This document shows, piece by piece, positions 1-64,000 of a stretch of DNA of 64,000 bases. The number at the start of each line of letters is the position of its first letter. Position 1 is the first letter of the stretch. The position numbers and the translations under genes were made by a program. This DNA comes from Acidobacteriota bacterium (GTDB lineage: Bacteria > Acidobacteriota > CAIWXX01), in assembly GCA_040755995.1 (NCBI GenBank), contig JBFMAF010000034.1, positions 1 through 64,000 on the forward strand, in the 5' to 3' direction. Under the pieces are notes generated by a model. The model was not told the DNA's origin and did no database searches. It saw only the letters and a list, made by a program, of their open reading frames with translations.

Positions 1-95
1 CGTCAGCTCCCATCGAATAACAGGTAGATCGCGATCCCGCCAGGGATGCCACCAGATCTGAATTCGAACGGTCTTCCGCGCGATCAGACTTTTGT

Positions 96-215
96 ATGCA
101 GTCTGCGGAACGCTTGCCCGAGAAGACCCCGTTCTTTGCGGTGCTCCAGCATCACTTCGGCAAGTTCAAGGCCTGCTACGAGCAGCGCTTCGAGAAGTAC
201 TACGGCCACATTCGC
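96..215 (+). mobile_element. Remnant of an IS91-family transposase N-terminus
   Basis: RLPEKTPFFAVLQHHFGKFKACYEQRFEKYYGHIR resembles the N-terminal segment preceding the Zn-binding domain of IS91-type transposases. The similarity stops before the Cys motifs. Confidence 0.5.
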
Positions 216-331
216 ACGCGTTTCCACGTCGGTGACGTTCGTCGGCTTGCCACTTCCCCCAACTTCCGCCAGCCTCCAGCCTTGATCATTCCATCTGTGA
301 AGCCTGTGGAACCGATCAGCGACGCTACCCG

Positions 332-368
332 TGTTCGGATACGGACATCCCATATGCATCGACGGACA
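332..368 (+). promoter_or_regulatory. Tandem enhancer-like (UAS) sites
   Basis: TGTTCGGATACGGACA (332-347, near-palindrome) and TATGCATCGACGGACA (353-368), 21 nt apart, upstream of a sigma54 promoter. Confidence 0.5.
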
Positions 369-418
369 GCTACGTGGGATCAATCCCATAGAAGCACGGG
401 GTTCCCCTCCGGCTCGAC

Positions 419-434
419 TGGCACAAAAGTTGCT
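419..434 (+). promoter_or_regulatory. sigma54 -24/-12 promoter of the ABC permease
   Basis: TGGCACAAAAGTTGCT matches TGGCAC-N5-TTGCW, about 60 nt upstream of ATG 494. Confidence 0.8.
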
Positions 435-493
435 AGTCTCCCTACGACGGCTGGCTAGTGAATGAGTTCGACTGACCTGAAAGGCTCCCAATC

Positions 494-2866
494 ATGATTC
501 TCCTGAACTATCTCAAAGTATCACTCCGGTGCCTTGTCAAACAGAAGGTGTTTTCGGTGATCAGCATATCCAGTCTCGCCGTGGGGATAGCGGTCTTCAT
601 CCTGTTCCTTCAGATATTCAGGGCGCCTTTTTCGATGGATACCTTCCATCGAAATGCAGAACGAATCTTCACCGTGGTGGTAGTGTTCCCCGGTGGCAGT
701 CAAGGGGACCGTCATCGTGCCCACACACCGGCGGCTCTGCCGGCAGCGCTCAGAAGCGAAATCCCCGAGATCGAGGATGCGACCCGCATCTTCGGACTCA
801 AGACATGCGTCGTGCGATATCGCGACCGGAGCTTCATGGAAGGGGGCGGACTGGCCGTCGATCCGAACGTTCTCTCCGTCTTCTCCTTCCCCGTCCTCTC
901 AGGCGATCCGAAGACGATGCTGGCCAGCCCGAATTCGATCGTGCTGACCAGGTCTCTGGCCGCGAAGGTCTTCGGCGACGAGCCGGCCGCAGGGAAGATC
1001 CTCACTCTGGAGAAACAGATCGATCTGGTCGTGTCGGGAGTTCTGGAGGATTCGCCTCCGCAATCCTCCATCTCGTACAGTTACCTGGTTCCTCTTGAAG
1101 TCGCAGACAGCCTTCACTACCTGAAGAACGACTGGAACAGCTTCGAAGTCAGCACGTTTGTCCTGCTGCAGGCGGGCTGTCTCCCTTCGTCGCTCGGAAG
1201 CAAACTGTCCGCCTTCACGACGAACCACTTCTCCCAGGCAGCGTCCTCGCCGTCAGGGATCTATCTCTATCCGTTGCGTGACATGTTCTTTCGCCCGGAG
1301 AATCTGGAGGCGATTAATGATCGCGACAGCAGAGCCGGGTACTACATCAGCCTCGCGATAGGGCTTCTGTTCCTGGTGGTTGTCTCCGTCAACTACATGA
1401 ATCTTGTCACGGCAAAGTACTCGGATCGGCTGAAGGAGGTCGGCGTGCGGAAATCGATCGGGGCCAGCCGGAGCGATCTCGTATGGTAATTCCTGGGAGA
1501 ATCCGTTTTCTATACCGTGCTCGCCCTCCCTCTGGCCCTGGTTCTCTACGATGCCTACTGCCCCTACATCCGTCGGATCATCGGTGACGATGTCGAGCTG
1601 TCCGTCTGGGGTTCGCCTTCCACGATGGTTCTCCTCGTGGGGATCACCATCCTTGTGGGGATATTCTCCGGAAGCTACCCGGCCCTCTTTCTGTCTCGGT
1701 TCAATCCCGTCCAGATCCTGAAAGGAAAGACCGGAACCGGCTCGAGGGGCAGGCTACGGAAGTTCCTCGTCGTCTTTCAATTCAGCATGTCGATCGTCTT
1801 CATCGCCTTCGCCCTGACGGTCAAGAAGCAGTCGGACTACGCATTCGACGTGAACCCGGGCTACGACGGGAAGGACATCCTCGCCGTCTACCTGCCGGCA
1901 GACACAAGACAGAGTCAGCGGCTTCTTTCGGAGGAAATGAGCAAGAACTCGACTGTGTTGTCCGTGTCCGCGTCGATGAATATCCCCGGAGGCTGGAGGG
2001 GCGCGCCATGCGAGGTCGTGCGCGAGGGATCTGACGAGAGCTCAGCTCTGAAGATGGACGCCTACGGAGTGCAGCATGATTTTACAAAGCTGATGGGGAT
2101 GCGGATTCTCTCCGGCAGGGATTTCGCAGGCGACGAGCGCGATGAGAGCAGTTTCATTATCAATCGGATGGCCGCAGAACGGCTCGGATGGGAAACCCCG
2201 ATTGGAAGAACCATCACCATGGGGACGCGAAGCGGGTCCGTGATCGGGGTCGTAGACGATTTCCTGCTGAATTCCTTGAGTTCTCCGCGTTCCCCTGGGA
2301 TCTTGTATATCGAGAAGGAGAAGTTGAGCTATCTCCTCGTGAAGGCGTCGCGCCACGACATGATCCCCTCTATCGAATCCTCCCTGACGGCGATCTGGAA
2401 GAAGCGGAATCCGGATGTGCCTTTCAACGCGGCAACGCTGGATGAATATCTGATCGAAAGCGAGGAGGGCCGGCAGAAGGCCTCGGTGGTCCTCGGCGCG
2501 ATCGGCGTGGCCGCGATCTTCTTCTCGTCTCTGGGGCTGTTCGGGCTCGTGTCGTACTCGGTGAGACAGCGGACCAAGGAGATCGGGGTGAGGAAAGTCC
2601 TGGGGGCATCCATGGGTGAGATCGTTGTTCTCCTGGGAAGGAACTTCATGTTCTTGGTGGTCGTCTCCAATCTCATCGGTCTGCCCATCGCCTACGCTGT
2701 CTCGCAGCTCTTCCTCACCCGAGTCTTCGCCGTCCACCCTTCACTTGGCGCAGGTATGTTCATCCTCGTCTCTTCGGTCACATTCCTGGCCGCCGCCACT
2801 GCCATCGCATTCCAGCTGCTGAAGGGGGCGAGATCGGACCCCGTGGAATCGCTGAGATACGAATAG
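494..2866 (+). pseudogene. MacB/FtsX-type duplicated ABC permease interrupted by an in-frame TAA
   Basis: ORFs 494-1489 and 1517-2866 share one frame. The junction reads SDLVW*FLGES where QFLxES is expected (CAA>TAA at 1487-1489). Both halves carry EVGVRKSIGA/EIGVRKVLGA motifs; C-terminus DPVESLRYE. Confidence 0.85.
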
Positions 2867-3952
2867 CGTGCCTATGCGGCCCGGGGACACGATTGGGAGA
2901 CAGGAACAGCCTGGAGGCGGCGGTGCTACTGATGTAGTAACCGCAGGAGTACTACGAAGGTAGTGCCCAGGTAGGGGCCCGGTCCGCTCGGGGAAACGGC
3001 TTGGCCGGGACGGTGGATCCGTGGCCGTCGGCTTCCAATCCGGTTGAATGGCGTGCAGAGTCGTCGTGGTGACTCTTCGCTGGTGGAAGCCGCCTGCGTC
3101 CATGATATACAGCTCATGGTGGCCGTCGCGCTTGGAAACGAACGCCAGCATTGTCCCGTCCGGCGACCAATCCGGAGTGCTGTCCGCGGCGGCGTTGCGG
3201 GTGAGCTGAGTGATAGCGGTTCCATCGGAATTCATCACATAGACTTCATCGTCCCCGTCCTTATTGGACTGGAACGCGATTTTGGTTTCGTCCGGCGACC
3301 ATTTCGGCCAATAGATCTCCGATCCCATGCGCGTCAGCTGCCTGGGATTCGAGCCGTCGGCGTTCATCTCGAATACCTCGTTCGCCGATCCCACCCAGGA
3401 GGTGAACAGGATCTTCTTTCCGTCCTTCGACCAGTAGGGGCCGTTGCCAGCAACGTTCCCCAGGCGATGCATGTCGCCGCCATCCACGTTCATGATCCAT
3501 ATTTCCTCCCGAAACTCCCGCCGCGGATAAGTCCTACAAAAGAGGATTCTCGTTCCATCCGGCGACCATCTCGGGCATGCATCCCATACTTCCGGGAGAT
3601 GGGTGAGTCGCCGGACATCGCTTCCGTCCGCGTTCATCATGAACAATGACCATGTCTGGTCGTTGAAATGGTTGTAGAAGACAATCCGCGAGCCATTCGG
3701 AGACCAATCGGGACCGCACGCTCTCCCGCTCACCTGGCTGAGTTGCCTTTCTCCGCTCCCGTCCGCGTTGACAACATGAATCTGATTCGTGACGGCCTGC
3801 GACGTGACTGAGTAGGCGAGGATTCCGCCACCGCGGCCGTCCAAGGGGATGTTTCGATCGCTGGGGCAGCCCGCCCACCCGTTCGCCGTGCCGATCCATA
3901 AGGCAGGAGTGCAGACTAGCATGTAAATCAGCTTTGCTTTGAACGAATTCAT
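2741..3952 (-). CDS. Secreted TolB-like (PD40-repeat) beta-propeller protein; C-terminal ~75 aa probably frameshift run-on
   Basis: Signal peptide and repeated P.WSPDG..I.F and MNADGS..RRLT motifs. Confidence 0.85.
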   Translation of the reverse strand: MNSFKAKLIYMLVCTPALWIGTANGWAGCPSDRNIPLDGRGGGILAYSVTSQAVTNQIHVVNADGSGERQLSQVSGRACGPDWSPNGSRIVFYNHFNDQTWSLFMMNADGSDVRRLTHLPEVWDACPRWSPDGTRILFCRTYPRREFREEIWIMNVDGGDMHRLGNVAGNGPYWSKDGKKILFTSWVGSANEVFEMNADGSNPRQLTRMGSEIYWPKWSPDETKIAFQSNKDGDDEVYVMNSDGTAITQLTRNAAADSTPDWSPDGTMLAFVSKRDGHHELYIMDAGGFHQRRVTTTTLHAIQPDWKPTATDPPSRPSRFPERTGPLPGHYLRSTPAVTTSVAPPPPGCSCLPIVSPGRIGTLFVSQRFHGVRSRPLQQLECDGSGGGQECDRRDEDEHTCAK

Positions 3953-4089
3953 TTCTTTTTCTCCAGGAGATCCTATCTGCGGGCACTCATGAAACGAATG
4001 GTGCCGTCATTTTGACGGTTGGAGGCGCATCGTGACCATCCGATTAACGCCATCAATGCTCTCCGAGCGCATGGCAACTCGGCGTGGGT

Positions 4090-4276
4090 CAGGTCGCGGC
4101 GGCCGCCCGGGTCGGTGGCGTTGACCAGGAGCGGATCTTTCTCGAGGAGCTGCCCTGGCCCCCTCGAGATCCTTGTTCCTGATGCGTTGGAAGATGTCCA
4201 GATCCTCACCCGACGCGACCGAGAAGAACACGAGGATCAGGAGGACGGGCATCGTGATCGTCTGTCTCTCTATCAT
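4090..4276 (-). pseudogene. Frameshifted, truncated secreted ankyrin-repeat protein
   Basis: Signal peptide, then DIFQRIRNKDLEGAR, a 1-nt shift, then QLLEKDPLLVNATDPGGR; similarity is lost after that. Confidence 0.55.
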
Positions 4277-4387
4277 CGAAGCGCCTCCGAAGGGGAAAGT
4301 CGCCATGTCCTCAACCTACTACGAGACACACCGGGTTGGTGTTTCCGTAAGTACCAACATATCTGAGGCGAATTGAGGTTGCCCTCT

Positions 4388-5016
4388 TCACGTGCCTCGC
4401 ACAGACCCGCGACCAGGCGATCGGCTCGCCCGAGTCTGCTGGCCCGCGACGGCCTCGAAGAGATCGGCCAGAAACGTCGGCTCCGCTGCAAGACCGATCC
4501 GTTCGTCATCCGAGTCATCGTGCCAGGAGGATCGGTTTCCGGGAGAGCCCTGGTGGCCGTCGAGGCCGACGAATCCCAGGAGCCGGTTCAGGATCGGTTG
4601 CGGCTGGAAGTCGAGGGCGCGAAACCGGGCCGCCCGGCGCATGCGGGACGACTGCTGCGGATCGCCGAGATATGCGGCCAGGCGCCGGACGAAATCTTCT
4701 TCGTCTCGCATGAGAAAGCCGCTGACCCCGTCTTCGATGAGGTCTCTCGGCCCCTTCGTGTCATAGGCCGCGACTGGCAACCCGCATTGCATCGCCTCGA
4801 GCACGGCGCAACCGAAGGTATCGAACCGGGATGGGAACACCATGACATCGGCCTGTGAGTAGATCTCGGGCAGCCGGGCGCTCTCGACCCACCCGAGGAA
4901 GACGGCGTCCGGGACGCCGCCGCGGCCACCACAGTCCCCACCTGCACGTCAATGTCGAGCTCCCGCGCCTTCCGCTGCAGGTAGAGTATTGCCCTGGGGA
5001 CCCCGCGGATGGTCAT
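4388..5016 (-). pseudogene. Glycosyltransferase family 4 fragment
   Basis: VPDAVFLGWV..LPEIYSQADVMVFPSRFDTFGCAVLEAMQCGLPVAAY is a GT4 C-terminal motif; most of the N-terminal domain is missing. Confidence 0.7.
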
Positions 5017-5049
5017 TCTGACCAGGCTCGATCGAGGTCCGTCGCCGAG

Positions 5050-5592
5050 CTACTTCGTACCGGTCTTGCCGGCTTTCTTCTTGAGAACCTCGCCGGCGTA
5101 GCGGATGCCCTTGTTCTTGTAGGGATCGGGCGGGCGCAGCCGGCGGATGTTTGCGGCGATCTGCCCGACTAGCTGCTTGTCTGCTCCGGTGATCGCTATC
5201 TTGCCGCCCTTCTCGTCGAGTGTAGCCGAGATTCCTTCGGGCAACGGAAACTCGATCGGATGGCTGTAGCCCAGGCTGAAGACTATCGCATTGCCCTTCT
5301 TCGAGATCTTGTAGCCGACGCCGACTACCTCGAGGTTCTTCGTGAAACCCTCGGTCACACCCTTCACCGCGTTTGCCGCCAGGCTACGCGCCAGCCCGTG
5401 CATCGCAGAGAGCGACCCGTCATCCACACTGGGCACGGCCTTGAGCCCTCCGTCATCCCTCACGATCTTGACGCCGGGAGGCACAATGCAGGTCACCGCG
5501 CCCTTCGGCCCCTTCACATCGAGCGAGCTCTCCCCTATCTCAACCTTGACGCCCTGCGGCAAGGGAATCGGCTTCCGTCCTATCCTGCTCAT
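5050..5592 (-). CDS. rplF: 50S ribosomal protein L6
   Basis: MSRIGRKPI...RPPDPYKNKGIRY. Confidence 0.98.
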   Translation of the reverse strand: MSRIGRKPIPLPQGVKVEIGESSLDVKGPKGAVTCIVPPGVKIVRDDGGLKAVPSVDDGSLSAMHGLARSLAANAVKGVTEGFTKNLEVVGVGYKISKKGNAIVFSLGYSHPIEFPLPEGISATLDEKGGKIAITGADKQLVGQIAANIRRLRPPDPYKNKGIRYAGEVLKKKAGKTGTK

Positions 5593-5643
5593 CGCTCTAC
5601 TCTCCTCGTCAGTCTCCGCTGATCGGCCGGTGGCGCCAACGGA

Positions 5644-6042
5644 CTACCAGACGGCGCAAAGCACTTCGCCGCCCAGCCCCTGCTCCTTCGCCGTCTCCCC
5701 CGTCATCACGCCCTTCGACGTCGACAGGATCGCCACACCGAGCCCGCTCATGACCTTCGGCAGCGCGTCCTTGCTCCGATACTCGCGCCGCCCCGGCTTC
5801 GAAACCCGCCGCAACCCCTGGATCACCGGTTCGTGGCCGCCTGTGTACTTGAGCGTGATCCGGATCGTACCCTGCGGGCCGGTCTCGTTCACCACGAAAT
5901 TCTCGACGTAGCCCTCTTCCTTGAGTATCCGCGCGATGTGGAGCTTCAGCTTCGACCGGGGCACGTCCACGTACCGCGCATGCGCGCCCAACCCGTTCCG
6001 TATCCTCGTGAGCATGTCGGCAATCGGATCAGTGATCTTCAC
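5644..6042 (-). CDS. rpsH: 30S ribosomal protein S8
   Basis: [13 protein letters not shown]...STSKGVMT...GGEVLC. Confidence 0.98.
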
Positions 6043-6085
6043 AACAAACTTCTCCTCGTTCCCCGTCCGCAGTTCTCGATCCCGC

Positions 6086-6271
6086 CTACCAGGACGCCTT
6101 GGTGACTCCCGGAATCTCCCCTCGCAGCGCGAGCGACCGGAAGCAGATGCGACACATCTCGAACTTGCGCAGGTAGCCCCGGGGCCGGCCGCAGATGCGG
6201 CAGCGGTGGTACTTGCGAACCCGGAACTTCGGCGCCTTCCTGGCTTTGGCGATCATTGCGAGCGTGGCCAC
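6086..6271 (-). CDS. rpsN: 30S ribosomal protein S14 (zinc-binding type, 61 aa)
   Basis: GTG start after an [17 protein letters not shown]...CRICFR...IPGVTKASW. Confidence 0.97.
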
Positions 6272-6282
6272 TATGGAATCTC

Positions 6283-6828
6283 CTATTTCTTGAACGGCAT
6301 GCCCATCGCCCGCAGCAGGGCGAGGGCGTGCGCATCGTTTCCCGCGGTCGTGCAGATCGTGATGTTCATACCCCGCGTCTTCTCCACCTTGGCGTAGTCG
6401 ACTTCGGGGAAGATGAGCTGGTCCTTCAACCCCATCGTGTAGTTGCCCCGGCCGTCGAAGCTCGTGGTCGGAACCCCCTTGAAGTCGCGCACGCGCGGCA
6501 GCGCGATGCTCACGAGCCTGTCGTAGAACTCGTACATCATGCTTCCGCGCAGGGTCACGGCGCAGCCGATCGGCATACCGGTGCGCAGCTTGAAAGCCGC
6601 GACCGATTTCCGCGCCCGGCGGATGGACGGCTTCTGCCCCGTGATCCGCTTGATCTCGTCCTCCGCGCTGTCCATCACCTTGATGTTCTGGGTCGCCTCG
6701 CCAACACCCATGTTCACGACGATCTTCTCGAATCGCGGCGCGGCGAGCGCATTCGCTATTCCGAGCTCCTTCATCAGCGCGGGACGGACTTCGTTCAGGT
6801 ACCTCTCCTTGAACCTCGGTACGGCCAT
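6283..6828 (-). CDS. rplE: 50S ribosomal protein L5
   Basis: KIVVNMGVG...LPRVRDFKG...FDGRGNY; start at MAVPRFKE. Confidence 0.98.
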
Positions 6829-6830
6829 AC

Positions 6831-7160
6831 TCACTTCTCCAACGAGGCGCGGCAGCGCCGGCAGACCCGGACACGCGAGCCGTCGTCCAACACCTTGTGG
6901 CCGATGCGCGTCGGCTTCTGGCACTCGGGGCAGAGCAGCAGAACGTTGCTCACGTGAATCGACGCTTCCTTCTCCAGAATGCCGCCCTTGATGTTCCGGG
7001 AGGGGTTCGGCCGCTGTGCGCGTTTCACCATGTTGATCCGCTCGACCACCACCCGGTCCCGCTTGCCGAGCAGCCTCAGGACCCTACCCGTCTTTCCCTG
7101 GTCCTTTCCAGTCAGGACCTGTACGATGTCGTTCTTCTTGATGTCGTATGTTGAACCCAC
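6831..7160 (-). CDS. rplX: 50S ribosomal protein L24
   Basis: [19 protein letters not shown]...[12 protein letters not shown] start inferred from a GAGGAG RBS. Confidence 0.96.
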
Positions 7161-7178
7161 GTCGAGCAACTCCTCAGG

Positions 7179-7547
7179 CTACAGTACTTCGGGGGCGAGC
7201 GAGATGATCTTCATGAATCTGCGCTCGCGCAGCTCGCGTGCCACAGGGCCGAAGACGCGGTTTCCTATCGGCTCGCGGCTCTCGTTTATCAGCACGGCGG
7301 CGTTTTGGTCGAAGCGGATGTAGGAGCCGTCGCGCCTGCGGACCTCTTTGCGAGTGCGGACGATGACGGCCTTCACGACCGATCCCTTCTTGACCTCGCT
7401 ATCCGGCGCGGCCTCGCGCACGTTGGCCGTGACGACGTCTCCGAGACTGGCCTTGCGGCCGACGCTCCCGCCGATCGGCAGGATACAGCTGATTCTCTTG
7501 GCGCCGCTGTTGTCGGCGACCTCCAGTATCGTCCTCATCTGAATCAT
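7179..7547 (-). CDS. rplN: 50S ribosomal protein L14
   Basis: [16 protein letters not shown]...[10 protein letters not shown]. Confidence 0.98.
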
Positions 7548-7573
7548 AGGTCTCTCCCATGGGAAGGCAGGCG

Positions 7574-7828
7574 CTACTTCGACTGCACCAGAACCTGCCT
7601 AACCCTCCAGCGCTTCAGCTTGCTGAGCGGCCGCGTCTCTTCGATCAAGACCACGTCGCCGGTCTTGGCGACTTCGGACTCGTCGTGCGCCATGAACTTC
7701 TTGGTCTTCTTGATGACCTTGCCGTAAAGCGGATGCCGCACGCGCCGCTCGACTGCCACTGTGACGGTCTTGTTCATCTTGTCAGAGACGACCGTTCCGA
7801 CCTTCGATGCTTTCATACCCATGCTCAC
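7574..7828 (-). CDS. rpsQ: 30S ribosomal protein S17
   Basis: [14 protein letters not shown]...[11 protein letters not shown]. Confidence 0.97.
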
Positions 7829-7834
7829 ACGCTC

Positions 7835-8041
7835 CTACTTCTGCCTGCTCTGTTCGGTCTGCACGGTCTTGAGCCGGGCGATCTCGCGGCGGAGGGTGCG
7901 CACCTTGACCGGGTTGCCTTCCTGGCCGATGGCTCGCTGGATTCGCAGCTTGAATATCTGGTTCTGCAGCTCATCGACCTTCTGAGCGAGCTCGGCCCCC
8001 TGCAGCTCCCTGACCTTCTTGATGGTCAATCCCGCCTTCAT
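7835..8041 (-). CDS. rpmC: 50S ribosomal protein L29
   Basis: Position in the S10 operon; [17 protein letters not shown]. Confidence 0.95.
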
Positions 8042-8463
8042 GCGGAGACCTCCTTGCCGAACCGCGCCACGAACCGCGTGCGGAACGGCAGCTTGTGGCT
8101 CGCGAGGCGCATGGCCTGGCGCGCCGTCTCCTCGCTCACACCCTCCATCTCGAACAGCACCTTCCCCGGGCGGATCACGGCGACCCAGCCCTCGGGCGCG
8201 CCCTTGCCCTTCCCCATGCGAGTCTCGGCCGGCTTCTTGGTGATCGGCTTATCCGGGAATACCCTGATCCAGATCTTGCCGCCGCGCTTGACGAACCGCG
8301 TCATGGCGATTCTGCTGGCCTCGATCTGCCGGTCGGTCATCCAACCGCACTCCAGCACCTGCAGTCCATAGTCGCCGAAGGACACTGTGCTTCCCCGCCA
8401 CGCCTTTCCTCTCATCCGGCCGCGTTGCTGCTTGCGATACTTCACTTTCTTTGGCATCAGCAT
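8038..8463 (-). CDS. rplP: 50S ribosomal protein L16
   Basis: [15 protein letters not shown]...RMGKGKG. Confidence 0.98.
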
Positions 8464-8500
8464 GGCTTTACTTCCCCGACTCTATAATCGATTCCGTTGA

Positions 8501-9160
8501 CTAGACTTCCCGCTCCGGCCGCTTGTACGGGCGCTTGGGGGCCTCAGTGCGATAGACCCACGCCTTCACGCCGATCTGCCCGTACGTGGTGAACGCCTCG
8601 GCGAAGCCGTAGTCGATGTCGGCCTTGAGCGTGTGCAGCGGCAGCCGGCCCTGCAGGTACCACTCGGCCCGCGCGATCTCGGCGCCGTTCAGCCGGCCCG
8701 AGCAGCGCACCTTGATCCCGCGCGCGCCGAACTTGTGTGCCGTCTCGACCGCCTTGCGCATGGCGCGCCTGAAGGCGACCCGCATCTTGAGCTGCAACGC
8801 GATGTTCTCCGAGATGAGCTGCGCGTTGAGCTCCGGCTTGTCCACCTCGTGGATGCCCACGACGAACTCGCGCCGGAAGTGCTTCTGCAGGTCGACGCGC
8901 AGCTTCTCGAGCTCCTGCCCCTTCTTCCCGATCACTATTCCAGGGCGCGCCGTATGGATGATCACGCGCACCTTGTTGTTCCCGCCGCGCTCGAGCTCGA
9001 CGTCCGCGACACCCGCGTGATGGAAACGCTCCTTGATCATCTTCCGCACCTTCAGGTCCTCGTGAAGGAGGTTCGCGTAGTCCTTCTTGGAGAACCAGCG
9101 AGAGCGCCAGGTCTTGTTGAAGCCGAGCCGGAATCCGTATGGATGTACCTTCTGGCCCAT
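8501..9160 (-). CDS. rpsC: 30S ribosomal protein S3
   Basis: [13 protein letters not shown]...[11 protein letters not shown]. Confidence 0.98.
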
Positions 9161-9501
9161 CAGAGCCCCCTCTCATCCAATTCGACCGTGATGTGGCTCA
9201 TGCGGTGCAGAACCCTGTACGCTCTGCCCATCGGTGCGGGGCGCACCCGCTTGAGCGACGGCCCCTGATCCACCACGACGCGCCGGACATACAGCGTGTC
9301 CACGTCGGTCGTGGGAAACTTCTGCTGTGCGTTGGCGATGGCCGACTTGACCACCTTCTCGACCACCCTGGACGCTCGCTTCTTGGTCGTCGCCAGGATC
9401 GCGAGCGCGTCGCCCACGTTCTTCCCGCGGATGAGGTCAACCACCAGCCGCGTCTTCTGCGGGGAAATTCGTATGAATCTCGCTTTTGCTCTGACGTCCA
9501 T
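9160..9501 (-). CDS. rplV: 50S ribosomal protein L22
   Basis: [16 protein letters not shown]...SHITV. Confidence 0.98.
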
Positions 9502-9510
9502 GGCTTTCGG

Positions 9511-9807
9511 CTATGCCTTCGGCGGAGCCGCTGCCGCGGCCTTTTCCGCCTTCGACGAATGCCCCCTGAACTGGCGCGTCGGCGAGAACTCCCCGAGCCT
9601 GTGGCCCACCATGTTCTCGGTAACGAACACCGGGATGAACTTCTTCCCGTTGTGTACCGCCATGGTGTGTCCGACCATCTCCGGGATGACCGTCGACCGG
9701 CGCGACCAGGTCTTGATGACTTCGCGCTTGTTCGACTGATTCAGCTTCTCCACCTTTTTCAGAAGGTGGGTGTCCACGAAGGGACCCTTTTTCAGCGACC
9801 TACCCAT
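9511..9807 (-). CDS. rpsS: 30S ribosomal protein S19
   Basis: [10 protein letters not shown]...[11 protein letters not shown]. Confidence 0.98.
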
Positions 9808-9808
9808 G

Positions 9809-10630
9809 TCACTTTCTCCGCTTCACGATGAAGGCGCCCGTCCGCTTGACGCGACGCGTCTTGAACCCGCGTGTCGGCTGGCCCCACGGTGTGACGGGGT
9901 GGCGCCCGCCAGAGCTCTTGCCTTCGCCGCCGCCCAGCGGGTGATCCACCGGATTCATGGCGACACCGCGCACAGTCGGGCGGATGCCCATCCAGCGCGA
10001 CCGGCCCGCTTTGCCTATGGAGACGTTCTCCCAGTCCAGGTTGCCGACCTGGCCCACCGTGGCGACGCAGTCCATCAGAATCCTGCGGACTTCGCCGGAG
10101 GGCAGCCGCAGCTGCGCGTAGCGGCCTTCTTTGGCCAGGAGCTGCGCCGAGCTCCCGGCGCTCCTGCACATCTGCGCCCCCTTGCCCGGGCGCAATTCGA
10201 TATTGTGTACGACGGTGCCCAGGGGGATGTTGCGGATGGGGAGGCTGTTGCCGACGAGGATGTCGGCGCCCGTGCCCGCGACGATTGTCTGGCCCACCTG
10301 AAGGCCCTGGGGGTGCACGATGTAGCGCTTCTCGCCGTCGGCGTAGCAGACCAGAGCGATGTTAGCCGAACGATTCGGATCGTACTCGACTGTAAGGACC
10401 TTGGCCGGTATGTTCAGTTTCTCCCTGCGGAAATCGATCATCCGGTAGCGCCGTCTGTGCCCGCCCCCGCGGTGACGAACGGATATGAGGCCGAGGTTGT
10501 CGCGCCCGCCGGAGCGATTCAGCGCGGTGGTCAGCGGCTTGTGGGGCCTGGATGCCGTGAGCTCTTCAAACGTGAGACACGTTTTGCCGCGAACTCCCGG
10601 TGATGTTGGTTTGTAGGATTTGAGTGGCAT
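9809..10630 (-). CDS. rplB: 50S ribosomal protein L2
   Basis: EYDPNRSA...[17 protein letters not shown]. Confidence 0.98.
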
Positions 10631-10639
10631 GTGCGATCT

Positions 10640-10930
10640 CTAGGTTTCGAAGAACTCGATCATTTTCTCGCCTTCTTTGATGTGCACGAAGGCCTTCTTC
10701 CAATCGGGGGTTCGCGTCAGGAACTTGCCGCGCCTGCGGCTCTTCCCGGCCATCACGGCCACCTGCACGGAGGCCACCTTGGTGTTGAACATCTGCTCGA
10801 CCGCCTTCTTGATCTGCACTTTGGTGGCATCAGGGTGGACCCTGAAGCAGACGGTCCGGCTCTTCTCCTTGATCAGCGTGTTCTTCTCGGTCAGCAACGG
10901 CCGGATGATGATGTCGTACTTGCCGGTCAT
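10640..10930 (-). CDS. rplW: 50S ribosomal protein L23
   Basis: IIRPLLTEK...WKKAFV. Confidence 0.97.
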   Translation of the reverse strand: MTGKYDIIIRPLLTEKNTLIKEKSRTVCFRVHPDATKVQIKKAVEQMFNTKVASVQVAVMAGKSRRRGKFLTRTPDWKKAFVHIKEGEKMIEFFET

Positions 10931-11544
10931 TGGATCACCTCCAGGAGCCGTCCGAGCGCTCGAACGCTGACGATGAGCTGGTCGTGCCTGAGGATGTCGT
11001 AAGGGTGAACCGTAGGCTCGCCGTGGAAGCTGATTTTTTTCAGATTCTGGATTCCGCGCCTCAGTGCCACATTTTCTGCGGCGTCCAGCACGAGTGCCGA
11101 GCGGACGCCCATCGCCTTAAACAGCGATGCAGCGCTCTTGGTCTTGGAGTCGGGCATGGCGATCTCGTCCAGAACGAGGAGCTTGCCGTCCTGGTACTTT
11201 GCCGCCACGGCCATCCGCAGCGCGGCCCTGCGCATCTGCTTTGGGAAGGCGAGCCTGTAGTCGCGCGGCCGCGGGCCGAACACTGTGCCGCCGTGGCGCC
11301 ACAGAGGCGTGCGGATGGAACCAACGCGGGCGCGCCCGGTGTGCTTCTGCTTCCAGAGCTTCCGGCCGCTCCCCGAGACTTCGGCGCGCGTCTTGGTGCA
11401 GGCCGTGCCCTGGCGCTGGTTGGCCAGGTAGATCTTGACGGACTGCTGCAGCATTGGTGTCGAGACCTTCGCCTGGAAGATCTCCTCGGGCACCTCGATC
11501 TCTCCGACGGTTTCGTTTCGGACGTTCCTGACTTCGAGATTCAC
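10927..11544 (-). CDS. rplD: 50S ribosomal protein L4
   Basis: RQGTACTKTRAEVSGSGRKLWKQKHTGRAR. Confidence 0.98.
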   Translation of the reverse strand: MNLEVRNVRNETVGEIEVPEEIFQAKVSTPMLQQSVKIYLANQRQGTACTKTRAEVSGSGRKLWKQKHTGRARVGSIRTPLWRHGGTVFGPRPRDYRLAFPKQMRRAALRMAVAAKYQDGKLLVLDEIAMPDSKTKSAASLFKAMGVRSALVLDAAENVALRRGIQNLKKISFHGEPTVHPYDILRHDQLIVSVRALGRLLEVIQ

Positions 11545-11555
11545 GGCGCCCTCCC

Positions 11556-12188
11556 CTACTTCCCGGTGCGTCTAATGATCAGGTAGCCGCCGTTGCGTCC
11601 CGGCACGGCCCCTTTCACGACGAGCATGTGCGCATCGGGGTCGACGTGCAGCACCTTCAGATGGCGAACGGTGACGCGGCTGTTTCCCAAGTGCCCTGCG
11701 GCCTTCATCCCTTTGAGCACGCGCGAGGGGTAGGCGGAGGAGCCGATGGACCCGGGTGCGCGGTGGAACATCGAGCCGTGGCTGGCGGCGCCGCCGTGGA
11801 AGTGATGCCGTCTCACCACGCCCGCGAATCCGCGCCCCTTGCTGATTCCGATGACGTCGACCTTCTCGTCCTTCGAGAAGATGGTGACCAGCACCGAGTC
11901 ACCCGGGTTGGTCTGGTCCGCGTCGCCGATCGGGAACTCGCGCAGCATGCGGGCCGGAGGTATGTTGGCGTGCTTCTTGTAATGACCTGCAACGGGCTTC
12001 GTGACGTGCCGGACCGGCTTGGTCTCGACGTAGGCGATCTGGGCGGCCGAATAACCGTCGCGCTCGGTGGTCTTTCGCTGTACGACGACGCACGGGCCGG
12101 CCCGAAGGATTGTGGCCGGCGTGACGCTGCCGTCGTCGTTGAAGACCTGGGTCATCCCGACCTTCTGTCCGATGAGTCCTTCCACCAT
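11556..12188 (-). CDS. rplC: 50S ribosomal protein L3
   Basis: [10 protein letters not shown]...[13 protein letters not shown]. Confidence 0.98.
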
Positions 12189-12198
12189 GGTGCCTCCG

Positions 12199-12525
12199 CT
12201 ACTTCACGACTCGCGGGAACGCCTTGATCTCGACATCCACCCCGCTCGGAAGCTCCAGCTTCGTCAACTCATCCACCGTTTTCTGCGTCGGGTCGAGGAT
12301 GTCGATCAGCCGCTTGTGTGTGCGGATCTCGAACTGCTCGCGGCTCTTCTTGTCGACGTGCGGTGAACGCAGCACCGTGATCAGGCTGATCTTAGTCGGC
12401 AAGGGGATCGGCCCGAGCACGCGCGCTCCGCTGCTCCTCGCCCGCCGTACGATCTCGACCGTGGAGGTGTCGAGGACCTTGTGGTCATATGCCTTCAATC
12501 GAATTCGGATCTTTTCTGCTTGCAT
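12199..12525 (-). CDS. rpsJ: 30S ribosomal protein S10
   Basis: [11 protein letters not shown]...[14 protein letters not shown]. Confidence 0.98.
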
Positions 12526-12735
12526 GGCCTTCGCCGGTCCTTTGAGCTATTGAAAAAACCGTATTGAGAATCCCCTGGCAGAACGTCGCCGCGGCTGATA
12601 GACGGGGCATCCGCCTGCTCCTTCGCGCACACGACAGATCCGTTCGGCTCTGTCGAGCGCGCTATCCATGGCGTGACTTCCGTATCTCATGCGACTCCGT
12701 CCCTCCTCGGACCTAGTTCCAAGGTCGAAACGCCG

Positions 12736-12763
12736 AGTATACCACACATCCTCACCGTCTCAA
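12736..12763 (-). promoter_or_regulatory. sigma70 promoter of the S10 operon
   Basis: TTGAGA-16 nt-TATACT with an extended -10 TG, just after the fusA stop. Confidence 0.65.
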
Positions 12764-12771
12764 AGCGCATT

Positions 12772-14862
<2,091 letters not shown>

Positions 14863-15236
14863 GAATCTACTCCGGGCACGCTGCCCGGCACTCGGCGCTC
14901 AGTACGCGGTCGTGGAGCCGAGAGCCGTGGAGCGAGGAGAGTCTAGGAGAGCGTGACGGCGGCCGGCGCAGGAAACAACAATGGAGCAGTGGGCTCCCAC
15001 AGCCCTGTCTCTTGCATTCTGCTCTCTTCATGGAACCGCCTGCTCGACTGCTCGTTCAGTTTCAAGATCATCCGGGTAGTTGACGGACCTGCCACCTCGC
15101 GCCGGTCCACCGTGCGTGGTTCACAGCCGTCGTAGTGACCGGCAGACGACTTCTCGCTGTCCGCGCGTCTCCGCGTCTCCACGTCGTGCCTCTGGTCACC
15201 ACGCTGCCTCTGCCTTCCTATAAAGCCTATACGCCT

Positions 15237-15707
15237 CTACCAACGATAATGAGCGAACGCCTTGTTGGCCTCCGCCATCTTGTGCGTGTCTTCGCGCTTC
15301 TTGATCGCCGCGCCCTTGTTGTTCGACGCGTCCAGGATCTCCGCGGCCAGCTTGTCCTGCATCGTCCGCTCGGGGCGCGCCTTCGAGTAGTTGATAAGCC
15401 AGCGCAGGGCCAACGACACCCGCCGGTTCGTGGTCACCTCCACCGGCACCTGGTAGGTCGAACCGCCGACGCGACGGCTCTTCACCTCGAGGCTCGGCTT
15501 CAGGTTGTCCATGGCCTTCTTGAAGATCTTGAGCGGATCGTCATTCGCCTTCTTCTTGATGAGGTCGAGCGCCGTGTAGACGATCCTCTCGGAGGTCGTC
15601 TTCTTCCCCTGCCGCTGTACGGCGTTGATCAGCTGGCTCAGAAGTGCACTGTTGTATATGGGATCAGGTGGTATCTCGCGTTTCTGAATCTCTCGTCTGC
15701 GCGGCAT
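15237..15707 (-). CDS. rpsG: 30S ribosomal protein S7
   Basis: MPRRREI...[15 protein letters not shown]; 156 aa. Confidence 0.98.
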
Positions 15708-15709
15708 GG

Positions 15710-16126
15710 CTATTGACTCCGTTCCGGCTTGGACTTCGGACGCTTGCTCCCGTACTTCGACCTGCCGCGCATGCGGCGGGCGTTCGCCGCCGTGGATTGG
15801 TTCTCCACACCCGCGCAGTCCAGGGTTCCGCGGATCACGTGGTACCGCACGCCCGGAAGATCCTTGACCCTGCCGCCGCGAATCAGCACAATCGAGTGCT
15901 CCTGAAGATTGTGCCCTATGCCCGGGATGTAGGTGGTCACTTCGATTCCGTTCGTCAGGCGCACGCGGGCCACCTTCCGCAGGGCCGAGTTCGGTTTCTT
16001 GGGGGTGGTTGTGTACACGCGTGTGCAGACACCGCGCTTCTGGGGGCAGCCCAGCAAAGCCGGGCTCTTCGTCTTCGATCTCTGCAGCGTCCGGCCCTTC
16101 CGGATCAGCTGATTGATTGTCGGCAC
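15710..16126 (-). CDS. rpsL: 30S ribosomal protein S12
   Basis: MPTINQL...[11 protein letters not shown]...[12 protein letters not shown]. Confidence 0.98.
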
Positions 16127-16206
16127 GTATCCTCCTTAGAACCAGTCCAACGCTACCCGCGGGCTGCACACACCCATCGGTCTCGCCCGTACGGGACAAG
16201 CGCCAG

Positions 16207-16235
16207 ATTCTATAGAATCAATCGCCTGCTGTCAA
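16207..16235 (-). promoter_or_regulatory. sigma70 promoter of the str operon
   Basis: TTGACA-17 nt-TAGAAT upstream of rpsL. Confidence 0.85.
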
Positions 16236-16288
16236 ACATTTTCGCGGAGGCGGAGGCGCTGAGGCGCCGGCGGAGCTCGCATGTTGAG

Positions 16289-16318
16289 TTGACACTTCGG
16301 CTTGCGTACGGCGATAAT
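16289..16318 (+). promoter_or_regulatory. sigma70 promoter of the Uma2 gene
   Basis: TTGACA-18 nt-GATAAT. Confidence 0.6.
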
Positions 16319-16355
16319 TGGAATTGGACCGCGGGGACGGTCAGAGGTGATTCCG

Positions 16356-17042
16356 ATGAGTTCCATCGCCGCTAGCAGCACAGCGATTCACTACCCCGAG
16401 TCCGATGGCAGACCTATGGTCGAAACAGACGCCCACTATCGGGAAATGACACGCCTGAAATTCGCCCTGGAGGTTTTCTTCGAGAAGAACCCCGCCGTCT
16501 ATGTTGGCGCCAACCTGATGATGTACTACTTGGAGGGCGATCCAACGAAGTGTGTCTCGCCGGATGTATTCGTCGCATTTGGCATAGCGAAGGGCGAGCG
16601 GCGCACATTCAAGATCTGGGAAGAAGGCAAAGGGCCGGATGTCGTCTTCGAGTTGACGTCCGACAGTACACGCGCGGAGGACCTGGGATTCAAACGGTGG
16701 CTTTACGGCGAGCTGGGCGTGCGGGAGTTTTTTGTTTTTGACCCGCTCCGGCAATACCTGCAGCCGGTGCTGCGAGGGTTCCGGCTCACCGGCAATGAAT
16801 TCATGTCTATCACCGCGGAGCCGGCGGCGTCCGGTGAGCTTCGGATGAGAAGCGCTGTGCTCGGATTGGACCTCGTGGTCCGGGGAAACGAGCTGTGGCT
16901 CCTGGATGCCAGGACCGGGAGATGGTTGCTTGGACCGCACGAGACCGAGGAGGCCAGGCGCCAGGCCGAAGAAGCGCGCGAGGCTGCGGAGAGGGAAGTC
17001 GAGCGACTGCGGGCCGAGTTACAGCGATTGCGGCCTGAGTAG
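16356..17042 (+). CDS. Uma2-family (PD-(D/E)XK) putative endonuclease with coiled-coil tail
   Basis: YPESDGRPM.ET..H, SPDVFV, PDVVFELTS.ST, LGVREFFVFDP. Confidence 0.9.
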   Translation: MSSIAASSTAIHYPESDGRPMVETDAHYREMTRLKFALEVFFEKNPAVYVGANLMMYYLEGDPTKCVSPDVFVAFGIAKGERRTFKIWEEGKGPDVVFELTSDSTRAEDLGFKRWLYGELGVREFFVFDPLRQYLQPVLRGFRLTGNEFMSITAEPAASGELRMRSAVLGLDLVVRGNELWLLDARTGRWLLGPHETEEARRQAEEAREAAEREVERLRAELQRLRPE

Positions 17043-17081
17043 CCTTGGGTTCCAGGTGGCTGGCGGCACGCCAGCCGCGCC

Positions 17082-18632
17082 TTAGTGCCAGAAGTGGCGG
17101 ATTCCCGTAAGCACCATCGAAATGCCAAGGCGGTTGGCGGCGGCGATGACCTCGGCGTCCCGCACGCTGCCCCCGGGCTGGATGATCGCCGCGACGCCTG
17201 CGGCTGAGGCCTCCTCGACGTTGTCCGGGAACGGGAAGAAGCCGTCGCTCGCCAGGCAGGCGCCGGCCGTCGGCTTCAACGAACGCCGCACGGCAAGGCG
17301 CACAGAATCGACGCGGTTCATCTGACCGGCGCCGATTCCGATCGCCTGCGCGTCCTTCGCGATCACGATCGCGTTGCTCTTCACGTGCTTTGCGACCTTC
17401 CACGCGAAGATGAGGTCCTCCATCTCGGCCTCAGAAGGCCTCCTGTCGGTGGCGACCTGGAGCCGGTCGCGGTTGAGCAGGAGCGCGTCGGCTTCCTGGA
17501 CGAGGATACCCACGGCGAGCGATTGCAGCTCAGTTCGCGGCGCGCGGAAGGTGGTCGCAACCTTCAGCAGCCGGAGCGCCTTCTTCCTGCCGAGAATCTC
17601 CAGCGCCTCCGGGTCGTAAGACGGAGCGATGACGACCTCCAGGAATATGTCGACCATGCGCGAGGCAGCATCGGCGTCCACGGTCCGGTTGAATGCCACG
17701 ATGCCGCCGAAGGCCGAGACCGGGTCGCAATCGAGCGCACGCTGCCACGTGTCGGCAGGGTTCAATCCCTCGGCGGCACCGCAGGGGTTGTTGTGCTTGA
17801 TGACGGCGCACGCCGGCGCGTCGAACTCGCGCACCAACTTCCACGCGGAATCGGCGTCGCGCCAGTTGTTGTAAGAGATCTCCTTGCCCTGAAGCTGGTG
17901 CCAGGCGATATCCTGTCCCGCCGTGTACAGCGCCGCCCGCTGGTGTGGGTTCTCCCCATACCGCAGCGCCGCCTGGCGCGTCAGGTGGAGACTCAAGGTA
18001 TCGGGCAGAACCTCGTCGGCCGGTACGTAGCGACTGTGGTCAGCCTCGACCTGCAGGCGTGAGAAGTAGCCCGCGATCGCGCGATCGTATGCGTGGATTC
18101 GCTGGAACGCCTTGCATGCAAGACGCACACGCGTGCTCAACGAGAGGCCCTTCATCTCGCCAAGAACCACGGCGTAGTCTTCCGGATCGACCACGACGCC
18201 GACATGGGCGAAGTTCTTGGCGGCGCTTCTGACCAGCGCAGGGCCTCCTATGTCGATGTTCTCGATCACTGTGGCCACATCGGCCGGATCGCGCGCGACG
18301 GCGTCTTCGAAGGGATAGAAGTTCACGACTACGAGATCGATCGGCCCGCCGCCCACCTCCCTCAGCCCGCGGTCGTCTTCGTCCAGCCCTCTGCGCGTGA
18401 GTATCCCCGCGTGGATCTTGGGATGAAGCGTCTTCACGCGACCGCCGAGAATCTCGGGCGACCCCGTATAAGTCGCGATGTCAATCGCTTCAATACCGCG
18501 TTCGCGCAGGAAATGAAACGTGCCCCCGCTGCTCAGTATCTCGCAACCGGCTTCGACGAGCCCGCGCGCGAATGCTTCCAGCCCTCGCTTGTTGTATACG
18601 CTGATCAGTGCCCTTCTGACCGTGACGCTCAT
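17082..18632 (-). CDS. purH: Bifunctional AICAR transformylase/IMP cyclohydrolase
   Basis: GGRVKTLHPKIH, IDIGGP, LRYGENPHQ, KHVKSNAI, SDGFFPF. Confidence 0.97.
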   Translation of the reverse strand: MSVTVRRALISVYNKRGLEAFARGLVEAGCEILSSGGTFHFLRERGIEAIDIATYTGSPEILGGRVKTLHPKIHAGILTRRGLDEDDRGLREVGGGPIDLVVVNFYPFEDAVARDPADVATVIENIDIGGPALVRSAAKNFAHVGVVVDPEDYAVVLGEMKGLSLSTRVRLACKAFQRIHAYDRAIAGYFSRLQVEADHSRYVPADEVLPDTLSLHLTRQAALRYGENPHQRAALYTAGQDIAWHQLQGKEISYNNWRDADSAWKLVREFDAPACAVIKHNNPCGAAEGLNPADTWQRALDCDPVSAFGGIVAFNRTVDADAASRMVDIFLEVVIAPSYDPEALEILGRKKALRLLKVATTFRAPRTELQSLAVGILVQEADALLLNRDRLQVATDRRPSEAEMEDLIFAWKVAKHVKSNAIVIAKDAQAIGIGAGQMNRVDSVRLAVRRSLKPTAGACLASDGFFPFPDNVEEASAAGVAAIIQPGGSVRDAEVIAAANRLGISMVLTGIRHFWH

Positions 18633-18651
18633 GGCCGTCCTCCGCAAGATC

Positions 18652-18700
18652 GGTTCAAGGTTCCCGGTTCAAGGTTCTCGGTGCCCAGTGCTCAGTGATC
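18652..18700. repeat. Seven degenerate tandem heptamers
   Basis: ggttcaa ggttccc ggttcaa ggttctc ggtgccc agtgctc agtgatc. Confidence 0.75.
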
Positions 18701-18882
18701 GAGCACCCGTTCATACCGGAGCCAAGATACCTGATGGCGCCTCGCCGATCAAGCGCGGTCTCCCACCCCCACCCCCACCCACTCTCTATGCGAAACGCGG
18801 CCAGAGCGAGTTCGCATGCGTCGTTGGTCCCAGGCCGCGCCTCCCTGCTGCGTCCTTGAGCGACCTTAGGTAGAATGGCACC

Positions 18883-20067
18883 GTGGACAGTGTGGATGTG
18901 CTCATCGTGGGCGCGGGGCCGGCGGGTGTCAGCACGGCGCTTCATCTCCTCAAGATCGACCCGGCGTACGGCCCGCGCGTGGTCGTGATCGAGCGCGCGG
19001 CCTCGCCGCGGAACAAGGTTTGCGGAGGCGGCGTGACAGGCGCAGGATTGGATCTGCTCCGCCACCTCCGGGTCGCCCTGCCCACGCAGACCCAACCGAT
19101 CCGGACGGTACGCTTCCGCCGGGGCCAGAGGATCCTGGACTTCCCTGAGCGCACCGGCACGGTGGTCGTCAGCCGCAGAGATCTCGACCGGTGCCTGCTG
19201 GAGGGCGCGCGGGCCGCGTCGATCACCGTCCGGGAGGGTGAGGCGTACCAGGGCTGCCGGCGCGACGGGGACCGCATCCTGGTCACATCGGACAAGACCC
19301 GCTACGCCTGCAGAGTGCTGGTGGGTGCCGACGGCTCCGCGAGCCGGGTGGCGGTTCTCTTCGGTGCGCGGCGGATGATGGGCGGGCTTCGGGTAGAGCT
19401 GCCGCTGTCGGAGGAATCCGCGGAGGCACAGTGGGAGTTCCAGAACGCGGCGATGACTTTCGACTTCACCCCCCTCAGCAAAGGGTGGTACGGATACCTG
19501 TGGCGCTTCCCATCGGTGGGATTGGGGAGAAAACTGTTGAACCTTGGTTTTTTCTACAATCGTAGAAGAAACACGTACGGTGGATTGAGCCCGCGACAAT
19601 ACCTCCGCGACTTCGTGGACGATCAAGGCTTTCCTGGGCTCGGGCGGATCCAGGCGGCCGCCATTCGCCCGTTCCGCTTCCGGCAGGCATTCTCGGCCCC
19701 CGGCATCCTCCTCGCCGGCGATGCCATCGGCACGGATCCTCTGCTGGGCGAGGGGATCTCGGAGGCGATACTGGGCGGGAAGCTGGCGGCTGAGGAGATC
19801 CATGAAGGCCTGTCTCGAAACGACGTGTCCTTCACTGGGTACAGGCACCGCGTCATGGCATCGCGCCTGGGTTCGTGGTTCCGGTCCACGTGGGTGCTCG
19901 CCCGGCTCTTCTACAGCCCGATGAACTCGTTCTGGTTGCGCATGGTCTTCGAGAGCCCATCGGTCAGGCGGTACGTTCAGGAGCGTTTCTCCGGGTATCC
20001 CGACTTCGGACGCGACAAGCGCGCGCTGCTCGGGCTTCTTCTCCGGTACACCTTGTACAGAGGCTGA
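18883..20067 (+). CDS. Geranylgeranyl-reductase-family FAD oxidoreductase
   Basis: IVGAGPAG, RNKVCGGG, GADG, GYLWRFP, LAGDA..DPLLGEGI. Confidence 0.85.
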   Translation: MDSVDVLIVGAGPAGVSTALHLLKIDPAYGPRVVVIERAASPRNKVCGGGVTGAGLDLLRHLRVALPTQTQPIRTVRFRRGQRILDFPERTGTVVVSRRDLDRCLLEGARAASITVREGEAYQGCRRDGDRILVTSDKTRYACRVLVGADGSASRVAVLFGARRMMGGLRVELPLSEESAEAQWEFQNAAMTFDFTPLSKGWYGYLWRFPSVGLGRKLLNLGFFYNRRRNTYGGLSPRQYLRDFVDDQGFPGLGRIQAAAIRPFRFRQAFSAPGILLAGDAIGTDPLLGEGISEAILGGKLAAEEIHEGLSRNDVSFTGYRHRVMASRLGSWFRSTWVLARLFYSPMNSFWLRMVFESPSVRRYVQERFSGYPDFGRDKRALLGLLLRYTLYRG

Positions 20068-20068
20068 G

Positions 20069-20794
20069 ATGCATCATCCGCGCTTCTACGTCGAATACCT
20101 CGATGCCGCAGCCACCGTGGTGGAGCTTCGCGCGGAGAACCTGCACCATCTTCGAGACGTCCTGCGGCTCGGCGTCGGCGAGATCATCATGGTGTTCGAC
20201 GCCGGGCGGAAGTTCGTCCAGTGCGAGATCGAGAGAGTAGGACGAGATGCAGCGGTGGCGCGCGTCGAGCGATCGGGGCTGATGCAGCCGCCCTCACTTC
20301 ACCTGCACCTCGGTCTCGCCCTCCTGCAGCCTCAGAAGATCGAACTGGTCCTGCAGAAGGCCGCTGAGTGGGGCGTGTCGAAACTGACGCCGCTCATCAG
20401 CAGGCGGTCGCGCAGCCTGGCCCGCCACAAGAGCGATCGGTGGCAGAGGATCGCCATAGAGGCCGCTTGCCAGTCGGAGTCGGCAATCGTCCTCCGTATT
20501 GATGAGGCGGCTCCCTTGCCTGACTTCGTTGCGCATCAGACGGGTCTACGGTTGCTCCTCGATGAAGAAGGCGGGACTCCCCTTCGTGATTTCCTGCGAG
20601 AATCCAACCCCGTGTTCGTTACCGTGCTCGTCGGCCCGGAGGGCGGTTGGGATAGAGGCGAGGTCGCCGAGACCGAGGCACACGGGTTCCTTCGCGCATC
20701 TCTCGGCCCGCACAACCTCCGCTCGGAAACGGCGGCAATCTCCGCCGTAGCATTGCTGATGCATCAATGGGGGATGGGATCGCCGCGCGCATAG
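20069..20794 (+). CDS. rsmE: 16S rRNA m3U1498 methyltransferase
   Basis: HHLRDVLRL, QKAAEWG, VGPEGG, LRSETA. Confidence 0.92.
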   Translation: MHHPRFYVEYLDAAATVVELRAENLHHLRDVLRLGVGEIIMVFDAGRKFVQCEIERVGRDAAVARVERSGLMQPPSLHLHLGLALLQPQKIELVLQKAAEWGVSKLTPLISRRSRSLARHKSDRWQRIAIEAACQSESAIVLRIDEAAPLPDFVAHQTGLRLLLDEEGGTPLRDFLRESNPVFVTVLVGPEGGWDRGEVAETEAHGFLRASLGPHNLRSETAAISAVALLMHQWGMGSPRA

Positions 20795-20894
20795 GGCGAC
20801 GCATGCGTTGGCCGTTGGTCCCCCAATGCCGCGATTTGCCTTTGATTAATCCGCGGATTGAGGTATCGTAGGGGCCAATTTTCGGGAGGGAAGT

Positions 20895-21728
20895 ATGCCG
20901 ATTGTGACGATTTCTAGGGGGACGATGAGCGGTGGGCACGCGCTTGCGGAATGCCTGGCTGCCAAGCTCAACGTGCCCAGTGTCGCCAGCGAGATCATTA
21001 CCGAAGCCGCCTCCAAGGTTGGGTCATCGGAAGAGGTTCTGACCAAGAAGCTCGAGAAGAGCCCCGGCGTGTGGGACCGGATGACCTCGGAACGGCGCGT
21101 GTACGTCGTGGCGATGCAGGCGGCACTGGCCGAGCACGCCGCGTCGGGAAACCTCGTGTACCACGGCCGCGCGGGGCACATGCTCTTGCGAGGCGTGCCG
21201 GCAGTGCTCAGGGTGAGGTTGATCGCACCCATGGACATGCGCATCCGGGCCGTCGTCGACAAGCACAAGATGGGCCGGCGTGAGGCAGAGGAGTACATTC
21301 ACCAGGTGGACGAAGACCGCGTGCGCTGGGCGAAGTTCATCTATGGGGTGGATCTTCGCGAGCCTGCGCTCTACGACATGGTCCTAAGCCTCGAAACCAT
21401 GTCGATTGCCACTGCGTGCACGGTCGTGGCCGAAGCGCTCCGGCAGCCCGAGTACGCGATCACCGGCGAGGTCAAGAAGAAGCTGGCCGACTTCGTTCTG
21501 GCCAGCAAAGTCCGACTGGCCCTGGCCACGCACGCAGCCAGCCGGCATCTGGAGCTCGACGTCCAGGCTGACGGCGGGAACGTGACCATCACCGGCGAGG
21601 CGCCGCAGCCGGCCATGCTGACGCACGTCAGCACGATGTTGGAGCAGGAGTTGACGGCGGTGGCGAGGGGTGTGGAGGGTGTCGAGAAGGTCGATCTGAA
21701 GGTGCGGCCATTCGACGCGTATCACTAG
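20895..21728 (+). CDS. Cytidylate-kinase-like protein with C-terminal BON domain (paralog 1)
   Basis: IVTISRGTMSGG, VYHGRAGH, LRVRLIAP, YDMVL; BON-like tail. Confidence 0.85.
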   Translation: MPIVTISRGTMSGGHALAECLAAKLNVPSVASEIITEAASKVGSSEEVLTKKLEKSPGVWDRMTSERRVYVVAMQAALAEHAASGNLVYHGRAGHMLLRGVPAVLRVRLIAPMDMRIRAVVDKHKMGRREAEEYIHQVDEDRVRWAKFIYGVDLREPALYDMVLSLETMSIATACTVVAEALRQPEYAITGEVKKKLADFVLASKVRLALATHAASRHLELDVQADGGNVTITGEAPQPAMLTHVSTMLEQELTAVARGVEGVEKVDLKVRPFDAYH

Positions 21729-21776
21729 GCGAACCGGCAGTGCGCACATGGATTGAGCTACTGAGGAGGTGAACCG

Positions 21777-21965
21777 ATGGCTTTTCTGGATTGGCTCCAG
21801 GCGTTGGGAAAGGATGCAAATCCAGCGGCAGAGGGATTTCAGGCGCAGCCCCTGTACATCCTGGCCTGCGTTGTGTTGCCAGTAACGATCGGACTAGTTG
21901 TGGGATTCGGACTGCGCCTGGCTGAGCGTCTGTTCGGAGTCGAATTGGGCAGAGGAGGGCATTGA
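21777..21965 (+). CDS. Small single-pass membrane protein
   Basis: GGAGG RBS, hydrophobic segment, TGATG overlap with the TauE gene. Confidence 0.65.
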   Translation: MAFLDWLQALGKDANPAAEGFQAQPLYILACVVLPVTIGLVVGFGLRLAERLFGVELGRGGH

Positions 21966-22906
21966 TGTTCTCGGCGGGCGAATTCATACTCGGTCTCTCC
22001 AACTTCCCGTACCTGGTTCTGTTTGGGCTCATCATCGGGGCCCTCGGTGGGTTCTTCGGAGTGGGCGGCGGCTTCCTGATGGTGCCCCTTCTTAACGTCG
22101 TGTTCGGCATACCTTACAACGTCGCAGTCGGCTCGGACCTCGGGCAGATGTGCGGGATGTCAACGGCCGCGACCGTGCGCCACATGCGTTTCGGGAATAT
22201 CGATTTCAAGCTCGGGTTCCTGATGATCGCTGGGACGGCCACTGGGGTCGAGGCGGGTGCATCGCTATTGGAGGTCCTCAAGCATTCAGGGAACGTTACG
22301 ATCGCAGGCCGCACCATTGACCTCATGACTCTCGTCATGAGCCTCGTCTACGCGGCGCTCTTGATATTTCTTGGGCAGGCGATGGTCAAGGAGTCCCTCC
22401 GTACGATGCGGCGCGCGGCGGGCAAGGTGGAGGCCGCAGCAGAAGCAGCGGCCTTCCCGGCGGCGTTGCGCCTGCGCACGTTGAAGCTCTGGCCGATGGT
22501 TTCCCTCCCGGCCTCCGGCATCGAAGCCATGTCGCTCTGGATCATTCTCGGCATAGGCTTCGCCACCGGCTTCCTCTCCGGGATGCTGGGTGTGGGCGGC
22601 GGTTTCATCCGCATGCCTGCACTGGTCTACATCATGGGCTGCCCCACGGTCGTCGCCGTCGGGACGGATCTGTTCGAGATCATGTTCAGCTCCGGGTACG
22701 GCGTCTTGACACACGCCTTCAAGGGCAATGTGCATCTGATCGTCGTGCTGGCGTTGCTGATCGGTACCACGGTCGGCGCACAGGTCGGCGCATCCTACAC
22801 GCGCAAGGCGGGAGGACCTCGAGTGAGATTCGGGTTCGGCTGCCTCGCGTTCGTGGGCGTGATCATGGTGGTGATCAAGCTGTACGTCAAGTTCATGCAC
22901 CAATAG
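21965..22906 (+). CDS. TauE/SafE-family sulfite exporter
   Basis: Two GFFGVGGGF/GMLGVGGGF repeats, AVGSDL/AVGTDL. Confidence 0.92.
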   Translation: MFSAGEFILGLSNFPYLVLFGLIIGALGGFFGVGGGFLMVPLLNVVFGIPYNVAVGSDLGQMCGMSTAATVRHMRFGNIDFKLGFLMIAGTATGVEAGASLLEVLKHSGNVTIAGRTIDLMTLVMSLVYAALLIFLGQAMVKESLRTMRRAAGKVEAAAEAAAFPAALRLRTLKLWPMVSLPASGIEAMSLWIILGIGFATGFLSGMLGVGGGFIRMPALVYIMGCPTVVAVGTDLFEIMFSSGYGVLTHAFKGNVHLIVVLALLIGTTVGAQVGASYTRKAGGPRVRFGFGCLAFVGVIMVVIKLYVKFMHQ

Positions 22907-23002
22907 GATGGAGATACCCCCTCGGGAGAGGGCACGCGTGGAACGGGCGGACCCCCGGGGCCCCGTCGCACCATACCGGGCCCCGGCGGTCTTCCTGAGG
23001 GG

Positions 23003-23995
23003 ATGGGCATCTCGATGAAGCGGCTGTGGGCGGCGGGCACTGCCATGCTCTGGATCTCCGTGTCTACCGGCATTGCAGCCGCGGCGCCGCTGAGGAACGT
23101 TTCGTTCCTGCCGCAGTGGCAGCCGCAGGCCCAGTTTGCCGGCTACTACGTTGCGTACGCGAAGGGGTTCTACGCGAACCGGAACATCGACGTCACGATT
23201 CTGCGCGGCGGCTCGGAGCAGCCGCCGACGGAACTGCTCGCTGAGAGGCGCACCGACTTCACTACGATGTTCCTCTCGACGGCCGTCGAGCGGAGGTCCA
23301 AGGGCCTTCCGTGCGTGAATCTCGCACAGATCATTCAGCGCTCGGCGCTTCTGCTGGTTGCGCGGAGGTCGAGCGGGATAGCCTCTCCGGCCGACTTCGC
23401 CGGCAAGAAGGTAAGCGTCTGGCCGGAGTTCCAGACGCAGTGCGAGGCACTGTTCCGGAAATACGAGGTGCAGCCGCATACCCTGTTTCAGGGCCCGACG
23501 ATCAACCTGTTCTTGCGAGGCGGAGTCGACGTGGCTTCGGCCATGTGGTACAACGAATACCATCTGCTCATAAGCGCCGGTGTAGACGTCGATGAACTGA
23601 CGGTCTTTCGCTTCGACGAGCTGGGCTTGAACTTCCCCGAGGACGGCATCTACTGTCTCGAGAGCACCTTCGCGAAGGATCCCGGGTTGTGCCGGGATTT
23701 CGTGCAGGCTTCGATCGAGGGGTGGGAGTATGCTTTTGACCACTCGGAGGAGGCGCTCGAAATCGTGATGGCACGAGTCAAGGCGGTCAATCAGGCTACG
23801 AATCGAGTGCACCAGCGTTGGATGCTCCGCAGCATGAGGGATCTCATCATGCCTTCCGGCGATCCATCCCCCGTCGGGCTTCTGAAGGAGGCGGACTACA
23901 GGAACACGGCCACTGGACTTCTCAACAACCGTGTGATCGCCACCATACCCGATTTCGCCTCATTCCATGAGAACTGCATCGCCGAAGCGCACTAG
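23003..23995 (+). CDS. NMT1/THI5-like substrate-binding protein
   Basis: Signal peptide; QWQPQAQFAGYYVA..KGFY. Confidence 0.85.
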   Translation: MGISMKRLWAAGTAMLWISVSTGIAAAAPLRNVSFLPQWQPQAQFAGYYVAYAKGFYANRNIDVTILRGGSEQPPTELLAERRTDFTTMFLSTAVERRSKGLPCVNLAQIIQRSALLLVARRSSGIASPADFAGKKVSVWPEFQTQCEALFRKYEVQPHTLFQGPTINLFLRGGVDVASAMWYNEYHLLISAGVDVDELTVFRFDELGLNFPEDGIYCLESTFAKDPGLCRDFVQASIEGWEYAFDHSEEALEIVMARVKAVNQATNRVHQRWMLRSMRDLIMPSGDPSPVGLLKEADYRNTATGLLNNRVIATIPDFASFHENCIAEAH

Positions 23996-25931
23996 ATGGA
24001 CCCTGGCCTTCAAGCTGGGGATGTTCGTCCTCGTGGGCACATCCATCGTTTTCGGGCTGGCGTTCGGCTACAACTTCTATTCATCGCGTCTGCTCATCCT
24101 GGGCGCAGTCGAGAACGCCGCGCGCAGCCTGAGCGCGTCCACGGTCCAGCGGATCGAGGCGGTGCTCAAGGGTGTTGAAACAATGCCTCGGTTCATGGCG
24201 CTGGAACTGGAGAGGCGGCAGTTCGATGCCGACGGCCTCGTGGATTTCATCCACAGCAACCTGGTCGCCAACCCGGACGTGTATGGTTCGACCGTGGCCT
24301 ACGAGCCTTACGCGTTCAAGAAGGATTCCTACTACTTCGCACCCTACTGGTCCTGGCAGGGGGGGGAGCTGGGCTTGAGCTGGCTCGGCGCCGACACGTA
24401 TCGCTTCCACTTCCATGACTGGTACTTGATACCGAAGGAGGTCGAGGCGCCGGTCTGGAGCGAGCCATATTTCGACGAAGGCGGCGGGAACATCCTGATG
24501 ACCACGTATTCCGTGCCCTTCTACGGGCGCGTAGATTGGGAGCGGAAGTTCCGCGGAGTCGTAACGGCCGACATCTCGTTGGACTGGCTGGTCAACATCA
24601 TCTCGACTGTCCAACTGTTCAAGTCCGGCTACGCATTTCTCATCTCTCAGAACGGCGTCTTCGTCGCGCACCCCGACATGAGCATGGTCATGCGCGAGAG
24701 CATATTCAGCATGGCCGAGGCCGCGGGTGATCCCGAATTGCGGCGGATCGGAAGAGAGATGATCCACGGCGGCCAGGGCTTCGTGCGACTGGATCGCTTT
24801 CACCGCGGGAGGCCCGCGTGGCTCTACTACGCCCCGCTCCCCGCCCTCGGTTGGTCCATCGGCGTCGTGTTCCCCGAAGAGGCGCTCTTCACCGAGATCC
24901 ACGACCTCTTCCAGCGTGTAGTGCTGATCGGAATCGGCGGATTCGCCGCGCTCTTCGCGGTCATCATCCTCATCTCCACGACGATGACCCGGCCGATCCG
25001 CTCGCTGGCTCGAACCACCGCCGAGATTGCCAAGGGAAACCTCGACGTGGTGCTCCCGACGGTGAATACCCGGGACGAAGTGGGCGATCTCTCACGCTCC
25101 TTCGACAACATGCGCGTAGCGCTCAAGGAGTACATCTCTCACCTCACGGAGACCACGGCCGCGAAGGAACGCTACGAGAGCGAGCTGAAGATCGCGCGAA
25201 GCATCCAGATGAGCTTTCTCCCGAAGAAGTTCCCCCCGTTCCCGGAAAGAGAGGAGTTCGATATCTACGCGACACTCGAGCCGGCGAAAGAGGTCGGCGG
25301 CGACCTCTACGATTTCTTCCTCCTCGACGACGGCCGGCTCTTCTTCAGCATCGGAGATGTGTCGGACAAGGGCGTGCCCGCGGCGCTGTTCATGGCCGTG
25401 ACGAAGACGCTCATGAAGGGAGTCGCAACCCAAGTATTCCCCGACCCCGCGATGATCCTCTCACGGGTCAACGAGGAGCTCTGCAAGGAAAACGACTCCA
25501 TGATGTTCGCCACAGTCTTCTGCGCCATCCTCGACATCGCTTCAGGCGAACTGTGGTATTCGAGCGCCGGCCATAACCCGCCGGTGCTGGCGCGGCCCGG
25601 CGCCGAGCCCATGTTCATCACCGTACCTCCGGGCGTGGTCCTTGGCGCCATGGAAGGTATGCAGTACCGGCCGATGAAAATGACTCTCCAGCCGGAAGAC
25701 ACGCTCATCCTCTATACAGACGGCGTAACCGAGGCCACCGACCTGTCGGTGCGCCTCTACGGAGACCATAGACTGATCGAGACGGTTCGAGCCCACAGTG
25801 ATGAATCGGCTGAATCGGTCGTGAACGCGATCATGGCATCGGTGAAGCGCTTCGCCGAAGGCGCGCCGCAGTCCGACGACATCACGATCCTCGCTCTCAG
25901 GTACAGGCCGCGGCGGCCGCGCCTCGTGTAG
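23967..25931 (+). CDS. Cache-HAMP-SpoIIE (RsbU-like) membrane phosphatase
   Basis: WSEPYFD Cache motif, HAMP DEVGDL, EVGGDLYDF, GDVSDKG, YTDGVTEA, QSDDIT. Confidence 0.92.
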   Translation: MRTASPKRTRWTLAFKLGMFVLVGTSIVFGLAFGYNFYSSRLLILGAVENAARSLSASTVQRIEAVLKGVETMPRFMALELERRQFDADGLVDFIHSNLVANPDVYGSTVAYEPYAFKKDSYYFAPYWSWQGGELGLSWLGADTYRFHFHDWYLIPKEVEAPVWSEPYFDEGGGNILMTTYSVPFYGRVDWERKFRGVVTADISLDWLVNIISTVQLFKSGYAFLISQNGVFVAHPDMSMVMRESIFSMAEAAGDPELRRIGREMIHGGQGFVRLDRFHRGRPAWLYYAPLPALGWSIGVVFPEEALFTEIHDLFQRVVLIGIGGFAALFAVIILISTTMTRPIRSLARTTAEIAKGNLDVVLPTVNTRDEVGDLSRSFDNMRVALKEYISHLTETTAAKERYESELKIARSIQMSFLPKKFPPFPEREEFDIYATLEPAKEVGGDLYDFFLLDDGRLFFSIGDVSDKGVPAALFMAVTKTLMKGVATQVFPDPAMILSRVNEELCKENDSMMFATVFCAILDIASGELWYSSAGHNPPVLARPGAEPMFITVPPGVVLGAMEGMQYRPMKMTLQPEDTLILYTDGVTEATDLSVRLYGDHRLIETVRAHSDESAESVVNAIMASVKRFAEGAPQSDDITILALRYRPRRPRLV

Positions 25932-25955
25932 AGAGCGGAGAATGGGAGACTGCGG

Positions 25956-26768
25956 TCACTGCGGCCGAATCCGCCGCTCGCGGATCAGCCGGGCGCACGC
26001 CGCGACGACTTCAGCGTCGTAGCCGATGCCGCTGCATCTCGAGATCTCGGCGAGGGCCGCGTCCATCCCAAGGGCTGGGCGGTACGGGCGGTGATTGCAC
26101 ATGGCCTCTACGCAATCGGCCACGGCAACGATCCTCGCCGGAAGGATGATGGTCTCGCCGGCCAGACGGCGTGGGTAGCCCGAACCGTCCATCCGCTCGT
26201 GGTGCGCGTAGGCGATCTCCGCTATGGGGTACCAGAACTCCACATTCGCGAGGATGTCGCGGCCGGCTTCCGTGTGCAGCTTGATCAGGTTGAATTCGAC
26301 GTCCGTCAGGCGCCCGGGTTTGCAAAGGATCTCGGCCGGCACGCATATCTTGCCGACATCGTGAAGCACACCGGCGATGCGGATTCCGTCGACCTCCTTC
26401 TCAGCCAGCCCCATCTCCGTCGCGATCGCCGCGGCGATCGCGGCGACCCTGGACTGGTGTCCCGCCGTGTAAGGGTCTCGCTTCTCGATGGCCGATGCCA
26501 GCGCCAGCATTGTCCCGTGCAGCACCCGGTCCAATCGCTCGTTGCTCCGCCTCAGCTCCTCCACCATCCCCGTCAGCCGGAACTCGCGCCCCTCCAGCTC
26601 CACCATCATCATCCCGAACGCCTCGGCCAACGCGGTCACGAACGCCGGGTAGGCGCCCGCCCTCGTAAGCTCGAAAAGCTCATTGGCGCCGTCGTAGGAC
26701 CCCTTGGAGATAGACCCGCAGAGCGCCCCGAGGCGCGCCAGCAGTGCTTCGAGCCCTTCGCCTGTCAC
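25956..26768 (-). CDS. HD-GYP c-di-GMP phosphodiesterase
   Basis: RDPYTAGHQ, LHDVGK, HHERMDGSGYP. Confidence 0.92.
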   Translation of the reverse strand: MTGEGLEALLARLGALCGSISKGSYDGANELFELTRAGAYPAFVTALAEAFGMMMVELEGREFRLTGMVEELRRSNERLDRVLHGTMLALASAIEKRDPYTAGHQSRVAAIAAAIATEMGLAEKEVDGIRIAGVLHDVGKICVPAEILCKPGRLTDVEFNLIKLHTEAGRDILANVEFWYPIAEIAYAHHERMDGSGYPRRLAGETIILPARIVAVADCVEAMCNHRPYRPALGMDAALAEISRCSGIGYDAEVVAACARLIRERRIRPQ

Positions 26769-26821
26769 TGTTCCAGCTTATATAGCCGCTGATTCAGCGT
26801 GTCAACGATTGCCGATTTCGA

Positions 26822-26863
26822 ACTCCCCACTCTCTGCCCTCCACTCTCCACTCTCTACTCTCT
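26822..26863. repeat. Six tandem heptamers (ACTCTCY-like)
   Basis: actcccc actctct gccctcc actctcc actctct actctct. Confidence 0.75.
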
Positions 26864-29332
26864 GTCCACCGTCCCCGCGCCGCCGTCGACGCGCACCCGT
26901 TGCCCGTCGCGCAGAAGGTGCGTGGCGTCGCGCACGCCGAAGACTGCGGGGATGCCCATCTCGCGCGCGACGACAGCCGCGTGGCAGAGCGTCCCACCCA
27001 CTTCCATCACAACCGCCGCGGCTCGCGGGAACAGCGGCGTCCAGCCGGGATCCGCGAACTCCACCACAATCACATCACCATCCTCCATCGCACGCGGATC
27101 AGGCTCGCGCAGAATGCGGACCGGCCCGGATACGGAGCCCGCCGACACCGGCGTACCGCGCAGCTGGCCGCCCTGGCCGCGATCCGTCGCGGCATCCTCT
27201 TCGACCGGAACGCCGTCGGATCTAAGGAAATCCGGAGCATGCTCGGTCCTGAAGCGCACGAACTGCTTCTTCCTCTCCTCGACAAGGACAATCGGGTCGG
27301 TCCCGAGTGGCCCGCCTTGCACCAGGCGCACGAGCTCCGGCCATTCCAGGTAGAAGACATCGTCTACGGAGGAGATCGCGCCGCGATCGGCGAACCGCCT
27401 GCCCAGCTCGCGGGCCGCATCACGCATCCGCCGGAAGACGAACACACCATGGTGCTTCGGAGCCTCGCGCAGAGGCATGTAGAGCTCCACCAGTCGCGCC
27501 AGCCATCGCATGACGGGCCTCTTCCACCACGGTGAGGCGGCGACCGCCGTGGCGATCGCACGATCCCTTTCTTCGCTCAGCCTGGCCATGCGCTTCGCGA
27601 CCGGCTCGCGGCCGGTCGACCGCAGTCCAGCCCTCACGAGCTCCAGCACCATCGCCGGGTCCTCGGACCAGCGCGTCGCCCCCAGATCGAACTCCATCGG
27701 CCCGCGATGGCCGAAGCGGTCGAGGAAGAAGCGGAATTGCGTGAGCCAGGGCCGCGCGGCCGGCTCGGCTTGCAGCCTGCCAAGCAGATCTCCAGCTTGT
27801 GCGCAGAACTCGTGTGCGATCGGGCGGGCCGCTTCCACCAGCTCATCGATGGCAACCGAGATTTGAGTCGTCGGGTTGGCCGGGATGCCTGTAGCAAGGA
27901 GATTTCGCGCTTGCAGATGCGATCGGAAAACATGCACCGCGGCGGAGTAGACCATGACCGCCACGCTCTCCATCTGCAATCCGTACATCAGGCGCCGGCA
28001 TTCGGGTTGGAGCAACAGCCGCATCTCATCGAGCAGCTCGTCGTCGCGGAGCGTGCGCACTGAGCGACGCCGTGAAACGGCAGTGCCGTCTTCTTCGAGC
28101 GCGCGTAGGGCGGCGCGCGGCCTCAATGCCGCCGACATCCGCCCGATTGCGCGCACGGTCGACGCGGCGATGCGGAGCATCAGCAGCGGCCGCGATCCCG
28201 GCAGACGTCGCGGCCGCAGTATCCCCTTCGCCCGGAGCTCGCGCACCGCGCTACCGGCCCTCGCGTCGATCGTGTCCAGCAGCCAGGTTATCAACGAGCT
28301 GTACAGCGGAAAGGCCAGCACGCAGTTCATGTTGAAATACACGTGCCCGTGGATCAGGTCCAGCCCTGCCATCTCCCGATTCAGGCGCGTGTCGCTGCGA
28401 ATCCCCAGCAGTTGTTCCATCACCCTGGGTATGATGAGCTCGCGCCAGACGCTCCACGTCAGCGGGAGCAGCGGATCGGGCATCGTTTCGCGAACGTTCC
28501 AGTTGGACCAGACAGTCACCGGGCCGTCATCAGCCGGGTCGACAGAACGTTGAATGACGAACGAAGGCGACTGCCGGAGGCCGGTGATCGGACGCGCCTG
28601 GAGCCACCAGAGCGTTCCTGCCCGGTCGATCGCCCACTCGAGATCCAGCGGACAACCGAATCGCGCTGCGGGATCTCGCGCCTGGGCCGCGATTCTCTCG
28701 ACCTCGGTCGAGCTCAACACGGACCTTGACGCAGCCACGCGACTCTCCCATGCGCCCAACCCCGTGCGATAGACACGCCAGCGCTCGGGCTCGATCGAGC
28801 CCGACACGAGTTGTGCGCCAGGTCCCGCGACCGCTTCGACCACAATCGCCGCGTCGCGCCCGGACGGGTCCTGCGTGAAGCAAACGCCGGCGCATCGCGC
28901 ATCGACCAGCTCCTGGATGACCAGCCCCACCGGCACTGGTGCGACGCTGCCGGCATAGGCCAGCACGCGTGGGCTGGCGCCTGCTGCGATGCAACGCGCG
29001 GCCGCCTCGACGACACCATGCGGCGTGCCGACTCCGAGCACGGTCTCGAACATTCCCGCGAACGACTTCTCCGCCGAGTCCTCCCCCACCGCCGACGACC
29101 TGACCGCCACGAGGCCTCGCAGCTCTGCGGCTCGCCGCTGCAGCTCCGCCCGCTCCGCTTCCAACCACGCCTCCGGCCCGATCGACGTGGTTTCCACTGC
29201 GAACCCCTCCGGCACCTTGGCTCCGGCCTCGATCAGTTTCGCGAGCCCGCATGCCTTTCCGCCGAAGAGGCTCTGCAGGCCGGAATCGAGCTCCGCAAGC
29301 GGGACCATGCGGAGCGGGGCTCTATCGGTCAT
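26855..29332 (-). CDS. PEP/pyruvate-binding dikinase-like protein (rifampin-phosphotransferase/PigC-like architecture)
   Basis: N-terminal GGKA, VRSSA.GED, LQARPIT; C-terminal His swivel GGTLCHAAVVAREMG. Confidence 0.85.
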   Translation of the reverse strand: MTDRAPLRMVPLAELDSGLQSLFGGKACGLAKLIEAGAKVPEGFAVETTSIGPEAWLEAERAELQRRAAELRGLVAVRSSAVGEDSAEKSFAGMFETVLGVGTPHGVVEAAARCIAAGASPRVLAYAGSVAPVPVGLVIQELVDARCAGVCFTQDPSGRDAAIVVEAVAGPGAQLVSGSIEPERWRVYRTGLGAWESRVAASRSVLSSTEVERIAAQARDPAARFGCPLDLEWAIDRAGTLWWLQARPITGLRQSPSFVIQRSVDPADDGPVTVWSNWNVRETMPDPLLPLTWSVWRELIIPRVMEQLLGIRSDTRLNREMAGLDLIHGHVYFNMNCVLAFPLYSSLITWLLDTIDARAGSAVRELRAKGILRPRRLPGSRPLLMLRIAASTVRAIGRMSAALRPRAALRALEEDGTAVSRRRSVRTLRDDELLDEMRLLLQPECRRLMYGLQMESVAVMVYSAAVHVFRSHLQARNLLATGIPANPTTQISVAIDELVEAARPIAHEFCAQAGDLLGRLQAEPAARPWLTQFRFFLDRFGHRGPMEFDLGATRWSEDPAMVLELVRAGLRSTGREPVAKRMARLSEERDRAIATAVAASPWWKRPVMRWLARLVELYMPLREAPKHHGVFVFRRMRDAARELGRRFADRGAISSVDDVFYLEWPELVRLVQGGPLGTDPIVLVEERKKQFVRFRTEHAPDFLRSDGVPVEEDAATDRGQGGQLRGTPVSAGSVSGPVRILREPDPRAMEDGDVIVVEFADPGWTPLFPRAAAVVMEVGGTLCHAAVVAREMGIPAVFGVRDATHLLRDGQRVRVDGGAGTVDRE

Positions 29333-32168
29333 TCGGGCCCGAGTGCCCACGCATCAGGGCCGCGAACGTGTCGAGGACGCGGAGATACGGCTCGATCGAG
29401 GGGATGTAGTGGCGTTCGTGGCGCGAATGAGGGCCGATACCTGACTGGCCCCAGACGACCGCGCAGCCGCCCGGCGCGAATCGCGCGGATGTGCCCGCCA
29501 GCTTCCGGCCGATCCTCGGCGGCTGTAGAGAGACCTCCTCGACCGCTCGCAGCAACCTCGCCAGGTGCGGATTCCCCGGCGGGCAGGCTATGCCGCCCTC
29601 GACGACCTCCGGCGCAAGCTCCACCCCGATCTCCGCGCACGCCGCGGATGCGGCCAGCAGAAACGCATGGGGATCGTCTTCTGGTATCGGCCGCACCTCC
29701 AGGCCGAGGACACCCTCATCTGCGGTGATATTGTAGACGCCGACTTCGCCCGCCCGCAGGAATGGGAACGTGGCGCTGCTCCTCCAGCTCGCATCTCCGC
29801 TCAGTGTGAAGTGCCCCGGCAGCAGATCCGACAAGACGCGGCGCGCATCGATCAGGCGCGAAAGCAGGTCTTGCGGCAGCGCTCCCATTCCCGTGTGCGC
29901 CCGTTCGCCTCGCGCCACCACGCGCAGTCGCATGACTCCGCGATTCGACGTGCATACTTCGCCGAACAGCTCGTCTCCGCGTTCCCCTGTCCTCTCACCG
30001 ATGATCATGAAGTCGGGCGACCACCCGGTGTCTCTGGCCGATTCGCGCAGCACATGCGGTGTTCCATAGGGCTCCGCCTCGCCGTTCTCCTCATTGCCCA
30101 CCAGCAGCAGATTGACCGGCGGATACGGCGGTCCCGAACTGATGGCGCGCCGCATCCACACGACATACGTCGCCACGACGGTCTTCATGTCGGCCGAGCC
30201 TCGGCCCCAGAGATAATCCCCTTCAATGCGCGGTTCGAACTGGCTGTCGTTGGGATCGGGCATGACGACGTCGAAGTGCCCGCCGATGGTGACAGGCGCC
30301 AGGAGCGTCCCCGGGAATCCCGCGAGCAGGGCCGGATACTTGCCCTCGTCCCACAGCCGCACCTGTGCGCCTGCGTCCCTCAGTGTTCCGGCAAGGAGCC
30401 GGGCGCACCGAAACACATCGCCCAGGCGCTCGTTCTCGCAATTCGTGACGGATGGGATGCGGATGAGCGCGGTGGCGAGCGACAGAACCTCGCCGACCAC
30501 TCCACCGATTCCATTCACGTAATCTACGCCGGCGTGGACTGCGATCTGCACGGGCAGCGTCGGATTGCCTCGACACGCAGCCTCGAACGGTTGAAGTATC
30601 TCCGCGAGCTTCCCTGCTTCGTCCTTGAGGGAGTGCCGGCTGGAGGCGATCGCGGCGATCTCGCGGGCCACGATCCGCTCGCGTTCCTCCAACCACTCTC
30701 GAAGGAGCTGATGCGGCACGATACGCGTATCGCCGGCATCCAGCCGCTTCGAGAACCACTCGCGCATCCGCCCGGCCGGATTCGGAGATCCACGCGCCAT
30801 GTCCCACAGAGGCTCGAGGAGACTCTTGTAGCCAAGGACTTCGCTGAGCGGCTCCAGATCGCGCAGGACGCTCGCCAACCACTCCCGCGCCGCCACACGA
30901 GCGCCCGTAAACGGGTGCTCGATCTCCGCCGACAGGCCTCGTCGCGCGGCGGCTTCCTCGTTGCGGCGAGCCCGCGTGACGTCTGACACGTCGTACATGT
31001 AGCCCGCTCCGAACTCGGGGTCCGCGTACCCTCGAATGAGCAGGAGCTCCTTGAAGGCGACCTTGGCGACTGCGAGATCGAGATCGTCGCCGCCCTCGTC
31101 GGTTCGCACTTCGACGCGCGACATGGGCAGGTCCACGATGGCGCAGAGGTTCTCTATGACGAGCGCGCGTTCGGCTTCGTCCAGGCTCGCGTGCTCCTGC
31201 GTCGAGTAGATCCCGCGGCGGTAGAGCTCGCGGAGCTGGTCGCTGGTGGTCGAGATGATCCGATTCACCGGATCGACGTCCGAACGCGCCCGCACCGGCG
31301 TCCAGTTGTTCCCGCCGAAGCGGACGCCCGAGCGGACGAGACCGAAGGAGATCCGGAGGTACTCGGGGTGGCTGGCGTAGAGGCGCGGCACGTCCAGGGC
31401 CTCGGGATTCGGGAACGTCAGGAGGCGGTTGGAGTCGTTGTCGGTCAGGACGATCTCGACCGAGCCGTGACTGTACTGGCAGGAGAGCGGCGAGGCGGCG
31501 GAGATGCCGATGAACAGCGCGCAGTACGGCCGCAGCAGCCGGGTAGCTCGAATCATCGCTTCGCTCCGGTAGTCGGCCAGGCCCTGCTTCTCGCGCTGCG
31601 CGCGCGGCAGGTGGAAGAAGTCCCACGACAGGAGCGACTCGGGCAGCGAGTGGTTCGTGTGGATTCCGGCGGTGGCCAGCTTGCCGCCGAAGAGCTCCAC
31701 GCAGCGGGCGAGGTATCGTTTCTTCGCGAGACTCCAGCCGCCCGGGATGCTGTGCTCGTCGGGGACGACGGGGTACGGGATGTTGCCGTGGAGCATGTAG
31801 AAGCGCTCGCCGAGCGACAACCCGGCCTCCGCGAGAGTATTGGCCACGACACCTTCCAGGATTCGCGCCTCATAGACCGCTCCCTGCGGCGAGTAGTACG
31901 GCCGCGTGGCTATCTCGGTCATCCAGTGGAACACCTCCAGCTGGATGCGCCGTCGCGCCCAATCGGGGAGTCTTTCGCTGCTGATCACGTCCGCAAACGA
32001 GCGGCTCTCGGGCCCGAAGCCGACGCGGTCGACGGGTCTGAGCGCTCCATCGAGAATGTTGAACTCTACCTCCAGACCTGAAGTACCCCGGTCGAACTGG
32101 TTCTCGATCGAGGACTCCGTGGCCAGGCGGTATTTCTCGGCGAATCGATGCCAGTCCGCTGGTGTCAT
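29322..32168 (-). CDS. Fusion of a glutamate-cysteine-ligase-like (carboxylate-amine ligase) domain and an M20 metallopeptidase/deacylase
   Basis: N-terminal GLEVEFNILD, EVFHWMTEIAT, AGIHTN, PVRAR, RVEVR; C-terminal GHFDVV, GRGSADMK, NEE, GE, H. Confidence 0.75.
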   Translation of the reverse strand: MTPADWHRFAEKYRLATESSIENQFDRGTSGLEVEFNILDGALRPVDRVGFGPESRSFADVISSERLPDWARRRIQLEVFHWMTEIATRPYYSPQGAVYEARILEGVVANTLAEAGLSLGERFYMLHGNIPYPVVPDEHSIPGGWSLAKKRYLARCVELFGGKLATAGIHTNHSLPESLLSWDFFHLPRAQREKQGLADYRSEAMIRATRLLRPYCALFIGISAASPLSCQYSHGSVEIVLTDNDSNRLLTFPNPEALDVPRLYASHPEYLRISFGLVRSGVRFGGNNWTPVRARSDVDPVNRIISTTSDQLRELYRRGIYSTQEHASLDEAERALVIENLCAIVDLPMSRVEVRTDEGGDDLDLAVAKVAFKELLLIRGYADPEFGAGYMYDVSDVTRARRNEEAAARRGLSAEIEHPFTGARVAAREWLASVLRDLEPLSEVLGYKSLLEPLWDMARGSPNPAGRMREWFSKRLDAGDTRIVPHQLLREWLEERERIVAREIAAIASSRHSLKDEAGKLAEILQPFEAACRGNPTLPVQIAVHAGVDYVNGIGGVVGEVLSLATALIRIPSVTNCENERLGDVFRCARLLAGTLRDAGAQVRLWDEGKYPALLAGFPGTLLAPVTIGGHFDVVMPDPNDSQFEPRIEGDYLWGRGSADMKTVVATYVVWMRRAISSGPPYPPVNLLLVGNEENGEAEPYGTPHVLRESARDTGWSPDFMIIGERTGERGDELFGEVCTSNRGVMRLRVVARGERAHTGMGALPQDLLSRLIDARRVLSDLLPGHFTLSGDASWRSSATFPFLRAGEVGVYNITADEGVLGLEVRPIPEDDPHAFLLAASAACAEIGVELAPEVVEGGIACPPGNPHLARLLRAVEEVSLQPPRIGRKLAGTSARFAPGGCAVVWGQSGIGPHSRHERHYIPSIEPYLRVLDTFAALMRGHSGPNDR

Positions 32169-32224
32169 GCTGTCTCCGTTGTCAGCTGGCTAGCGAGGCT
32201 GCGCTTGCGGATCTCGCCTGCCGA

Positions 32225-33544
32225 TCACAGCGCCTGCAGGGCCTCCCACATGCGCTGCGCCGCGCGCTCGGTCAAGTCGGGGGGAAGCGCGTAGGAGAAA
32301 CGGATCCATCGAGACCCGTAGTCGCTGAAGTAGACGCCCGGGACGACGGCCAGCCCGAACCGTTCGGCCAGGTATGACCCCATGCCGGCAGAGTCGGTCA
32401 TCTTGCCGCGATCGATCCACGCGCCCAGGTCGAGGAAGGCGTAGTACCCCTTCCCCAGAATGTGGCGGATACCTTTCTCTCGCAAGAAGCGGCCGAGCAC
32501 CGCGCGGCTCTGGTTGGTCGGTGACACGATGCCCGCGCACGCGTTGCCGAAGCCCATGCGGTAGGCGGCTATTGCCACGGCCTGGCTGTGGAACGAAGGA
32601 ATCACCGCGTGAGAGGCGATGTTCTGGATGAACTTGATAACCTTCTTGGAAGCCACCAGGTGAGCGTTGCGTACGTTGCTGGCTCCGAGCGATTTCGTTA
32701 TCCCATCGAGGAAGATGCATCGCTCGCGATCGGACGGATCGAGGGACAGCAGGAAGCGGTTGAGGTCCAGGGGCGACTCATCGGTTACCCAGTGGTATAT
32801 CCAGTCGAAGAGCACGAAGGGGACGCCGGCGGCCAGCGCGTACCGGGCGAGGGCGATCTGCTCGTCGGCGCTCATCGTGCGGCCGGTCGGGTTGTCCGGG
32901 CTCGTGATGATCAGCCCGCACACCCGGCGGTCGCCCAGCCTTCTTGCTTCTTCGATGCAAGAATCGACAGCTTCCCGCGTCAGCGCCCAGCCGTCGGACT
33001 CGCGGCCTGGTGCGAGCATCACGTTGGCGCCGATCGAATACGGGCCCCAGTTGTACGAGATCCATGGCACGCGCGTCACGACCACGAAATCGCCGCGGCG
33101 CCCATGCCCGAGGTGCATCATGGCGTCGTAGGCTTTCACCAGGGCATCGCGGCCGCCCTGGCAGGCGAGAACGCTGTCGGGTCCCCAGCCCGTGCTTGCA
33201 TCCAGGTGCCAGTAGTCCTGCACGACCGTTCGCCGGAACATGTCGCATCCGTACGGCTGGTCGTATGCGCTGCCGTGGTCCTTCTGCAGCTGATGCGCCG
33301 CATCAAGTATCACCTGGGGCACCCCCGGCAGGCTGGCTCCCCCATCCCCCTGGCTCGCGTCGAACATCTCGCCCCCAGGCGCCTGCTTCTCGTACACCGC
33401 CAGCGCGTTGCGGATCTCGAACATCCGGCTGCCGGGTATCGTACGCATGGCCGACATACTGGCATCCACACCACCCAGCTCCTCCGGAGCGACCACCAGA
33501 GCCGGCCTCTCATCGGGTAGCATCGCGAAGTTGTTTGAGCCCAC
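32225..33544 (-). CDS. PLP-dependent class I/II aminotransferase
   Basis: SPDNPTG, FDWIY, DGITKSLG, WIRFSY; GTG start after GAGGAGG. Confidence 0.88.
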   Translation of the reverse strand: MGSNNFAMLPDERPALVVAPEELGGVDASMSAMRTIPGSRMFEIRNALAVYEKQAPGGEMFDASQGDGGASLPGVPQVILDAAHQLQKDHGSAYDQPYGCDMFRRTVVQDYWHLDASTGWGPDSVLACQGGRDALVKAYDAMMHLGHGRRGDFVVVTRVPWISYNWGPYSIGANVMLAPGRESDGWALTREAVDSCIEEARRLGDRRVCGLIITSPDNPTGRTMSADEQIALARYALAAGVPFVLFDWIYHWVTDESPLDLNRFLLSLDPSDRERCIFLDGITKSLGASNVRNAHLVASKKVIKFIQNIASHAVIPSFHSQAVAIAAYRMGFGNACAGIVSPTNQSRAVLGRFLREKGIRHILGKGYYAFLDLGAWIDRGKMTDSAGMGSYLAERFGLAVVPGVYFSDYGSRWIRFSYALPPDLTERAAQRMWEALQAL

Positions 33545-33699
33545 GACACCCTCCTCATTTAGCGCGATTCGACATGGCCTCCCGCCCCCGGAGGCGGCGT
33601 ACACATACCAAACATTCGCGGCCGTGTAAAGCAGGGCCGCACGGATCTGGTCCGCTCTGCCGGTGGAAAACGCAGCCCCGCCGGACTCGCTACCTGGGC

Positions 33700-36450
33700 C
33701 TACCGTACCGTCACTACCACCAGCGTCAGGTCGTCGGCCTGAGGGGCGCTCCCGACGAACTCGTTCACGGCAGCGAGGATCGACTGCAGCACATCAGAGG
33801 CAGGTTTTCCGAGCTCGGCAGCAACCAGCCGCGCCACACGCTCGTCGCCGAACTCCTCGTCGCGTTCGTTCTTCGCATCAGGGAGGCCGTCGGTGTAGAC
33901 GAGCAGCATATCCTCGGGCTGGAGCTCTATCGTTGCGCTCTCATATGATGCATCCGGGAAGACGCCAAGGATGGTACCGCCCATTTCCAGCCGCTCCAGC
34001 CGCCTGTCCGGGCTCGCTGCTCTGACCAGCATCGGTGGGTTGTGCCCGGCATTGACGTACGTGAGGCAGCGGCTATCGTCGTCGTACAGGCCGTAGAAGA
34101 AGGTCGCGTAGCGTTCGATCTGTGAGGATGCGTGCAGGTAGCGATTGATAGTCCCCATGAGCCGCTCGACCTCTCTTCCCAGCGCGGGCGCATGGCTGCG
34201 GAGAAGCGCCTGGAGGTTGGACATGAGGAGTGCGGCGGAGACGCCCTTTCCGGATATATCGCCGACGGCAATGCCGAGCTGGCGCGGCCCCACCTCCACG
34301 AAGTCAAAATAGTCGCCGCCGATGCCGCGGGCGGGCTTGCAGGCGCCGGCGCAGTCGATGGTTGATAGACTCGGGATCGCCTGCGGGAAGAGCTGCGACT
34401 GCACGTCTCCTGCGATCTGCAGCTCGCGCTGCAGCTTCTCCTGCTCGGCCACCTGCACGATCAGCTGGGTATAGTCCAGGGCGACGGCGGCCTGACCGGC
34501 GACGGCCAGCAACAGCTCCTTGTCTTCGCGCGAGTAGGGCTCTTCTGAGAGCTTCTCACCCAAGCTGATGAACCCCATGAGACGGGTGCCGGTGGAGAGC
34601 GGCACGAGGAGTCGAGTGTTGAGGATCTCCAGCAGGCGTCTCTCCTGGTATTCGGCCTGATCCGCGGGCTGCGCGTCGGCCAGTGGTCTGGCCCACGACT
34701 TCGGATCGTCGAGCCAGACTTCGAGGGCACGCGGTTCCTCGGCGGCGAGCCGTTCGACCTCGCGCACGACGAGAGCATTCTGCGGGAGCGACATCGGGTG
34801 CTGCTCAAAGCTTTCGATCACGTCGTTCTCCGCGTGACCCGTTCTGACCTGGTGCCGGGCGCATACGAATGTGCCGGGAGGCAGGGGATCGTACCGGCCG
34901 TCAGAACCCATGACCGGTCTGAAACTCGTATCCCCTTTCCGCAGAAAAATCGCCGCGTGGTCGGGGTGAAGCGAGTTGCAGAGCGCGTCAGTCACGGTCG
35001 CGAGGAGATCATCGGGACGCGCTGCAAGCCTTCTCACGGCCTGGCTGAGGTCCGTCAGGACGTGCTGCGCGTTGTAGGCCTCGCGGAAGAACCGCCGGTC
35101 GATGGCGTGCAGGACCGGCATGTTCGCGCGCCGCAGACCAATCACGGCGGCCGATGTGACCGCACCGGTGACGATGGCGATAGTGCTGGCGCGGGCGCCG
35201 GGGAGAAGAGCCGACAACAATGGCGCAGCCCCGAAAAACAACACCGAGAAGATCAACGCCGCCTCGACGACCAGGAATCCGCGGGACACCAGCGCGTACT
35301 GCAGGCCGCGACGCAGGATCAGGCGAATGCCGAAGACGCGGTGCTTCGCGACGGCGTAAATAAAGGATAGAGGAAAGAGGAGGACGCAAAGGAGTGCCGC
35401 GCCGAGCCTCCACATCGAAGGCGGCTGATCGGGCCGAAGGACGCCGTAGGTGCCCAGCAGAGTGTACGGCAGCAGCCCGATCAGCGCGCCCGAGAGAAGG
35501 ATCGTCATCCGACGCTTCTCGTCCCGACTCTCGGCTCGAATTGTGTTCTCGACGAGCGAAGCCAGGCCGATCATGCACATCGGGGCGAAAACCAGTGCCC
35601 CTGCCATGCGCACGAGATCGGGGCTCGGCGACAAGCGGCCTGCCAGGTCGAACGATACCAGCTGTATCGCGCCTCTGCCCACGGCGACCATCGCAGCAAC
35701 GACGCTCAGTGCAAAGCCGACGGTCTTGATCCAGGGCAGGCGCCGTTCAATGACAGACGGCGATGGGAAGACCAGGAAGAAACGCATCATGAGGTATGGG
35801 GCAAACACGCCCAGGATGGAGTTCTGTAGCAATGCGGCTTCCCGGAGGCCGGGAGGAAACACGAGGGAGTTTTTCCCGAAGAGGGCTGAGAGGCCCAGAA
35901 AGAGGTAGCTCGCCAGCCTGGCCTTCCGGTCTTCGGGTTTGATTAGGGCGAGGAGCAAGGCCGTTGTGATCGCCAACAGAGGCAGGACCACAAACGACAC
36001 AATCCTGAGAAGCCACATCTCGATGCCTATGGACGACGGCAGGGACGGAGGCATCATGATCCTGACAGTCCGGGGTCCCTGCGCCGCTTGCCGCAGGACA
36101 TCGAGCGCCCACGGCTCGCCGTACTGTATCGTCCTCATTGTCCGCGTGTAGTCCATGAGGGATCGAACGGGTCCACCCTGCCCCCTGGCATTGTAAACTG
36201 CGAATATTCGGTCACCGGCCTCCACGCCCGCAATCGCCGCCGGGCTGGGATTACCCGCCGAATCCGTGTCTCGGACGCTCACGACCGTCAGATAGCCGCC
36301 GTCAAGACCGGTGACCATCCCCACAACCCATATGATCGATCCCGGCGTACGGAGAATACCGCGTCCGAACAGCAGCTGATGGACGTCAAGGACCCAGAAC
36401 AAGGAAGCCAGGCCGCACAGAGCCAGGAGCACCCAGTGGCGCTTCTTCAT
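33700..36450 (-). CDS. Membrane PDZ-GAF-SpoIIE phosphatase
   Basis: SPAAIAGVEAGD (PDZ), multiple TM helices, GEKLSEEPYS, GGDYFDF, YTDG, QADDLT. Confidence 0.9.
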   Translation of the reverse strand: MKKRHWVLLALCGLASLFWVLDVHQLLFGRGILRTPGSIIWVVGMVTGLDGGYLTVVSVRDTDSAGNPSPAAIAGVEAGDRIFAVYNARGQGGPVRSLMDYTRTMRTIQYGEPWALDVLRQAAQGPRTVRIMMPPSLPSSIGIEMWLLRIVSFVVLPLLAITTALLLALIKPEDRKARLASYLFLGLSALFGKNSLVFPPGLREAALLQNSILGVFAPYLMMRFFLVFPSPSVIERRLPWIKTVGFALSVVAAMVAVGRGAIQLVSFDLAGRLSPSPDLVRMAGALVFAPMCMIGLASLVENTIRAESRDEKRRMTILLSGALIGLLPYTLLGTYGVLRPDQPPSMWRLGAALLCVLLFPLSFIYAVAKHRVFGIRLILRRGLQYALVSRGFLVVEAALIFSVLFFGAAPLLSALLPGARASTIAIVTGAVTSAAVIGLRRANMPVLHAIDRRFFREAYNAQHVLTDLSQAVRRLAARPDDLLATVTDALCNSLHPDHAAIFLRKGDTSFRPVMGSDGRYDPLPPGTFVCARHQVRTGHAENDVIESFEQHPMSLPQNALVVREVERLAAEEPRALEVWLDDPKSWARPLADAQPADQAEYQERRLLEILNTRLLVPLSTGTRLMGFISLGEKLSEEPYSREDKELLLAVAGQAAVALDYTQLIVQVAEQEKLQRELQIAGDVQSQLFPQAIPSLSTIDCAGACKPARGIGGDYFDFVEVGPRQLGIAVGDISGKGVSAALLMSNLQALLRSHAPALGREVERLMGTINRYLHASSQIERYATFFYGLYDDDSRCLTYVNAGHNPPMLVRAASPDRRLERLEMGGTILGVFPDASYESATIELQPEDMLLVYTDGLPDAKNERDEEFGDERVARLVAAELGKPASDVLQSILAAVNEFVGSAPQADDLTLVVVTVR

Positions 36451-36558
36451 GTGGCCCGCTCTTCAATCGCTCTCAGCCACGAGGGGGTTCGTGACTGCCG
36501 CTGGCGCGACAGGTAGCCATCTCGGCGTCCTCCCCTCGTCTCCGTGGCTCCGCGTTTC

Positions 36559-36927
36559 CTACTTCCTCGCCGCGCGGCGGGCGGTGTCGAGCAACTCGTC
36601 GAGCTCGGTCGGCTTCAGAAGGTACTCGAAGGCCCCGAGCTCCATACCCTGCACCCCCAATTCCACCGATGCATGCCCGGTCAGCAGTATGACTGGCACT
36701 GCCGGATAGTCCCGCCGCATGCGCCGCAACAGCTCGAGGCCGTCCATCCCGGGCATCTTCACGTCGACCACTGCGCAGTCGTAGCCTTCTCCTGACGCCA
36801 GGGCCTTGAGCGCATCCTCCCCGCTCAGAGCCGTCGTGCAGGCAACGCCTCGTCGAGTCAGGCGAATACACAGGGGCTCCAAGAACTCAACCTCGTCGTC
36901 TACCAACAGGATCCTGAAATCCGCCAT
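36559..36927 (-). CDS. Single-domain response regulator
   Basis: ILLVDDE, DVKMPGMDG, LTGH, YLLKP. Confidence 0.92.
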   Translation of the reverse strand: MADFRILLVDDEVEFLEPLCIRLTRRGVACTTALSGEDALKALASGEGYDCAVVDVKMPGMDGLELLRRMRRDYPAVPVILLTGHASVELGVQGMELGAFEYLLKPTELDELLDTARRAARK

Positions 36928-36994
36928 CTAGTGCCTCCTTAATAGTCAAGCCAGCCCGCCCTGGTCCCCACGCGTGTGGGAATCCCTGTGATGC

Positions 36995-39574
36995 TCAAGA
37001 CCCGCTCGCATCGCCAGTCGCCATAGACTCGGAGCCCTTGAATCCGTAGTCACCCGCCATGAAGGCATCCTCGTACGCCCGCATCACGCCGTCCGATACA
37101 AGCGCCATGTCCAGATGATTGACGTAGCCCATCACGAGACCGGTCAGGAACAGCTTATCCTCCATCTCACGTGACGGCAAGTGCCGCACACGTGCATTGA
37201 TCAGATCCGCCCGACAGTCCGTCTCGAAGCCGCTGCGCAACAGCAGCCGCTGAATCAACTGGGCTCGACGGCTGCGCTGGTCAATGCCCGTCGAACCACC
37301 GACGAAGCGAAACGAGAGGTAGTTGGACTCGATCGCCTCCCCGATTCTCGAGTCCACAGTAGAGAAGTGGTACCCTATGCGTGAATTGAGATTGAGGTAG
37401 TTCGCCGTGATGAAGGCGTATGACGGCTCGCCCATCGCCCGCATCCGCACATCCTGGTCGAAGTTGTAGTTCACGATAGCCGACATGAAGCCCTTCAGCG
37501 AGACGGGCCTCTCCATCTGCCACTTCAAGCGCGGATCGGTCATGCCGTTCCACAGCACGCGCATCGGAATGCAAGTCACGTCGTCTATGGTAACGTCGCC
37601 TTCGCCCAGTCCATCGCGCAGGCCGCCGCCAAGGTCCAGAACGCGGCAGTCGATCGGGACAGCCGAGACCAGGCGGCGCACCTTCGCGCCCTGGCGGGTG
37701 GCGCGGTCGCCGAGGGCAAACATCGATTCCACCGTCGCCTGGTGGCAGAACCGGATGATGTCGTGTATGGTGTTGCACTTCCGAGGCGAGCAGCCGCTCG
37801 CGAGGCGGTCTTGCAGAGTCAGAGGCGTGATCTTCTCCGCCACCGACGCCAGCAGCTCCACGTGCGGGTTCCTCCGCACTTCCGCATAGGGGGTGGCGGC
37901 GGCCAGCGCACCCTCGACTCGCCCGGCGTACACCACACCGGCGTCGGCATCCACAGTAACGAGGATGCCGGGCTTCAGGGCGCGCGTCGCCGAGCGCGTG
38001 GCGAAAAGCGCTGGCACTCGCAGCTCGCGGGCCACGGTCGCCAGGTGCCCCGTAACCTCGCCCATATCCGAGACGATCGCAGAGGCGTGCTGCAGAAGCA
38101 CGGCGAGACGCGGATTCGCCTCATCCGTCACGATCACTGCGCCACGCGGGCATCGGATGATGTCGAGATCGGTCTTGACTGCGAACACGTCGCCGCACGC
38201 GGCCCCGCCACTCGCTCGCGAGCCGCCCTCGAGCAGCACCGGGACGCCCTCGATGCGGGCCTTCTGGAACGTCCTGCCCTCCTCCGCGTGCACCGGCTGC
38301 GGCCGCACCTGCAGCACGTAGACCTTCCCGTCCGCGTCCAGCGCCCACTCCATGTCGATCGGCGTTCCCAGAGCCGAGTCGAGTCGCCAGGCCAGCCTCG
38401 CCACCTGATTCGCCTGCTCCTCGCTCAGGATCGGCGTACCAGCCGCCGCCGAATCAAGCTCCAGCTTCTCCGTTCCTTCCCCAGAGGCGCATCGCAGCAG
38501 CGACGTCTGGACACCCTGCTTGTGTGAAAGCAGCTTCTCCCGAGGTCGATCGAACACGTAGGTGTCGGGCTCGACCGAACCATCCACCGCCGAAAGCCCC
38601 AGCCCACGGACTGCCTGCAGCAAAGTCACTTCGCCCTGTTCCGTTCTGCAGGCGCTGTAGAGCACACCTGCGGCGGTCGCGTCGACCATGGAGATAACGC
38701 AGCAGCACATAGCCACCTCATGATCGTCGAAGCCGCGCCCCAGGCGGTAGGTGATCGCCTGCGGCGAGTACTTACTCGCGATCACCTGCTTGAACGCTTC
38801 CAGGACTCCGTCACGCGTGACGTTGAGCATCGAACGGTACTGGCCGGCAAAGGACAGTTCCAGGCCGCCTTCCTGCAAGGCGCTGGATCGCACGGCCAGC
38901 CGCAGGCCCTGGCCGCCCGGCAACTCCGCGGCTGCACCGCGCAGCGCGGTGGAGAGCGCGGGCGGTATCCGTGCGCCCTCCACCATTCGAGTGATCTCGG
39001 CAGAGACGCGGAAACATCCCTCGGTATTCTCCAGACCAGCGCCCGCCATCGCCTGCGCGATACGCTCCCCGAGCCCGCCGGCGCACATGAGCTCGCGGTA
39101 GGCGGTGACCGTCGTTACGAAGCCGTCCGGTACGTGTCCGCCCAGAATGCGACGCGCCTCGCCCAGGAAAGCGCTCTTCTGCCCGACTACCTCGGCCAGC
39201 CCCGCTCCCACCTCGGACAGCGGAATCACCGGACCGACCTCGCTGAGCACTGGGGTCACCTCAACCCTCTTCGTGATCCACTCCTTGAGCTCCTCGAAGC
39301 GAGGGACGATGGCTCTGTACTTGGAGCCGGTCATGCGAGTCAGATTCACGACCATGCGGTATGTCTGCACTGTCACGCCGGTGACAAGGCGCCGGACCTC
39401 CGCCGCCGACGCATGCTTCTCTCCCGCGAGCACCTGCTGGATCGTCGCCATGCAGCCCAGCGCGGCATTGTTCGCCTGCAACACCTCGCGGAAGCAGTCG
39501 ATCTTCAGGTCGAGACTCGGCGGGGCAGCCTTTCCCTGGCCGAATATCCTCGATGCAAAGCCCTTCAGACTCAT
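36995..39574 (-). CDS. PEP-synthase/pyruvate-water-dikinase-like protein
   Basis: AVRSSA, SFAGQY, LQVRP, phospho-His TGHLATVARE; start MSLKGF at 39574. Confidence 0.85.
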   Translation of the reverse strand: MSLKGFASRIFGQGKAAPPSLDLKIDCFREVLQANNAALGCMATIQQVLAGEKHASAAEVRRLVTGVTVQTYRMVVNLTRMTGSKYRAIVPRFEELKEWITKRVEVTPVLSEVGPVIPLSEVGAGLAEVVGQKSAFLGEARRILGGHVPDGFVTTVTAYRELMCAGGLGERIAQAMAGAGLENTEGCFRVSAEITRMVEGARIPPALSTALRGAAAELPGGQGLRLAVRSSALQEGGLELSFAGQYRSMLNVTRDGVLEAFKQVIASKYSPQAITYRLGRGFDDHEVAMCCCVISMVDATAAGVLYSACRTEQGEVTLLQAVRGLGLSAVDGSVEPDTYVFDRPREKLLSHKQGVQTSLLRCASGEGTEKLELDSAAAGTPILSEEQANQVARLAWRLDSALGTPIDMEWALDADGKVYVLQVRPQPVHAEEGRTFQKARIEGVPVLLEGGSRASGGAACGDVFAVKTDLDIIRCPRGAVIVTDEANPRLAVLLQHASAIVSDMGEVTGHLATVARELRVPALFATRSATRALKPGILVTVDADAGVVYAGRVEGALAAATPYAEVRRNPHVELLASVAEKITPLTLQDRLASGCSPRKCNTIHDIIRFCHQATVESMFALGDRATRQGAKVRRLVSAVPIDCRVLDLGGGLRDGLGEGDVTIDDVTCIPMRVLWNGMTDPRLKWQMERPVSLKGFMSAIVNYNFDQDVRMRAMGEPSYAFITANYLNLNSRIGYHFSTVDSRIGEAIESNYLSFRFVGGSTGIDQRSRRAQLIQRLLLRSGFETDCRADLINARVRHLPSREMEDKLFLTGLVMGYVNHLDMALVSDGVMRAYEDAFMAGDYGFKGSESMATGDASGS

Positions 39575-39913
39575 GCTGACCTGGTGTACAGTGGTCCTCT
39601 CGCACTGCATTATGCCAGCCTGCAGGAGTGCGCACAAGGGAGCCTCCGGACTGCGCCGCTGCCGCGCCGTGGTGACCACGGCACGGTACATCTCGCCGGT
39701 CAGAAGAACGGGAGACGCCGGGAGTGCGCCGATTGCAGCAAGGGATTTGGGGCCGGGGTGCCAGGGCGTCGGGTTGGTTTGACACCTCACCGAGGTCTGC
39801 CGTATTCTTGCCGGCGGCCAATCAGGAACACGGTTTCGAATCTTGGTCCCGCGGTGCTGAACCGAGGACCGACATATCCCGGACTTCGGCTCTGATGCGA
39901 GCAGGAGGTGACG

Positions 39914-41359
39914 ATGCAGTCGAAGTATGAAAAGTTGTGGAAGACCGAGGACTGGTGGGCCGTCTGGCTCGGGCTGGGGATCATCCTGTTCGCCTTTCTC
40001 ATGTACCAGTGTGGGCAGGCGAAGCTGTTGGGGTCGTTCGCAGTAAGCGCGCCGCGGTGGGGCCACATCACGGATGCTGCCGTGATCCAGCATCTCTCGA
40101 GCGCGTGGCCCTGGTATTTTGTGCTGCTCCTGGCCTTCGGCGCTATCTTCACGATCAGCACGCGCATCATGGGGCACAGGCCCAAGGAGTACGTGCCGGG
40201 CTTCGCTGTCGTTTTCGCCGCCTCGTCTGTCATCCTTTTCTTCTCGAACAGCAAATTCGCTCACAATTACAACCTTGAAGCGCCGCTCCTCGCGCTGATC
40301 GTCGGCCTCATCGTAGGCAACCTGATGCGGATGCCGAAGTGGATGGAGGCGTCGCTGCGCACGGAGTACTACATCAAGACCGGCATCGTGCTGCTCGGAG
40401 CCACTCTGCCGCTGACGCTCATCGTCTCGGCCGGGCCGATTGCGTTTCTTCAGGCCACCATCGTTTCGATATCGACGTGGCTCGTGATCTACCTGGCCAC
40501 GACCCGCATTTTCAAAAAGGAACCGCAGTTCGGCGCCGTCCTTGGAGCAGCCGGCGCCGTTTGCGGCGTCTCTGCGTCGATCGCCGTCGGAGCGTCGGTG
40601 AAGGCGAAGAAGGAACAGATCGCGATCGCGATCTCAATCGTCACGATCTGGGCGATCGTGATGATCTTCTTCATTCCGCTGATGTCGCGCGCGCTGGGAT
40701 TGCCGACGGCAGTGGCCGGCGCGTGGGTCGGCACGTCCGAATTCGCCGATGCGGCCGGGTTTGCCGCGGCGCAGGCCTATTCGCCTCCGATGCCTCAGGA
40801 CCTGCTCGCGATCGAAGAGGCCGTCAGGCAGGGGTCGGCGACCGAGGAGCAGGTGCGGGTCCTGAACGAGCGGAAACCGCACTATGAGAATGAGAATGCC
40901 ATCCGTGCATTCACACTCATGAAAGTCATCGGTCGCGACATCTGGATCGGCATCTGGTGCCTGATACTGTCCGTTGTCTGCGTGGCGTTCTGGGAGAGGG
41001 GATCCGGGGAGCGCGTTGGAGTCCGCGTAGTCTGGGACCGTTTTCCGAAGTTCGTCATCGGCTTCATCATCGCATCAGTCCTGATGACGCTGATCGTCAA
41101 GTTCTACGGAGCCGAGGCCGCCGATGCATTCGCCAAGATCGACAAGGAATTGATCAAGCCGATCAAGACGCTGCGCACATGGACCTTCGTGTTCACGTTC
41201 CTGTGCATCGGGCTTACGACTCGATTCAAGGATCTGTCGAAGTTCGGATGGGAACCGTTCTGGGCATTCACGATCGGCGTGGCGGTGAACGTGCCTCTGG
41301 GCTTCTTCCTGTCGGCATATGCATTCCGGGACTTCTGGCTGCGCATTGCACTGAAGTAG
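39914..41359 (+). CDS. YeiH-like putative sulfate exporter family transporter
   Basis: EDWWAVWLG, TEYYIKTGIVLLGA, VCGVSASIA, GAWVGTSE. Confidence 0.88.
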   Translation: MQSKYEKLWKTEDWWAVWLGLGIILFAFLMYQCGQAKLLGSFAVSAPRWGHITDAAVIQHLSSAWPWYFVLLLAFGAIFTISTRIMGHRPKEYVPGFAVVFAASSVILFFSNSKFAHNYNLEAPLLALIVGLIVGNLMRMPKWMEASLRTEYYIKTGIVLLGATLPLTLIVSAGPIAFLQATIVSISTWLVIYLATTRIFKKEPQFGAVLGAAGAVCGVSASIAVGASVKAKKEQIAIAISIVTIWAIVMIFFIPLMSRALGLPTAVAGAWVGTSEFADAAGFAAAQAYSPPMPQDLLAIEEAVRQGSATEEQVRVLNERKPHYENENAIRAFTLMKVIGRDIWIGIWCLILSVVCVAFWERGSGERVGVRVVWDRFPKFVIGFIIASVLMTLIVKFYGAEAADAFAKIDKELIKPIKTLRTWTFVFTFLCIGLTTRFKDLSKFGWEPFWAFTIGVAVNVPLGFFLSAYAFRDFWLRIALK

Positions 41360-41399
41360 AGGGGCGGAGGCCCTCCAGCAGCGCTGCGAGGCACACGAA

Positions 41400-41482
41400 T
41401 GGACCACGTGCACGATCACAATTGGATGGTCCAAAAATAGCTACAATTGGAGCTTGACGCCATCCGATTAGCGTCCTACCTT
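41400..41482 (+). promoter_or_regulatory. Putative MocR operator plus sigma70 promoter
   Basis: Direct repeat ACAATTGGA (41418, 41443), inverted TGGACCA/TGGTCCA (41400, 41427), TTGACG-17 nt-TACCTT (41454-41482). Confidence 0.65.
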
Positions 41483-41535
41483 TGACGGTGGAGCCGTCAG
41501 AGCAGCCGGCGGCCCGTCGACAAGGAGGAGGCGAT

Positions 41536-43023
41536 ATGTTGCTACTGTCCGTCAAGCGAGGCAGCCCCGTGCCCGTATACAAGCAGATCCATGACCAGAT
41601 CATCAAGCTTGTCGATGATGGGACGCTGGAGCCGGGCACACGGTTGCCGCCCACGCGCGTGCTGGCGCAGAAGATCGGCGCGAATCGATCCACGGTCTAT
41701 CGCGCCTATCAGGAGCTCTGGGCGCTCGGCTACATGGAGAGCCGTCCCGGTTCATACTCGACGGTGCGAAGGCGGGCGCGGATGATTCCGGCGAACGGCC
41801 GGGCCGATGGGCAGCTCATCGACTGGCGCGCGGCGTCACCGGCGGCGGCCAGGAGGATCTACGACGACTATGTCGACCTGTGCAACAAGCATCCACGCAA
41901 TGACAGCCCGCACGTCATCCGGTTCACGCAGCTCTCGGCCGATCGCGAGCTTTGCCCGGTGGATGACCTCAGGCTGTCGGTGAAGCGTGTTCTGATCCAG
42001 AAGGGGAAGGACATCCTCGACTACGGAGATCCTGCTGGCTACGGCCCGCTTCGCGAGACGATCGCCCGGCGGATGCGAATACACGGCGTGACGGTGTCCG
42101 CGGACCAGATCCTGGTCACCAACGGCGCTCAGCACGCCATCGACCTTGTGCTGCGCCTTCTTTGCCAGCAAGGATCGTCGGTCGCAGTCGAGGTGCCCAC
42201 GTACTCGCTGGCTATTCCGCTGTTTCGATTCCACGGTGTCTCGATGATGGAGGTCCCGATGCGGGAGGACGGGATGGATCTCGATGTGCTGCAGAAGAGG
42301 CTCAACAGGCTGCGCCCGGCCCTCCTGTATACCATCCCGAACTTCCACAATCCGACCGGAATCACTACAGGCCAGGCTCATCGCGAGAAACTCCTTTCGC
42401 TCTGCGAGGCCCATCGAATACCGGTCGTCGAGGACGGGTTCGAGGAGGAAATGAAGTACTTCGGGAAGGCCGTGCTGCCCATCAAGTCGATGGACGTGAA
42501 TGGCATCGTGATCTACCTCGGCACGTTCTCCAAGGTGATCTTCCCGGGGCTGCGGGTCGGCTGGATCGCCGCGGATCGGGATTGCATCCAGAGGCTTCTC
42601 GCCATCTACCGCTACAGCAACCTCTCCGGCAACAATCTCGCCCAGGTAGCAATCGATCACTTCTGCAACGCGGGGCACTACGAGGAACACATCCGGCGAA
42701 TCCACCGGGCCTACCGAAAGCGGATGCAGGCGATGCTCCGCGCCATGGAGGAGCACATGCCGCAGGAGCGCGTCGAGTGGACCCGGCCTGCCGGCGGCTA
42801 CACGCTGTGGGTCCGTCTCAGGGACTGCCGGCGCAGCGAGAAGGAAGCACAGCAGGACTTGCTCAAGGCCGGCGTGGCGATCTCGCCGGGGAGCTTCTAC
42901 TTCCCGGCGCCGCAGGAGGACGTCTACTTCAGATTGTCGGTCACGAACCTGACCGAGGAGCAGATCGAAGAAGGCGTGAGGCGATTGGGCAAGTCTCTTC
43001 GGCGAATTCTGGCAGGAGGATGA
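41536..43023 (+). CDS. MocR/GabR-family regulator (GntR HTH plus PLP aminotransferase domain)
   Basis: PVYKQI..LPPTR.LA..NRSTVYRAY; PNFHNPTG; GTFSKVIFPGLRVGW. Confidence 0.93.
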   Translation: MLLLSVKRGSPVPVYKQIHDQIIKLVDDGTLEPGTRLPPTRVLAQKIGANRSTVYRAYQELWALGYMESRPGSYSTVRRRARMIPANGRADGQLIDWRAASPAAARRIYDDYVDLCNKHPRNDSPHVIRFTQLSADRELCPVDDLRLSVKRVLIQKGKDILDYGDPAGYGPLRETIARRMRIHGVTVSADQILVTNGAQHAIDLVLRLLCQQGSSVAVEVPTYSLAIPLFRFHGVSMMEVPMREDGMDLDVLQKRLNRLRPALLYTIPNFHNPTGITTGQAHREKLLSLCEAHRIPVVEDGFEEEMKYFGKAVLPIKSMDVNGIVIYLGTFSKVIFPGLRVGWIAADRDCIQRLLAIYRYSNLSGNNLAQVAIDHFCNAGHYEEHIRRIHRAYRKRMQAMLRAMEEHMPQERVEWTRPAGGYTLWVRLRDCRRSEKEAQQDLLKAGVAISPGSFYFPAPQEDVYFRLSVTNLTEEQIEEGVRRLGKSLRRILAGG

Positions 43024-43026
43024 CCA

Positions 43027-43797
43027 ATGCTGCTCGGACTGAAGACCCGCATCATCTACGGACCGGTGAATTCAAGGAGAATTGGCGCGTCGCTTGGAAT
43101 CAACATCCTCCCAGCAGGCTCGAAATACTGCAGCTTCAACTGCGTTTACTGCCAGTATGGGTGGACCGATTACGACGCGATGCGTCGATGCGCGAAGAGC
43201 GAATTCCCGTCGAGGCGTGAGGTCGCCGCAGCATTGCGTGAGGCCCTGCGGAGATTGCCCTCGCCACCGGCGTTCCTCACCTTCTCGGGCAACGGCGAAC
43301 CCGCGCTGCATCCCGAATTCCCCGAGATCGTCGACGCCGTGATCGAAATGCGCGACCGGTTCTCGCCGAGCTCGAAGACCGCGATCCTGTCGAACTCGAC
43401 TCAGGCGACTGATTCGCGCGTGCGCGGCGCCCTGTCGAAGCTCGACCTGAGAATCATGAAGCTCGACGCCGGAACGGATGAGACATTCGCGAAGTACAAC
43501 CAGCCGACCGCCGGCGTCGTCCTGGAGGATGTCGTGGAAGGTCTCGCCGCGCTCGGCTCAGTGACCATCCAGTCTCTCTTCACCGGCGGACCCGCCGGCA
43601 ACTGCAGCGAGGCGGACATCGACGCGTGGGTGAAGAGGCTCCATGCGATCCGGCCGGTCGCGGTCCAGATCTACAGCCTGGACCGCGGCTATCCCGCAGA
43701 GGGGATCGAATCGCTCAACAGAGACGATCTCGAGAAGATCGGCGCCAGACTTCGGTCGGAGGGGATCGCGGGCGAGGTGTACAGCCGGCAGCCTTGA
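43027..43797 (+). CDS. Radical SAM protein (TYW1-like short family)
   Basis: YGPVNSRRIG.SLGIN, CSFNCVYC, FSGNGEP. Confidence 0.88.
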   Translation: MLLGLKTRIIYGPVNSRRIGASLGINILPAGSKYCSFNCVYCQYGWTDYDAMRRCAKSEFPSRREVAAALREALRRLPSPPAFLTFSGNGEPALHPEFPEIVDAVIEMRDRFSPSSKTAILSNSTQATDSRVRGALSKLDLRIMKLDAGTDETFAKYNQPTAGVVLEDVVEGLAALGSVTIQSLFTGGPAGNCSEADIDAWVKRLHAIRPVAVQIYSLDRGYPAEGIESLNRDDLEKIGARLRSEGIAGEVYSRQP

Positions 43798-43942
43798 GCA
43801 GCCGGAGGACGACGTTCGCGAGGTGCGAGCTCTGCCCGCGCCGCCGGGCGCCGGGCATGTCCTCTGCACAATCCCTGCAAGTTGATATACACTCGGATGG
43901 CCATGCCCAGACCGAAGGCTCCGCGCGCGGACGAGAGGCGGG

Positions 43943-44518
43943 ATGTCTGAAGGTGGAGTTAGGCGCAAGGATCTCGCGGCCTACGAGATCGATGCCTGTC
44001 TGCGCGGGGACGCCCAGGCATGGGAGGCATTCGTCAAGAGATATGCACCGGTGATCTACCGCGCCGTCTCGAGAACGATGCTCGGCCGTCGGACCGACGC
44101 TCGCGGCGAGGACATCAAGGATGTGACTCAGGAAGTCTTCTACAGACTCGTCAGGGATGACTACCGCCTGCTGAGGTCCTACGATCCGTCCCGGTCATCC
44201 CTGGTCACCTGGCTCACCATCGTGTCACGCAGTCTCACGCTCGACGGCCTCCGCAAGAAGGCCTGCGAGGCTGTTCCTCTGGATCTGAGATCGGGAGAGA
44301 CACCTGTGGAGCCGCCCGGATGCGAGGCGGCTGCGGAGTACCCGTCCGACCTGCTGACGGCGCGCCAGCGACTGGTCATGCACCTCCTCTACGAGAAGGA
44401 CATGGAGGTGCGTGATGTGGCGCGGCTTCTCGGGATCGACGAGCAGTCCGTCCGTTCTGCGCGGCACAAGGCGCTGCTCAGGCTCCGCGAGCATTTCGGA
44501 GTCAAGCGCGCTGGCTGA
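43943..44518 (+). CDS. ECF sigma factor
   Basis: GDAQAWEAFV, DVTQEVF, TWL, region-4 HTH. Confidence 0.9.
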   Translation: MSEGGVRRKDLAAYEIDACLRGDAQAWEAFVKRYAPVIYRAVSRTMLGRRTDARGEDIKDVTQEVFYRLVRDDYRLLRSYDPSRSSLVTWLTIVSRSLTLDGLRKKACEAVPLDLRSGETPVEPPGCEAAAEYPSDLLTARQRLVMHLLYEKDMEVRDVARLLGIDEQSVRSARHKALLRLREHFGVKRAG

Positions 44519-44524
44519 ACAGAT

Positions 44525-44555
44525 GGGGATGTGCCGGGCCTGCGGTCGGTACAAC
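44525..44555 (+). promoter_or_regulatory. Candidate ECF promoter, copy 1
   Basis: GGGGAT-18 nt-GTACAAC ahead of the anti-sigma gene; a near-identical motif lies at 46208. Confidence 0.5.
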
Positions 44556-44572
44556 ATAGGAGGGAGGCAGTC

Positions 44573-45112
44573 GTGGCTGTGAATGACGAAAGAACAGCTG
44601 GGGACAAGGAGACCTGGAGTCGCTACGCGGGGTTGGATCGGAAGAAGCCCGGATCTCCCTGCCCGGATGCAAACCTCATGGCAGCCTACGTCGACGGCTC
44701 CGCGACAGAGAGCGAGCAGGAAACGGTCGAGAGGCATCTGGCATCCTGCGACTCATGCTTGCACGCCGTGGTCGAAGTGCGAGCCCTCGGCCGCTCGGAG
44801 GCGCCGGCAGGCGTTCCCGGCGACGTCGTATCGAGAGCAACGGCCCTGGTACCCGGCCCGCGCCCGACATACGATCGCAAGCCGGTCTGGCTGTTTGGGC
44901 CCATCTCGCAGGCGGCGAAATGGGCGGCCGCGGCGGCAGTGATGGTGGCTGCTTGTGCCGCCGGCTATGAGCTGGGTGCGAGTACCTGTCGCGTAAAGAG
45001 CAGGATAGGCAACGCGGTGCACGCGGAGCTTGCAGCCGGTGTCTCGGACCCGCAAGGGCTGGACCCTGGAGTCAGTACCGTCATCGATACCACCTCTGGA
45101 GGTGCGAAGTGA
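44573..45112 (+). CDS. zf-HC2 (ZAS) membrane anti-sigma factor
   Basis: CPD..MAAYVDG...HLASCDSC plus a TM helix. Confidence 0.85.
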   Translation: MAVNDERTAGDKETWSRYAGLDRKKPGSPCPDANLMAAYVDGSATESEQETVERHLASCDSCLHAVVEVRALGRSEAPAGVPGDVVSRATALVPGPRPTYDRKPVWLFGPISQAAKWAAAAAVMVAACAAGYELGASTCRVKSRIGNAVHAELAAGVSDPQGLDPGVSTVIDTTSGGAK

Positions 45113-45546
45113 GGCTCAAAGCTGTCTGGGTAGTGCTGGCGGCTTCGGTGTGTTTCAATGTGTTTTTCGCAATCGGTTTCCTGCGTGCCCGCGCGGTCAT
45201 CCGAAAGATGGAGACTCCGGAGGGCCGGGCGGAGATCGTGGCGGAGCGTCTGAGCCTGAGCCCCCAGCAGAGGCTCCAGTACGATGCCATGCGCTCGGCG
45301 ATCAACGCAATCCTGGCGGCAAACAGAAAGATCAACGGCGCGCACATGAACACATTCTGGTCTGAGGTGATCAGGGATCACCCGGACTCCGCCATACTCT
45401 CGTCGGCGATCGAGGCCGCCCTGGAGGGCCAGAAGGCAGCCAGAGTTCAAATGGCCGAGCAGGTCAAGCATTTCATGACCGCGCTCACGCCGGCTCAACG
45501 CGAGGCATTCGTTCACATCGTACGCCAACGCGACCTCGCACCCTGA
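45109..45546 (+). CDS. Spy/CpxP-like periplasmic sensor/chaperone
   Basis: Signal/TM segment, LSLSPQQ, LTPAQR motifs. Confidence 0.8.
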   Translation: MRLKAVWVVLAASVCFNVFFAIGFLRARAVIRKMETPEGRAEIVAERLSLSPQQRLQYDAMRSAINAILAANRKINGAHMNTFWSEVIRDHPDSAILSSAIEAALEGQKAARVQMAEQVKHFMTALTPAQREAFVHIVRQRDLAP

Positions 45547-45962
45547 GGAGCCAACGGACGACCTCCAACGGCGTCAAGTGCCGCCAGCAGGTCGGCCATC
45601 CGGAAGGGCTTGTGCAGGAAGGCGGCCGCCCCGCCCGTCCTCAGCAGGTGCTCCGCCAGCTCGATCTCCGTGCCGCTCATCACGACGAGCGCTGGGCCCG
45701 CGCCGCCTTCTGCGGAGCCCGCACGGGCCAGACCTGAGCCTGCCCCGGACGCTGCCAGATGCTCCAGTATCACCGGGGCACCCCCACAAGGCATGCAGAC
45801 GTCGCTGATCACTACATCCGGGAAACCATTCGATAGCAGCCCGACGGCTTCACTTGTGGACGTGGTACCCCTGACCTCGAACCCCCTCCGTGCGAGATAC
45901 TCGACCAGGGCCTGTACGATGCCCGGGTCGTCATCGACTATCAGAATCCGTCTGCGCCCCAT
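45513..45962 (-). CDS. Single-domain response regulator
   Basis: ILIVDDD, SDVCMP, MSG, FLHKPF. Confidence 0.85.
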   Translation of the reverse strand: MGRRRILIVDDDPGIVQALVEYLARRGFEVRGTTSTSEAVGLLSNGFPDVVISDVCMPCGGAPVILEHLAASGAGSGLARAGSAEGGAGPALVVMSGTEIELAEHLLRTGGAAAFLHKPFRMADLLAALDAVGGRPLAPQGARSRWRTM

Positions 45963-46207
45963 CTCTCACCTCCGCACAATCGGCAGCGGCGTGCATGATG
46001 GAAACGAACCCACGGGGCCATCCCACTGCATTGCGCGATTTCTCCAACTCCTTCTCCAGCAGGTGGTACGATGAATCGGGACCGATCATCCCCGGCGACA
46101 CGCGCAGTAGTGTCGATTCCCACGATGCGATATCCGGTACCCTCCCAGTCCACTTCGTCTTCGCGGGGCCGCGCCCGACGGATCCGCCGGCCGCTTCGTC
46201 TCCTGTG

Positions 46208-46239
46208 GGGGACGTTTCATCCGTGTTCTCCCGTACAAC
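46208..46239 (+). promoter_or_regulatory. Candidate ECF promoter, copy 2
   Basis: GGGGAC-19 nt-GTACAAC about 50 nt upstream of ATG 46291. Confidence 0.5.
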
Positions 46240-46290
46240 GCAGTAGCAGGGACGAGCAGGAGGACCTGCACCAGTGAAAGGAGTATCGAG

Positions 46291-48123
46291 ATGGATAGAC
46301 ATGGAGCGGGCTTCGTTCTGGCGATCGCCGCAGCAACCGCATGGGCGTCTGCTCAGGTGTCGACTCCGGCAGTTCTCGAGGCGGAGCCCTCAGAAGAATC
46401 ACCGGGCTATTACTGCTACCATGATCTTCCAAACTTGACGATGTCCCAGCGCGTCGCCCTTGCGCGCAAGGCGCACTCGGACTGGCCCGCGTATTGCCAG
46501 GAGGTCCGCAGCCGCGCGATCTATCTGTCCAGTCGACTGGAGAAACACATCCGCAGCTGGCTGAAGGGAGAAGCATCCGCAGTGATTCCGAAGGGGCTGC
46601 TGCCACCGTACATCGATGGACCCAAGACTCACAGCTGGACGCTGATGAGGCCGGAACAGGTGATTCCTGAGAAGCAATGGTTCATCCAGGCTGCCGCCCA
46701 CGAGATCAACCCCGAGTACAAGCGGCTCTACATGTATGGCGCCTCACGGCACTGCACCTACGTCAAGCTGCTCTACGTGGCCCCGATCGGCTGCAAGCTC
46801 GTCGTCGAAGGTGAGTTCCCTCACTCCCGGTTCATGGACTTCGAGATTCTCCAGCCGCTAGATCCCGAACACCCCGCGACGGGCAGATACGGTGAGCACC
46901 CGGAAGTCCCGCTCGTGGACGCGGACATCGATCCCGATCCGGGCAACGTCAATCCATTCCGCGCCGGCGCCGACCGGAACGCGGCCGGACGGCATTATCG
47001 GGTCCAGTTCGATCTGCAGATGGGCAATGCGGTCGACCTCAATCGGCAGGCGATGGAATCTCCAGCGTTTCGCTCGCGAGGCAACAGGCGGGTGGGCGGG
47101 CCGTTCGGCTTCGCCGGTCCCTGGGGGAACAATGTCTTCACACCCGCCAATCTCTGGTACCGCATCTACGCTCCGGACAAGAACAGCGACACACTCGGAG
47201 GTGCCGGGATTCCCAAGGCGCTGCTCCAGCTTCCTACCGGCGAGAGATTCTGGCTGCAGCCTGACGCGACTCTCGCCGTTCAGAGACAGACCACACGGCT
47301 CGATCTGGAGCCGAACCCTCCTGGCGAACCATGGCCGTTCATAGGCCCCTCCGAGGGCTGGTCGAAGATATTTGGGTTGATGCTGGCCAGGTCGGAGGCC
47401 AACGCGGCCCACAAGTGCGAGCCCTGGGGAGTCGCCCCCGCCGATCGCTGGCGGCAGATGATTCGCGCCAACTACCTGCTTCTCTTCAACCGCGGGGCCG
47501 CGGCAAGCGCTCCGGGATGTTACGAGAGCAGCGCGACCTGCTGTAACTACAACTCGTACCTTACGCGCATGTTCCGGTTGGGGGACGGCATGGTTTACGT
47601 GATCACGGGCAAGATGCCCTCTACTCCCAAGACTCGGAACGGCGAGCCGCTGATGACGAAGGGAGAGGCCCGGATGTGGTCCATTTCCCAGTATGCGGTG
47701 AACCAGGACGAAGCCGAGAAGCTGGCGCTGTGTTGCGGCGGCCTGATGGACGACGAGATCACAGTGAACAGCAAGCGCGAGTACATCATCGTCTATTCAC
47801 GGAAAGGCGACCGGCCGAGAAACGCCATCGTCCAAAACGGTGTGACGTGGGAGGATTGGGGTCCAGCAGCCAGACACACCCTCACAATCCGGTGGATGAG
47901 CGTCATGCCGGAATGGCACCTGTCACCGTACGCGCCGGATGAGCACAACCTGCCATGGGAAACCACGGCGTGGTCGGGCGAGCGCTATGACAAGAGCCTC
48001 GTCGGCGAGAACGCCGCAGGGGCCCTGGGACCTTACCACCCGATCATTCACTACATGACGAGAGGACAATTCGAGGCGCTAGGCTCGCATATTGACCCGG
48101 GGCGAATTCCGAAGTGGGAGTGA
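46291..48123 (+). CDS. Secreted protein of unknown function (610 aa)
   Basis: AAGGAG RBS, signal peptide ending ASA, long open frame; no family recognised. Confidence 0.8.
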   Translation: MDRHGAGFVLAIAAATAWASAQVSTPAVLEAEPSEESPGYYCYHDLPNLTMSQRVALARKAHSDWPAYCQEVRSRAIYLSSRLEKHIRSWLKGEASAVIPKGLLPPYIDGPKTHSWTLMRPEQVIPEKQWFIQAAAHEINPEYKRLYMYGASRHCTYVKLLYVAPIGCKLVVEGEFPHSRFMDFEILQPLDPEHPATGRYGEHPEVPLVDADIDPDPGNVNPFRAGADRNAAGRHYRVQFDLQMGNAVDLNRQAMESPAFRSRGNRRVGGPFGFAGPWGNNVFTPANLWYRIYAPDKNSDTLGGAGIPKALLQLPTGERFWLQPDATLAVQRQTTRLDLEPNPPGEPWPFIGPSEGWSKIFGLMLARSEANAAHKCEPWGVAPADRWRQMIRANYLLLFNRGAAASAPGCYESSATCCNYNSYLTRMFRLGDGMVYVITGKMPSTPKTRNGEPLMTKGEARMWSISQYAVNQDEAEKLALCCGGLMDDEITVNSKREYIIVYSRKGDRPRNAIVQNGVTWEDWGPAARHTLTIRWMSVMPEWHLSPYAPDEHNLPWETTAWSGERYDKSLVGENAAGALGPYHPIIHYMTRGQFEALGSHIDPGRIPKWE

Positions 48124-48280
48124 GAAGGTCTGATCTTCAGGCCTGGCCGCTCCGCAGCACGGCTCTCCGCCGCCCGCGAGACGCGCTGCCCGCCAACAGG
48201 CTGATCAGGTCTGGAGTAAGTGCGCCCGGCCACCCGGCCACCGGGCCCCGCCGAATTGAGCACAGCCTCTCGCGTGTGGT

Positions 48281-49450
48281 ATGGTGTCGCGGCCCATGAA
48301 AGTCAGGGAAACACCGTTCGTGGCCGTGCTGCTCTGCGCGATCGCGCTTCCGGCCTGTCTCCTGGCACAGGCTGCGATGCAGCCGGCGCAGCCGGGGCCG
48401 CCCACGGTCGAAGAGGTGCGGAAGCAGATGGGGATCCCGTCGCAGGGCGACGTGCGCGGCCAGATGGATATCGTCGGTTTCGCTTCGACGGCTGCGCAGA
48501 TGCAGAAGGTCTGGGATCTCTCGGCCGCGCCGCCCCGCCCGCAGCGCCTCGGCGAGGCTCCAGCCGGTGTTGCCGGTGTCATCTGCCCTCACGACGACTA
48601 CGTCTACGCCGCGCGTGTCTATCGTGACGTGCTGCCGCTCGTCACCGCGAAGACCGTGGTGCTTGTCGGAGTCTTCCACCGGTATCGCAAGTTCGGTGCG
48701 CACGACGTCGTCGTGTTCGACCCGTATCGGGCATGGAGATCACCCGAGGGCGAGATACCGGTCTCGTCGTTGCGCGAGCAGCTTCTGGCTCAGCTTCCGG
48801 CGGCCGACTACGTCAAGGACGCCGCGATGCATGACAGCGAGCATTCGCTCGAAGCGCTCGCCTACTGGCTGAAGCATGCGAGACCTGACGTCGAGATCCT
48901 GCCGATCATCATCCCAGCCGCAGGTTTTTCACGGATGCAGGAGCTCGCCGGGCGTACCGGCTCGGCGCTTGCGGCGGCGATGAAGGCACGGGGCTGGCAT
49001 CTTGGAAGGGACGTGTCCATAGCCATCTCGTCTGACGCGGTTCACTACGGCACGGACTTCAAGTACACGCCGGTCGGCGAGGGCGGTGTGGAGGCCTACA
49101 TGAAGGCGTACGATCAGGATCTCGCGCTGCTCCGAGGGCCGCTGGCTGGGCCCGTTTCGACGTCGGGCATCCGGCGGTTCTACGAGACATGCGTGAACCC
49201 GGAAAACCCCAACGAGTATCGTCTGACATGGTGCGGCAGGTTCTCGATCCCGTTCGGCATGCTACTGCTCGAGAGGACCGCTGTGGCGCTCGGCGGCGGG
49301 GCGCCGGTCGCGATGCCGCTCGCATACGCAACTTCGGTGGGGTCCACTGAGATCCCCATTCGTGACACAGGTCTGGGCGACACTGCCTCCGCTAATCTCT
49401 ACCATTTTGTCGGCTATCCGGCTGTGGCATTCACCGTGCCCGGGCGTTGA
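48281..49450 (+). CDS. MEMO1/AmmeMemoRadiSam protein B-like, with signal peptide
   Basis: PHDDYVYA, EHSLE, ISSDAVHYG, TWCG, VGY. Confidence 0.85.
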   Translation: MVSRPMKVRETPFVAVLLCAIALPACLLAQAAMQPAQPGPPTVEEVRKQMGIPSQGDVRGQMDIVGFASTAAQMQKVWDLSAAPPRPQRLGEAPAGVAGVICPHDDYVYAARVYRDVLPLVTAKTVVLVGVFHRYRKFGAHDVVVFDPYRAWRSPEGEIPVSSLREQLLAQLPAADYVKDAAMHDSEHSLEALAYWLKHARPDVEILPIIIPAAGFSRMQELAGRTGSALAAAMKARGWHLGRDVSIAISSDAVHYGTDFKYTPVGEGGVEAYMKAYDQDLALLRGPLAGPVSTSGIRRFYETCVNPENPNEYRLTWCGRFSIPFGMLLLERTAVALGGGAPVAMPLAYATSVGSTEIPIRDTGLGDTASANLYHFVGYPAVAFTVPGR

Positions 49451-49487
49451 GCTTCCAAGTCTTGATTACACACAGGAGGGTCATCTC

Positions 49488-50369
49488 GTGAGATCGGTAT
49501 CATCAGTCTGCATTGCGTGCCTGGCCCTGTTGGGCTTTGTCGGGGGTCTTCAGGCGGCCCCGGTCGTGTTCGAAGGTGTGCGGGTACGATACCAGAAGGC
49601 TGACGGAAAGCGGCGCATGGAGGAGAAGAAAGCGAAGCTCGCATTTGACGATGAGAAGTCCCTCTTGACGTTGGATGCGCCGAGCGCCCTGTCGATTCTG
49701 TACGCATCGGTTCAGAGGGTCGTCCACGAGATCACGAGACGCTCGGCGGGCGGGGCCATGGGGAGCACTCGCACCGTGAAGGACTATTGGTGCCTGTTCG
49801 ATGTGAAGTCTGAGGACGGCTCGTCTCGGAGCTATCTCATCGCCACCGATGAGAAATCAGCACCACCGGTGATCGAGAAGATGAAGGCGGTCTTCGGCGA
49901 GAGATTCGTCGTGCCGGCCTTTCCGGAGAAGCCGGACGAGATCAAGGAAGACTTGCCCAAGGCAACGAACAAGTGCGGCCTCTCGGTAGACCAGAAGAGC
50001 TCGCCGGTGCCGGAGATCGTCCCCGGCAAGGCGCTTGTGGTGGTCGTGTTCCCGGACTACGACGGCCGGATGCTCTCCGCAGAATTCAAGCTCCGGGTGG
50101 CTGAGAAGATACTGGGTGTGAACAGGGAAGGCACGTACACATTCTTCCACCTTGACCCTGGCCAGGTCCTGCTTGCGTCCGAGGGAACATCCAACACCTA
50201 CGGGATGACAATCACCCTTGAACCGGGGAAGGACTACTACTTCATGCAGAACATGTTCGAGTCGAAGCAGGTCTACAATCAGCAGTTCCTCGGGGCGATG
50301 ACCCGGCAGAGCAAGGAGCTGGTGATGTTCGAGATCGGAGGAGCCAACTACTCGAGCTGCAAGGAGTAA
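49488..50369 (+). CDS. Secreted hypothetical protein
   Basis: AGGAGG RBS then GTG, signal peptide; C-terminal GTYTFFHLDPG...LEPGKDYY beta-sandwich-like motif. Confidence 0.7.
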   Translation: MRSVSSVCIACLALLGFVGGLQAAPVVFEGVRVRYQKADGKRRMEEKKAKLAFDDEKSLLTLDAPSALSILYASVQRVVHEITRRSAGGAMGSTRTVKDYWCLFDVKSEDGSSRSYLIATDEKSAPPVIEKMKAVFGERFVVPAFPEKPDEIKEDLPKATNKCGLSVDQKSSPVPEIVPGKALVVVVFPDYDGRMLSAEFKLRVAEKILGVNREGTYTFFHLDPGQVLLASEGTSNTYGMTITLEPGKDYYFMQNMFESKQVYNQQFLGAMTRQSKELVMFEIGGANYSSCKE

Positions 50370-50410
50370 AGAACGCCTCGACTCGGCGCCGGCCGCAGGC
50401 TGCCGGGGTG

Positions 50411-51793
50411 CTACGAGGCGTGCTCAGCGCTTTCCCAGCCCGACTCCAGGTACCATTGCAGCACCTGCCGCAGCCGCACCACGTCGCCGACGACGATCAG
50501 CGCCGGGGGCTCCAGGTTCGCCGTCTTCACTCTCTCGACGATGTCGGCGAGGACGCCGGTCGCAGTGCGCTGCTGCGGTGTGGTCCCGCACTGAATCACC
50601 GCAGCCGGGCATTGCGGATCTTTGCCGTGGAGCAGGAGTTGCTGCACGATATGAGTGAGGTTGTGGAGGCCCATGAACACGACTAGCGTGCCGGTGCTCC
50701 TTGCGAGCCGATCCCATTGCACCGCAGGCGAGTCCTTCCCGCTTCGCTCGTGCCCGGTCACGAACGTGACCTCGGATGTGATGTCGCGGTGCGTCAGAGG
50801 GATGCCGGCATAAGCGGGCACTGCACTGCCGGCCGTGACTCCCGGAACGACCTCGAACGAAATCCCCGCCTCCGCGAGCGCCTGCGCCTCCTCGCCACCG
50901 CGCCCGAATACGAACGGGTCTCCGCCCTTCAGCCGTACGACCTTCCGGCCGGCGCGCGCTTCCCTGACGAGAATCGCGTTGATCTCCTCCTGCGGCAGGC
51001 TGTGAACCCCGTCGCGCTTGCCGACGTAAATGACCGTGGCATCTGGGCGGCACAGATCCAGCAGGCGTTTCTCGGCGAGAGCGTCGTACACGACGACGTC
51101 CGCCGTCTCCAGGCAGCGCTTCCCCTTTAGCGTGAGCAACCCCGGGTCGCCGGGGCCGGCGCCGACGAGGAACACCCGGCCTCGGTCCTGCGGATCAGAC
51201 TCCATCGAGGTCGCTGGCAGAACTGAGTCAACTATGTGCTCGAAGCGCTCCCGCTCCTCCGCGAGACCCCTTCCCTCGGCGCGCGACTGTTCTCGCAGAG
51301 CTCGCAGGCGATCCAGTGTCGTGGCGTACTCGGGTCCAAAGCTGTGCTCCAGTACCTCGCGAATGCGGCGCGCCATCGCGGGGCTCGCGCCACCGGTCGA
51401 GATGGCGATGGCTAGATCGCCCTGCCGCGCTACAGCCGGCGCGATGAAGTCGCAGAGTGCAGGCCGATCTGCTACGTTCAGCCAGACGCCGGTCGACTCA
51501 GCTTCCGACCGGACGGCCTCGTTCACCCCTGGGTCGTCGGTGGCGGCGAAGGCCAACCTGCAGCCGTGCAAATCGCCCGGCCGGTAGTGACGACGTTCGA
51601 TTGTAATGCGGCCCTGCTCCGCCCATCCCGCAATCGTACCGGTGACTTCGGGGCTGACGACGCACACCTGCGCTCCTGCTTCCAGCAGCGCCGCGACCTT
51701 GCGTTCGGCCACGACGCCGCCACCCACGACCAGGACGCGGTGACCATGGAGCTCCAGGAACACCGGGTAGTAGTGCGAAGGCGTGTGGCCCAT
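50411..51793 (-). CDS. cysG: Siroheme synthase (precorrin-2 dehydrogenase/ferrochelatase plus uroporphyrinogen-III methyltransferase)
   Basis: [52 protein letters not shown]. Confidence 0.93.
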
Positions 51794-51891
51794 ACCCGTC
51801 GGCTCTGACTTCCTGCTTCGCTACTGGAGCCCCTATGAAGCGGAAGAGAGCGAGGCGCCTGCATGGCGCCGCGCTCGATTCCGCTGGCTGT

Positions 51892-52212
51892 CTAGACGCA
51901 GCCGGTGGGTTTCGGAAGCCCGGCGACCTTGCAGGCTCCCTTGGCCGGACCTGACGGGAACAGTTCGTAGACCTTCTTCAGGTTGAAGCCGGTGTCCTTG
52001 CAGAGCTTGCGGATCATCGGGGCGATCTTGAACTCGAGGTAGTAGCCGCGCAGATAGCGCACGAGCTTCCAGTGGTCATCGGTCAACTCCGCGATGCCCT
52101 CTTCCTTCAGGGCCAGCTCCTTCGCGACCTCGTCGTCCCAGAGCTCCGGGTCCTGAATGAAACCGTCTTCGTCTACTTCGAGGGTCTTCCCACCCAGTTG
52201 GACTTGTGCCAT
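51892..52212 (-). CDS. dsrC: DsrC sulfur carrier protein
   Basis: C-terminus GPAKGACKVAGLPKPTGCV has both conserved Cys; dsr context. Confidence 0.95.
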   Translation of the reverse strand: MAQVQLGGKTLEVDEDGFIQDPELWDDEVAKELALKEEGIAELTDDHWKLVRYLRGYYLEFKIAPMIRKLCKDTGFNLKKVYELFPSGPAKGACKVAGLPKPTGCV

Positions 52213-52276
52213 GCTTATTCCCCTTTCCGTTGTGTCTTCGATTCAAGCGACGTTGCGACCAATCGATACTCCAGTT

Positions 52277-53764
52277 TCATAACGCCCTCGCATGCAGCCC
52301 GGCGAGGTCGTGCCTGCACGCGCCTTCGATGCAACCCATGCCTGCCGTGCCGGAGCTTCGCCTGCGGAAGGCGAGCGCCGTCCTCACAAGTGTCTCGGCC
52401 CATTCGGGGCAGCCGAGAGCATGGATGTGCAGGAAAGACGCCAGCACGTTCCTGTAGACGAGCCCGTCCCGTTCCCCGTCGAATCCATAACCTCTCTCGA
52501 CTCGAAAGGCCGTGCGGATGAGCTCGCTTTCGGCAGATCGAACGAATGAGTATCGGAACTCATGTCCCCGAATGACGGCTCCGATCGGAAAGTACGGGTT
52601 GGCCCGATCCGCCACCACGCAGGCGTATCCGTGTCCCATGGGACGCTTCCCCAGCTCGAAGGTCACGGGGACGACGCCCGTCATCGCATGGGCCACTCCG
52701 TCTACGACCAGGCTCTCGGCCAGGTAGATCAAGCCTCCGCATTCGGCGAACACCGGCATGCCTGACTCCACGGCCCGCCGGATCGATGCGCGGAAGCCGG
52801 TGTTGTTCTCCAGCGCGGCTGCGTGTGTCTCCGGGTAGCCTCCCCCGATGTACAGCGCGTCGATGGGCGGTAGCTGCCGGTCGGCCATGGAGTCAAGGAA
52901 AACGAGGTGAGCCCCGGCTCGCTCCAGTGCCTCCAGGTTCTCCGGGTAGTAGAACGTGAAGGCCGAGTCGCGGATGACCCCGATTCGCACGCTGGTCGTG
53001 GCCCAGGCATGCCCCTCTGCCTGGGCCGCGCGTGACCAGCGGAGTTCCGGCGCCTTTTGGGCGAGATCCATGACCGTGACCACATCCACGTGTTTGGCGA
53101 CGGCCTCGCGTGCCGCCTCTGTCGGCCGTTCGCGTTCCGGGTGCTCGGCCGGCGTGAGCAGCCCGAGGTGCCGTTCGGGAAGCGCGAGATCATGTATCTT
53201 CGGAACGCAGCCGAGCACAGGGACCCCACAAACCTGCTCGACTGCGCCCCGAATCGCATGTTCCTGCCGTTTCGTACCAGTGCGGTTGAGGATGACGCCC
53301 GCAATAGGCGCATCGGGATCCATCTTCTGGCAGCCGAGAACCATAGCCGCGACGGTCCTCGTCGCCCGTGTGCAGTCCACAACGAGGATCACGGGTGTCT
53401 GGAGCTCTCTGGCGAGCTCGGCCGAGCTGCCCTCGGCATTTGCGCCGAGCCCGTCGTGAAACCCGTGATTCGCCTCGACGATGACCAGATCCGCGCCCAC
53501 GCTCGATTCCGCCACGGACCGGCGGATCACGTCGCTCGACATCAGGTACGCGTCAAGGTTACGGCATGGTCGCCCCGCAGCCTCGCCGAGCCAGGCGGGA
53601 TCGATATAGTCCGGTCCCTTCTTGAACGGGGCGACAGCGAGGCCGCGGGAGCGCAGCTCGGCGATCAGACCTATGGTCAGAAACGTCTTGCCGCTTCCTC
53701 CGCGCAGCCCACTGATCATGAGCCGCGGGCAGTCCCGGGCCTCGCCCCGAACGCTGGGCGTCAT
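52277..53764 (-). CDS. dsrN: DsrN siroheme amidase (cobyrinate a,c-diamide synthase family)
   Basis: GGSGKT, FKKGPDYID, ERHLGL, AECGG, GHEF; located between dsrD and dsrC. Confidence 0.88.
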   Translation of the reverse strand: MTPSVRGEARDCPRLMISGLRGGSGKTFLTIGLIAELRSRGLAVAPFKKGPDYIDPAWLGEAAGRPCRNLDAYLMSSDVIRRSVAESSVGADLVIVEANHGFHDGLGANAEGSSAELARELQTPVILVVDCTRATRTVAAMVLGCQKMDPDAPIAGVILNRTGTKRQEHAIRGAVEQVCGVPVLGCVPKIHDLALPERHLGLLTPAEHPERERPTEAAREAVAKHVDVVTVMDLAQKAPELRWSRAAQAEGHAWATTSVRIGVIRDSAFTFYYPENLEALERAGAHLVFLDSMADRQLPPIDALYIGGGYPETHAAALENNTGFRASIRRAVESGMPVFAECGGLIYLAESLVVDGVAHAMTGVVPVTFELGKRPMGHGYACVVADRANPYFPIGAVIRGHEFRYSFVRSAESELIRTAFRVERGYGFDGERDGLVYRNVLASFLHIHALGCPEWAETLVRTALAFRRRSSGTAGMGCIEGACRHDLAGLHARAL

Positions 53765-53784
53765 TCCTTGTTCTCGATCTCGAA

Positions 53785-54033
53785 TCAGCTGCCCTTGGCC
53801 TCCGGTGGGATCTCCACGAAGCTACCGCCAAAGTAGGTGTAGACCAACCGCTCGGAGTCGACGAGCGAGCGAATCGCCTTCTTGCAGATGTCCTTGTTGC
53901 ACCGGTCCGGGCCAAAAAACTGGACCGCGGCCTTCTCGAGGTCCATCGGTTTCAGCTTCTTGACGCCGGTGGCATCCTTGACCATCCGGTACATCGCTTC
54001 GGCGACTTCTTCTATACTAACTGGTTCAGCCAT
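53785..54033 (-). CDS. dsrD: DsrD
   Basis: 82 aa directly after dsrB; KKLKP...CKKAIRSLVDS..LVYTYFGGS. Confidence 0.85.
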   Translation of the reverse strand: MAEPVSIEEVAEAMYRMVKDATGVKKLKPMDLEKAAVQFFGPDRCNKDICKKAIRSLVDSERLVYTYFGGSFVEIPPEAKGS

Positions 54034-54044
54034 GGATCAGCTCC

Positions 54045-55118
54045 CTAGTCCCTCCGGTGCGCGGACCGCTTGAAGGACAGTCCGGCGTACCGGAAGTCAT
54101 CGATGTGTTGCTTGGTGAACTGGATGCCCGTCTTCTGGAAGAAGCGCGGCCATCCGATGCGCTCGATCCATTCGCCCATGCGCTCGTACTTCCGCGCATC
54201 GGCCGCCCAGACTTCCACCAGGTTCTTTACGGCCCCCACGACCTCGGGCCACCGTGGTGGGTTGTTGGGCAGGAACGGGATTGCCAGCTTGGAGAAGCGC
54301 GGTTCGGATCTCGCGTTGCTGACCTTGCCGCCGACCCAGATCGAGACGCCGTCATTGAGCGGATCGTTGAGCGGCATGGCCGGGCAGACGGTGTAGCAGT
54401 TCGCGCAGAACATGCACTGCTCCTCGATTACCTCGACGGTCTCGACACCCTCGATCCGCTTCGGCCGGATCGCAGCCGTCGGGCAGGACGCCACGACCGA
54501 CGGGATCTCGCACATCTTCGGCAGCTTCTCTTTGTCGAGCTTCGGCGGACGGCGGTGGATGCCGAGGATGGCGATGTCCGAGCAGTGGACGGCACCGCAC
54601 ATGTTCAGGCAGCAGGCCAGAGCGAGGCGGAGCTTGCCCGGGAGTTTCATCGTTGTGAAGTACTCGATGAGCTCATCCATGACCGCCTTCACGACGCCCG
54701 ATGCGTCGGTAGCGGCCGAGTGGCAGTGCACCCAGCCCTGTGTGTGGACGATGTTGGATATCGAGTTACCGATCCCGCCGACGGGACGCCCAGCGGCCGT
54801 GAGATCCGCGACCAGCGGATCGATCCTGGCCGGGTCTGTGAGCAGGAATTCGACGTTGTTGCGGCTGGTGAATCTCAGGTGCCCGCCGCAGTACTTGTCG
54901 GCGAGGTCGCAGTAGAAGCGGATAGTATCGATGGCGATCAGCCGTGGCGACGCGGCGCGCACCGTGAACAGCTTGTCGCCGCTCTCGGCGACGTGCACCA
55001 TGACCCCCGGCTTAAGTACCTCGTGATAGGCCCACTTGCCGTAGTTCTTCTTCACGACGGGGGGCAGGAATTTCTCGTAGTGTGGCGGCCCAATATCAGT
55101 CAAGCGTTCCGTTGTCAT
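54045..55118 (-). CDS. dsrB: Dissimilatory sulfite reductase beta subunit
   Basis: [39 protein letters not shown]. Confidence 0.97.
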
Positions 55119-55142
55119 ATCTGGTTTCTCCTTTCCTCGCCT

Positions 55143-56351
55143 CTAGTTTCCAGCTTCCTCGTCCGCCACCTCGTACTCCTCGTAGAAGACGTACGGGTTG
55201 TCTCGCGGATAGGCGACCATTTCGGGGATCGGCTCGATGCCCACGGCTTCGAGGAAGTTGCCCATGCCTACGCGCTGGATGAACTCGCCGATGCGCTCGC
55301 GGTTCTTGCCTTCCTCGCTCCAGAGATCGAGCATCTTCGCCAACAGGTCCTTGAGCTCCTGATTAGGCAGTTCCATTTTTATGAATGGTATCAGCACGGA
55401 GGAGAGCATGGCACCCTGTACGATCGGCGCCTTGGAGCCGAGCAGGATTGTGGCACCGCGGTCGGCGCCGGGCTTCAGGGCCTTGGTCATCACGTTGATG
55501 CAGTGCATGCACTTCACGCAGAACTGGTTCTCGATCGCGAGGGCCTTGCCATCCCAGCTCATGCACTTGCTCGGGCAGAGGTCGCAGACGTCCTTCTGCA
55601 CGTCCAGGCCCTTCTTCGCGTATTCCTGAACGGCGTCCTGGTTGATCTGGATCGGTCCGCGCCAGGTTCCGATGATGCTCAGGTCCGCGCGCGCCACGGA
55701 AGCCACGCAGTCGTTCGGGCAGCCGGAGCACTTGATCTTGAACTTGTATGGGAATGCCGGCCGGTGGAGCTCATCCTGGAAGTGCATGGTGAAGTCGTAG
55801 CAGGTGGCCATCGTGTCGTAGCAGGCCCACTCGCAGCGGCCCATACCGACGCAGCAGCTGGGCGTCCGCACATCCGAGCCCGAGCCGCCCAGGTCGAATC
55901 CCGCATGTGTCAGCTCGGAGAACACGGTCTCGAGCTTGTCTGTGGAGGTCCCCAGCAGGATGATGTCACCTGTCGACCCGTGCATGTTGGTGATGCCGGA
56001 TCCGTATTTTTCCCAAATGTCGCAAACCTTGCGCAGGGCCTCTGACGTGTAGAACCATCCGGCGGGTTGGTTGATACGCATCGTGTGGAAATGCGCAATG
56101 TTGGGGAACTTGTCGGGCACATCAGAATACCGCCCGATGACGCCGCCTCCGTACCCGCGCACGCCGACTATGCCACCGTGCTTCCAGTGCCCGATCTTCT
56201 CGTTGTAGGAAAGCTCGAGGACACCCAGAAGATCTTTGGCTGGGTCGCTTCTAGCGGCGGCCAACTTGATCTCGCGCACGAAGCTCGGCCACTGGCCCTT
56301 CTCCAGCTCGCTCAGCTTCGGCGTTTCCGGCAGTTTCTTCGCTTCACCCAT
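55143..56351 (-). CDS. dsrA: Dissimilatory sulfite reductase alpha subunit
   Basis: WPSFV, HWKHGGIVGV.GYGGGVIGRY, HGSTGD, PYKFKIKCSGCPNDC. Confidence 0.97.
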   Translation of the reverse strand: MGEAKKLPETPKLSELEKGQWPSFVREIKLAAARSDPAKDLLGVLELSYNEKIGHWKHGGIVGVRGYGGGVIGRYSDVPDKFPNIAHFHTMRINQPAGWFYTSEALRKVCDIWEKYGSGITNMHGSTGDIILLGTSTDKLETVFSELTHAGFDLGGSGSDVRTPSCCVGMGRCEWACYDTMATCYDFTMHFQDELHRPAFPYKFKIKCSGCPNDCVASVARADLSIIGTWRGPIQINQDAVQEYAKKGLDVQKDVCDLCPSKCMSWDGKALAIENQFCVKCMHCINVMTKALKPGADRGATILLGSKAPIVQGAMLSSVLIPFIKMELPNQELKDLLAKMLDLWSEEGKNRERIGEFIQRVGMGNFLEAVGIEPIPEMVAYPRDNPYVFYEEYEVADEEAGN

Positions 56352-56398
56352 GTGTTTGCAGCTCCTCTCGTTTTGGCGGCCGGCCCTTGGGCGCGAGC

Positions 56399-58072
56399 CT
56401 ACCGCATTTCAATGTAACCGCAGGGGCATTCCTCTGCGCACTTCTTGCAACCCTGACAGAATTCCAGCTTGAACTTGTAAGGCTCGTTCCTGTCCATCGG
56501 CTTCACGATGGCCTGGTCCTGGCAGTACTTCCAGCAGCTATCGCAAGTGAAGCACAGCCCGCAGCTCATGCACCGCTTGGCCTCGGCGATCGCCTGCTCC
56601 ATCGAGAGCCCCAGATTGACCTCGCCGTCCGGATCCGCGAACCGCTGCTCGACAGGTACCGCAGAGGCCTGCGCCCGCGCTATCCTCTGGTAGAAATCGA
56701 GCTTCATCTTGTTGTGCGCGATCGGAGGCGGCGGCACCTCATCTACGAACGGAATCCCACGCAGCCGATGATGGATAGTCTCGGCGGCGCGCCGCCCGTG
56801 GTATATAGCCGTGGTCACGATGCCGAGCTCCAGTATGTCGCCCCCCGCAAACGTGTTCGCAACGGCCGTCTCGCCGCGTTCGTCTACCGGAATCCAGCCC
56901 TTCGGGCCCTTCAACGAATCGAGCCCAGTCCAGATCGGTTCCTGGCTGATGGCCGGAATAATGAAAGACGCGGGAACGAAGAACTCTGATCCCTTGATCG
57001 GAACCGGGCGCCGGCGCCCGCTGGCATCAGGCTCCCCAAGCTCCATTCTCAAGCAAGTCATGCCCGACGCGCGTCCGTTCTCGGCGACGATGGCCACCGG
57101 AGCCGCGAGGAACTCGATCTTGATCCCTTCGTGCTCGGCGTCTTCAATCTCATGTTTGATTGCGGGCATCTCGGCAATCGTGCGGCGGTAAACGATAGTG
57201 ACGTTCGCGCCCAGCCGCTTGGATACGCGGGCGGCGTCGATTGCCGTGTCCCCACCTCCGATCACGATCACGTTGCCGCCGACCTCAATCCTCTCGCCGG
57301 TGTTTACACGATGGAGGAACTCGGCACCCGTGAGGACATTGGAGGAATCCTCGCCGGCCACCCCGAGTCTGGCTCCCTTGTGAGCACCGATCCCGACGAA
57401 GATCGCCTGGTGACTCTGGCGCACCTCGTCGAGTGAGATGTCCTTGCCGACCATCGTGTTGAGCCTCAGCTCTACACCCAGCGCGAGCAGCCGATCTATC
57501 TCGGCATCCAGGACGGCGTGAGGCAGGCGGTACTTGGGAATGCCATACCGCAACATCCCGCCCGCCTTCGGGAAGGATTCGAAGACCGTCACCGAATAGC
57601 CGCGACGTGCCAACTGGTACGCGCAGGAAAGGCCGGCTGGCCCGGAACCTATCACGGCGACTTTCTCAGACTGTCGTTCGTCGGTCAGTCGCTTCAGCTC
57701 CAGCTTGTTCTCCAGCGCGAAGTCCCCGATGGCTCGCTCGATGCAGTTGATCGACACGGGCCCATCCACATGCTCGCGGTTACACTGATCTTCGCACAGG
57801 TGAGGACAGACCCTGCCGCAGACGGCTGGGAGCGGGTTCTTCTCCGTCACGATGCCAAAAGCCTCTCGAAAGGCCTGGTCGTAGCTTTTCCCCTTGTTTT
57901 CGGCCTGCGCGATCGTCGTGATGATTCCACGAACGTCGGTCTGGTTCGGGCAACCGGTCGAGCATGGTGGCGTTTTGAGTACGTACAGGGGCCGGAGAGG
58001 CGATGTCTCCCGCGCACTGGTGCTCGCTCCCGTGCCCACACCCAACTTGCGGACTTTCTTGACGACGGCCAC
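56399..58072 (-). CDS. dsrL: DsrL iron-sulfur flavoprotein (short, YRR-containing form)
   Basis: SPLRP...PPCSTGCP, CGRVCPHLCE, GGGDTAID, IVYRR, C-terminal ferredoxin RCMSCGLC...CQGCKKCAEECPCGYIEM; directly before dsrA. Confidence 0.9.
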   Translation of the reverse strand: MAVVKKVRKLGVGTGASTSARETSPLRPLYVLKTPPCSTGCPNQTDVRGIITTIAQAENKGKSYDQAFREAFGIVTEKNPLPAVCGRVCPHLCEDQCNREHVDGPVSINCIERAIGDFALENKLELKRLTDERQSEKVAVIGSGPAGLSCAYQLARRGYSVTVFESFPKAGGMLRYGIPKYRLPHAVLDAEIDRLLALGVELRLNTMVGKDISLDEVRQSHQAIFVGIGAHKGARLGVAGEDSSNVLTGAEFLHRVNTGERIEVGGNVIVIGGGDTAIDAARVSKRLGANVTIVYRRTIAEMPAIKHEIEDAEHEGIKIEFLAAPVAIVAENGRASGMTCLRMELGEPDASGRRRPVPIKGSEFFVPASFIIPAISQEPIWTGLDSLKGPKGWIPVDERGETAVANTFAGGDILELGIVTTAIYHGRRAAETIHHRLRGIPFVDEVPPPPIAHNKMKLDFYQRIARAQASAVPVEQRFADPDGEVNLGLSMEQAIAEAKRCMSCGLCFTCDSCWKYCQDQAIVKPMDRNEPYKFKLEFCQGCKKCAEECPCGYIEMR

Positions 58073-58145
58073 TCTTGAAATCTCCTTTCCCTAGCACTGC
58101 CCATCCATCGGGAGGGGCATGAGTCTAGCCCAATCTGCTAGTTAG

Positions 58146-58161
58146 AGCAAAGACTTTGCCA
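58146..58161 (-). promoter_or_regulatory. sigma54 promoter of the dsrLABDNC-cysG operon
   Basis: Minus strand TGGCAAAGTCTTTGCT (GG-N10-GC), about 75 nt upstream of the dsrL start. Confidence 0.78.
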
Positions 58162-58225
58162 ACAGCCCGGCGTGTCAGAATTCCTTGAGAAAGCGGCTCG
58201 GATGTCCTTCCCCTGCAGCGGCGGC

Positions 58226-58243
58226 CATTACCGAAAGGTAACA
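58226..58243. promoter_or_regulatory. Palindromic operator/enhancer, copy 1
   Basis: CATTACC-GAAA-GGTAACA. Confidence 0.7.
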
Positions 58244-58328
58244 TTGGGCACCCAGGTGTCACCTCCGCGAAACCATACTCCCCGACCGTCATATTGCCGG
58301 CGAGACCCCGCTCTCTCAGCCCGATACT

Positions 58329-58550
58329 TCAGGTGGCCGGACGCCGGGGAATCCCGAGTATCTTCGTCTTCTTCCACAGCGTCTTCCGGCTGATCCCCAG
58401 CATCTGCGCGGCCTTGCCCCGGTTGCCGCCGGTCAGCTGCAGGACCGAGATGATATGCGCACGTTCGGCCTCCTCTCTGATGCGATCGAGCGGCCTGTGC
58501 GAAGCATCAACCTCCTTGTCGCCATTCCCCTGCTTCTTCTCGCTTTCCAT
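58329..58550 (-). CDS. Stand-alone Fis-type (HTH_8) DNA-binding protein
   Basis: LDRIREEAERAHIISVLQLTGGNRGKAAQMLGISRKTLWKK; no AAA+ domain seen upstream. Confidence 0.8.
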   Translation of the reverse strand: MESEKKQGNGDKEVDASHRPLDRIREEAERAHIISVLQLTGGNRGKAAQMLGISRKTLWKKTKILGIPRRPAT

Positions 58551-58614
58551 CCCTCAGTCCTGCGGCAGCTCCTGCCCGAGACGCTAGCTTCCTCCACGCA
58601 ATTCGGTCGCCTCA

Positions 58615-58630
58615 AGCAAGTACCTTGCCA
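58615..58630 (-). promoter_or_regulatory. sigma54 promoter of the Fis-HTH gene
   Basis: Minus strand TGGCAAGGTACTTGCT (GG-N10-GC). Confidence 0.72.
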
Positions 58631-58723
58631 TCCGCCTGCCTGCCCTCCGAACCGGTCGACGCCTGGGTCGCGGAACTGCGCAGACTTTGGGGCGGGCGCC
58701 TCACGCCCCCACATCCCCATCCG

Positions 58724-58741
58724 TGTTACCTTGAGGTAACA
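58724..58741. promoter_or_regulatory. Palindromic operator/enhancer, copy 2 (perfect)
   Basis: TGTTACC-TTGA-GGTAACA. Confidence 0.75.
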
Positions 58742-58772
58742 AATCGTCCACCGGACCGCTCAAGAAGTTGGC

Positions 58773-58788
58773 GGGCACGTCTCTTGCT
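58773..58788 (+). promoter_or_regulatory. sigma54 promoter of cytidylate-kinase-like paralog 2
   Basis: GGGCACGTCTCTTGCT (GG-N10-GC), about 50 nt before ATG 58840. Confidence 0.7.
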
Positions 58789-58839
58789 ATTGAATGGGCG
58801 GGTCAGGCACGGCTGGGTCTGGACCGTGGGAAGCTACAT

Positions 58840-59631
58840 ATGGCGATAGTTACGATCTCGCGCGGCACACTTAGTGGCGGCCGGCGGCTTGCGACATGCC
58901 TCGCGGCGGGGCTCGGGTATCAGGTGATCAGCCGCGAGCTGCTGGCGGAGGCGGCGCGGAGGTACGGAGTAGACGAGCAGAACCTGATCAGGGGTGTGGA
59001 GCAGCCGCCGTCGTTCTGGGAGCGGTTCCGGACAGACCGCCAGGTGTACCTGGAGGTCATCCGAGCCACTCTGTGCCAGCTTGTGAGACAGGACAATGTC
59101 GTCTACCACGGGCACGCCGGGCACATGCTGCTCCAGGGTGTCGAGCACGTGCTGCGGGTGCGGGTTATTGCGCCCATGGCCTACCGGGTGAGGGCTGCCA
59201 TGGCGACTCAGGGCCTGGGTGAGAAGGAGGCCGAGGCGTACATTCGCAGGAAGGACGAGGAGCGAGCTGCCTGGACGAGGTTTCTGCACGGGGTCGCCTG
59301 GGACGACCCCGGCCTCTACGACCTCACCTTCAACCTGGAAAACGTTACGGTCGAGGCAGCCTGCGAAGCGATCGTGAGGATGGTGGACCGGCCGGAATTC
59401 CGGATGACCGTCGACAGCATGAGACGCCTCGAGGACTTGTACGTCGCCAGCCATGTCCGGAGCATGCTCTTCCTCAACCCCAAGGTCGGGATGGCCGCAT
59501 CCAAGATCGACGTGACGGCTTCCTCAGGTGTCGTTCGACTCTCAGGGCTGCCACCCGGCGATGTGCTTGTGGCGGAGGCTGTCCGGACTTGCCGGCAGAT
59601 GCCGGAGGTCAAGGACGTGCAGGCTGGGTAA
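58840..59631 (+). CDS. Cytidylate-kinase-like protein with BON domain (paralog 2)
   Basis: IVTISRGTLSGG, VYHGHAGH, LRVRVIAP, YDLTFN. Confidence 0.85.
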   Translation: MAIVTISRGTLSGGRRLATCLAAGLGYQVISRELLAEAARRYGVDEQNLIRGVEQPPSFWERFRTDRQVYLEVIRATLCQLVRQDNVVYHGHAGHMLLQGVEHVLRVRVIAPMAYRVRAAMATQGLGEKEAEAYIRRKDEERAAWTRFLHGVAWDDPGLYDLTFNLENVTVEAACEAIVRMVDRPEFRMTVDSMRRLEDLYVASHVRSMLFLNPKVGMAASKIDVTASSGVVRLSGLPPGDVLVAEAVRTCRQMPEVKDVQAG

Positions 59632-59666
59632 GGGCGCTCGAAGACCAGAACTGCCGAGGCGGCCGA

Positions 59667-59684
59667 AGTTTCCAAGAGGTAACA
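59667..59684. promoter_or_regulatory. Palindromic operator/enhancer, copy 3
   Basis: AGTTTCC-AAGA-GGTAACA. Confidence 0.65.
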
Positions 59685-59801
59685 TCCCATTCCGCCGGAA
59701 TCGCACCGTGCCCGTCCGGCCTCGCGTGTATCTGCTTGATTTCTATCGACAATCTATGGGATCGCGGACTGGTACGGCCGTTGTCACCGACTTCAGTCCT
59801 C

Positions 59802-59817
59802 AGGCACAACTCTTGCT
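59802..59817 (+). promoter_or_regulatory. sigma54 promoter of the aprBA operon
   Basis: AGGCACAACTCTTGCT (GG-N10-GC). Confidence 0.72.
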
Positions 59818-60042
59818 AGCGTTCATGATGCGCCGATGGCGCGCGCGGTCGCGAGTCTGCGCATGTGGAAACCTTGGAAAGGGAGGTGGTGGGCGGAGAA
59901 AGAGACGAGATCGGAGAAACTCAAGAGGGTGTTCTCCCGGCGATCAGCACCGGTGAGAGCAGGAGTCAAACGCATTCTTTCTTAAGAAAGGGGCAAAGCG
60001 GTAACGGCGGCCAGGCCGCTTATCGCTGCGAGGAGGTAATTC

Positions 60043-60480
60043 ATGCCAAGTTACGTCAACCCGGACAAGTGTGATGGCTGCAAGGCGCTGGACAAGACCG
60101 CCTGCCAGTACATTTGCCCGAACGACCTCATGGTTTTGAACAAGGACACCATGAAGGCGTACAACCGGGAACCCGAGATGTGCTGGGAGTGCTACAACTG
60201 CGTGAAGATCTGCCCGACGCAGGCAGTCGCAGTTCGCGGCTACGCGGACTTCGTGCCGATGGGCGCGGACGTAGTGCCGTTGCGCTCTACTGACAACATA
60301 ATGTGGACGGTGAAGTTCCGCAACGGGAGCGTGAAGCGCTTCAAGTTCCCGATCCGGACCACTACAGAGGGTCAGGCAGTTCCATCCGGCGGCTGGGAAA
60401 CCGCGCCATCTATCGATGGCCCAACACTGTCCAGCGAACCCGAATCCCTTGGCCTGCCCGAAGTGTGGACCAAGAAGTAG
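60043..60480 (+). CDS. aprB: Adenylylsulfate reductase beta subunit
   Basis: MPSYVNPDKCDGCK...CQYICP...CWECYNCVKICP...RFKFPIRTT. Confidence 0.97.
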   Translation: MPSYVNPDKCDGCKALDKTACQYICPNDLMVLNKDTMKAYNREPEMCWECYNCVKICPTQAVAVRGYADFVPMGADVVPLRSTDNIMWTVKFRNGSVKRFKFPIRTTTEGQAVPSGGWETAPSIDGPTLSSEPESLGLPEVWTKK

Positions 60481-60493
60481 GTAGGAGGCGCAC

Positions 60494-62380
60494 GTGGAAG
60501 ATTTTAAAACCATTGAAGTAGAAACTGACCTATTGATCCTGGGCGGCGGCATGGCGGCATGCGGAGCCGCAGTCGAAGCGGCCCACTGGGCGAAGCAGAA
60601 CGGCCTGAAGGTCACGTTGGTCGACAAGGCCGCGATGGATCGCTCGGGCGCCGTTGCGATGGGCCTTTCCGCCATCAACCAGTACGTGGGCCTCAGGGAC
60701 GGCCAGAACACGATCAAGGACTATGTCGACTACGTCCGGAACGACCTCATGGGCATCACTCGTGAGGATCTCGTAGCCAACATCGCCCGTCACGTCGACT
60801 CGACGGTGCACCTGTTCGAGAAGTGGGGCCTGCCGATCTGGAAAGACGAGAAAGGTGCGTACGTGCACGAGGGCCGTTGGCAGCTCATGATCAACGGCGA
60901 GTCGTACAAGGTCGTCGTGGCCGAGGCGGCCAAGAACGCGATCGGCAAAGAGAACGTCTACGAGCGCGTGTTCATCGTCGGCCCGATCATGGACGGCGAC
61001 AGGTGTGCCGGCGCTTACGGGTTCTCGGTCCGCGATAATACGTTCTACGTGTTCAAGGCCAAGGCCGTCATCGCGACTATGGGCGGCGCAGTGCACGTGT
61101 TCAAGCCTCGGTCCTCCGGTGAAGGCCAGGGCCGTGCTTGGTATCCGCCGTGGAACGCCGGCGCGTCTGCTTACTTCACGCTGGCTGCCGGCGCCGAGAT
61201 GACCTGCCAGGAAGTGCGCTTCATCCCGGTCCGGTTCAAGGATGCGTACGGCCCGGTGGGTGCGTGGTTCCTGCTGTTCAAGTCGCGCGCAACCAACGCG
61301 TTGGGCGAGAACTACATGGAAACGCGCAAGCCCGAGCTCGACAAGTGGAAGCCGTACGGCCTCGTGAAGCCGACCCCGGCGAACCTCCGCAACTACCTCG
61401 GCATGCTCGATGTGATGGAGGGCAAGGGCCCGATCTACATGAGAACCGAGGAGGCCATCCAGAAGATCGCCGCGACATCCGGTGACGAGAAGGCCGCGAA
61501 GAAGAAGCTGAAGGAGCTCGATTCCGAGGCGTGGGAGGACTTCCTCGACATGACGATCTCCCAGGCCATCCTTTGGGCAGCCACCAACGTGTCGCCGGAG
61601 GAGAAGCCGTCGGAGATCGCGGCCGCTGAGCCGTATTTCATCGGCTCGCACTCGGGCGCCAGCGGCGCGTGGGTGAGCGGTCCCGAGGACATCCAGAACG
61701 ACACGTCCAAGAAGGACTACTTCTGGGGCTACGACCACATGTCCACGGTGAAAGGTCTGTTCTGCGCGGGTGACGCTTCCGGCGCATCCTCGCACAAGTT
61801 CTCCTCCGGCTCGCACGCCGAAGGCAGAATCGTAGGCAAGGCGGCGATGCGGTACATCCTGAAAGAGAAGCCGGCGGCGCCCGCCGTCACGGCTGATATC
61901 GTCGCGAAGCTGAAGGAGCAGACCTACAAGCCGCTGAAGAACTACGAGGACAACGTCAAACTCACGACGCAGAACGACGTCAACCCCAACTACATCCGTC
62001 CAAAGATGTTCATGATGCGCTTGCAGAAGATGATGGACGAGTACGCGGGCGGCGTGACGGCTCAGTTCACCACGTCCGAATCCATGCTCAAGAGGGCGCT
62101 CGAGCTCCTGGCCTACCTGAAGGAAGACTCGGACAAGCTCGGTGCCGCGGACCTGCACGAGCTGCAGAGGGCCTGGGAGAACTACCATCGTATGTTCCAG
62201 GCCGAAGCGCACGTGCGATCGATTCTCTTCCGCGAAGAGACCCGTTGGCCCGGGTACTACTTCCGCTCAGACAAGCCGAAGATGGACCCGAACTGGGAGT
62301 GCTTCGTCAACTGCATCTACGACGCCAAGACCGGCGATTGGAAGATGTTGAAGCGACCCATTCACCACATCTTCACGTAG
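60494..62380 (+). CDS. aprA: Adenylylsulfate reductase alpha subunit
   Basis: GGGMAACG, DKAAMDRSGAVAMGLSAIN, WQLMINGESYK, HKFSSGSHAEGR, REETRWPG. Confidence 0.97.
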   Translation: MEDFKTIEVETDLLILGGGMAACGAAVEAAHWAKQNGLKVTLVDKAAMDRSGAVAMGLSAINQYVGLRDGQNTIKDYVDYVRNDLMGITREDLVANIARHVDSTVHLFEKWGLPIWKDEKGAYVHEGRWQLMINGESYKVVVAEAAKNAIGKENVYERVFIVGPIMDGDRCAGAYGFSVRDNTFYVFKAKAVIATMGGAVHVFKPRSSGEGQGRAWYPPWNAGASAYFTLAAGAEMTCQEVRFIPVRFKDAYGPVGAWFLLFKSRATNALGENYMETRKPELDKWKPYGLVKPTPANLRNYLGMLDVMEGKGPIYMRTEEAIQKIAATSGDEKAAKKKLKELDSEAWEDFLDMTISQAILWAATNVSPEEKPSEIAAAEPYFIGSHSGASGAWVSGPEDIQNDTSKKDYFWGYDHMSTVKGLFCAGDASGASSHKFSSGSHAEGRIVGKAAMRYILKEKPAAPAVTADIVAKLKEQTYKPLKNYEDNVKLTTQNDVNPNYIRPKMFMMRLQKMMDEYAGGVTAQFTTSESMLKRALELLAYLKEDSDKLGAADLHELQRAWENYHRMFQAEAHVRSILFREETRWPGYYFRSDKPKMDPNWECFVNCIYDAKTGDWKMLKRPIHHIFT

Positions 62381-62463
62381 GATCGACTGCGGGTGGTCGT
62401 CAGTAGCACTGATACACGCTCCGGGCGCAACTGCGCCCGGAGCGCGACCCCCACGAGGGAACT

Positions 62464-62790
62464 ATGGCTGAGACCAAGCACGACCTGAAGTGCCCCCACT
62501 GCGGCCAGATGCTGAGCCCGTTCGGGCTGCCCGAGAGCGGCGGTTGGGAGTTGCCATTTCAGTTGGCGTGTTTCAACGATGAGTGTTCTTATTACTCCCG
62601 GGGCTGGGGATGGATGTTCGAGCGGTTCGGGGTGAGGGCATCCTACCGCTACCGGGTGGATCCCGTTTCCGGACAGGCTTCCCCGCTTCCGGTGTGGTCC
62701 CCTACTGCACTGCGGGACCGAATTCTGGACGACGACACCCTCGAGAACATCCTTTCTACCCAGGACGTGATCCCTGAACAGAACTGCTAG
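62464..62790 (+). CDS. Small Cys-rich (zinc-finger-like) protein
   Basis: CPHC...CFNDEC.YY.RGW; RBS GAGGGA. Confidence 0.7.
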   Translation: MAETKHDLKCPHCGQMLSPFGLPESGGWELPFQLACFNDECSYYSRGWGWMFERFGVRASYRYRVDPVSGQASPLPVWSPTALRDRILDDDTLENILSTQDVIPEQNC

Positions 62791-62826
62791 CTCGGGCGCG
62801 TTCCGCGGGAACTGGTACATCTAGAC

Positions 62827-63633
62827 ATGAGCACACAAGCCGGCGCCCTGCCCGAGGCCCTGCGTAGCCAGAGGCAACTCGGCGCAGACGAGCGCTTCAC
62901 TTTCGCTTGCCATCCGGGTCTCCGTTGTTTCACGCGCTGCTGTGCGGACATCAACATCCTGCTGACGCCGCTCGACGTGCTGCGGCTCGCCCGGAGACGC
63001 GGGATGACGACCCGTGAGTTCCTTGACACCCATACTCTGACGCCGATAACGAAAGAGCTGCATCTACCCGTCGTCATGTTGCGCATGGGAGCCGACCCGG
63101 AGCGTCGCTGCCCATTTGTGCATCCGGAGACGGGTTGCACGGTCTACGATGAGCGGCCGTGGGCGTGCCGCATGTATCCGCTGGGCATGGCATTGCCTCC
63201 GGCGCGTGCCGGTGTAGAACCGCAGCCGCTTTACGTCATGTTCGAGGAGGACTTCTGCCTGGGACGTGGCGAGAAGCGGGAGTGGACGGTCAATCGATGG
63301 CGGAACGATCAAGGTATCGTGGCACACGACGAGATCGAGGCCGGGTTCCGCGAGATCGTCTCACACCCCTGGTTCATAGGCGGTCGGCAGCTGGACCCGA
63401 AGCGGATGGAGATGTACTTCACCGGCTGCTACGACCTCGACACTTTCCGGAGCTTCATCTTCGAGTCCACGTTTCTTCGTAGATTCGAGCTCGACGAAGC
63501 CCTGGTCGAGAAGCTCCGGACCGACGATATGGAACTATTCCGGTTTGCCTTTCGCTGGCTCCGCTACGCCCTCTTCGGCGAACCGACAATGAAGGTACGG
63601 CCTGATGCGCCGTCATCCCGGAGGAATAAATGA
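62827..63633 (+). CDS. YkgJ-family cysteine-cluster protein
   Basis: FACHPGLRCFTRCC, CPF, CTVYDERPWACRMYP. Confidence 0.85.
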   Translation: MSTQAGALPEALRSQRQLGADERFTFACHPGLRCFTRCCADINILLTPLDVLRLARRRGMTTREFLDTHTLTPITKELHLPVVMLRMGADPERRCPFVHPETGCTVYDERPWACRMYPLGMALPPARAGVEPQPLYVMFEEDFCLGRGEKREWTVNRWRNDQGIVAHDEIEAGFREIVSHPWFIGGRQLDPKRMEMYFTGCYDLDTFRSFIFESTFLRRFELDEALVEKLRTDDMELFRFAFRWLRYALFGEPTMKVRPDAPSSRRNK

Positions 63634-64000
63634 ACCCATCCAAACCGCTGCCCCTGCTCGTGCTCGGGGCAGGCATCGCCGGCATCACGGCAGCGCTGGA
63701 GGCCGCCGAGGCCGGCCGCGACGTGGTGCTGGTCGAGGCCGAGCCTGCCGTGGGCGGCCGCGTGCTTCGCAATCACCTCTACTTCCCGAAGCTCTGTCCC
63801 CCATCGTGCGGGATGGAGATCAACGTTCGCCGGCTCGAACGGAACCCACGCATCAGGGTCCTGGTCCGGACGAACGTCGGCAAGGCGACTTCGACTCCGG
63901 ACGGCTGGCTGGTGACGCTGAACCAGGCCCCCGCTTACATCAATGATCGCTGTACGATGTGCGGAGTCTGCAGCGAGGCATGCCCCGCCAAGGTCTCCGA
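63630..64000 (+). CDS. qmoA: QmoA (HdrA-like flavoprotein), truncated by the window end
   Basis: LVLGAGIAGITAALEAAEAG, GGRV...YFPKLCPPSCGMEIN, CTMCGVCSEACP; downstream of aprBA; ATGA overlap. Confidence 0.85.
   Translation, partial: MNPSKPLPLLVLGAGIAGITAALEAAEAGRDVVLVEAEPAVGGRVLRNHLYFPKLCPPSCGMEINVRRLERNPRIRVLVRTNVGKATSTPDGWLVTLNQAPAYINDRCTMCGVCSEACPAKVS

Follow-up and report, generated by a model that had tools for sequence, protein, structure and literature searches.

An aminotransferase and a protein in which a predicted carboxylate-amine ligase is joined to an M20 hydrolase form a conserved and uncharacterised two-gene module, whose enzymes probably act on amino acids in a cycle that uses a temporary amide handle. 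The module was found in a 64,000-nucleotide stretch of an Acidobacteriota genome (contig JBFMAF010000034.1, hereafter the window), next to a dikinase-like gene:

32225..33544, minus strand: aminotransferase gene (439 aa; PF00155)
29322..32168, minus strand: fusion gene (948 aa; GCS2-ligase::M20)
30534..32168, minus strand: N-domain of the fusion, residues 1-545 approximately, predicted ATP-dependent carboxylate-amine ligase of the GCS2/YbdK fold
29322..30506, minus strand: C-domain of the fusion, residues 555-948 approximately, predicted M20A dinuclear-metal amidohydrolase
26855..29332, minus strand: dikinase-like gene, a neighbour outside the module (825 aa; ATP-grasp, central and swivelling phospho-His domains)

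The aminotransferase starts with GTG at 33544, preceded by a GAGGAGG ribosome-binding motif, and stops at 32225; the dikinase-like frame runs from an ATG at 29332 to a stop at 26855. A sequence-only reading of the window had described three co-directional genes with a 56-nt gap and an 11-nt overlap, and this layout was recovered: all three open reading frames lie on the minus strand, with the gap between aminotransferase and fusion and the overlap between the end of the fusion and the dikinase-like start. No terminator-like site was found between the three genes, and a promoter scan returned 0 sites. At the gathering threshold no Rfam element was detected in the window, eight scanned module loci gave only tRNAs, and no riboswitch appeared in either. 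A search of a plasmid collection gave no match.

It had further been proposed that the three genes form one operon and one pathway, a proposal which did not survive comparison with related loci. Co-directionality, the short overlap and the lack of a terminator-like site speak for a pathway that includes the dikinase in this organism, but the gene is present in 0/80 related module loci, 56 of which extend at least 2.5 kb downstream, and in 0/95 loci of a wider set. Furthermore, orthologues with 52-57% identity occur in the module-free relatives G014 and G032, in unrelated surroundings, and none was found in the carrier G023. The dikinase was thus rejected as a pathway member, and the three-gene reading is very improbable. 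The protein itself has an intact catalytic His motif and matches 5fbs (E 1e-55), sharing its architecture of ATP-grasp, central and swivelling phospho-His domains with Rph and PigC; however, it scores far below both family cut-offs (rifampin phosphotransferase NF041857, 262.6 against 999; PigC, 245 against 1300) and has no link to the module elsewhere.

The conserved unit is therefore two genes, not three. Whereas the dikinase drops out of the conserved neighbourhood, aminotransferase and fusion are linked in 75 of 80 loci; in 12 of the 80, unrelated genes or DNA lie between them. The aminotransferase and the ligase domain share one distribution, 34 of the 301 genomes sampled, with one gene each for aminotransferase and fusion wherever the assembly is intact. 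The fusion is not an assembly accident, since its 119 best non-self matches span 97-100% of its length (57-84% identity). In remote bacteria the three activities, at 22-24% identity, are encoded by three separate genes in the same order, with ligase and hydrolase adjacent (five loci in the sample, two from one genome). The three activities are thus strictly coupled, fused or split. Of 28 well-supported splits in the aminotransferase tree, 26 recur in the fusion tree, in line with this coupling; in the other direction only 29 of 44 supported fusion splits recur in the aminotransferase tree, and shared descent by itself would make the two trees congruent. Two apparent triple fusions, P0015 and P0033, were rejected as natural proteins, as a shift to another reading frame restores the usual aminotransferase C-terminus and its stop in loci L004 and L006; they are frameshifts, probably from sequencing errors. 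The surroundings of the module vary freely and its distribution is patchy (in family f30, 14 of 22 genomes carry it and 8 do not). No fourth gene is conserved across the loci, transporters and regulators included, from which one would expect the module to start from and end at common metabolites.

Profile alignment and a structure search with an AlphaFold model of the fusion (pLDDT 88.6) confirmed both folds, as had been proposed from the sequence. The N-domain aligns with E. coli YbdK (hhalign 97.6%, E 3e-12), and its model matches 1tt4 (Z 30.0, rmsd 3.0 over 341 residues), GshA 1v4g (Z 22.4) and plant GCL 2gwc (Z 21.6). The E-x-E, E, H and R motifs attributed to it are real: the metal, ATP and glutamate-site residues E33, E35, E78, E85, H170, R248, R293, E353 and R355 are kept in 118/118 aligned homologues, and the same set minus E78 is invariant in 14/14 rows that include remote members. 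R248, aligned to the YbdK 'SSRP' arginine and invariant even in the remote members, presumably binds the glutamate alpha-carboxylate, as in GshA structures. Y152 aligns to GshA Y131, presumably a cysteine-pocket residue. Overall, the active-site residues point to a gamma-glutamyl-alpha-amino-acid product, and here as in the other domains the residue logic for substrates comes from alignments. Fold and catalytic residues are shared with YbdK and GshA ligases, but identity is about 20%, there are extra helical segments and the M20 fusion, and scores fall below the family cut-offs (TIGR02048, gshA_cyano, 37.9 against 249 bits; PF04262, 12.8 against 27).

The glutamate-cysteine ligase fold and the alignment of Y152 with a presumed cysteine-pocket residue also bring thiol metabolism into consideration: the ligase would make gamma-glutamylcysteine, the M20 domain would strip glutamate from S-conjugates, and the PLP enzyme would act as a cysteine-conjugate C-S lyase, an activity which occurs in class I and among its structure matches. 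This is improbable, given the gshA_cyano score above, a score of 39.7 against 340 for the PatB C-S lyase family, and a PLP enzyme whose sequence resembles aspartate aminotransferases more than lyases. Moreover, carrier genome G000 has a separate YbdK-like gene and the bacillithiol gene BshC. BshC is above cut-off in carriers G000 and G290 and in non-carriers G014 and G032, and absent from eight other carriers tested; because it occurs in carriers and non-carriers alike, there is no exchange pattern, and exchange of the module with bacillithiol was discarded.

The C-domain is the complete M20 hydrolase that the sequence-only reading had seen fused to the ligase. It matches PF01546 (E 4e-18), its model matches 2rb7 (Z 38.2) and DapE 8f8o (Z 35.8), and the metal and catalytic set H631, D660, E693, E694, E725 and H914 is present in 118/118 homologues. 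The traits of an M20A N-acyl-amino-acid hydrolase are all present, namely the fold, the H/D/EE/E/H set and the alpha-carboxylate arginine. The substrate site comprises R726, R743, H758, N813, R826, K889 and R896. The positions of DapE R178, H194, N245, R258 and R329 are invariant in 118/118 close homologues; R826 aligns to R258, and R896, at the R329 position, is missing in the remote split forms. R743 matches Arg179, a succinate-binding residue of A. baumannii DapE (PMC10809365, PMC11270798); of the DapE succinate site described in PMC10809365, the Arg (R743) and the His (H758) are present and the Tyr is absent. R726 and K889, which are also basic, do not vary either, a pattern that would fit an acyl group with a negative charge. 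Together, the aligned residues point to an N-acyl-amino-acid hydrolase for such a group, and since the domain keeps an arginine for the alpha-carboxylate beside the scissile amide, the acylated amine would most likely be alpha-amino.

The fusion is nevertheless no ordinary DapE or ArgE. The M20 domain scores below the cut-offs of DapE (NF009557, 73 against 284; TIGR01246, 46.7 against 361.8) and ArgE (TIGR01892, 31.7 against 297.7), and neither H182 nor Y330, the specificity residues of acetylornithine deacetylase ArgE (PMC11270798), is found at the aligned position.

The aminotransferase is a dedicated class I PLP enzyme (fold type I), by sequence nearest to the subgroup Ib aspartate/prephenate aminotransferases, with both the fold and the PLP-binding residues present. 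It matches PF00155 (E 7e-23), its best solved-structure matches are 5wmi, 1j32, 1o4s and 1bkg, fold matches reach Z 40.6, and homologues among the matches listed are mostly 431-450 aa long. The PLP lysine K284, the further active-site residues W161, N218, D247, Y250 and R415, and R132 are invariant in 12/12 aligned rows, three remote ones included. In the 5wmi alignment, R132 occupies the position of K169 of prephenate aminotransferase, a lysine which presumably binds dicarboxylates, and the active-site residues point to an enzyme for dicarboxylic substrates. The best 25 of 48 NCBIfam matches, covering named aspartate aminotransferase, DapC, DapL and C-S lyase families, fall well short of their cut-offs without exception (e.g. 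NF041091, 65 against 550; TIGR03537, 36 against 454), and GntC, the top match, was rejected as the function at 96 against 415 bits. As G000 holds 23 PF00155 matches, a dedicated aminotransferase implies a substrate that the general ones do not serve.

These features agree with the sequence-only proposal of an uncharacterised route, given the intact active sites and the tight coupling of the fusion to the aminotransferase. Its analogy to protect-modify-deprotect pathways held in part: the idea of an amide handle is supported, but the likeness to the Puu and LysW routes is loose, because here the acylated amine is most likely alpha-amino and the aminotransferase belongs to class I. Puu and LysW routes employ GS-type or ATP-grasp ligases, class III aminotransferases and omega-amines. 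Likewise, Puu, Pau and GspSA add and then remove a gamma-glutamyl handle, but with other ligase and hydrolase folds, class III aminotransferases or oxidases, and omega-amine substrates.

Another parallel is the DapD/DapC/DapE branch, which combines an acylating enzyme, a class I aminotransferase and an M20A deacylase. The ligase could acylate the alpha-amine of an amino-oxo-diacid, the aminotransferase aminate the oxo group and the M20 domain free the diamino acid, for diaminopimelate or a related compound. DapE enzymes are the closest characterised M20 folds, their substrate arginines are kept, and G000 has DapF, a LysA-like gene and MurE with a DNPR motif, with no match to DapB or DapD. Against this, the module has an ATP-dependent ligase where the Dap branch has a CoA transferase, the DapE tyrosine is lost, and no conserved gene supplies another amino-oxo substrate. 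Diaminopimelate itself fails: a DapD domain occurs in 22/22 f30 genomes, with (14) or without (8) the module, and in G290, and carrier G039 keeps a complete separate operon (dapE-like, asd, lysC, dapB, dapA, dapD, a DapC-like aminotransferase and lysA), which led to rejection of the module as a substitute for DapD or for the succinylase branch as a whole. Moreover, G000 and 20/20 f19 genomes have no DapB match, so the substrate could not be made there, and G014 and G032, both without the module, show the same hole of DapF without DapB. Where DapA and DapB are present, no filling of a succinylase gap was seen: the operon of G039 is complete, and G000 and the f19 carriers have no DapB match. Such a route is consequently unlikely. 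Replacement of DapA/DapB was also rejected, as DapB shows no clean pattern (163/301 genomes, 0/20 in f19, 22/22 in f30); many module-free families likewise have no DapB. A role in ornithine synthesis was dismissed too: in locus L068 an arg cluster of its own adjoins the module, and E. coli queries against G000 gave no ArgB match and only weak ones for ArgC and ArgH.

For the amide-handle cycle, the specific mechanism favoured here, tentatively and by analogy, is ATP-driven one-way transamination on an amino-acid carrier, possibly supplying aspartate. The ligase would spend ATP to link a carrier amino acid X, through its alpha-amine, to the glutamate gamma-carboxyl. Gamma-Glu-X then has a single free alpha-amine, on its glutamyl half, which the aminotransferase would pass on to a dicarboxylic 2-oxo acid; with oxaloacetate, the most plausible acceptor, the products would be aspartate and 2-oxoglutaryl-X. 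Finally, the M20 domain would hydrolyse 2-oxoglutaryl-X, releasing 2-oxoglutarate and returning X for another round. The net reaction would be Glu + 2-oxo acid + ATP -> amino acid + 2-oxoglutarate + ADP + Pi. A precedent for such a ratchet is the pairing of glutamine transaminase with omega-amidase in methionine salvage, together with glutamine synthetase (PMC6302742); PMC7041631 describes a similar case, in which glutathione is deaminated at its gamma-glutamyl unit by transaminases and Nit1 hydrolyses what results. Directionality would arise in the same manner here, if glutamate is ligated at its gamma-carboxyl, the glutamyl alpha-amine is transaminated and the 2-oxoglutaryl amide is then hydrolysed. 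However, the known systems rely on GS and an amidase of the nitrilase fold, and their amide partner is ammonia or Cys-Gly, whereas the module has a dedicated aminotransferase and a fused GCS2 ligase and M20 amidase; because this amidase is not of the nitrilase fold, the module would not belong to the ratchet family even if it worked alike.

Several observations count against this ratchet. Aspartate formation from glutamate and oxaloacetate is favourable without ATP. G000 carries AspA, GdhA, two GlnA, AsnA, AsnB and several general class I aminotransferases, so there is no aspartate or glutamine hole, and the module was rejected as a substitute for glutamine synthetase, asparagine synthetase or aspartase, all three being present. 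The acyl-site arginines would equally fit gamma-glutamyl or succinyl groups, and the loss of R896 in the remote split forms and the loci with interrupted gene pairs also weigh against it. Genomic context speaks for the ratchet in part: one remote trio is located between pyrB-carA and pyrC-pyrD-pyrK-pyrE, and four other loci carry AsnA, ArgG (twice) and an AspA-like gene near the module. Aspartate-using neighbours, however, were seen for only five genomes among 95 loci, with purA, nadB and panD outside the query, and a rough estimate gives two or three expected by chance in 1.39 Mb. Other amino-acid genes near the module are argBCD, MetB-like and MetH-like. The full picture, that of an old module, fused or split and common to Acidobacteriota, Chloroflexota and a small-genome groundwater bacterium (the one with the pyrimidine cluster), whose ATP-driven engine gamma-glutamylates, deaminates and releases a carrier and so makes the formation of an amino acid, perhaps aspartate, irreversible, is doubtful.

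The free variation of the surroundings and the patchy distribution would also suit an accessory cassette, in which the fusion would switch between making and cleaving a gamma-glutamyl dipeptide that stores nitrogen or acts as an osmolyte or signal, and the aminotransferase would produce or remove its uncommon amino-acid partner. E. coli glutathionylspermidine synthetase/amidase (GspSA) is a precedent for opposing activities in one chain, and ligase and hydrolase are fused, or adjacent when split. Yet a common partner amino acid would not require a strictly co-inherited aminotransferase, and the loci share no transporter, regulator or Rfam element, in the scope given above, which leaves the dipeptide function unlikely.

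A literature search of titles and abstract openings, with subscription journals and supplements outside its scope, gave no description of the module. Databases name its proteins succinyl-diaminopimelate desuccinylase or aspartate aminotransferase, misleading labels which distort metabolic reconstructions. The module is compact, highly conserved and widespread in sediment and soil bacteria, and as only two genes are needed, its reaction could be found by a modest in vitro screen. If the one-way transamination proposed here is true, it would represent a new way of making transamination irreversible; if false, the module should at least reveal substrates new to GCS2 ligases and M20 hydrolases.

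An aminotransferase gene and a gene for a ligase-M20 fusion protein constitute a real, conserved and uncharacterised module. The arrangement described in the sequence-only reading, three minus-strand genes with a 56-nt gap and then an 11-nt overlap, was recovered when the window sequence was re-read:

32225..33544, minus strand, aminotransferase
29322..32168, minus strand, 948-aa ligase-M20 fusion
26855..29332, minus strand, 825-aa dikinase

The proposed union of a ligase-like domain and a complete M20 domain in one 948-aa protein was borne out by fold matches, profile comparison and catalytic residues. Fold searches with an AlphaFold model (118 input sequences, pLDDT 88.6) assigned the N-terminal domain, residues 27-501, to the GCS2/YbdK fold (YbdK 1tt4, Z 30.0) and the C-terminal domain, residues 554-941, to M20 enzymes (Z up to 38.2). 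Profile comparison of the ligase domain with E. coli YbdK gave 97.6%, and the catalytic residues of both domains are all invariant in the alignment of homologues (118/118). Domain, structure-sequence and fold matches identify the upstream gene product as a class I PLP enzyme, while the dikinase, encoded downstream, has a rifampin phosphotransferase/PigC architecture and reaches no named family cut-off. The ligase, M20 and aminotransferase domains each lie within a known superfamily; among the matches listed, none of the three flagged proteins reaches a named NCBIfam cut-off. No published description of the module was found in a search that ran without most subscription journals and supplements.

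The genome scan confirmed 307 stretches, from which 80 loci were retained, titled mostly as Acidobacteriota (many Thermoanaerobaculia) and Chloroflexota. The aminotransferase lies upstream of the fusion in 75 of them, within 300 nt in 63 loci and 0.56-5.9 kb apart in 12; in the other five loci the upstream DNA extends no further than 1.4 kb. The dikinase is found in 0/80 loci, 56 of which have at least 2.5 kb of downstream DNA, and clustering of the ORFs revealed no other universal neighbour. The unit therefore comprises two genes: neighbourhood conservation upholds the pairing of aminotransferase and fusion, and the operon of three once envisaged loses its third member. The two sampled members of the source genome's own family have the dikinase, in unrelated surroundings, and no module. 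A three-gene pathway including the dikinase is highly improbable.

Of 301 genomes sampled evenly from the window's phylum, 34 hold the ligase domain, and the aminotransferase is found in exactly those 34: the source genome (G000), 18/20 genomes of family f19, 14/22 of f30 and 1/5 of f20. Being concentrated in few families, these carriers are not independent. The sample includes an unpublished genome, G027 (one DapB match, no module match), on which no conclusion depends. In the phylum of G003, whose locus title is Chloroflexia, 6 of 201 genomes match. In a wider set of 95 loci, 69 carry the two genes at close to full length; of the supported splits in trees built from these, 26 of 28 for the aminotransferase and 29 of 44 for the fusion are common to both trees.

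The module's flanks in the window (23003-26768 and 33700-36450) encode an NMT1-type binding protein, a Cache-HAMP-SpoIIE phosphatase, an HD-domain protein and a membrane GAF-SpoIIE phosphatase; none of these signalling genes is conserved with the module. A second PPDK_N and PEP-utiliser protein of different architecture (36559-40264) adjoins a small response regulator, and genes of similar appearance stand at G000:C26:88272-93593. At 39908-43023, a MocR-family regulator over the PdxR cut-off follows a membrane protein of 483 aa that matches no NCBIfam family at 1e-25.

Searches with the ligase-domain profile reach proteins at 27-33% identity, including stand-alone forms of 460-575 aa and one remote ligase-M20 fusion. 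A metagenome scan for such forms gave five loci, and in the four examined (L107, L108, L109 and L111, with L108 and L109 from one genome) aminotransferase, ligase and M20 are three separate co-directional genes, ordered as in the module. In the L108/L109 groundwater genome bin the trio interrupts, on the opposite strand, a de novo pyrimidine cluster whose pyrB, pyrC and pyrE were confirmed by further matching:

L109:606-9532 and L108:409-7290, carA, pyrB / trio / pyrC, pyrD, pyrK, pyrE

In its source record this ligase is annotated as a hypothetical protein from bin ACD_28, which we take to belong to Peregrinibacteria. Two apparent triple fusions among database proteins, P0015 (1391 aa) and P0033 (1380 aa), are frameshifts near the aminotransferase end and lend the module no support:

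L004:7800-8060 and L006:7800-8060, frameshift regions behind P0015 and P0033

Two giant-virus protein clusters in the ESM Atlas (467-478 aa) resemble the ligase domain in their language-model features, with a score of 0.93.

In a weak, partial alignment (59.7%), ligase residues E33, E35, E78, E85, Y152 and H170 correspond to GshA E27, E29, D60, E67, Y131 and H150. In the separate comparison with YbdK, R248, R293, E353 and R355 align to the motifs of that enzyme. These positions serve metal, ATP, the glutamate alpha-carboxylate and the acceptor pocket in such ligases, and point to glutamate as the donor and to an alpha-amino acid as the likely acceptor. In the M20 domain, R743, H758, N813 and R826 match DapE residues in contact with succinate and the amino-acid product (PMC10809365, PMC11270798). 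The DapE tyrosine is absent at the aligned position, as are ArgE residues H182 and Y330. R726 and K889 are additional invariant basic residues retained in remote forms; the alignment shifts around R826 in those forms, and its counterpart was assigned by eye. Aminotransferase R132, invariant in 12/12 rows, aligns to K169 of the prephenate/aspartate aminotransferase 5wmi, a position that we assume binds the distal carboxylate of dicarboxylic substrates.

These residues are compatible with a cycle in which a carrier amino acid X with a single amine would be acylated to gamma-Glu-X, leaving the glutamyl moiety as the sole alpha-amino-acid unit for the class I aminotransferase. Transamination would give 2-oxoglutaryl-X, an anionic N-acyl amino acid suiting the M20 site, and hydrolysis would regenerate X, the net outcome being a one-way transamination driven by ATP. 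We consider this ratchet the likeliest single mechanism, at clearly less than even chance. It would run parallel to the glutamine transaminase/omega-amidase ratchet (PMC6302742) and to the way deaminated glutathione is formed and then hydrolysed (PMC7041631). Such a self-contained cycle would account for the constant co-inheritance of the three activities and for the lack of any fourth gene. A route which protects, transaminates and deprotects its substrate is unlikely, and a dipeptide synthetase/amidase equally so. Thiol processing is more doubtful still, as G000 already has BshC and a separate YbdK-like gene; the remaining probability falls to unforeseen chemistry.

For the ATP-driven transamination, R132 and aspartate-using neighbours (5 genomes among the 95 loci) hint weakly at aspartate as a possible product; G000 has no need of the module for aspartate. 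Amino-acid genes stand beside single loci:

L010:5653-6609, archaeal-type asparagine synthetase A
L068:1-5973, arg cluster
L071:7755-10456, argG-argH
L136:14445-16882, ornithine-aminotransferase-like and alanine-dehydrogenase-like genes (these last two by eye)

G000 also has GlnA, AsnA, AsnB, AspA, GdhA and PyrB, so in this genome the module fills none of these gaps, nor those of YbdK or BshC. A new diaminopimelate route was first suspected because this genome, 99.8% complete, has the following genes with DapB and DapD unmatched and a DapA-like gene only below threshold:

DapF, MurE with DNPR motif and LysA-like gene, together at C26:84706-85554, C10:80639-82990 and C14:33468-34976

That candidate failed: DapD occurs in 22/22 f30 genomes whether or not the module is present, the carrier G039 keeps a full dap operon apart from the module, and the module-free relatives G014 and G032 show the same gap. 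The gap is independent of the module. DapF exceeds its cut-off in 3/3 f1 and 3/3 f19 genomes tested (G000, G014, G032, G055, G067 and G079), while DapB goes unmatched across f1 and in 20/20 f19 genomes, as does DapD among the genomes tested. Salvage, lanthionine or another route may supply the diamino acid of the peptidoglycan.

Elsewhere in the window, dissimilatory sulfur genes comprise AprA over its cut-off (60494-62380) and a DsrC-family protein (51892-52212), with AprB-, DsrN- and DsrMKJ-like neighbours within 51892-64000 recognised by eye, and the host is possibly a sulfate reducer.

Follow-up and report, generated by a model that had tools for sequence, protein, structure and literature searches.

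Sigma54 promoters require an enhancer-binding activator. A sigma54 two-component system of Acidithiobacillus, TspSR, governs the sox genes, that is, sulfur oxidation and not dsr or apr, and an old report reportedly noted a possible sigma54 promoter before dsrC of Desulfovibrio vulgaris. The closest described systems are AioXSR and ArxXSR, in which AioR acts with RpoN on arsenite oxidase. The AioR consensus is GTT-N10-AAC, with a DNase footprint (PMC5335332; also PMC6011840 and PMC5908839). For D. vulgaris, the main text of the sigma54 regulome study describes 37 activators, each with its own palindrome, and never mentions dsr or apr (PMC4641369). A sequence-only reading of the present locus held that these genes are known in Desulfovibrio mainly as Rex-regulated. 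In a D. alaskensis rex mutant, this is true of qmo and sat, which were de-repressed, and not of dsrABD and apsAB, and the effects stayed below twofold (PMC4045070). No account of sigma54- or AioR-type control of dsr or apr was found in the literature searched, which did not include subscription journals, RegPrecise or supplements. Within the texts that were term-searched, dsr is absent from PMC12316311, and sigma and promoter are absent from PMC8528874 and PMC10564751.

The window, the whole stretch of 64,000 nucleotides that was analysed, carries a dsr unit and an apr unit on either side of a divergent control region. The features of this region, with two groups of genes located further along the same contig (C34), are the following:

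50411..54033, reverse strand: dsrD-like ORF, dsrN/CobB-like gene, dsrC and cysG (the last two by NCBIfam)
53785-54033, reverse strand: the dsrD-like ORF, by position and homology; no DsrD family match in Pfam
54045-55118, reverse strand: dsrB (TIGR02066 above cut-off)
55143-56351, reverse strand: dsrA (TIGR02064 above cut-off)
56399..58072, reverse strand: dsrL, NAD(P)H oxidoreductase, first in the dsr unit, by position and homology; best family match PRK12771
58146..58161, reverse strand: predicted sigma54 -24/-12 box of the dsrL-dsrA-dsrB-dsrD-dsrN-dsrC-cysG unit, by sequence match and homologous loci
58227..58242, no strand: candidate proximal enhancer, a palindrome with 1 mismatch, 81 bp to the dsrL box
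58258..58273, no strand: weaker, distal copy of the palindrome (2 mismatches) at a distance of 31 bp from the proximal one, as in homologous loci
58329..58550, reverse strand: gene of a 73-aa stand-alone Fis-type HTH protein (mini-HTH) with an AioR-type recognition helix and neither an AAA+ nor a receiver domain (Pfam)
58615..58630, reverse strand: predicted sigma54 box of the mini-HTH gene, by sequence match and near-identical boxes with palindromes elsewhere
58725..58740, no strand: perfect palindrome, 110 bp to the mini-HTH box and 48 bp to the kinase-like box
58773..58788, forward strand: predicted sigma54 box of the cytidylate-kinase-like gene, the least supported of the four
58840..59631, forward strand: gene of a cytidylate-kinase-like/BON protein (Pfam), preceding aprB in 12 of 30 related loci
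59668..59683, no strand: palindrome with 1 mismatch, 134 bp to the aprB box
59729..59741, reverse strand: weak IHF-like site, one mismatch from the consensus, located between the palindrome and the aprB box
59802..59817, forward strand: predicted sigma54 box of the aprBA-qmoABC-sat unit, by sequence match and aprB-locus conservation
60043..62380, forward strand: aprB and aprA (TIGR02060 and TIGR02061 above cut-off)
62464..64000, forward strand: two conserved ORFs, then the first part of qmoA, past aprA
contig 64887-69637: qmoB, qmoC and sat, downstream and outside the window
C34:113716-116584 (L237): response regulator and CxxCH kinase pair

Genes related to those listed occur elsewhere. Further cytidylate-kinase-like paralogues are found at 20895-21728 of the window and on contigs C26, C16 and C37, and the family recurs beside apr and dsr genes, and under the palindrome-plus-box module, in other genomes. 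A second sat, accompanied by qmoC-like and sat-like fragments amid transposase-like and toxin-antitoxin-like ORFs, lies at C34:83589-91216, 15-20 kb past the main sat. Two tandem DsrC/TusE-like genes (C25:2996-3640) are remote from the dsr cluster.

The four boxes lie at the positions and on the strands proposed by the sequence-only reading, each aimed at its own gene, and all four contain GG-N10-GC. Each has a single mismatch to TGGCAC-N5-TTGCW that leaves GG and GC unaltered, and they are located 52-226 nt upstream of dsrL, the Fis-type HTH gene, the kinase-like gene and aprB. In region 58073-60042, which was picked post hoc, 2000 dinucleotide shuffles yielded 0.047 boxes on average and never more than 2, compared with the four observed. 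Two-mismatch matches in the whole window amount to 26, with 24 expected. One-mismatch boxes are not enriched genome-wide: a 1.27-Mb sample of the genome holds 25, against 33 in one shuffle, and this tally was set aside as uninformative. A lone box is weak evidence, and the claim rests on the clustering, orientation and conservation of the boxes. A search of 57900-60100 for sigma70-type promoters found none. At 419-434 of the window, a perfect sigma54 box without palindrome stands ahead of an ABC-permease-like gene; it belongs to another activator.

A palindrome, GTTAC-N6-GTAAC, overlooked in the sequence-only reading, recurs at 58227, 58725 and 59668, three copies compared with a shuffle mean of 0.014. 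The 7.7-Mb genome was scanned with a matrix trained on 91 sites, all of them from other genomes. The three palindromes of the window rank 1-3 (23.0, 17.6 and 16.9 bits), the third only narrowly above the next match in the genome (16.3 bits), and the exact sequence has its sole genome copy at 58725..58740. Two further palindrome-plus-box pairs (C25 and C43) are weaker and at unrelated sites; the reversed control gave 3. The distance of ~80-150 bp expected between activator site and promoter agrees with the 81, 110 and 134 bp measured here, and the 48 bp before the kinase-like box are short. This last promoter has a box in five of ten usable syntenic loci, a count that leaves out L248 and L251 as well as the paralogous L135, L239 and L243 (33-35% identity), which carry box and palindrome. 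The genome contains five HU/IHF-family genes; the case for an involvement of IHF is weak, consisting of one site with one mismatch to the consensus.

The boxes are kept before orthologous dsrL and aprB genes. Among 88 dsrA loci (8 from relatives and the best 80 of 600 GTDB matches), the palindrome-plus-box module is present in seven, whose labels are all Acidobacteria or Thermoanaerobaculia; the reversed control gave one. A second Acidobacteriota class, the class of G066 with 251 genomes, is likely Thermoanaerobaculia, judging from the label of L071. There, the exact pattern is found in 40 of 46 dsrA-positive genomes, which are kin and three of which supplied the pattern, versus none of 205 dsrA-negative ones (reversed control 0). 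In 30 of these 40 genomes one match each was examined, and these matches lie before dsrA, yeiH-like, dsrT, dsrK-like and other genes; a yeiH-like gene often leads the dsrA unit in this class. For aprB, 40 matches were obtained in 50 genomes of the class and 30 loci were examined. Every one of these 30 has a box no more than 300 bp away (27 with at most one mismatch; wrong-strand control 0), 29 have the palindrome and 12 have the kinase-like gene immediately upstream. Among 29 aprB loci of other lineages, one has a two-mismatch box and none the palindrome.

The regulon appears lineage-restricted. In a 401-genome sample of the phylum, the exact pattern occurs in six genomes (five of 41 dsrA-positive ones and one with the pattern before dsrT), and 36 of the 41 do not have it in a search that overlooks modules with other spacings. 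The other dsrA-positive genome of the host's family has no module at its dsrA locus. In family f19, aprB has by eye a sigma70-like promoter. A conserved GTGA-N4-TCACCCAAGA element, another regulator's putative site, stands just ahead of this promoter, and apr, qmo and dsr form a single operon (L013, L015 and L016). Family f8 (L017, L019 and L020) encodes a PAS-type sigma54 activator between qmoC and dsrC. It was considered as the activator, being beside dsrC in three of three genomes, and rejected for this regulon: by eye, the promoters of aprB and dsrC are sigma70-like, and there is no module. Each of these two promoters is preceded by a similar AACAATAT..GCAACA motif.

The mini-HTH protein fails the cut-offs of the Fis families (30.8 bits against 99 for NF001659, 29.1 bits against 122 for NF002517), and the best PDB matches of its family are Fis, ZraR and NtrC domains. 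Its 68 relatives are 45-128 aa long, with an invariant recognition helix in the 59 that were aligned. Where their labels name a lineage, it is Rokubacteria, Methylomirabilales, NC10, Chloroflexi or Deltaproteobacteria. In the 18 best of 80 metagenome loci, two pairs of which look identical, the genes are stand-alone and 13 of them are located directly before dsrL. A palindrome lies just past the gene in 17 of these best 18, and in 12 the stop codon of the gene is the TAA of the distal palindrome. In the same best 18 of 80, a box at 78-82 bp after the proximal palindrome is intact in 11, degenerate in one and absent from six, four of these six being before dsrL. The order mini-HTH, palindromes, box at 78-82 bp and dsrL is repeated on metagenome contigs. 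In seven of the best 18, a box closely resembling that of the mini-HTH gene in the window, accompanied by palindromes, also lies upstream: in six cases ~2 kb off, before a gene that is of the YeiH family where tested, and once directly before the mini gene, as in the window. In L163 and L164, which may be rearranged, non-dsr genes follow the mini-HTH gene and palindromes, and there is no box. At the seven dsrA loci of the second class, a separate mini gene was not detected.

All three second-class dsr clusters that are long enough end with a PhnD-like binding protein, a sensor kinase of the sCache type and a receiver-AAA+-HTH regulator (X-S-R trio: L108 9146-12820, L109 10405-14113 and L110 7897-11691). 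The binding protein, located at 10744-11691 in L110, has its best matches in PtxB and ArrX and is a candidate sulfur-oxyanion sensor. With six candidates per genome scored at E 1e-140, the dsr-linked activator has an orthologue in 44 of the 46 dsrA-positive genomes of the second class versus none of the 205 others. Its recognition helix, SRKTLW, is common to AioR, the C34 regulator and the 73-aa mini-HTH. A plasmid aioXSR-aioBA cluster likewise combines this helix with an exact palindrome 100 bp before a box. Sequence identity between the activators and a plasmid AioR is 36-40%. In an unfinished quick tree, which contained AioR-like metagenome rows and no named AioR, the clades are separate and well supported and join at 94% SH-aLRT. 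The top plasmid match of the dsr-linked activator turned out to be an unrelated locus and was discarded. At 62 further loci with an SRKTLW helix, the exact palindrome is found in 32 (control 0), and the targets include Arr-, Ttr- and Fdh-like operons.

In the host, one of 41 activators has the SRKTLW helix, the response regulator at C34:113716-115053. It is encoded 54 kb from aprB on the same contig, and the adjoining kinase has a periplasmic CxxCH haem-c motif. This regulator shares 44-45% identity with the dsr-linked regulators and falls in a different clade of the quick tree; it is a candidate activator and, on this comparison, not their orthologue. Its own orthologues (69-75%) are often followed by two palindromes, a box and an operon for formate dehydrogenase-N, and no close one was found in five genomes without the module (best 48%). 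The alpha subunit of formate dehydrogenase-N appears as two consecutive ORFs in L212 (6450-9461), L188 and L201, presumably as expected with an in-frame selenocysteine codon. The host genome has no orthologue of the dsr-linked activator, and tblastn with one PhnD-like query gave no match to an X gene.

With regard to the extent of the regulon, the 7.7-Mb host genome, 99.8% complete, encodes rpoN with its RpoN box, and 41 strong activator-domain matches were obtained. The Rex N-terminal domain (PF06971) was not found in this genome; the control matched in 7 of 14 genomes. Neither dsrTMKJOP, on contig C37, nor yeiH (39908) has a box or palindrome, and both have sigma70-like promoters. Here the regulon would consist of the soluble core and Qmo, without DsrMKJOP, unlike the second class, in which dsrT and yeiH fall under the module. 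The proposal that the sulfate-respiration genes form an RpoN regulon is supported for the dsrL and aprB units, whose boxes are conserved, and is not supported for dsrTMKJOP and yeiH. Activator dependence of a dsr/apr module agrees with rpoN, the 41 activators and the conserved boxes, and would not extend to the part of the pathway with sigma70-like promoters. The suggested fit with a facultative sulfate reducer is consistent with the haem-copper oxidase subunit I and bd oxidase subunit I encoded by the host; the arrangement is no general mark of such organisms, 36 of 41 dsrA-positive genomes lacking the pattern.

Taken together, control of dsr and apr appears to be a real, lineage-restricted AioR-type sigma54 regulon. 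We consider it likely that sigma54 polymerase would transcribe the four boxed units once the palindromes are occupied by an AioR-type activator. The sequence itself shows the boxes, the palindromes and their spacings, all of which are conserved. The palindrome is very likely the activator site, as it matches the published AioR consensus and co-occurs with SRKTLW-helix activators. The activator in this host would probably be the C34 regulator, chosen because it has the sole SRKTLW helix among the 41, phosphorylated by the adjoining CxxCH kinase; in the second class, the X-S-R trio within the dsr cluster would serve as activator system. The input is likely a redox or gas cue here and would be an oxyanion in the X-S-R version. 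Isolated NtrC-type DNA-binding domains can repress. The mini-HTH, which has no ATPase and would itself be expressed from one of the activated promoters, might occupy the palindromes in competition with the activator and weaken the response, a role to which we give slightly less than an even chance.

The main rival, a positive role of the mini-HTH at the same sigma54 promoters by recruiting an activator without HTH or by bending DNA like Fis, seems unlikely. Two host activators (C21:4478 and C32:114509) do end without an evident HTH, Fis is the best solved-structure match, and linkage between the mini gene and dsrL is tight. However, the same contig encodes a full-length activator that shares the helix and is the best full-length match of the mini-HTH family in the host (71 bits, 41 for the next), and the second-class module has a full-length activator with no mini gene detected at seven dsrA loci. 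The module could also be a relic of a horizontally gained dsr/apr island that lost its X-S-R activator, leaving boxes inert for regulation. The missing X gene and activator orthologue, the sigma70-like promoters of dsrTMKJOP and yeiH and the same-family dsrA locus without module would agree with such a loss. We nevertheless hold it to be very unlikely: all four boxes and all three palindromes have stayed intact and keep a conserved spacing, while the sequence between them has diverged, no sigma70 promoter has taken their place, and the genome encodes an activator whose helix matches.

That the boxes arose by chance, and that the palindrome is the site of an unrelated repressor of sigma70 promoters, is scarcely credible. 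The absence of genome-wide enrichment of one-mismatch boxes is what such a reading would expect, but the distance from palindrome to box is fixed across many genomes and gene orders, and the aprB box is found in 30 of 30 loci versus one of 29 elsewhere; conservation has already largely refuted it.

The preferred reading, activation of the boxed units by an AioR-type regulator, could be extended to several uncultured lineages, among them two classes of Acidobacteriota and, judging from protein labels, Rokubacteria and NC10. These sulfate reducers would run core dsr/apr by an AioR-type sigma54 switch, fed by an X-S-R oxyanion sensor (perhaps for sulfite or sulfate) or by a haem-c kinase, with the widespread stand-alone HTH, the stop codon of which is often part of the enhancer, as a dedicated feedback anti-activator; in this full form, the proposal is doubtful. 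The proposed circuit, which comprises the promoters, a site of 16 bp, candidates for the activator, sensors of two kinds and a possible anti-activator, speaks to how uncultured, probably facultative sulfate reducers activate sulfate respiration. The motif would flag dsr-bearing genomes with a switchable pathway, which bears on the practice of equating dsr gene counts with activity.

In comparison with known systems, the D. vulgaris sigma54 regulome is similar in its many activators, 37 there and 41 here. The Rex regulon of Desulfovibrio is also predicted to place a regulator over core sulfate-reduction genes, but Rex is a repressor, and no Rex domain was found in the host. Like Fis and isolated NtrC-type DNA-binding domains, the mini-HTH is a small dimeric HTH without ATPase; unlike Fis, it is shorter, has the AioR-type helix and is located within the regulon that it would affect. 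With AioXSR and ArxXSR, the host system shares the sigma54 box, a palindrome of the GTT-N10-AAC class ~100 bp upstream and a receiver-AAA+-HTH activator with the SRKTLW helix, to which the second class adds the X-S-R trio, its X being closer to PtxB and ArrX than to AioX. In contrast, the targets are dsr and apr-qmo-sat, with no arsenite oxidase or arsenate reductase target adjoining, and the host has a CxxCH kinase, no X gene and an added stand-alone HTH. The system thus seems to resemble AioR-RpoN control and, because it has no X gene and different targets, would not be a member of AioXSR in this genome.
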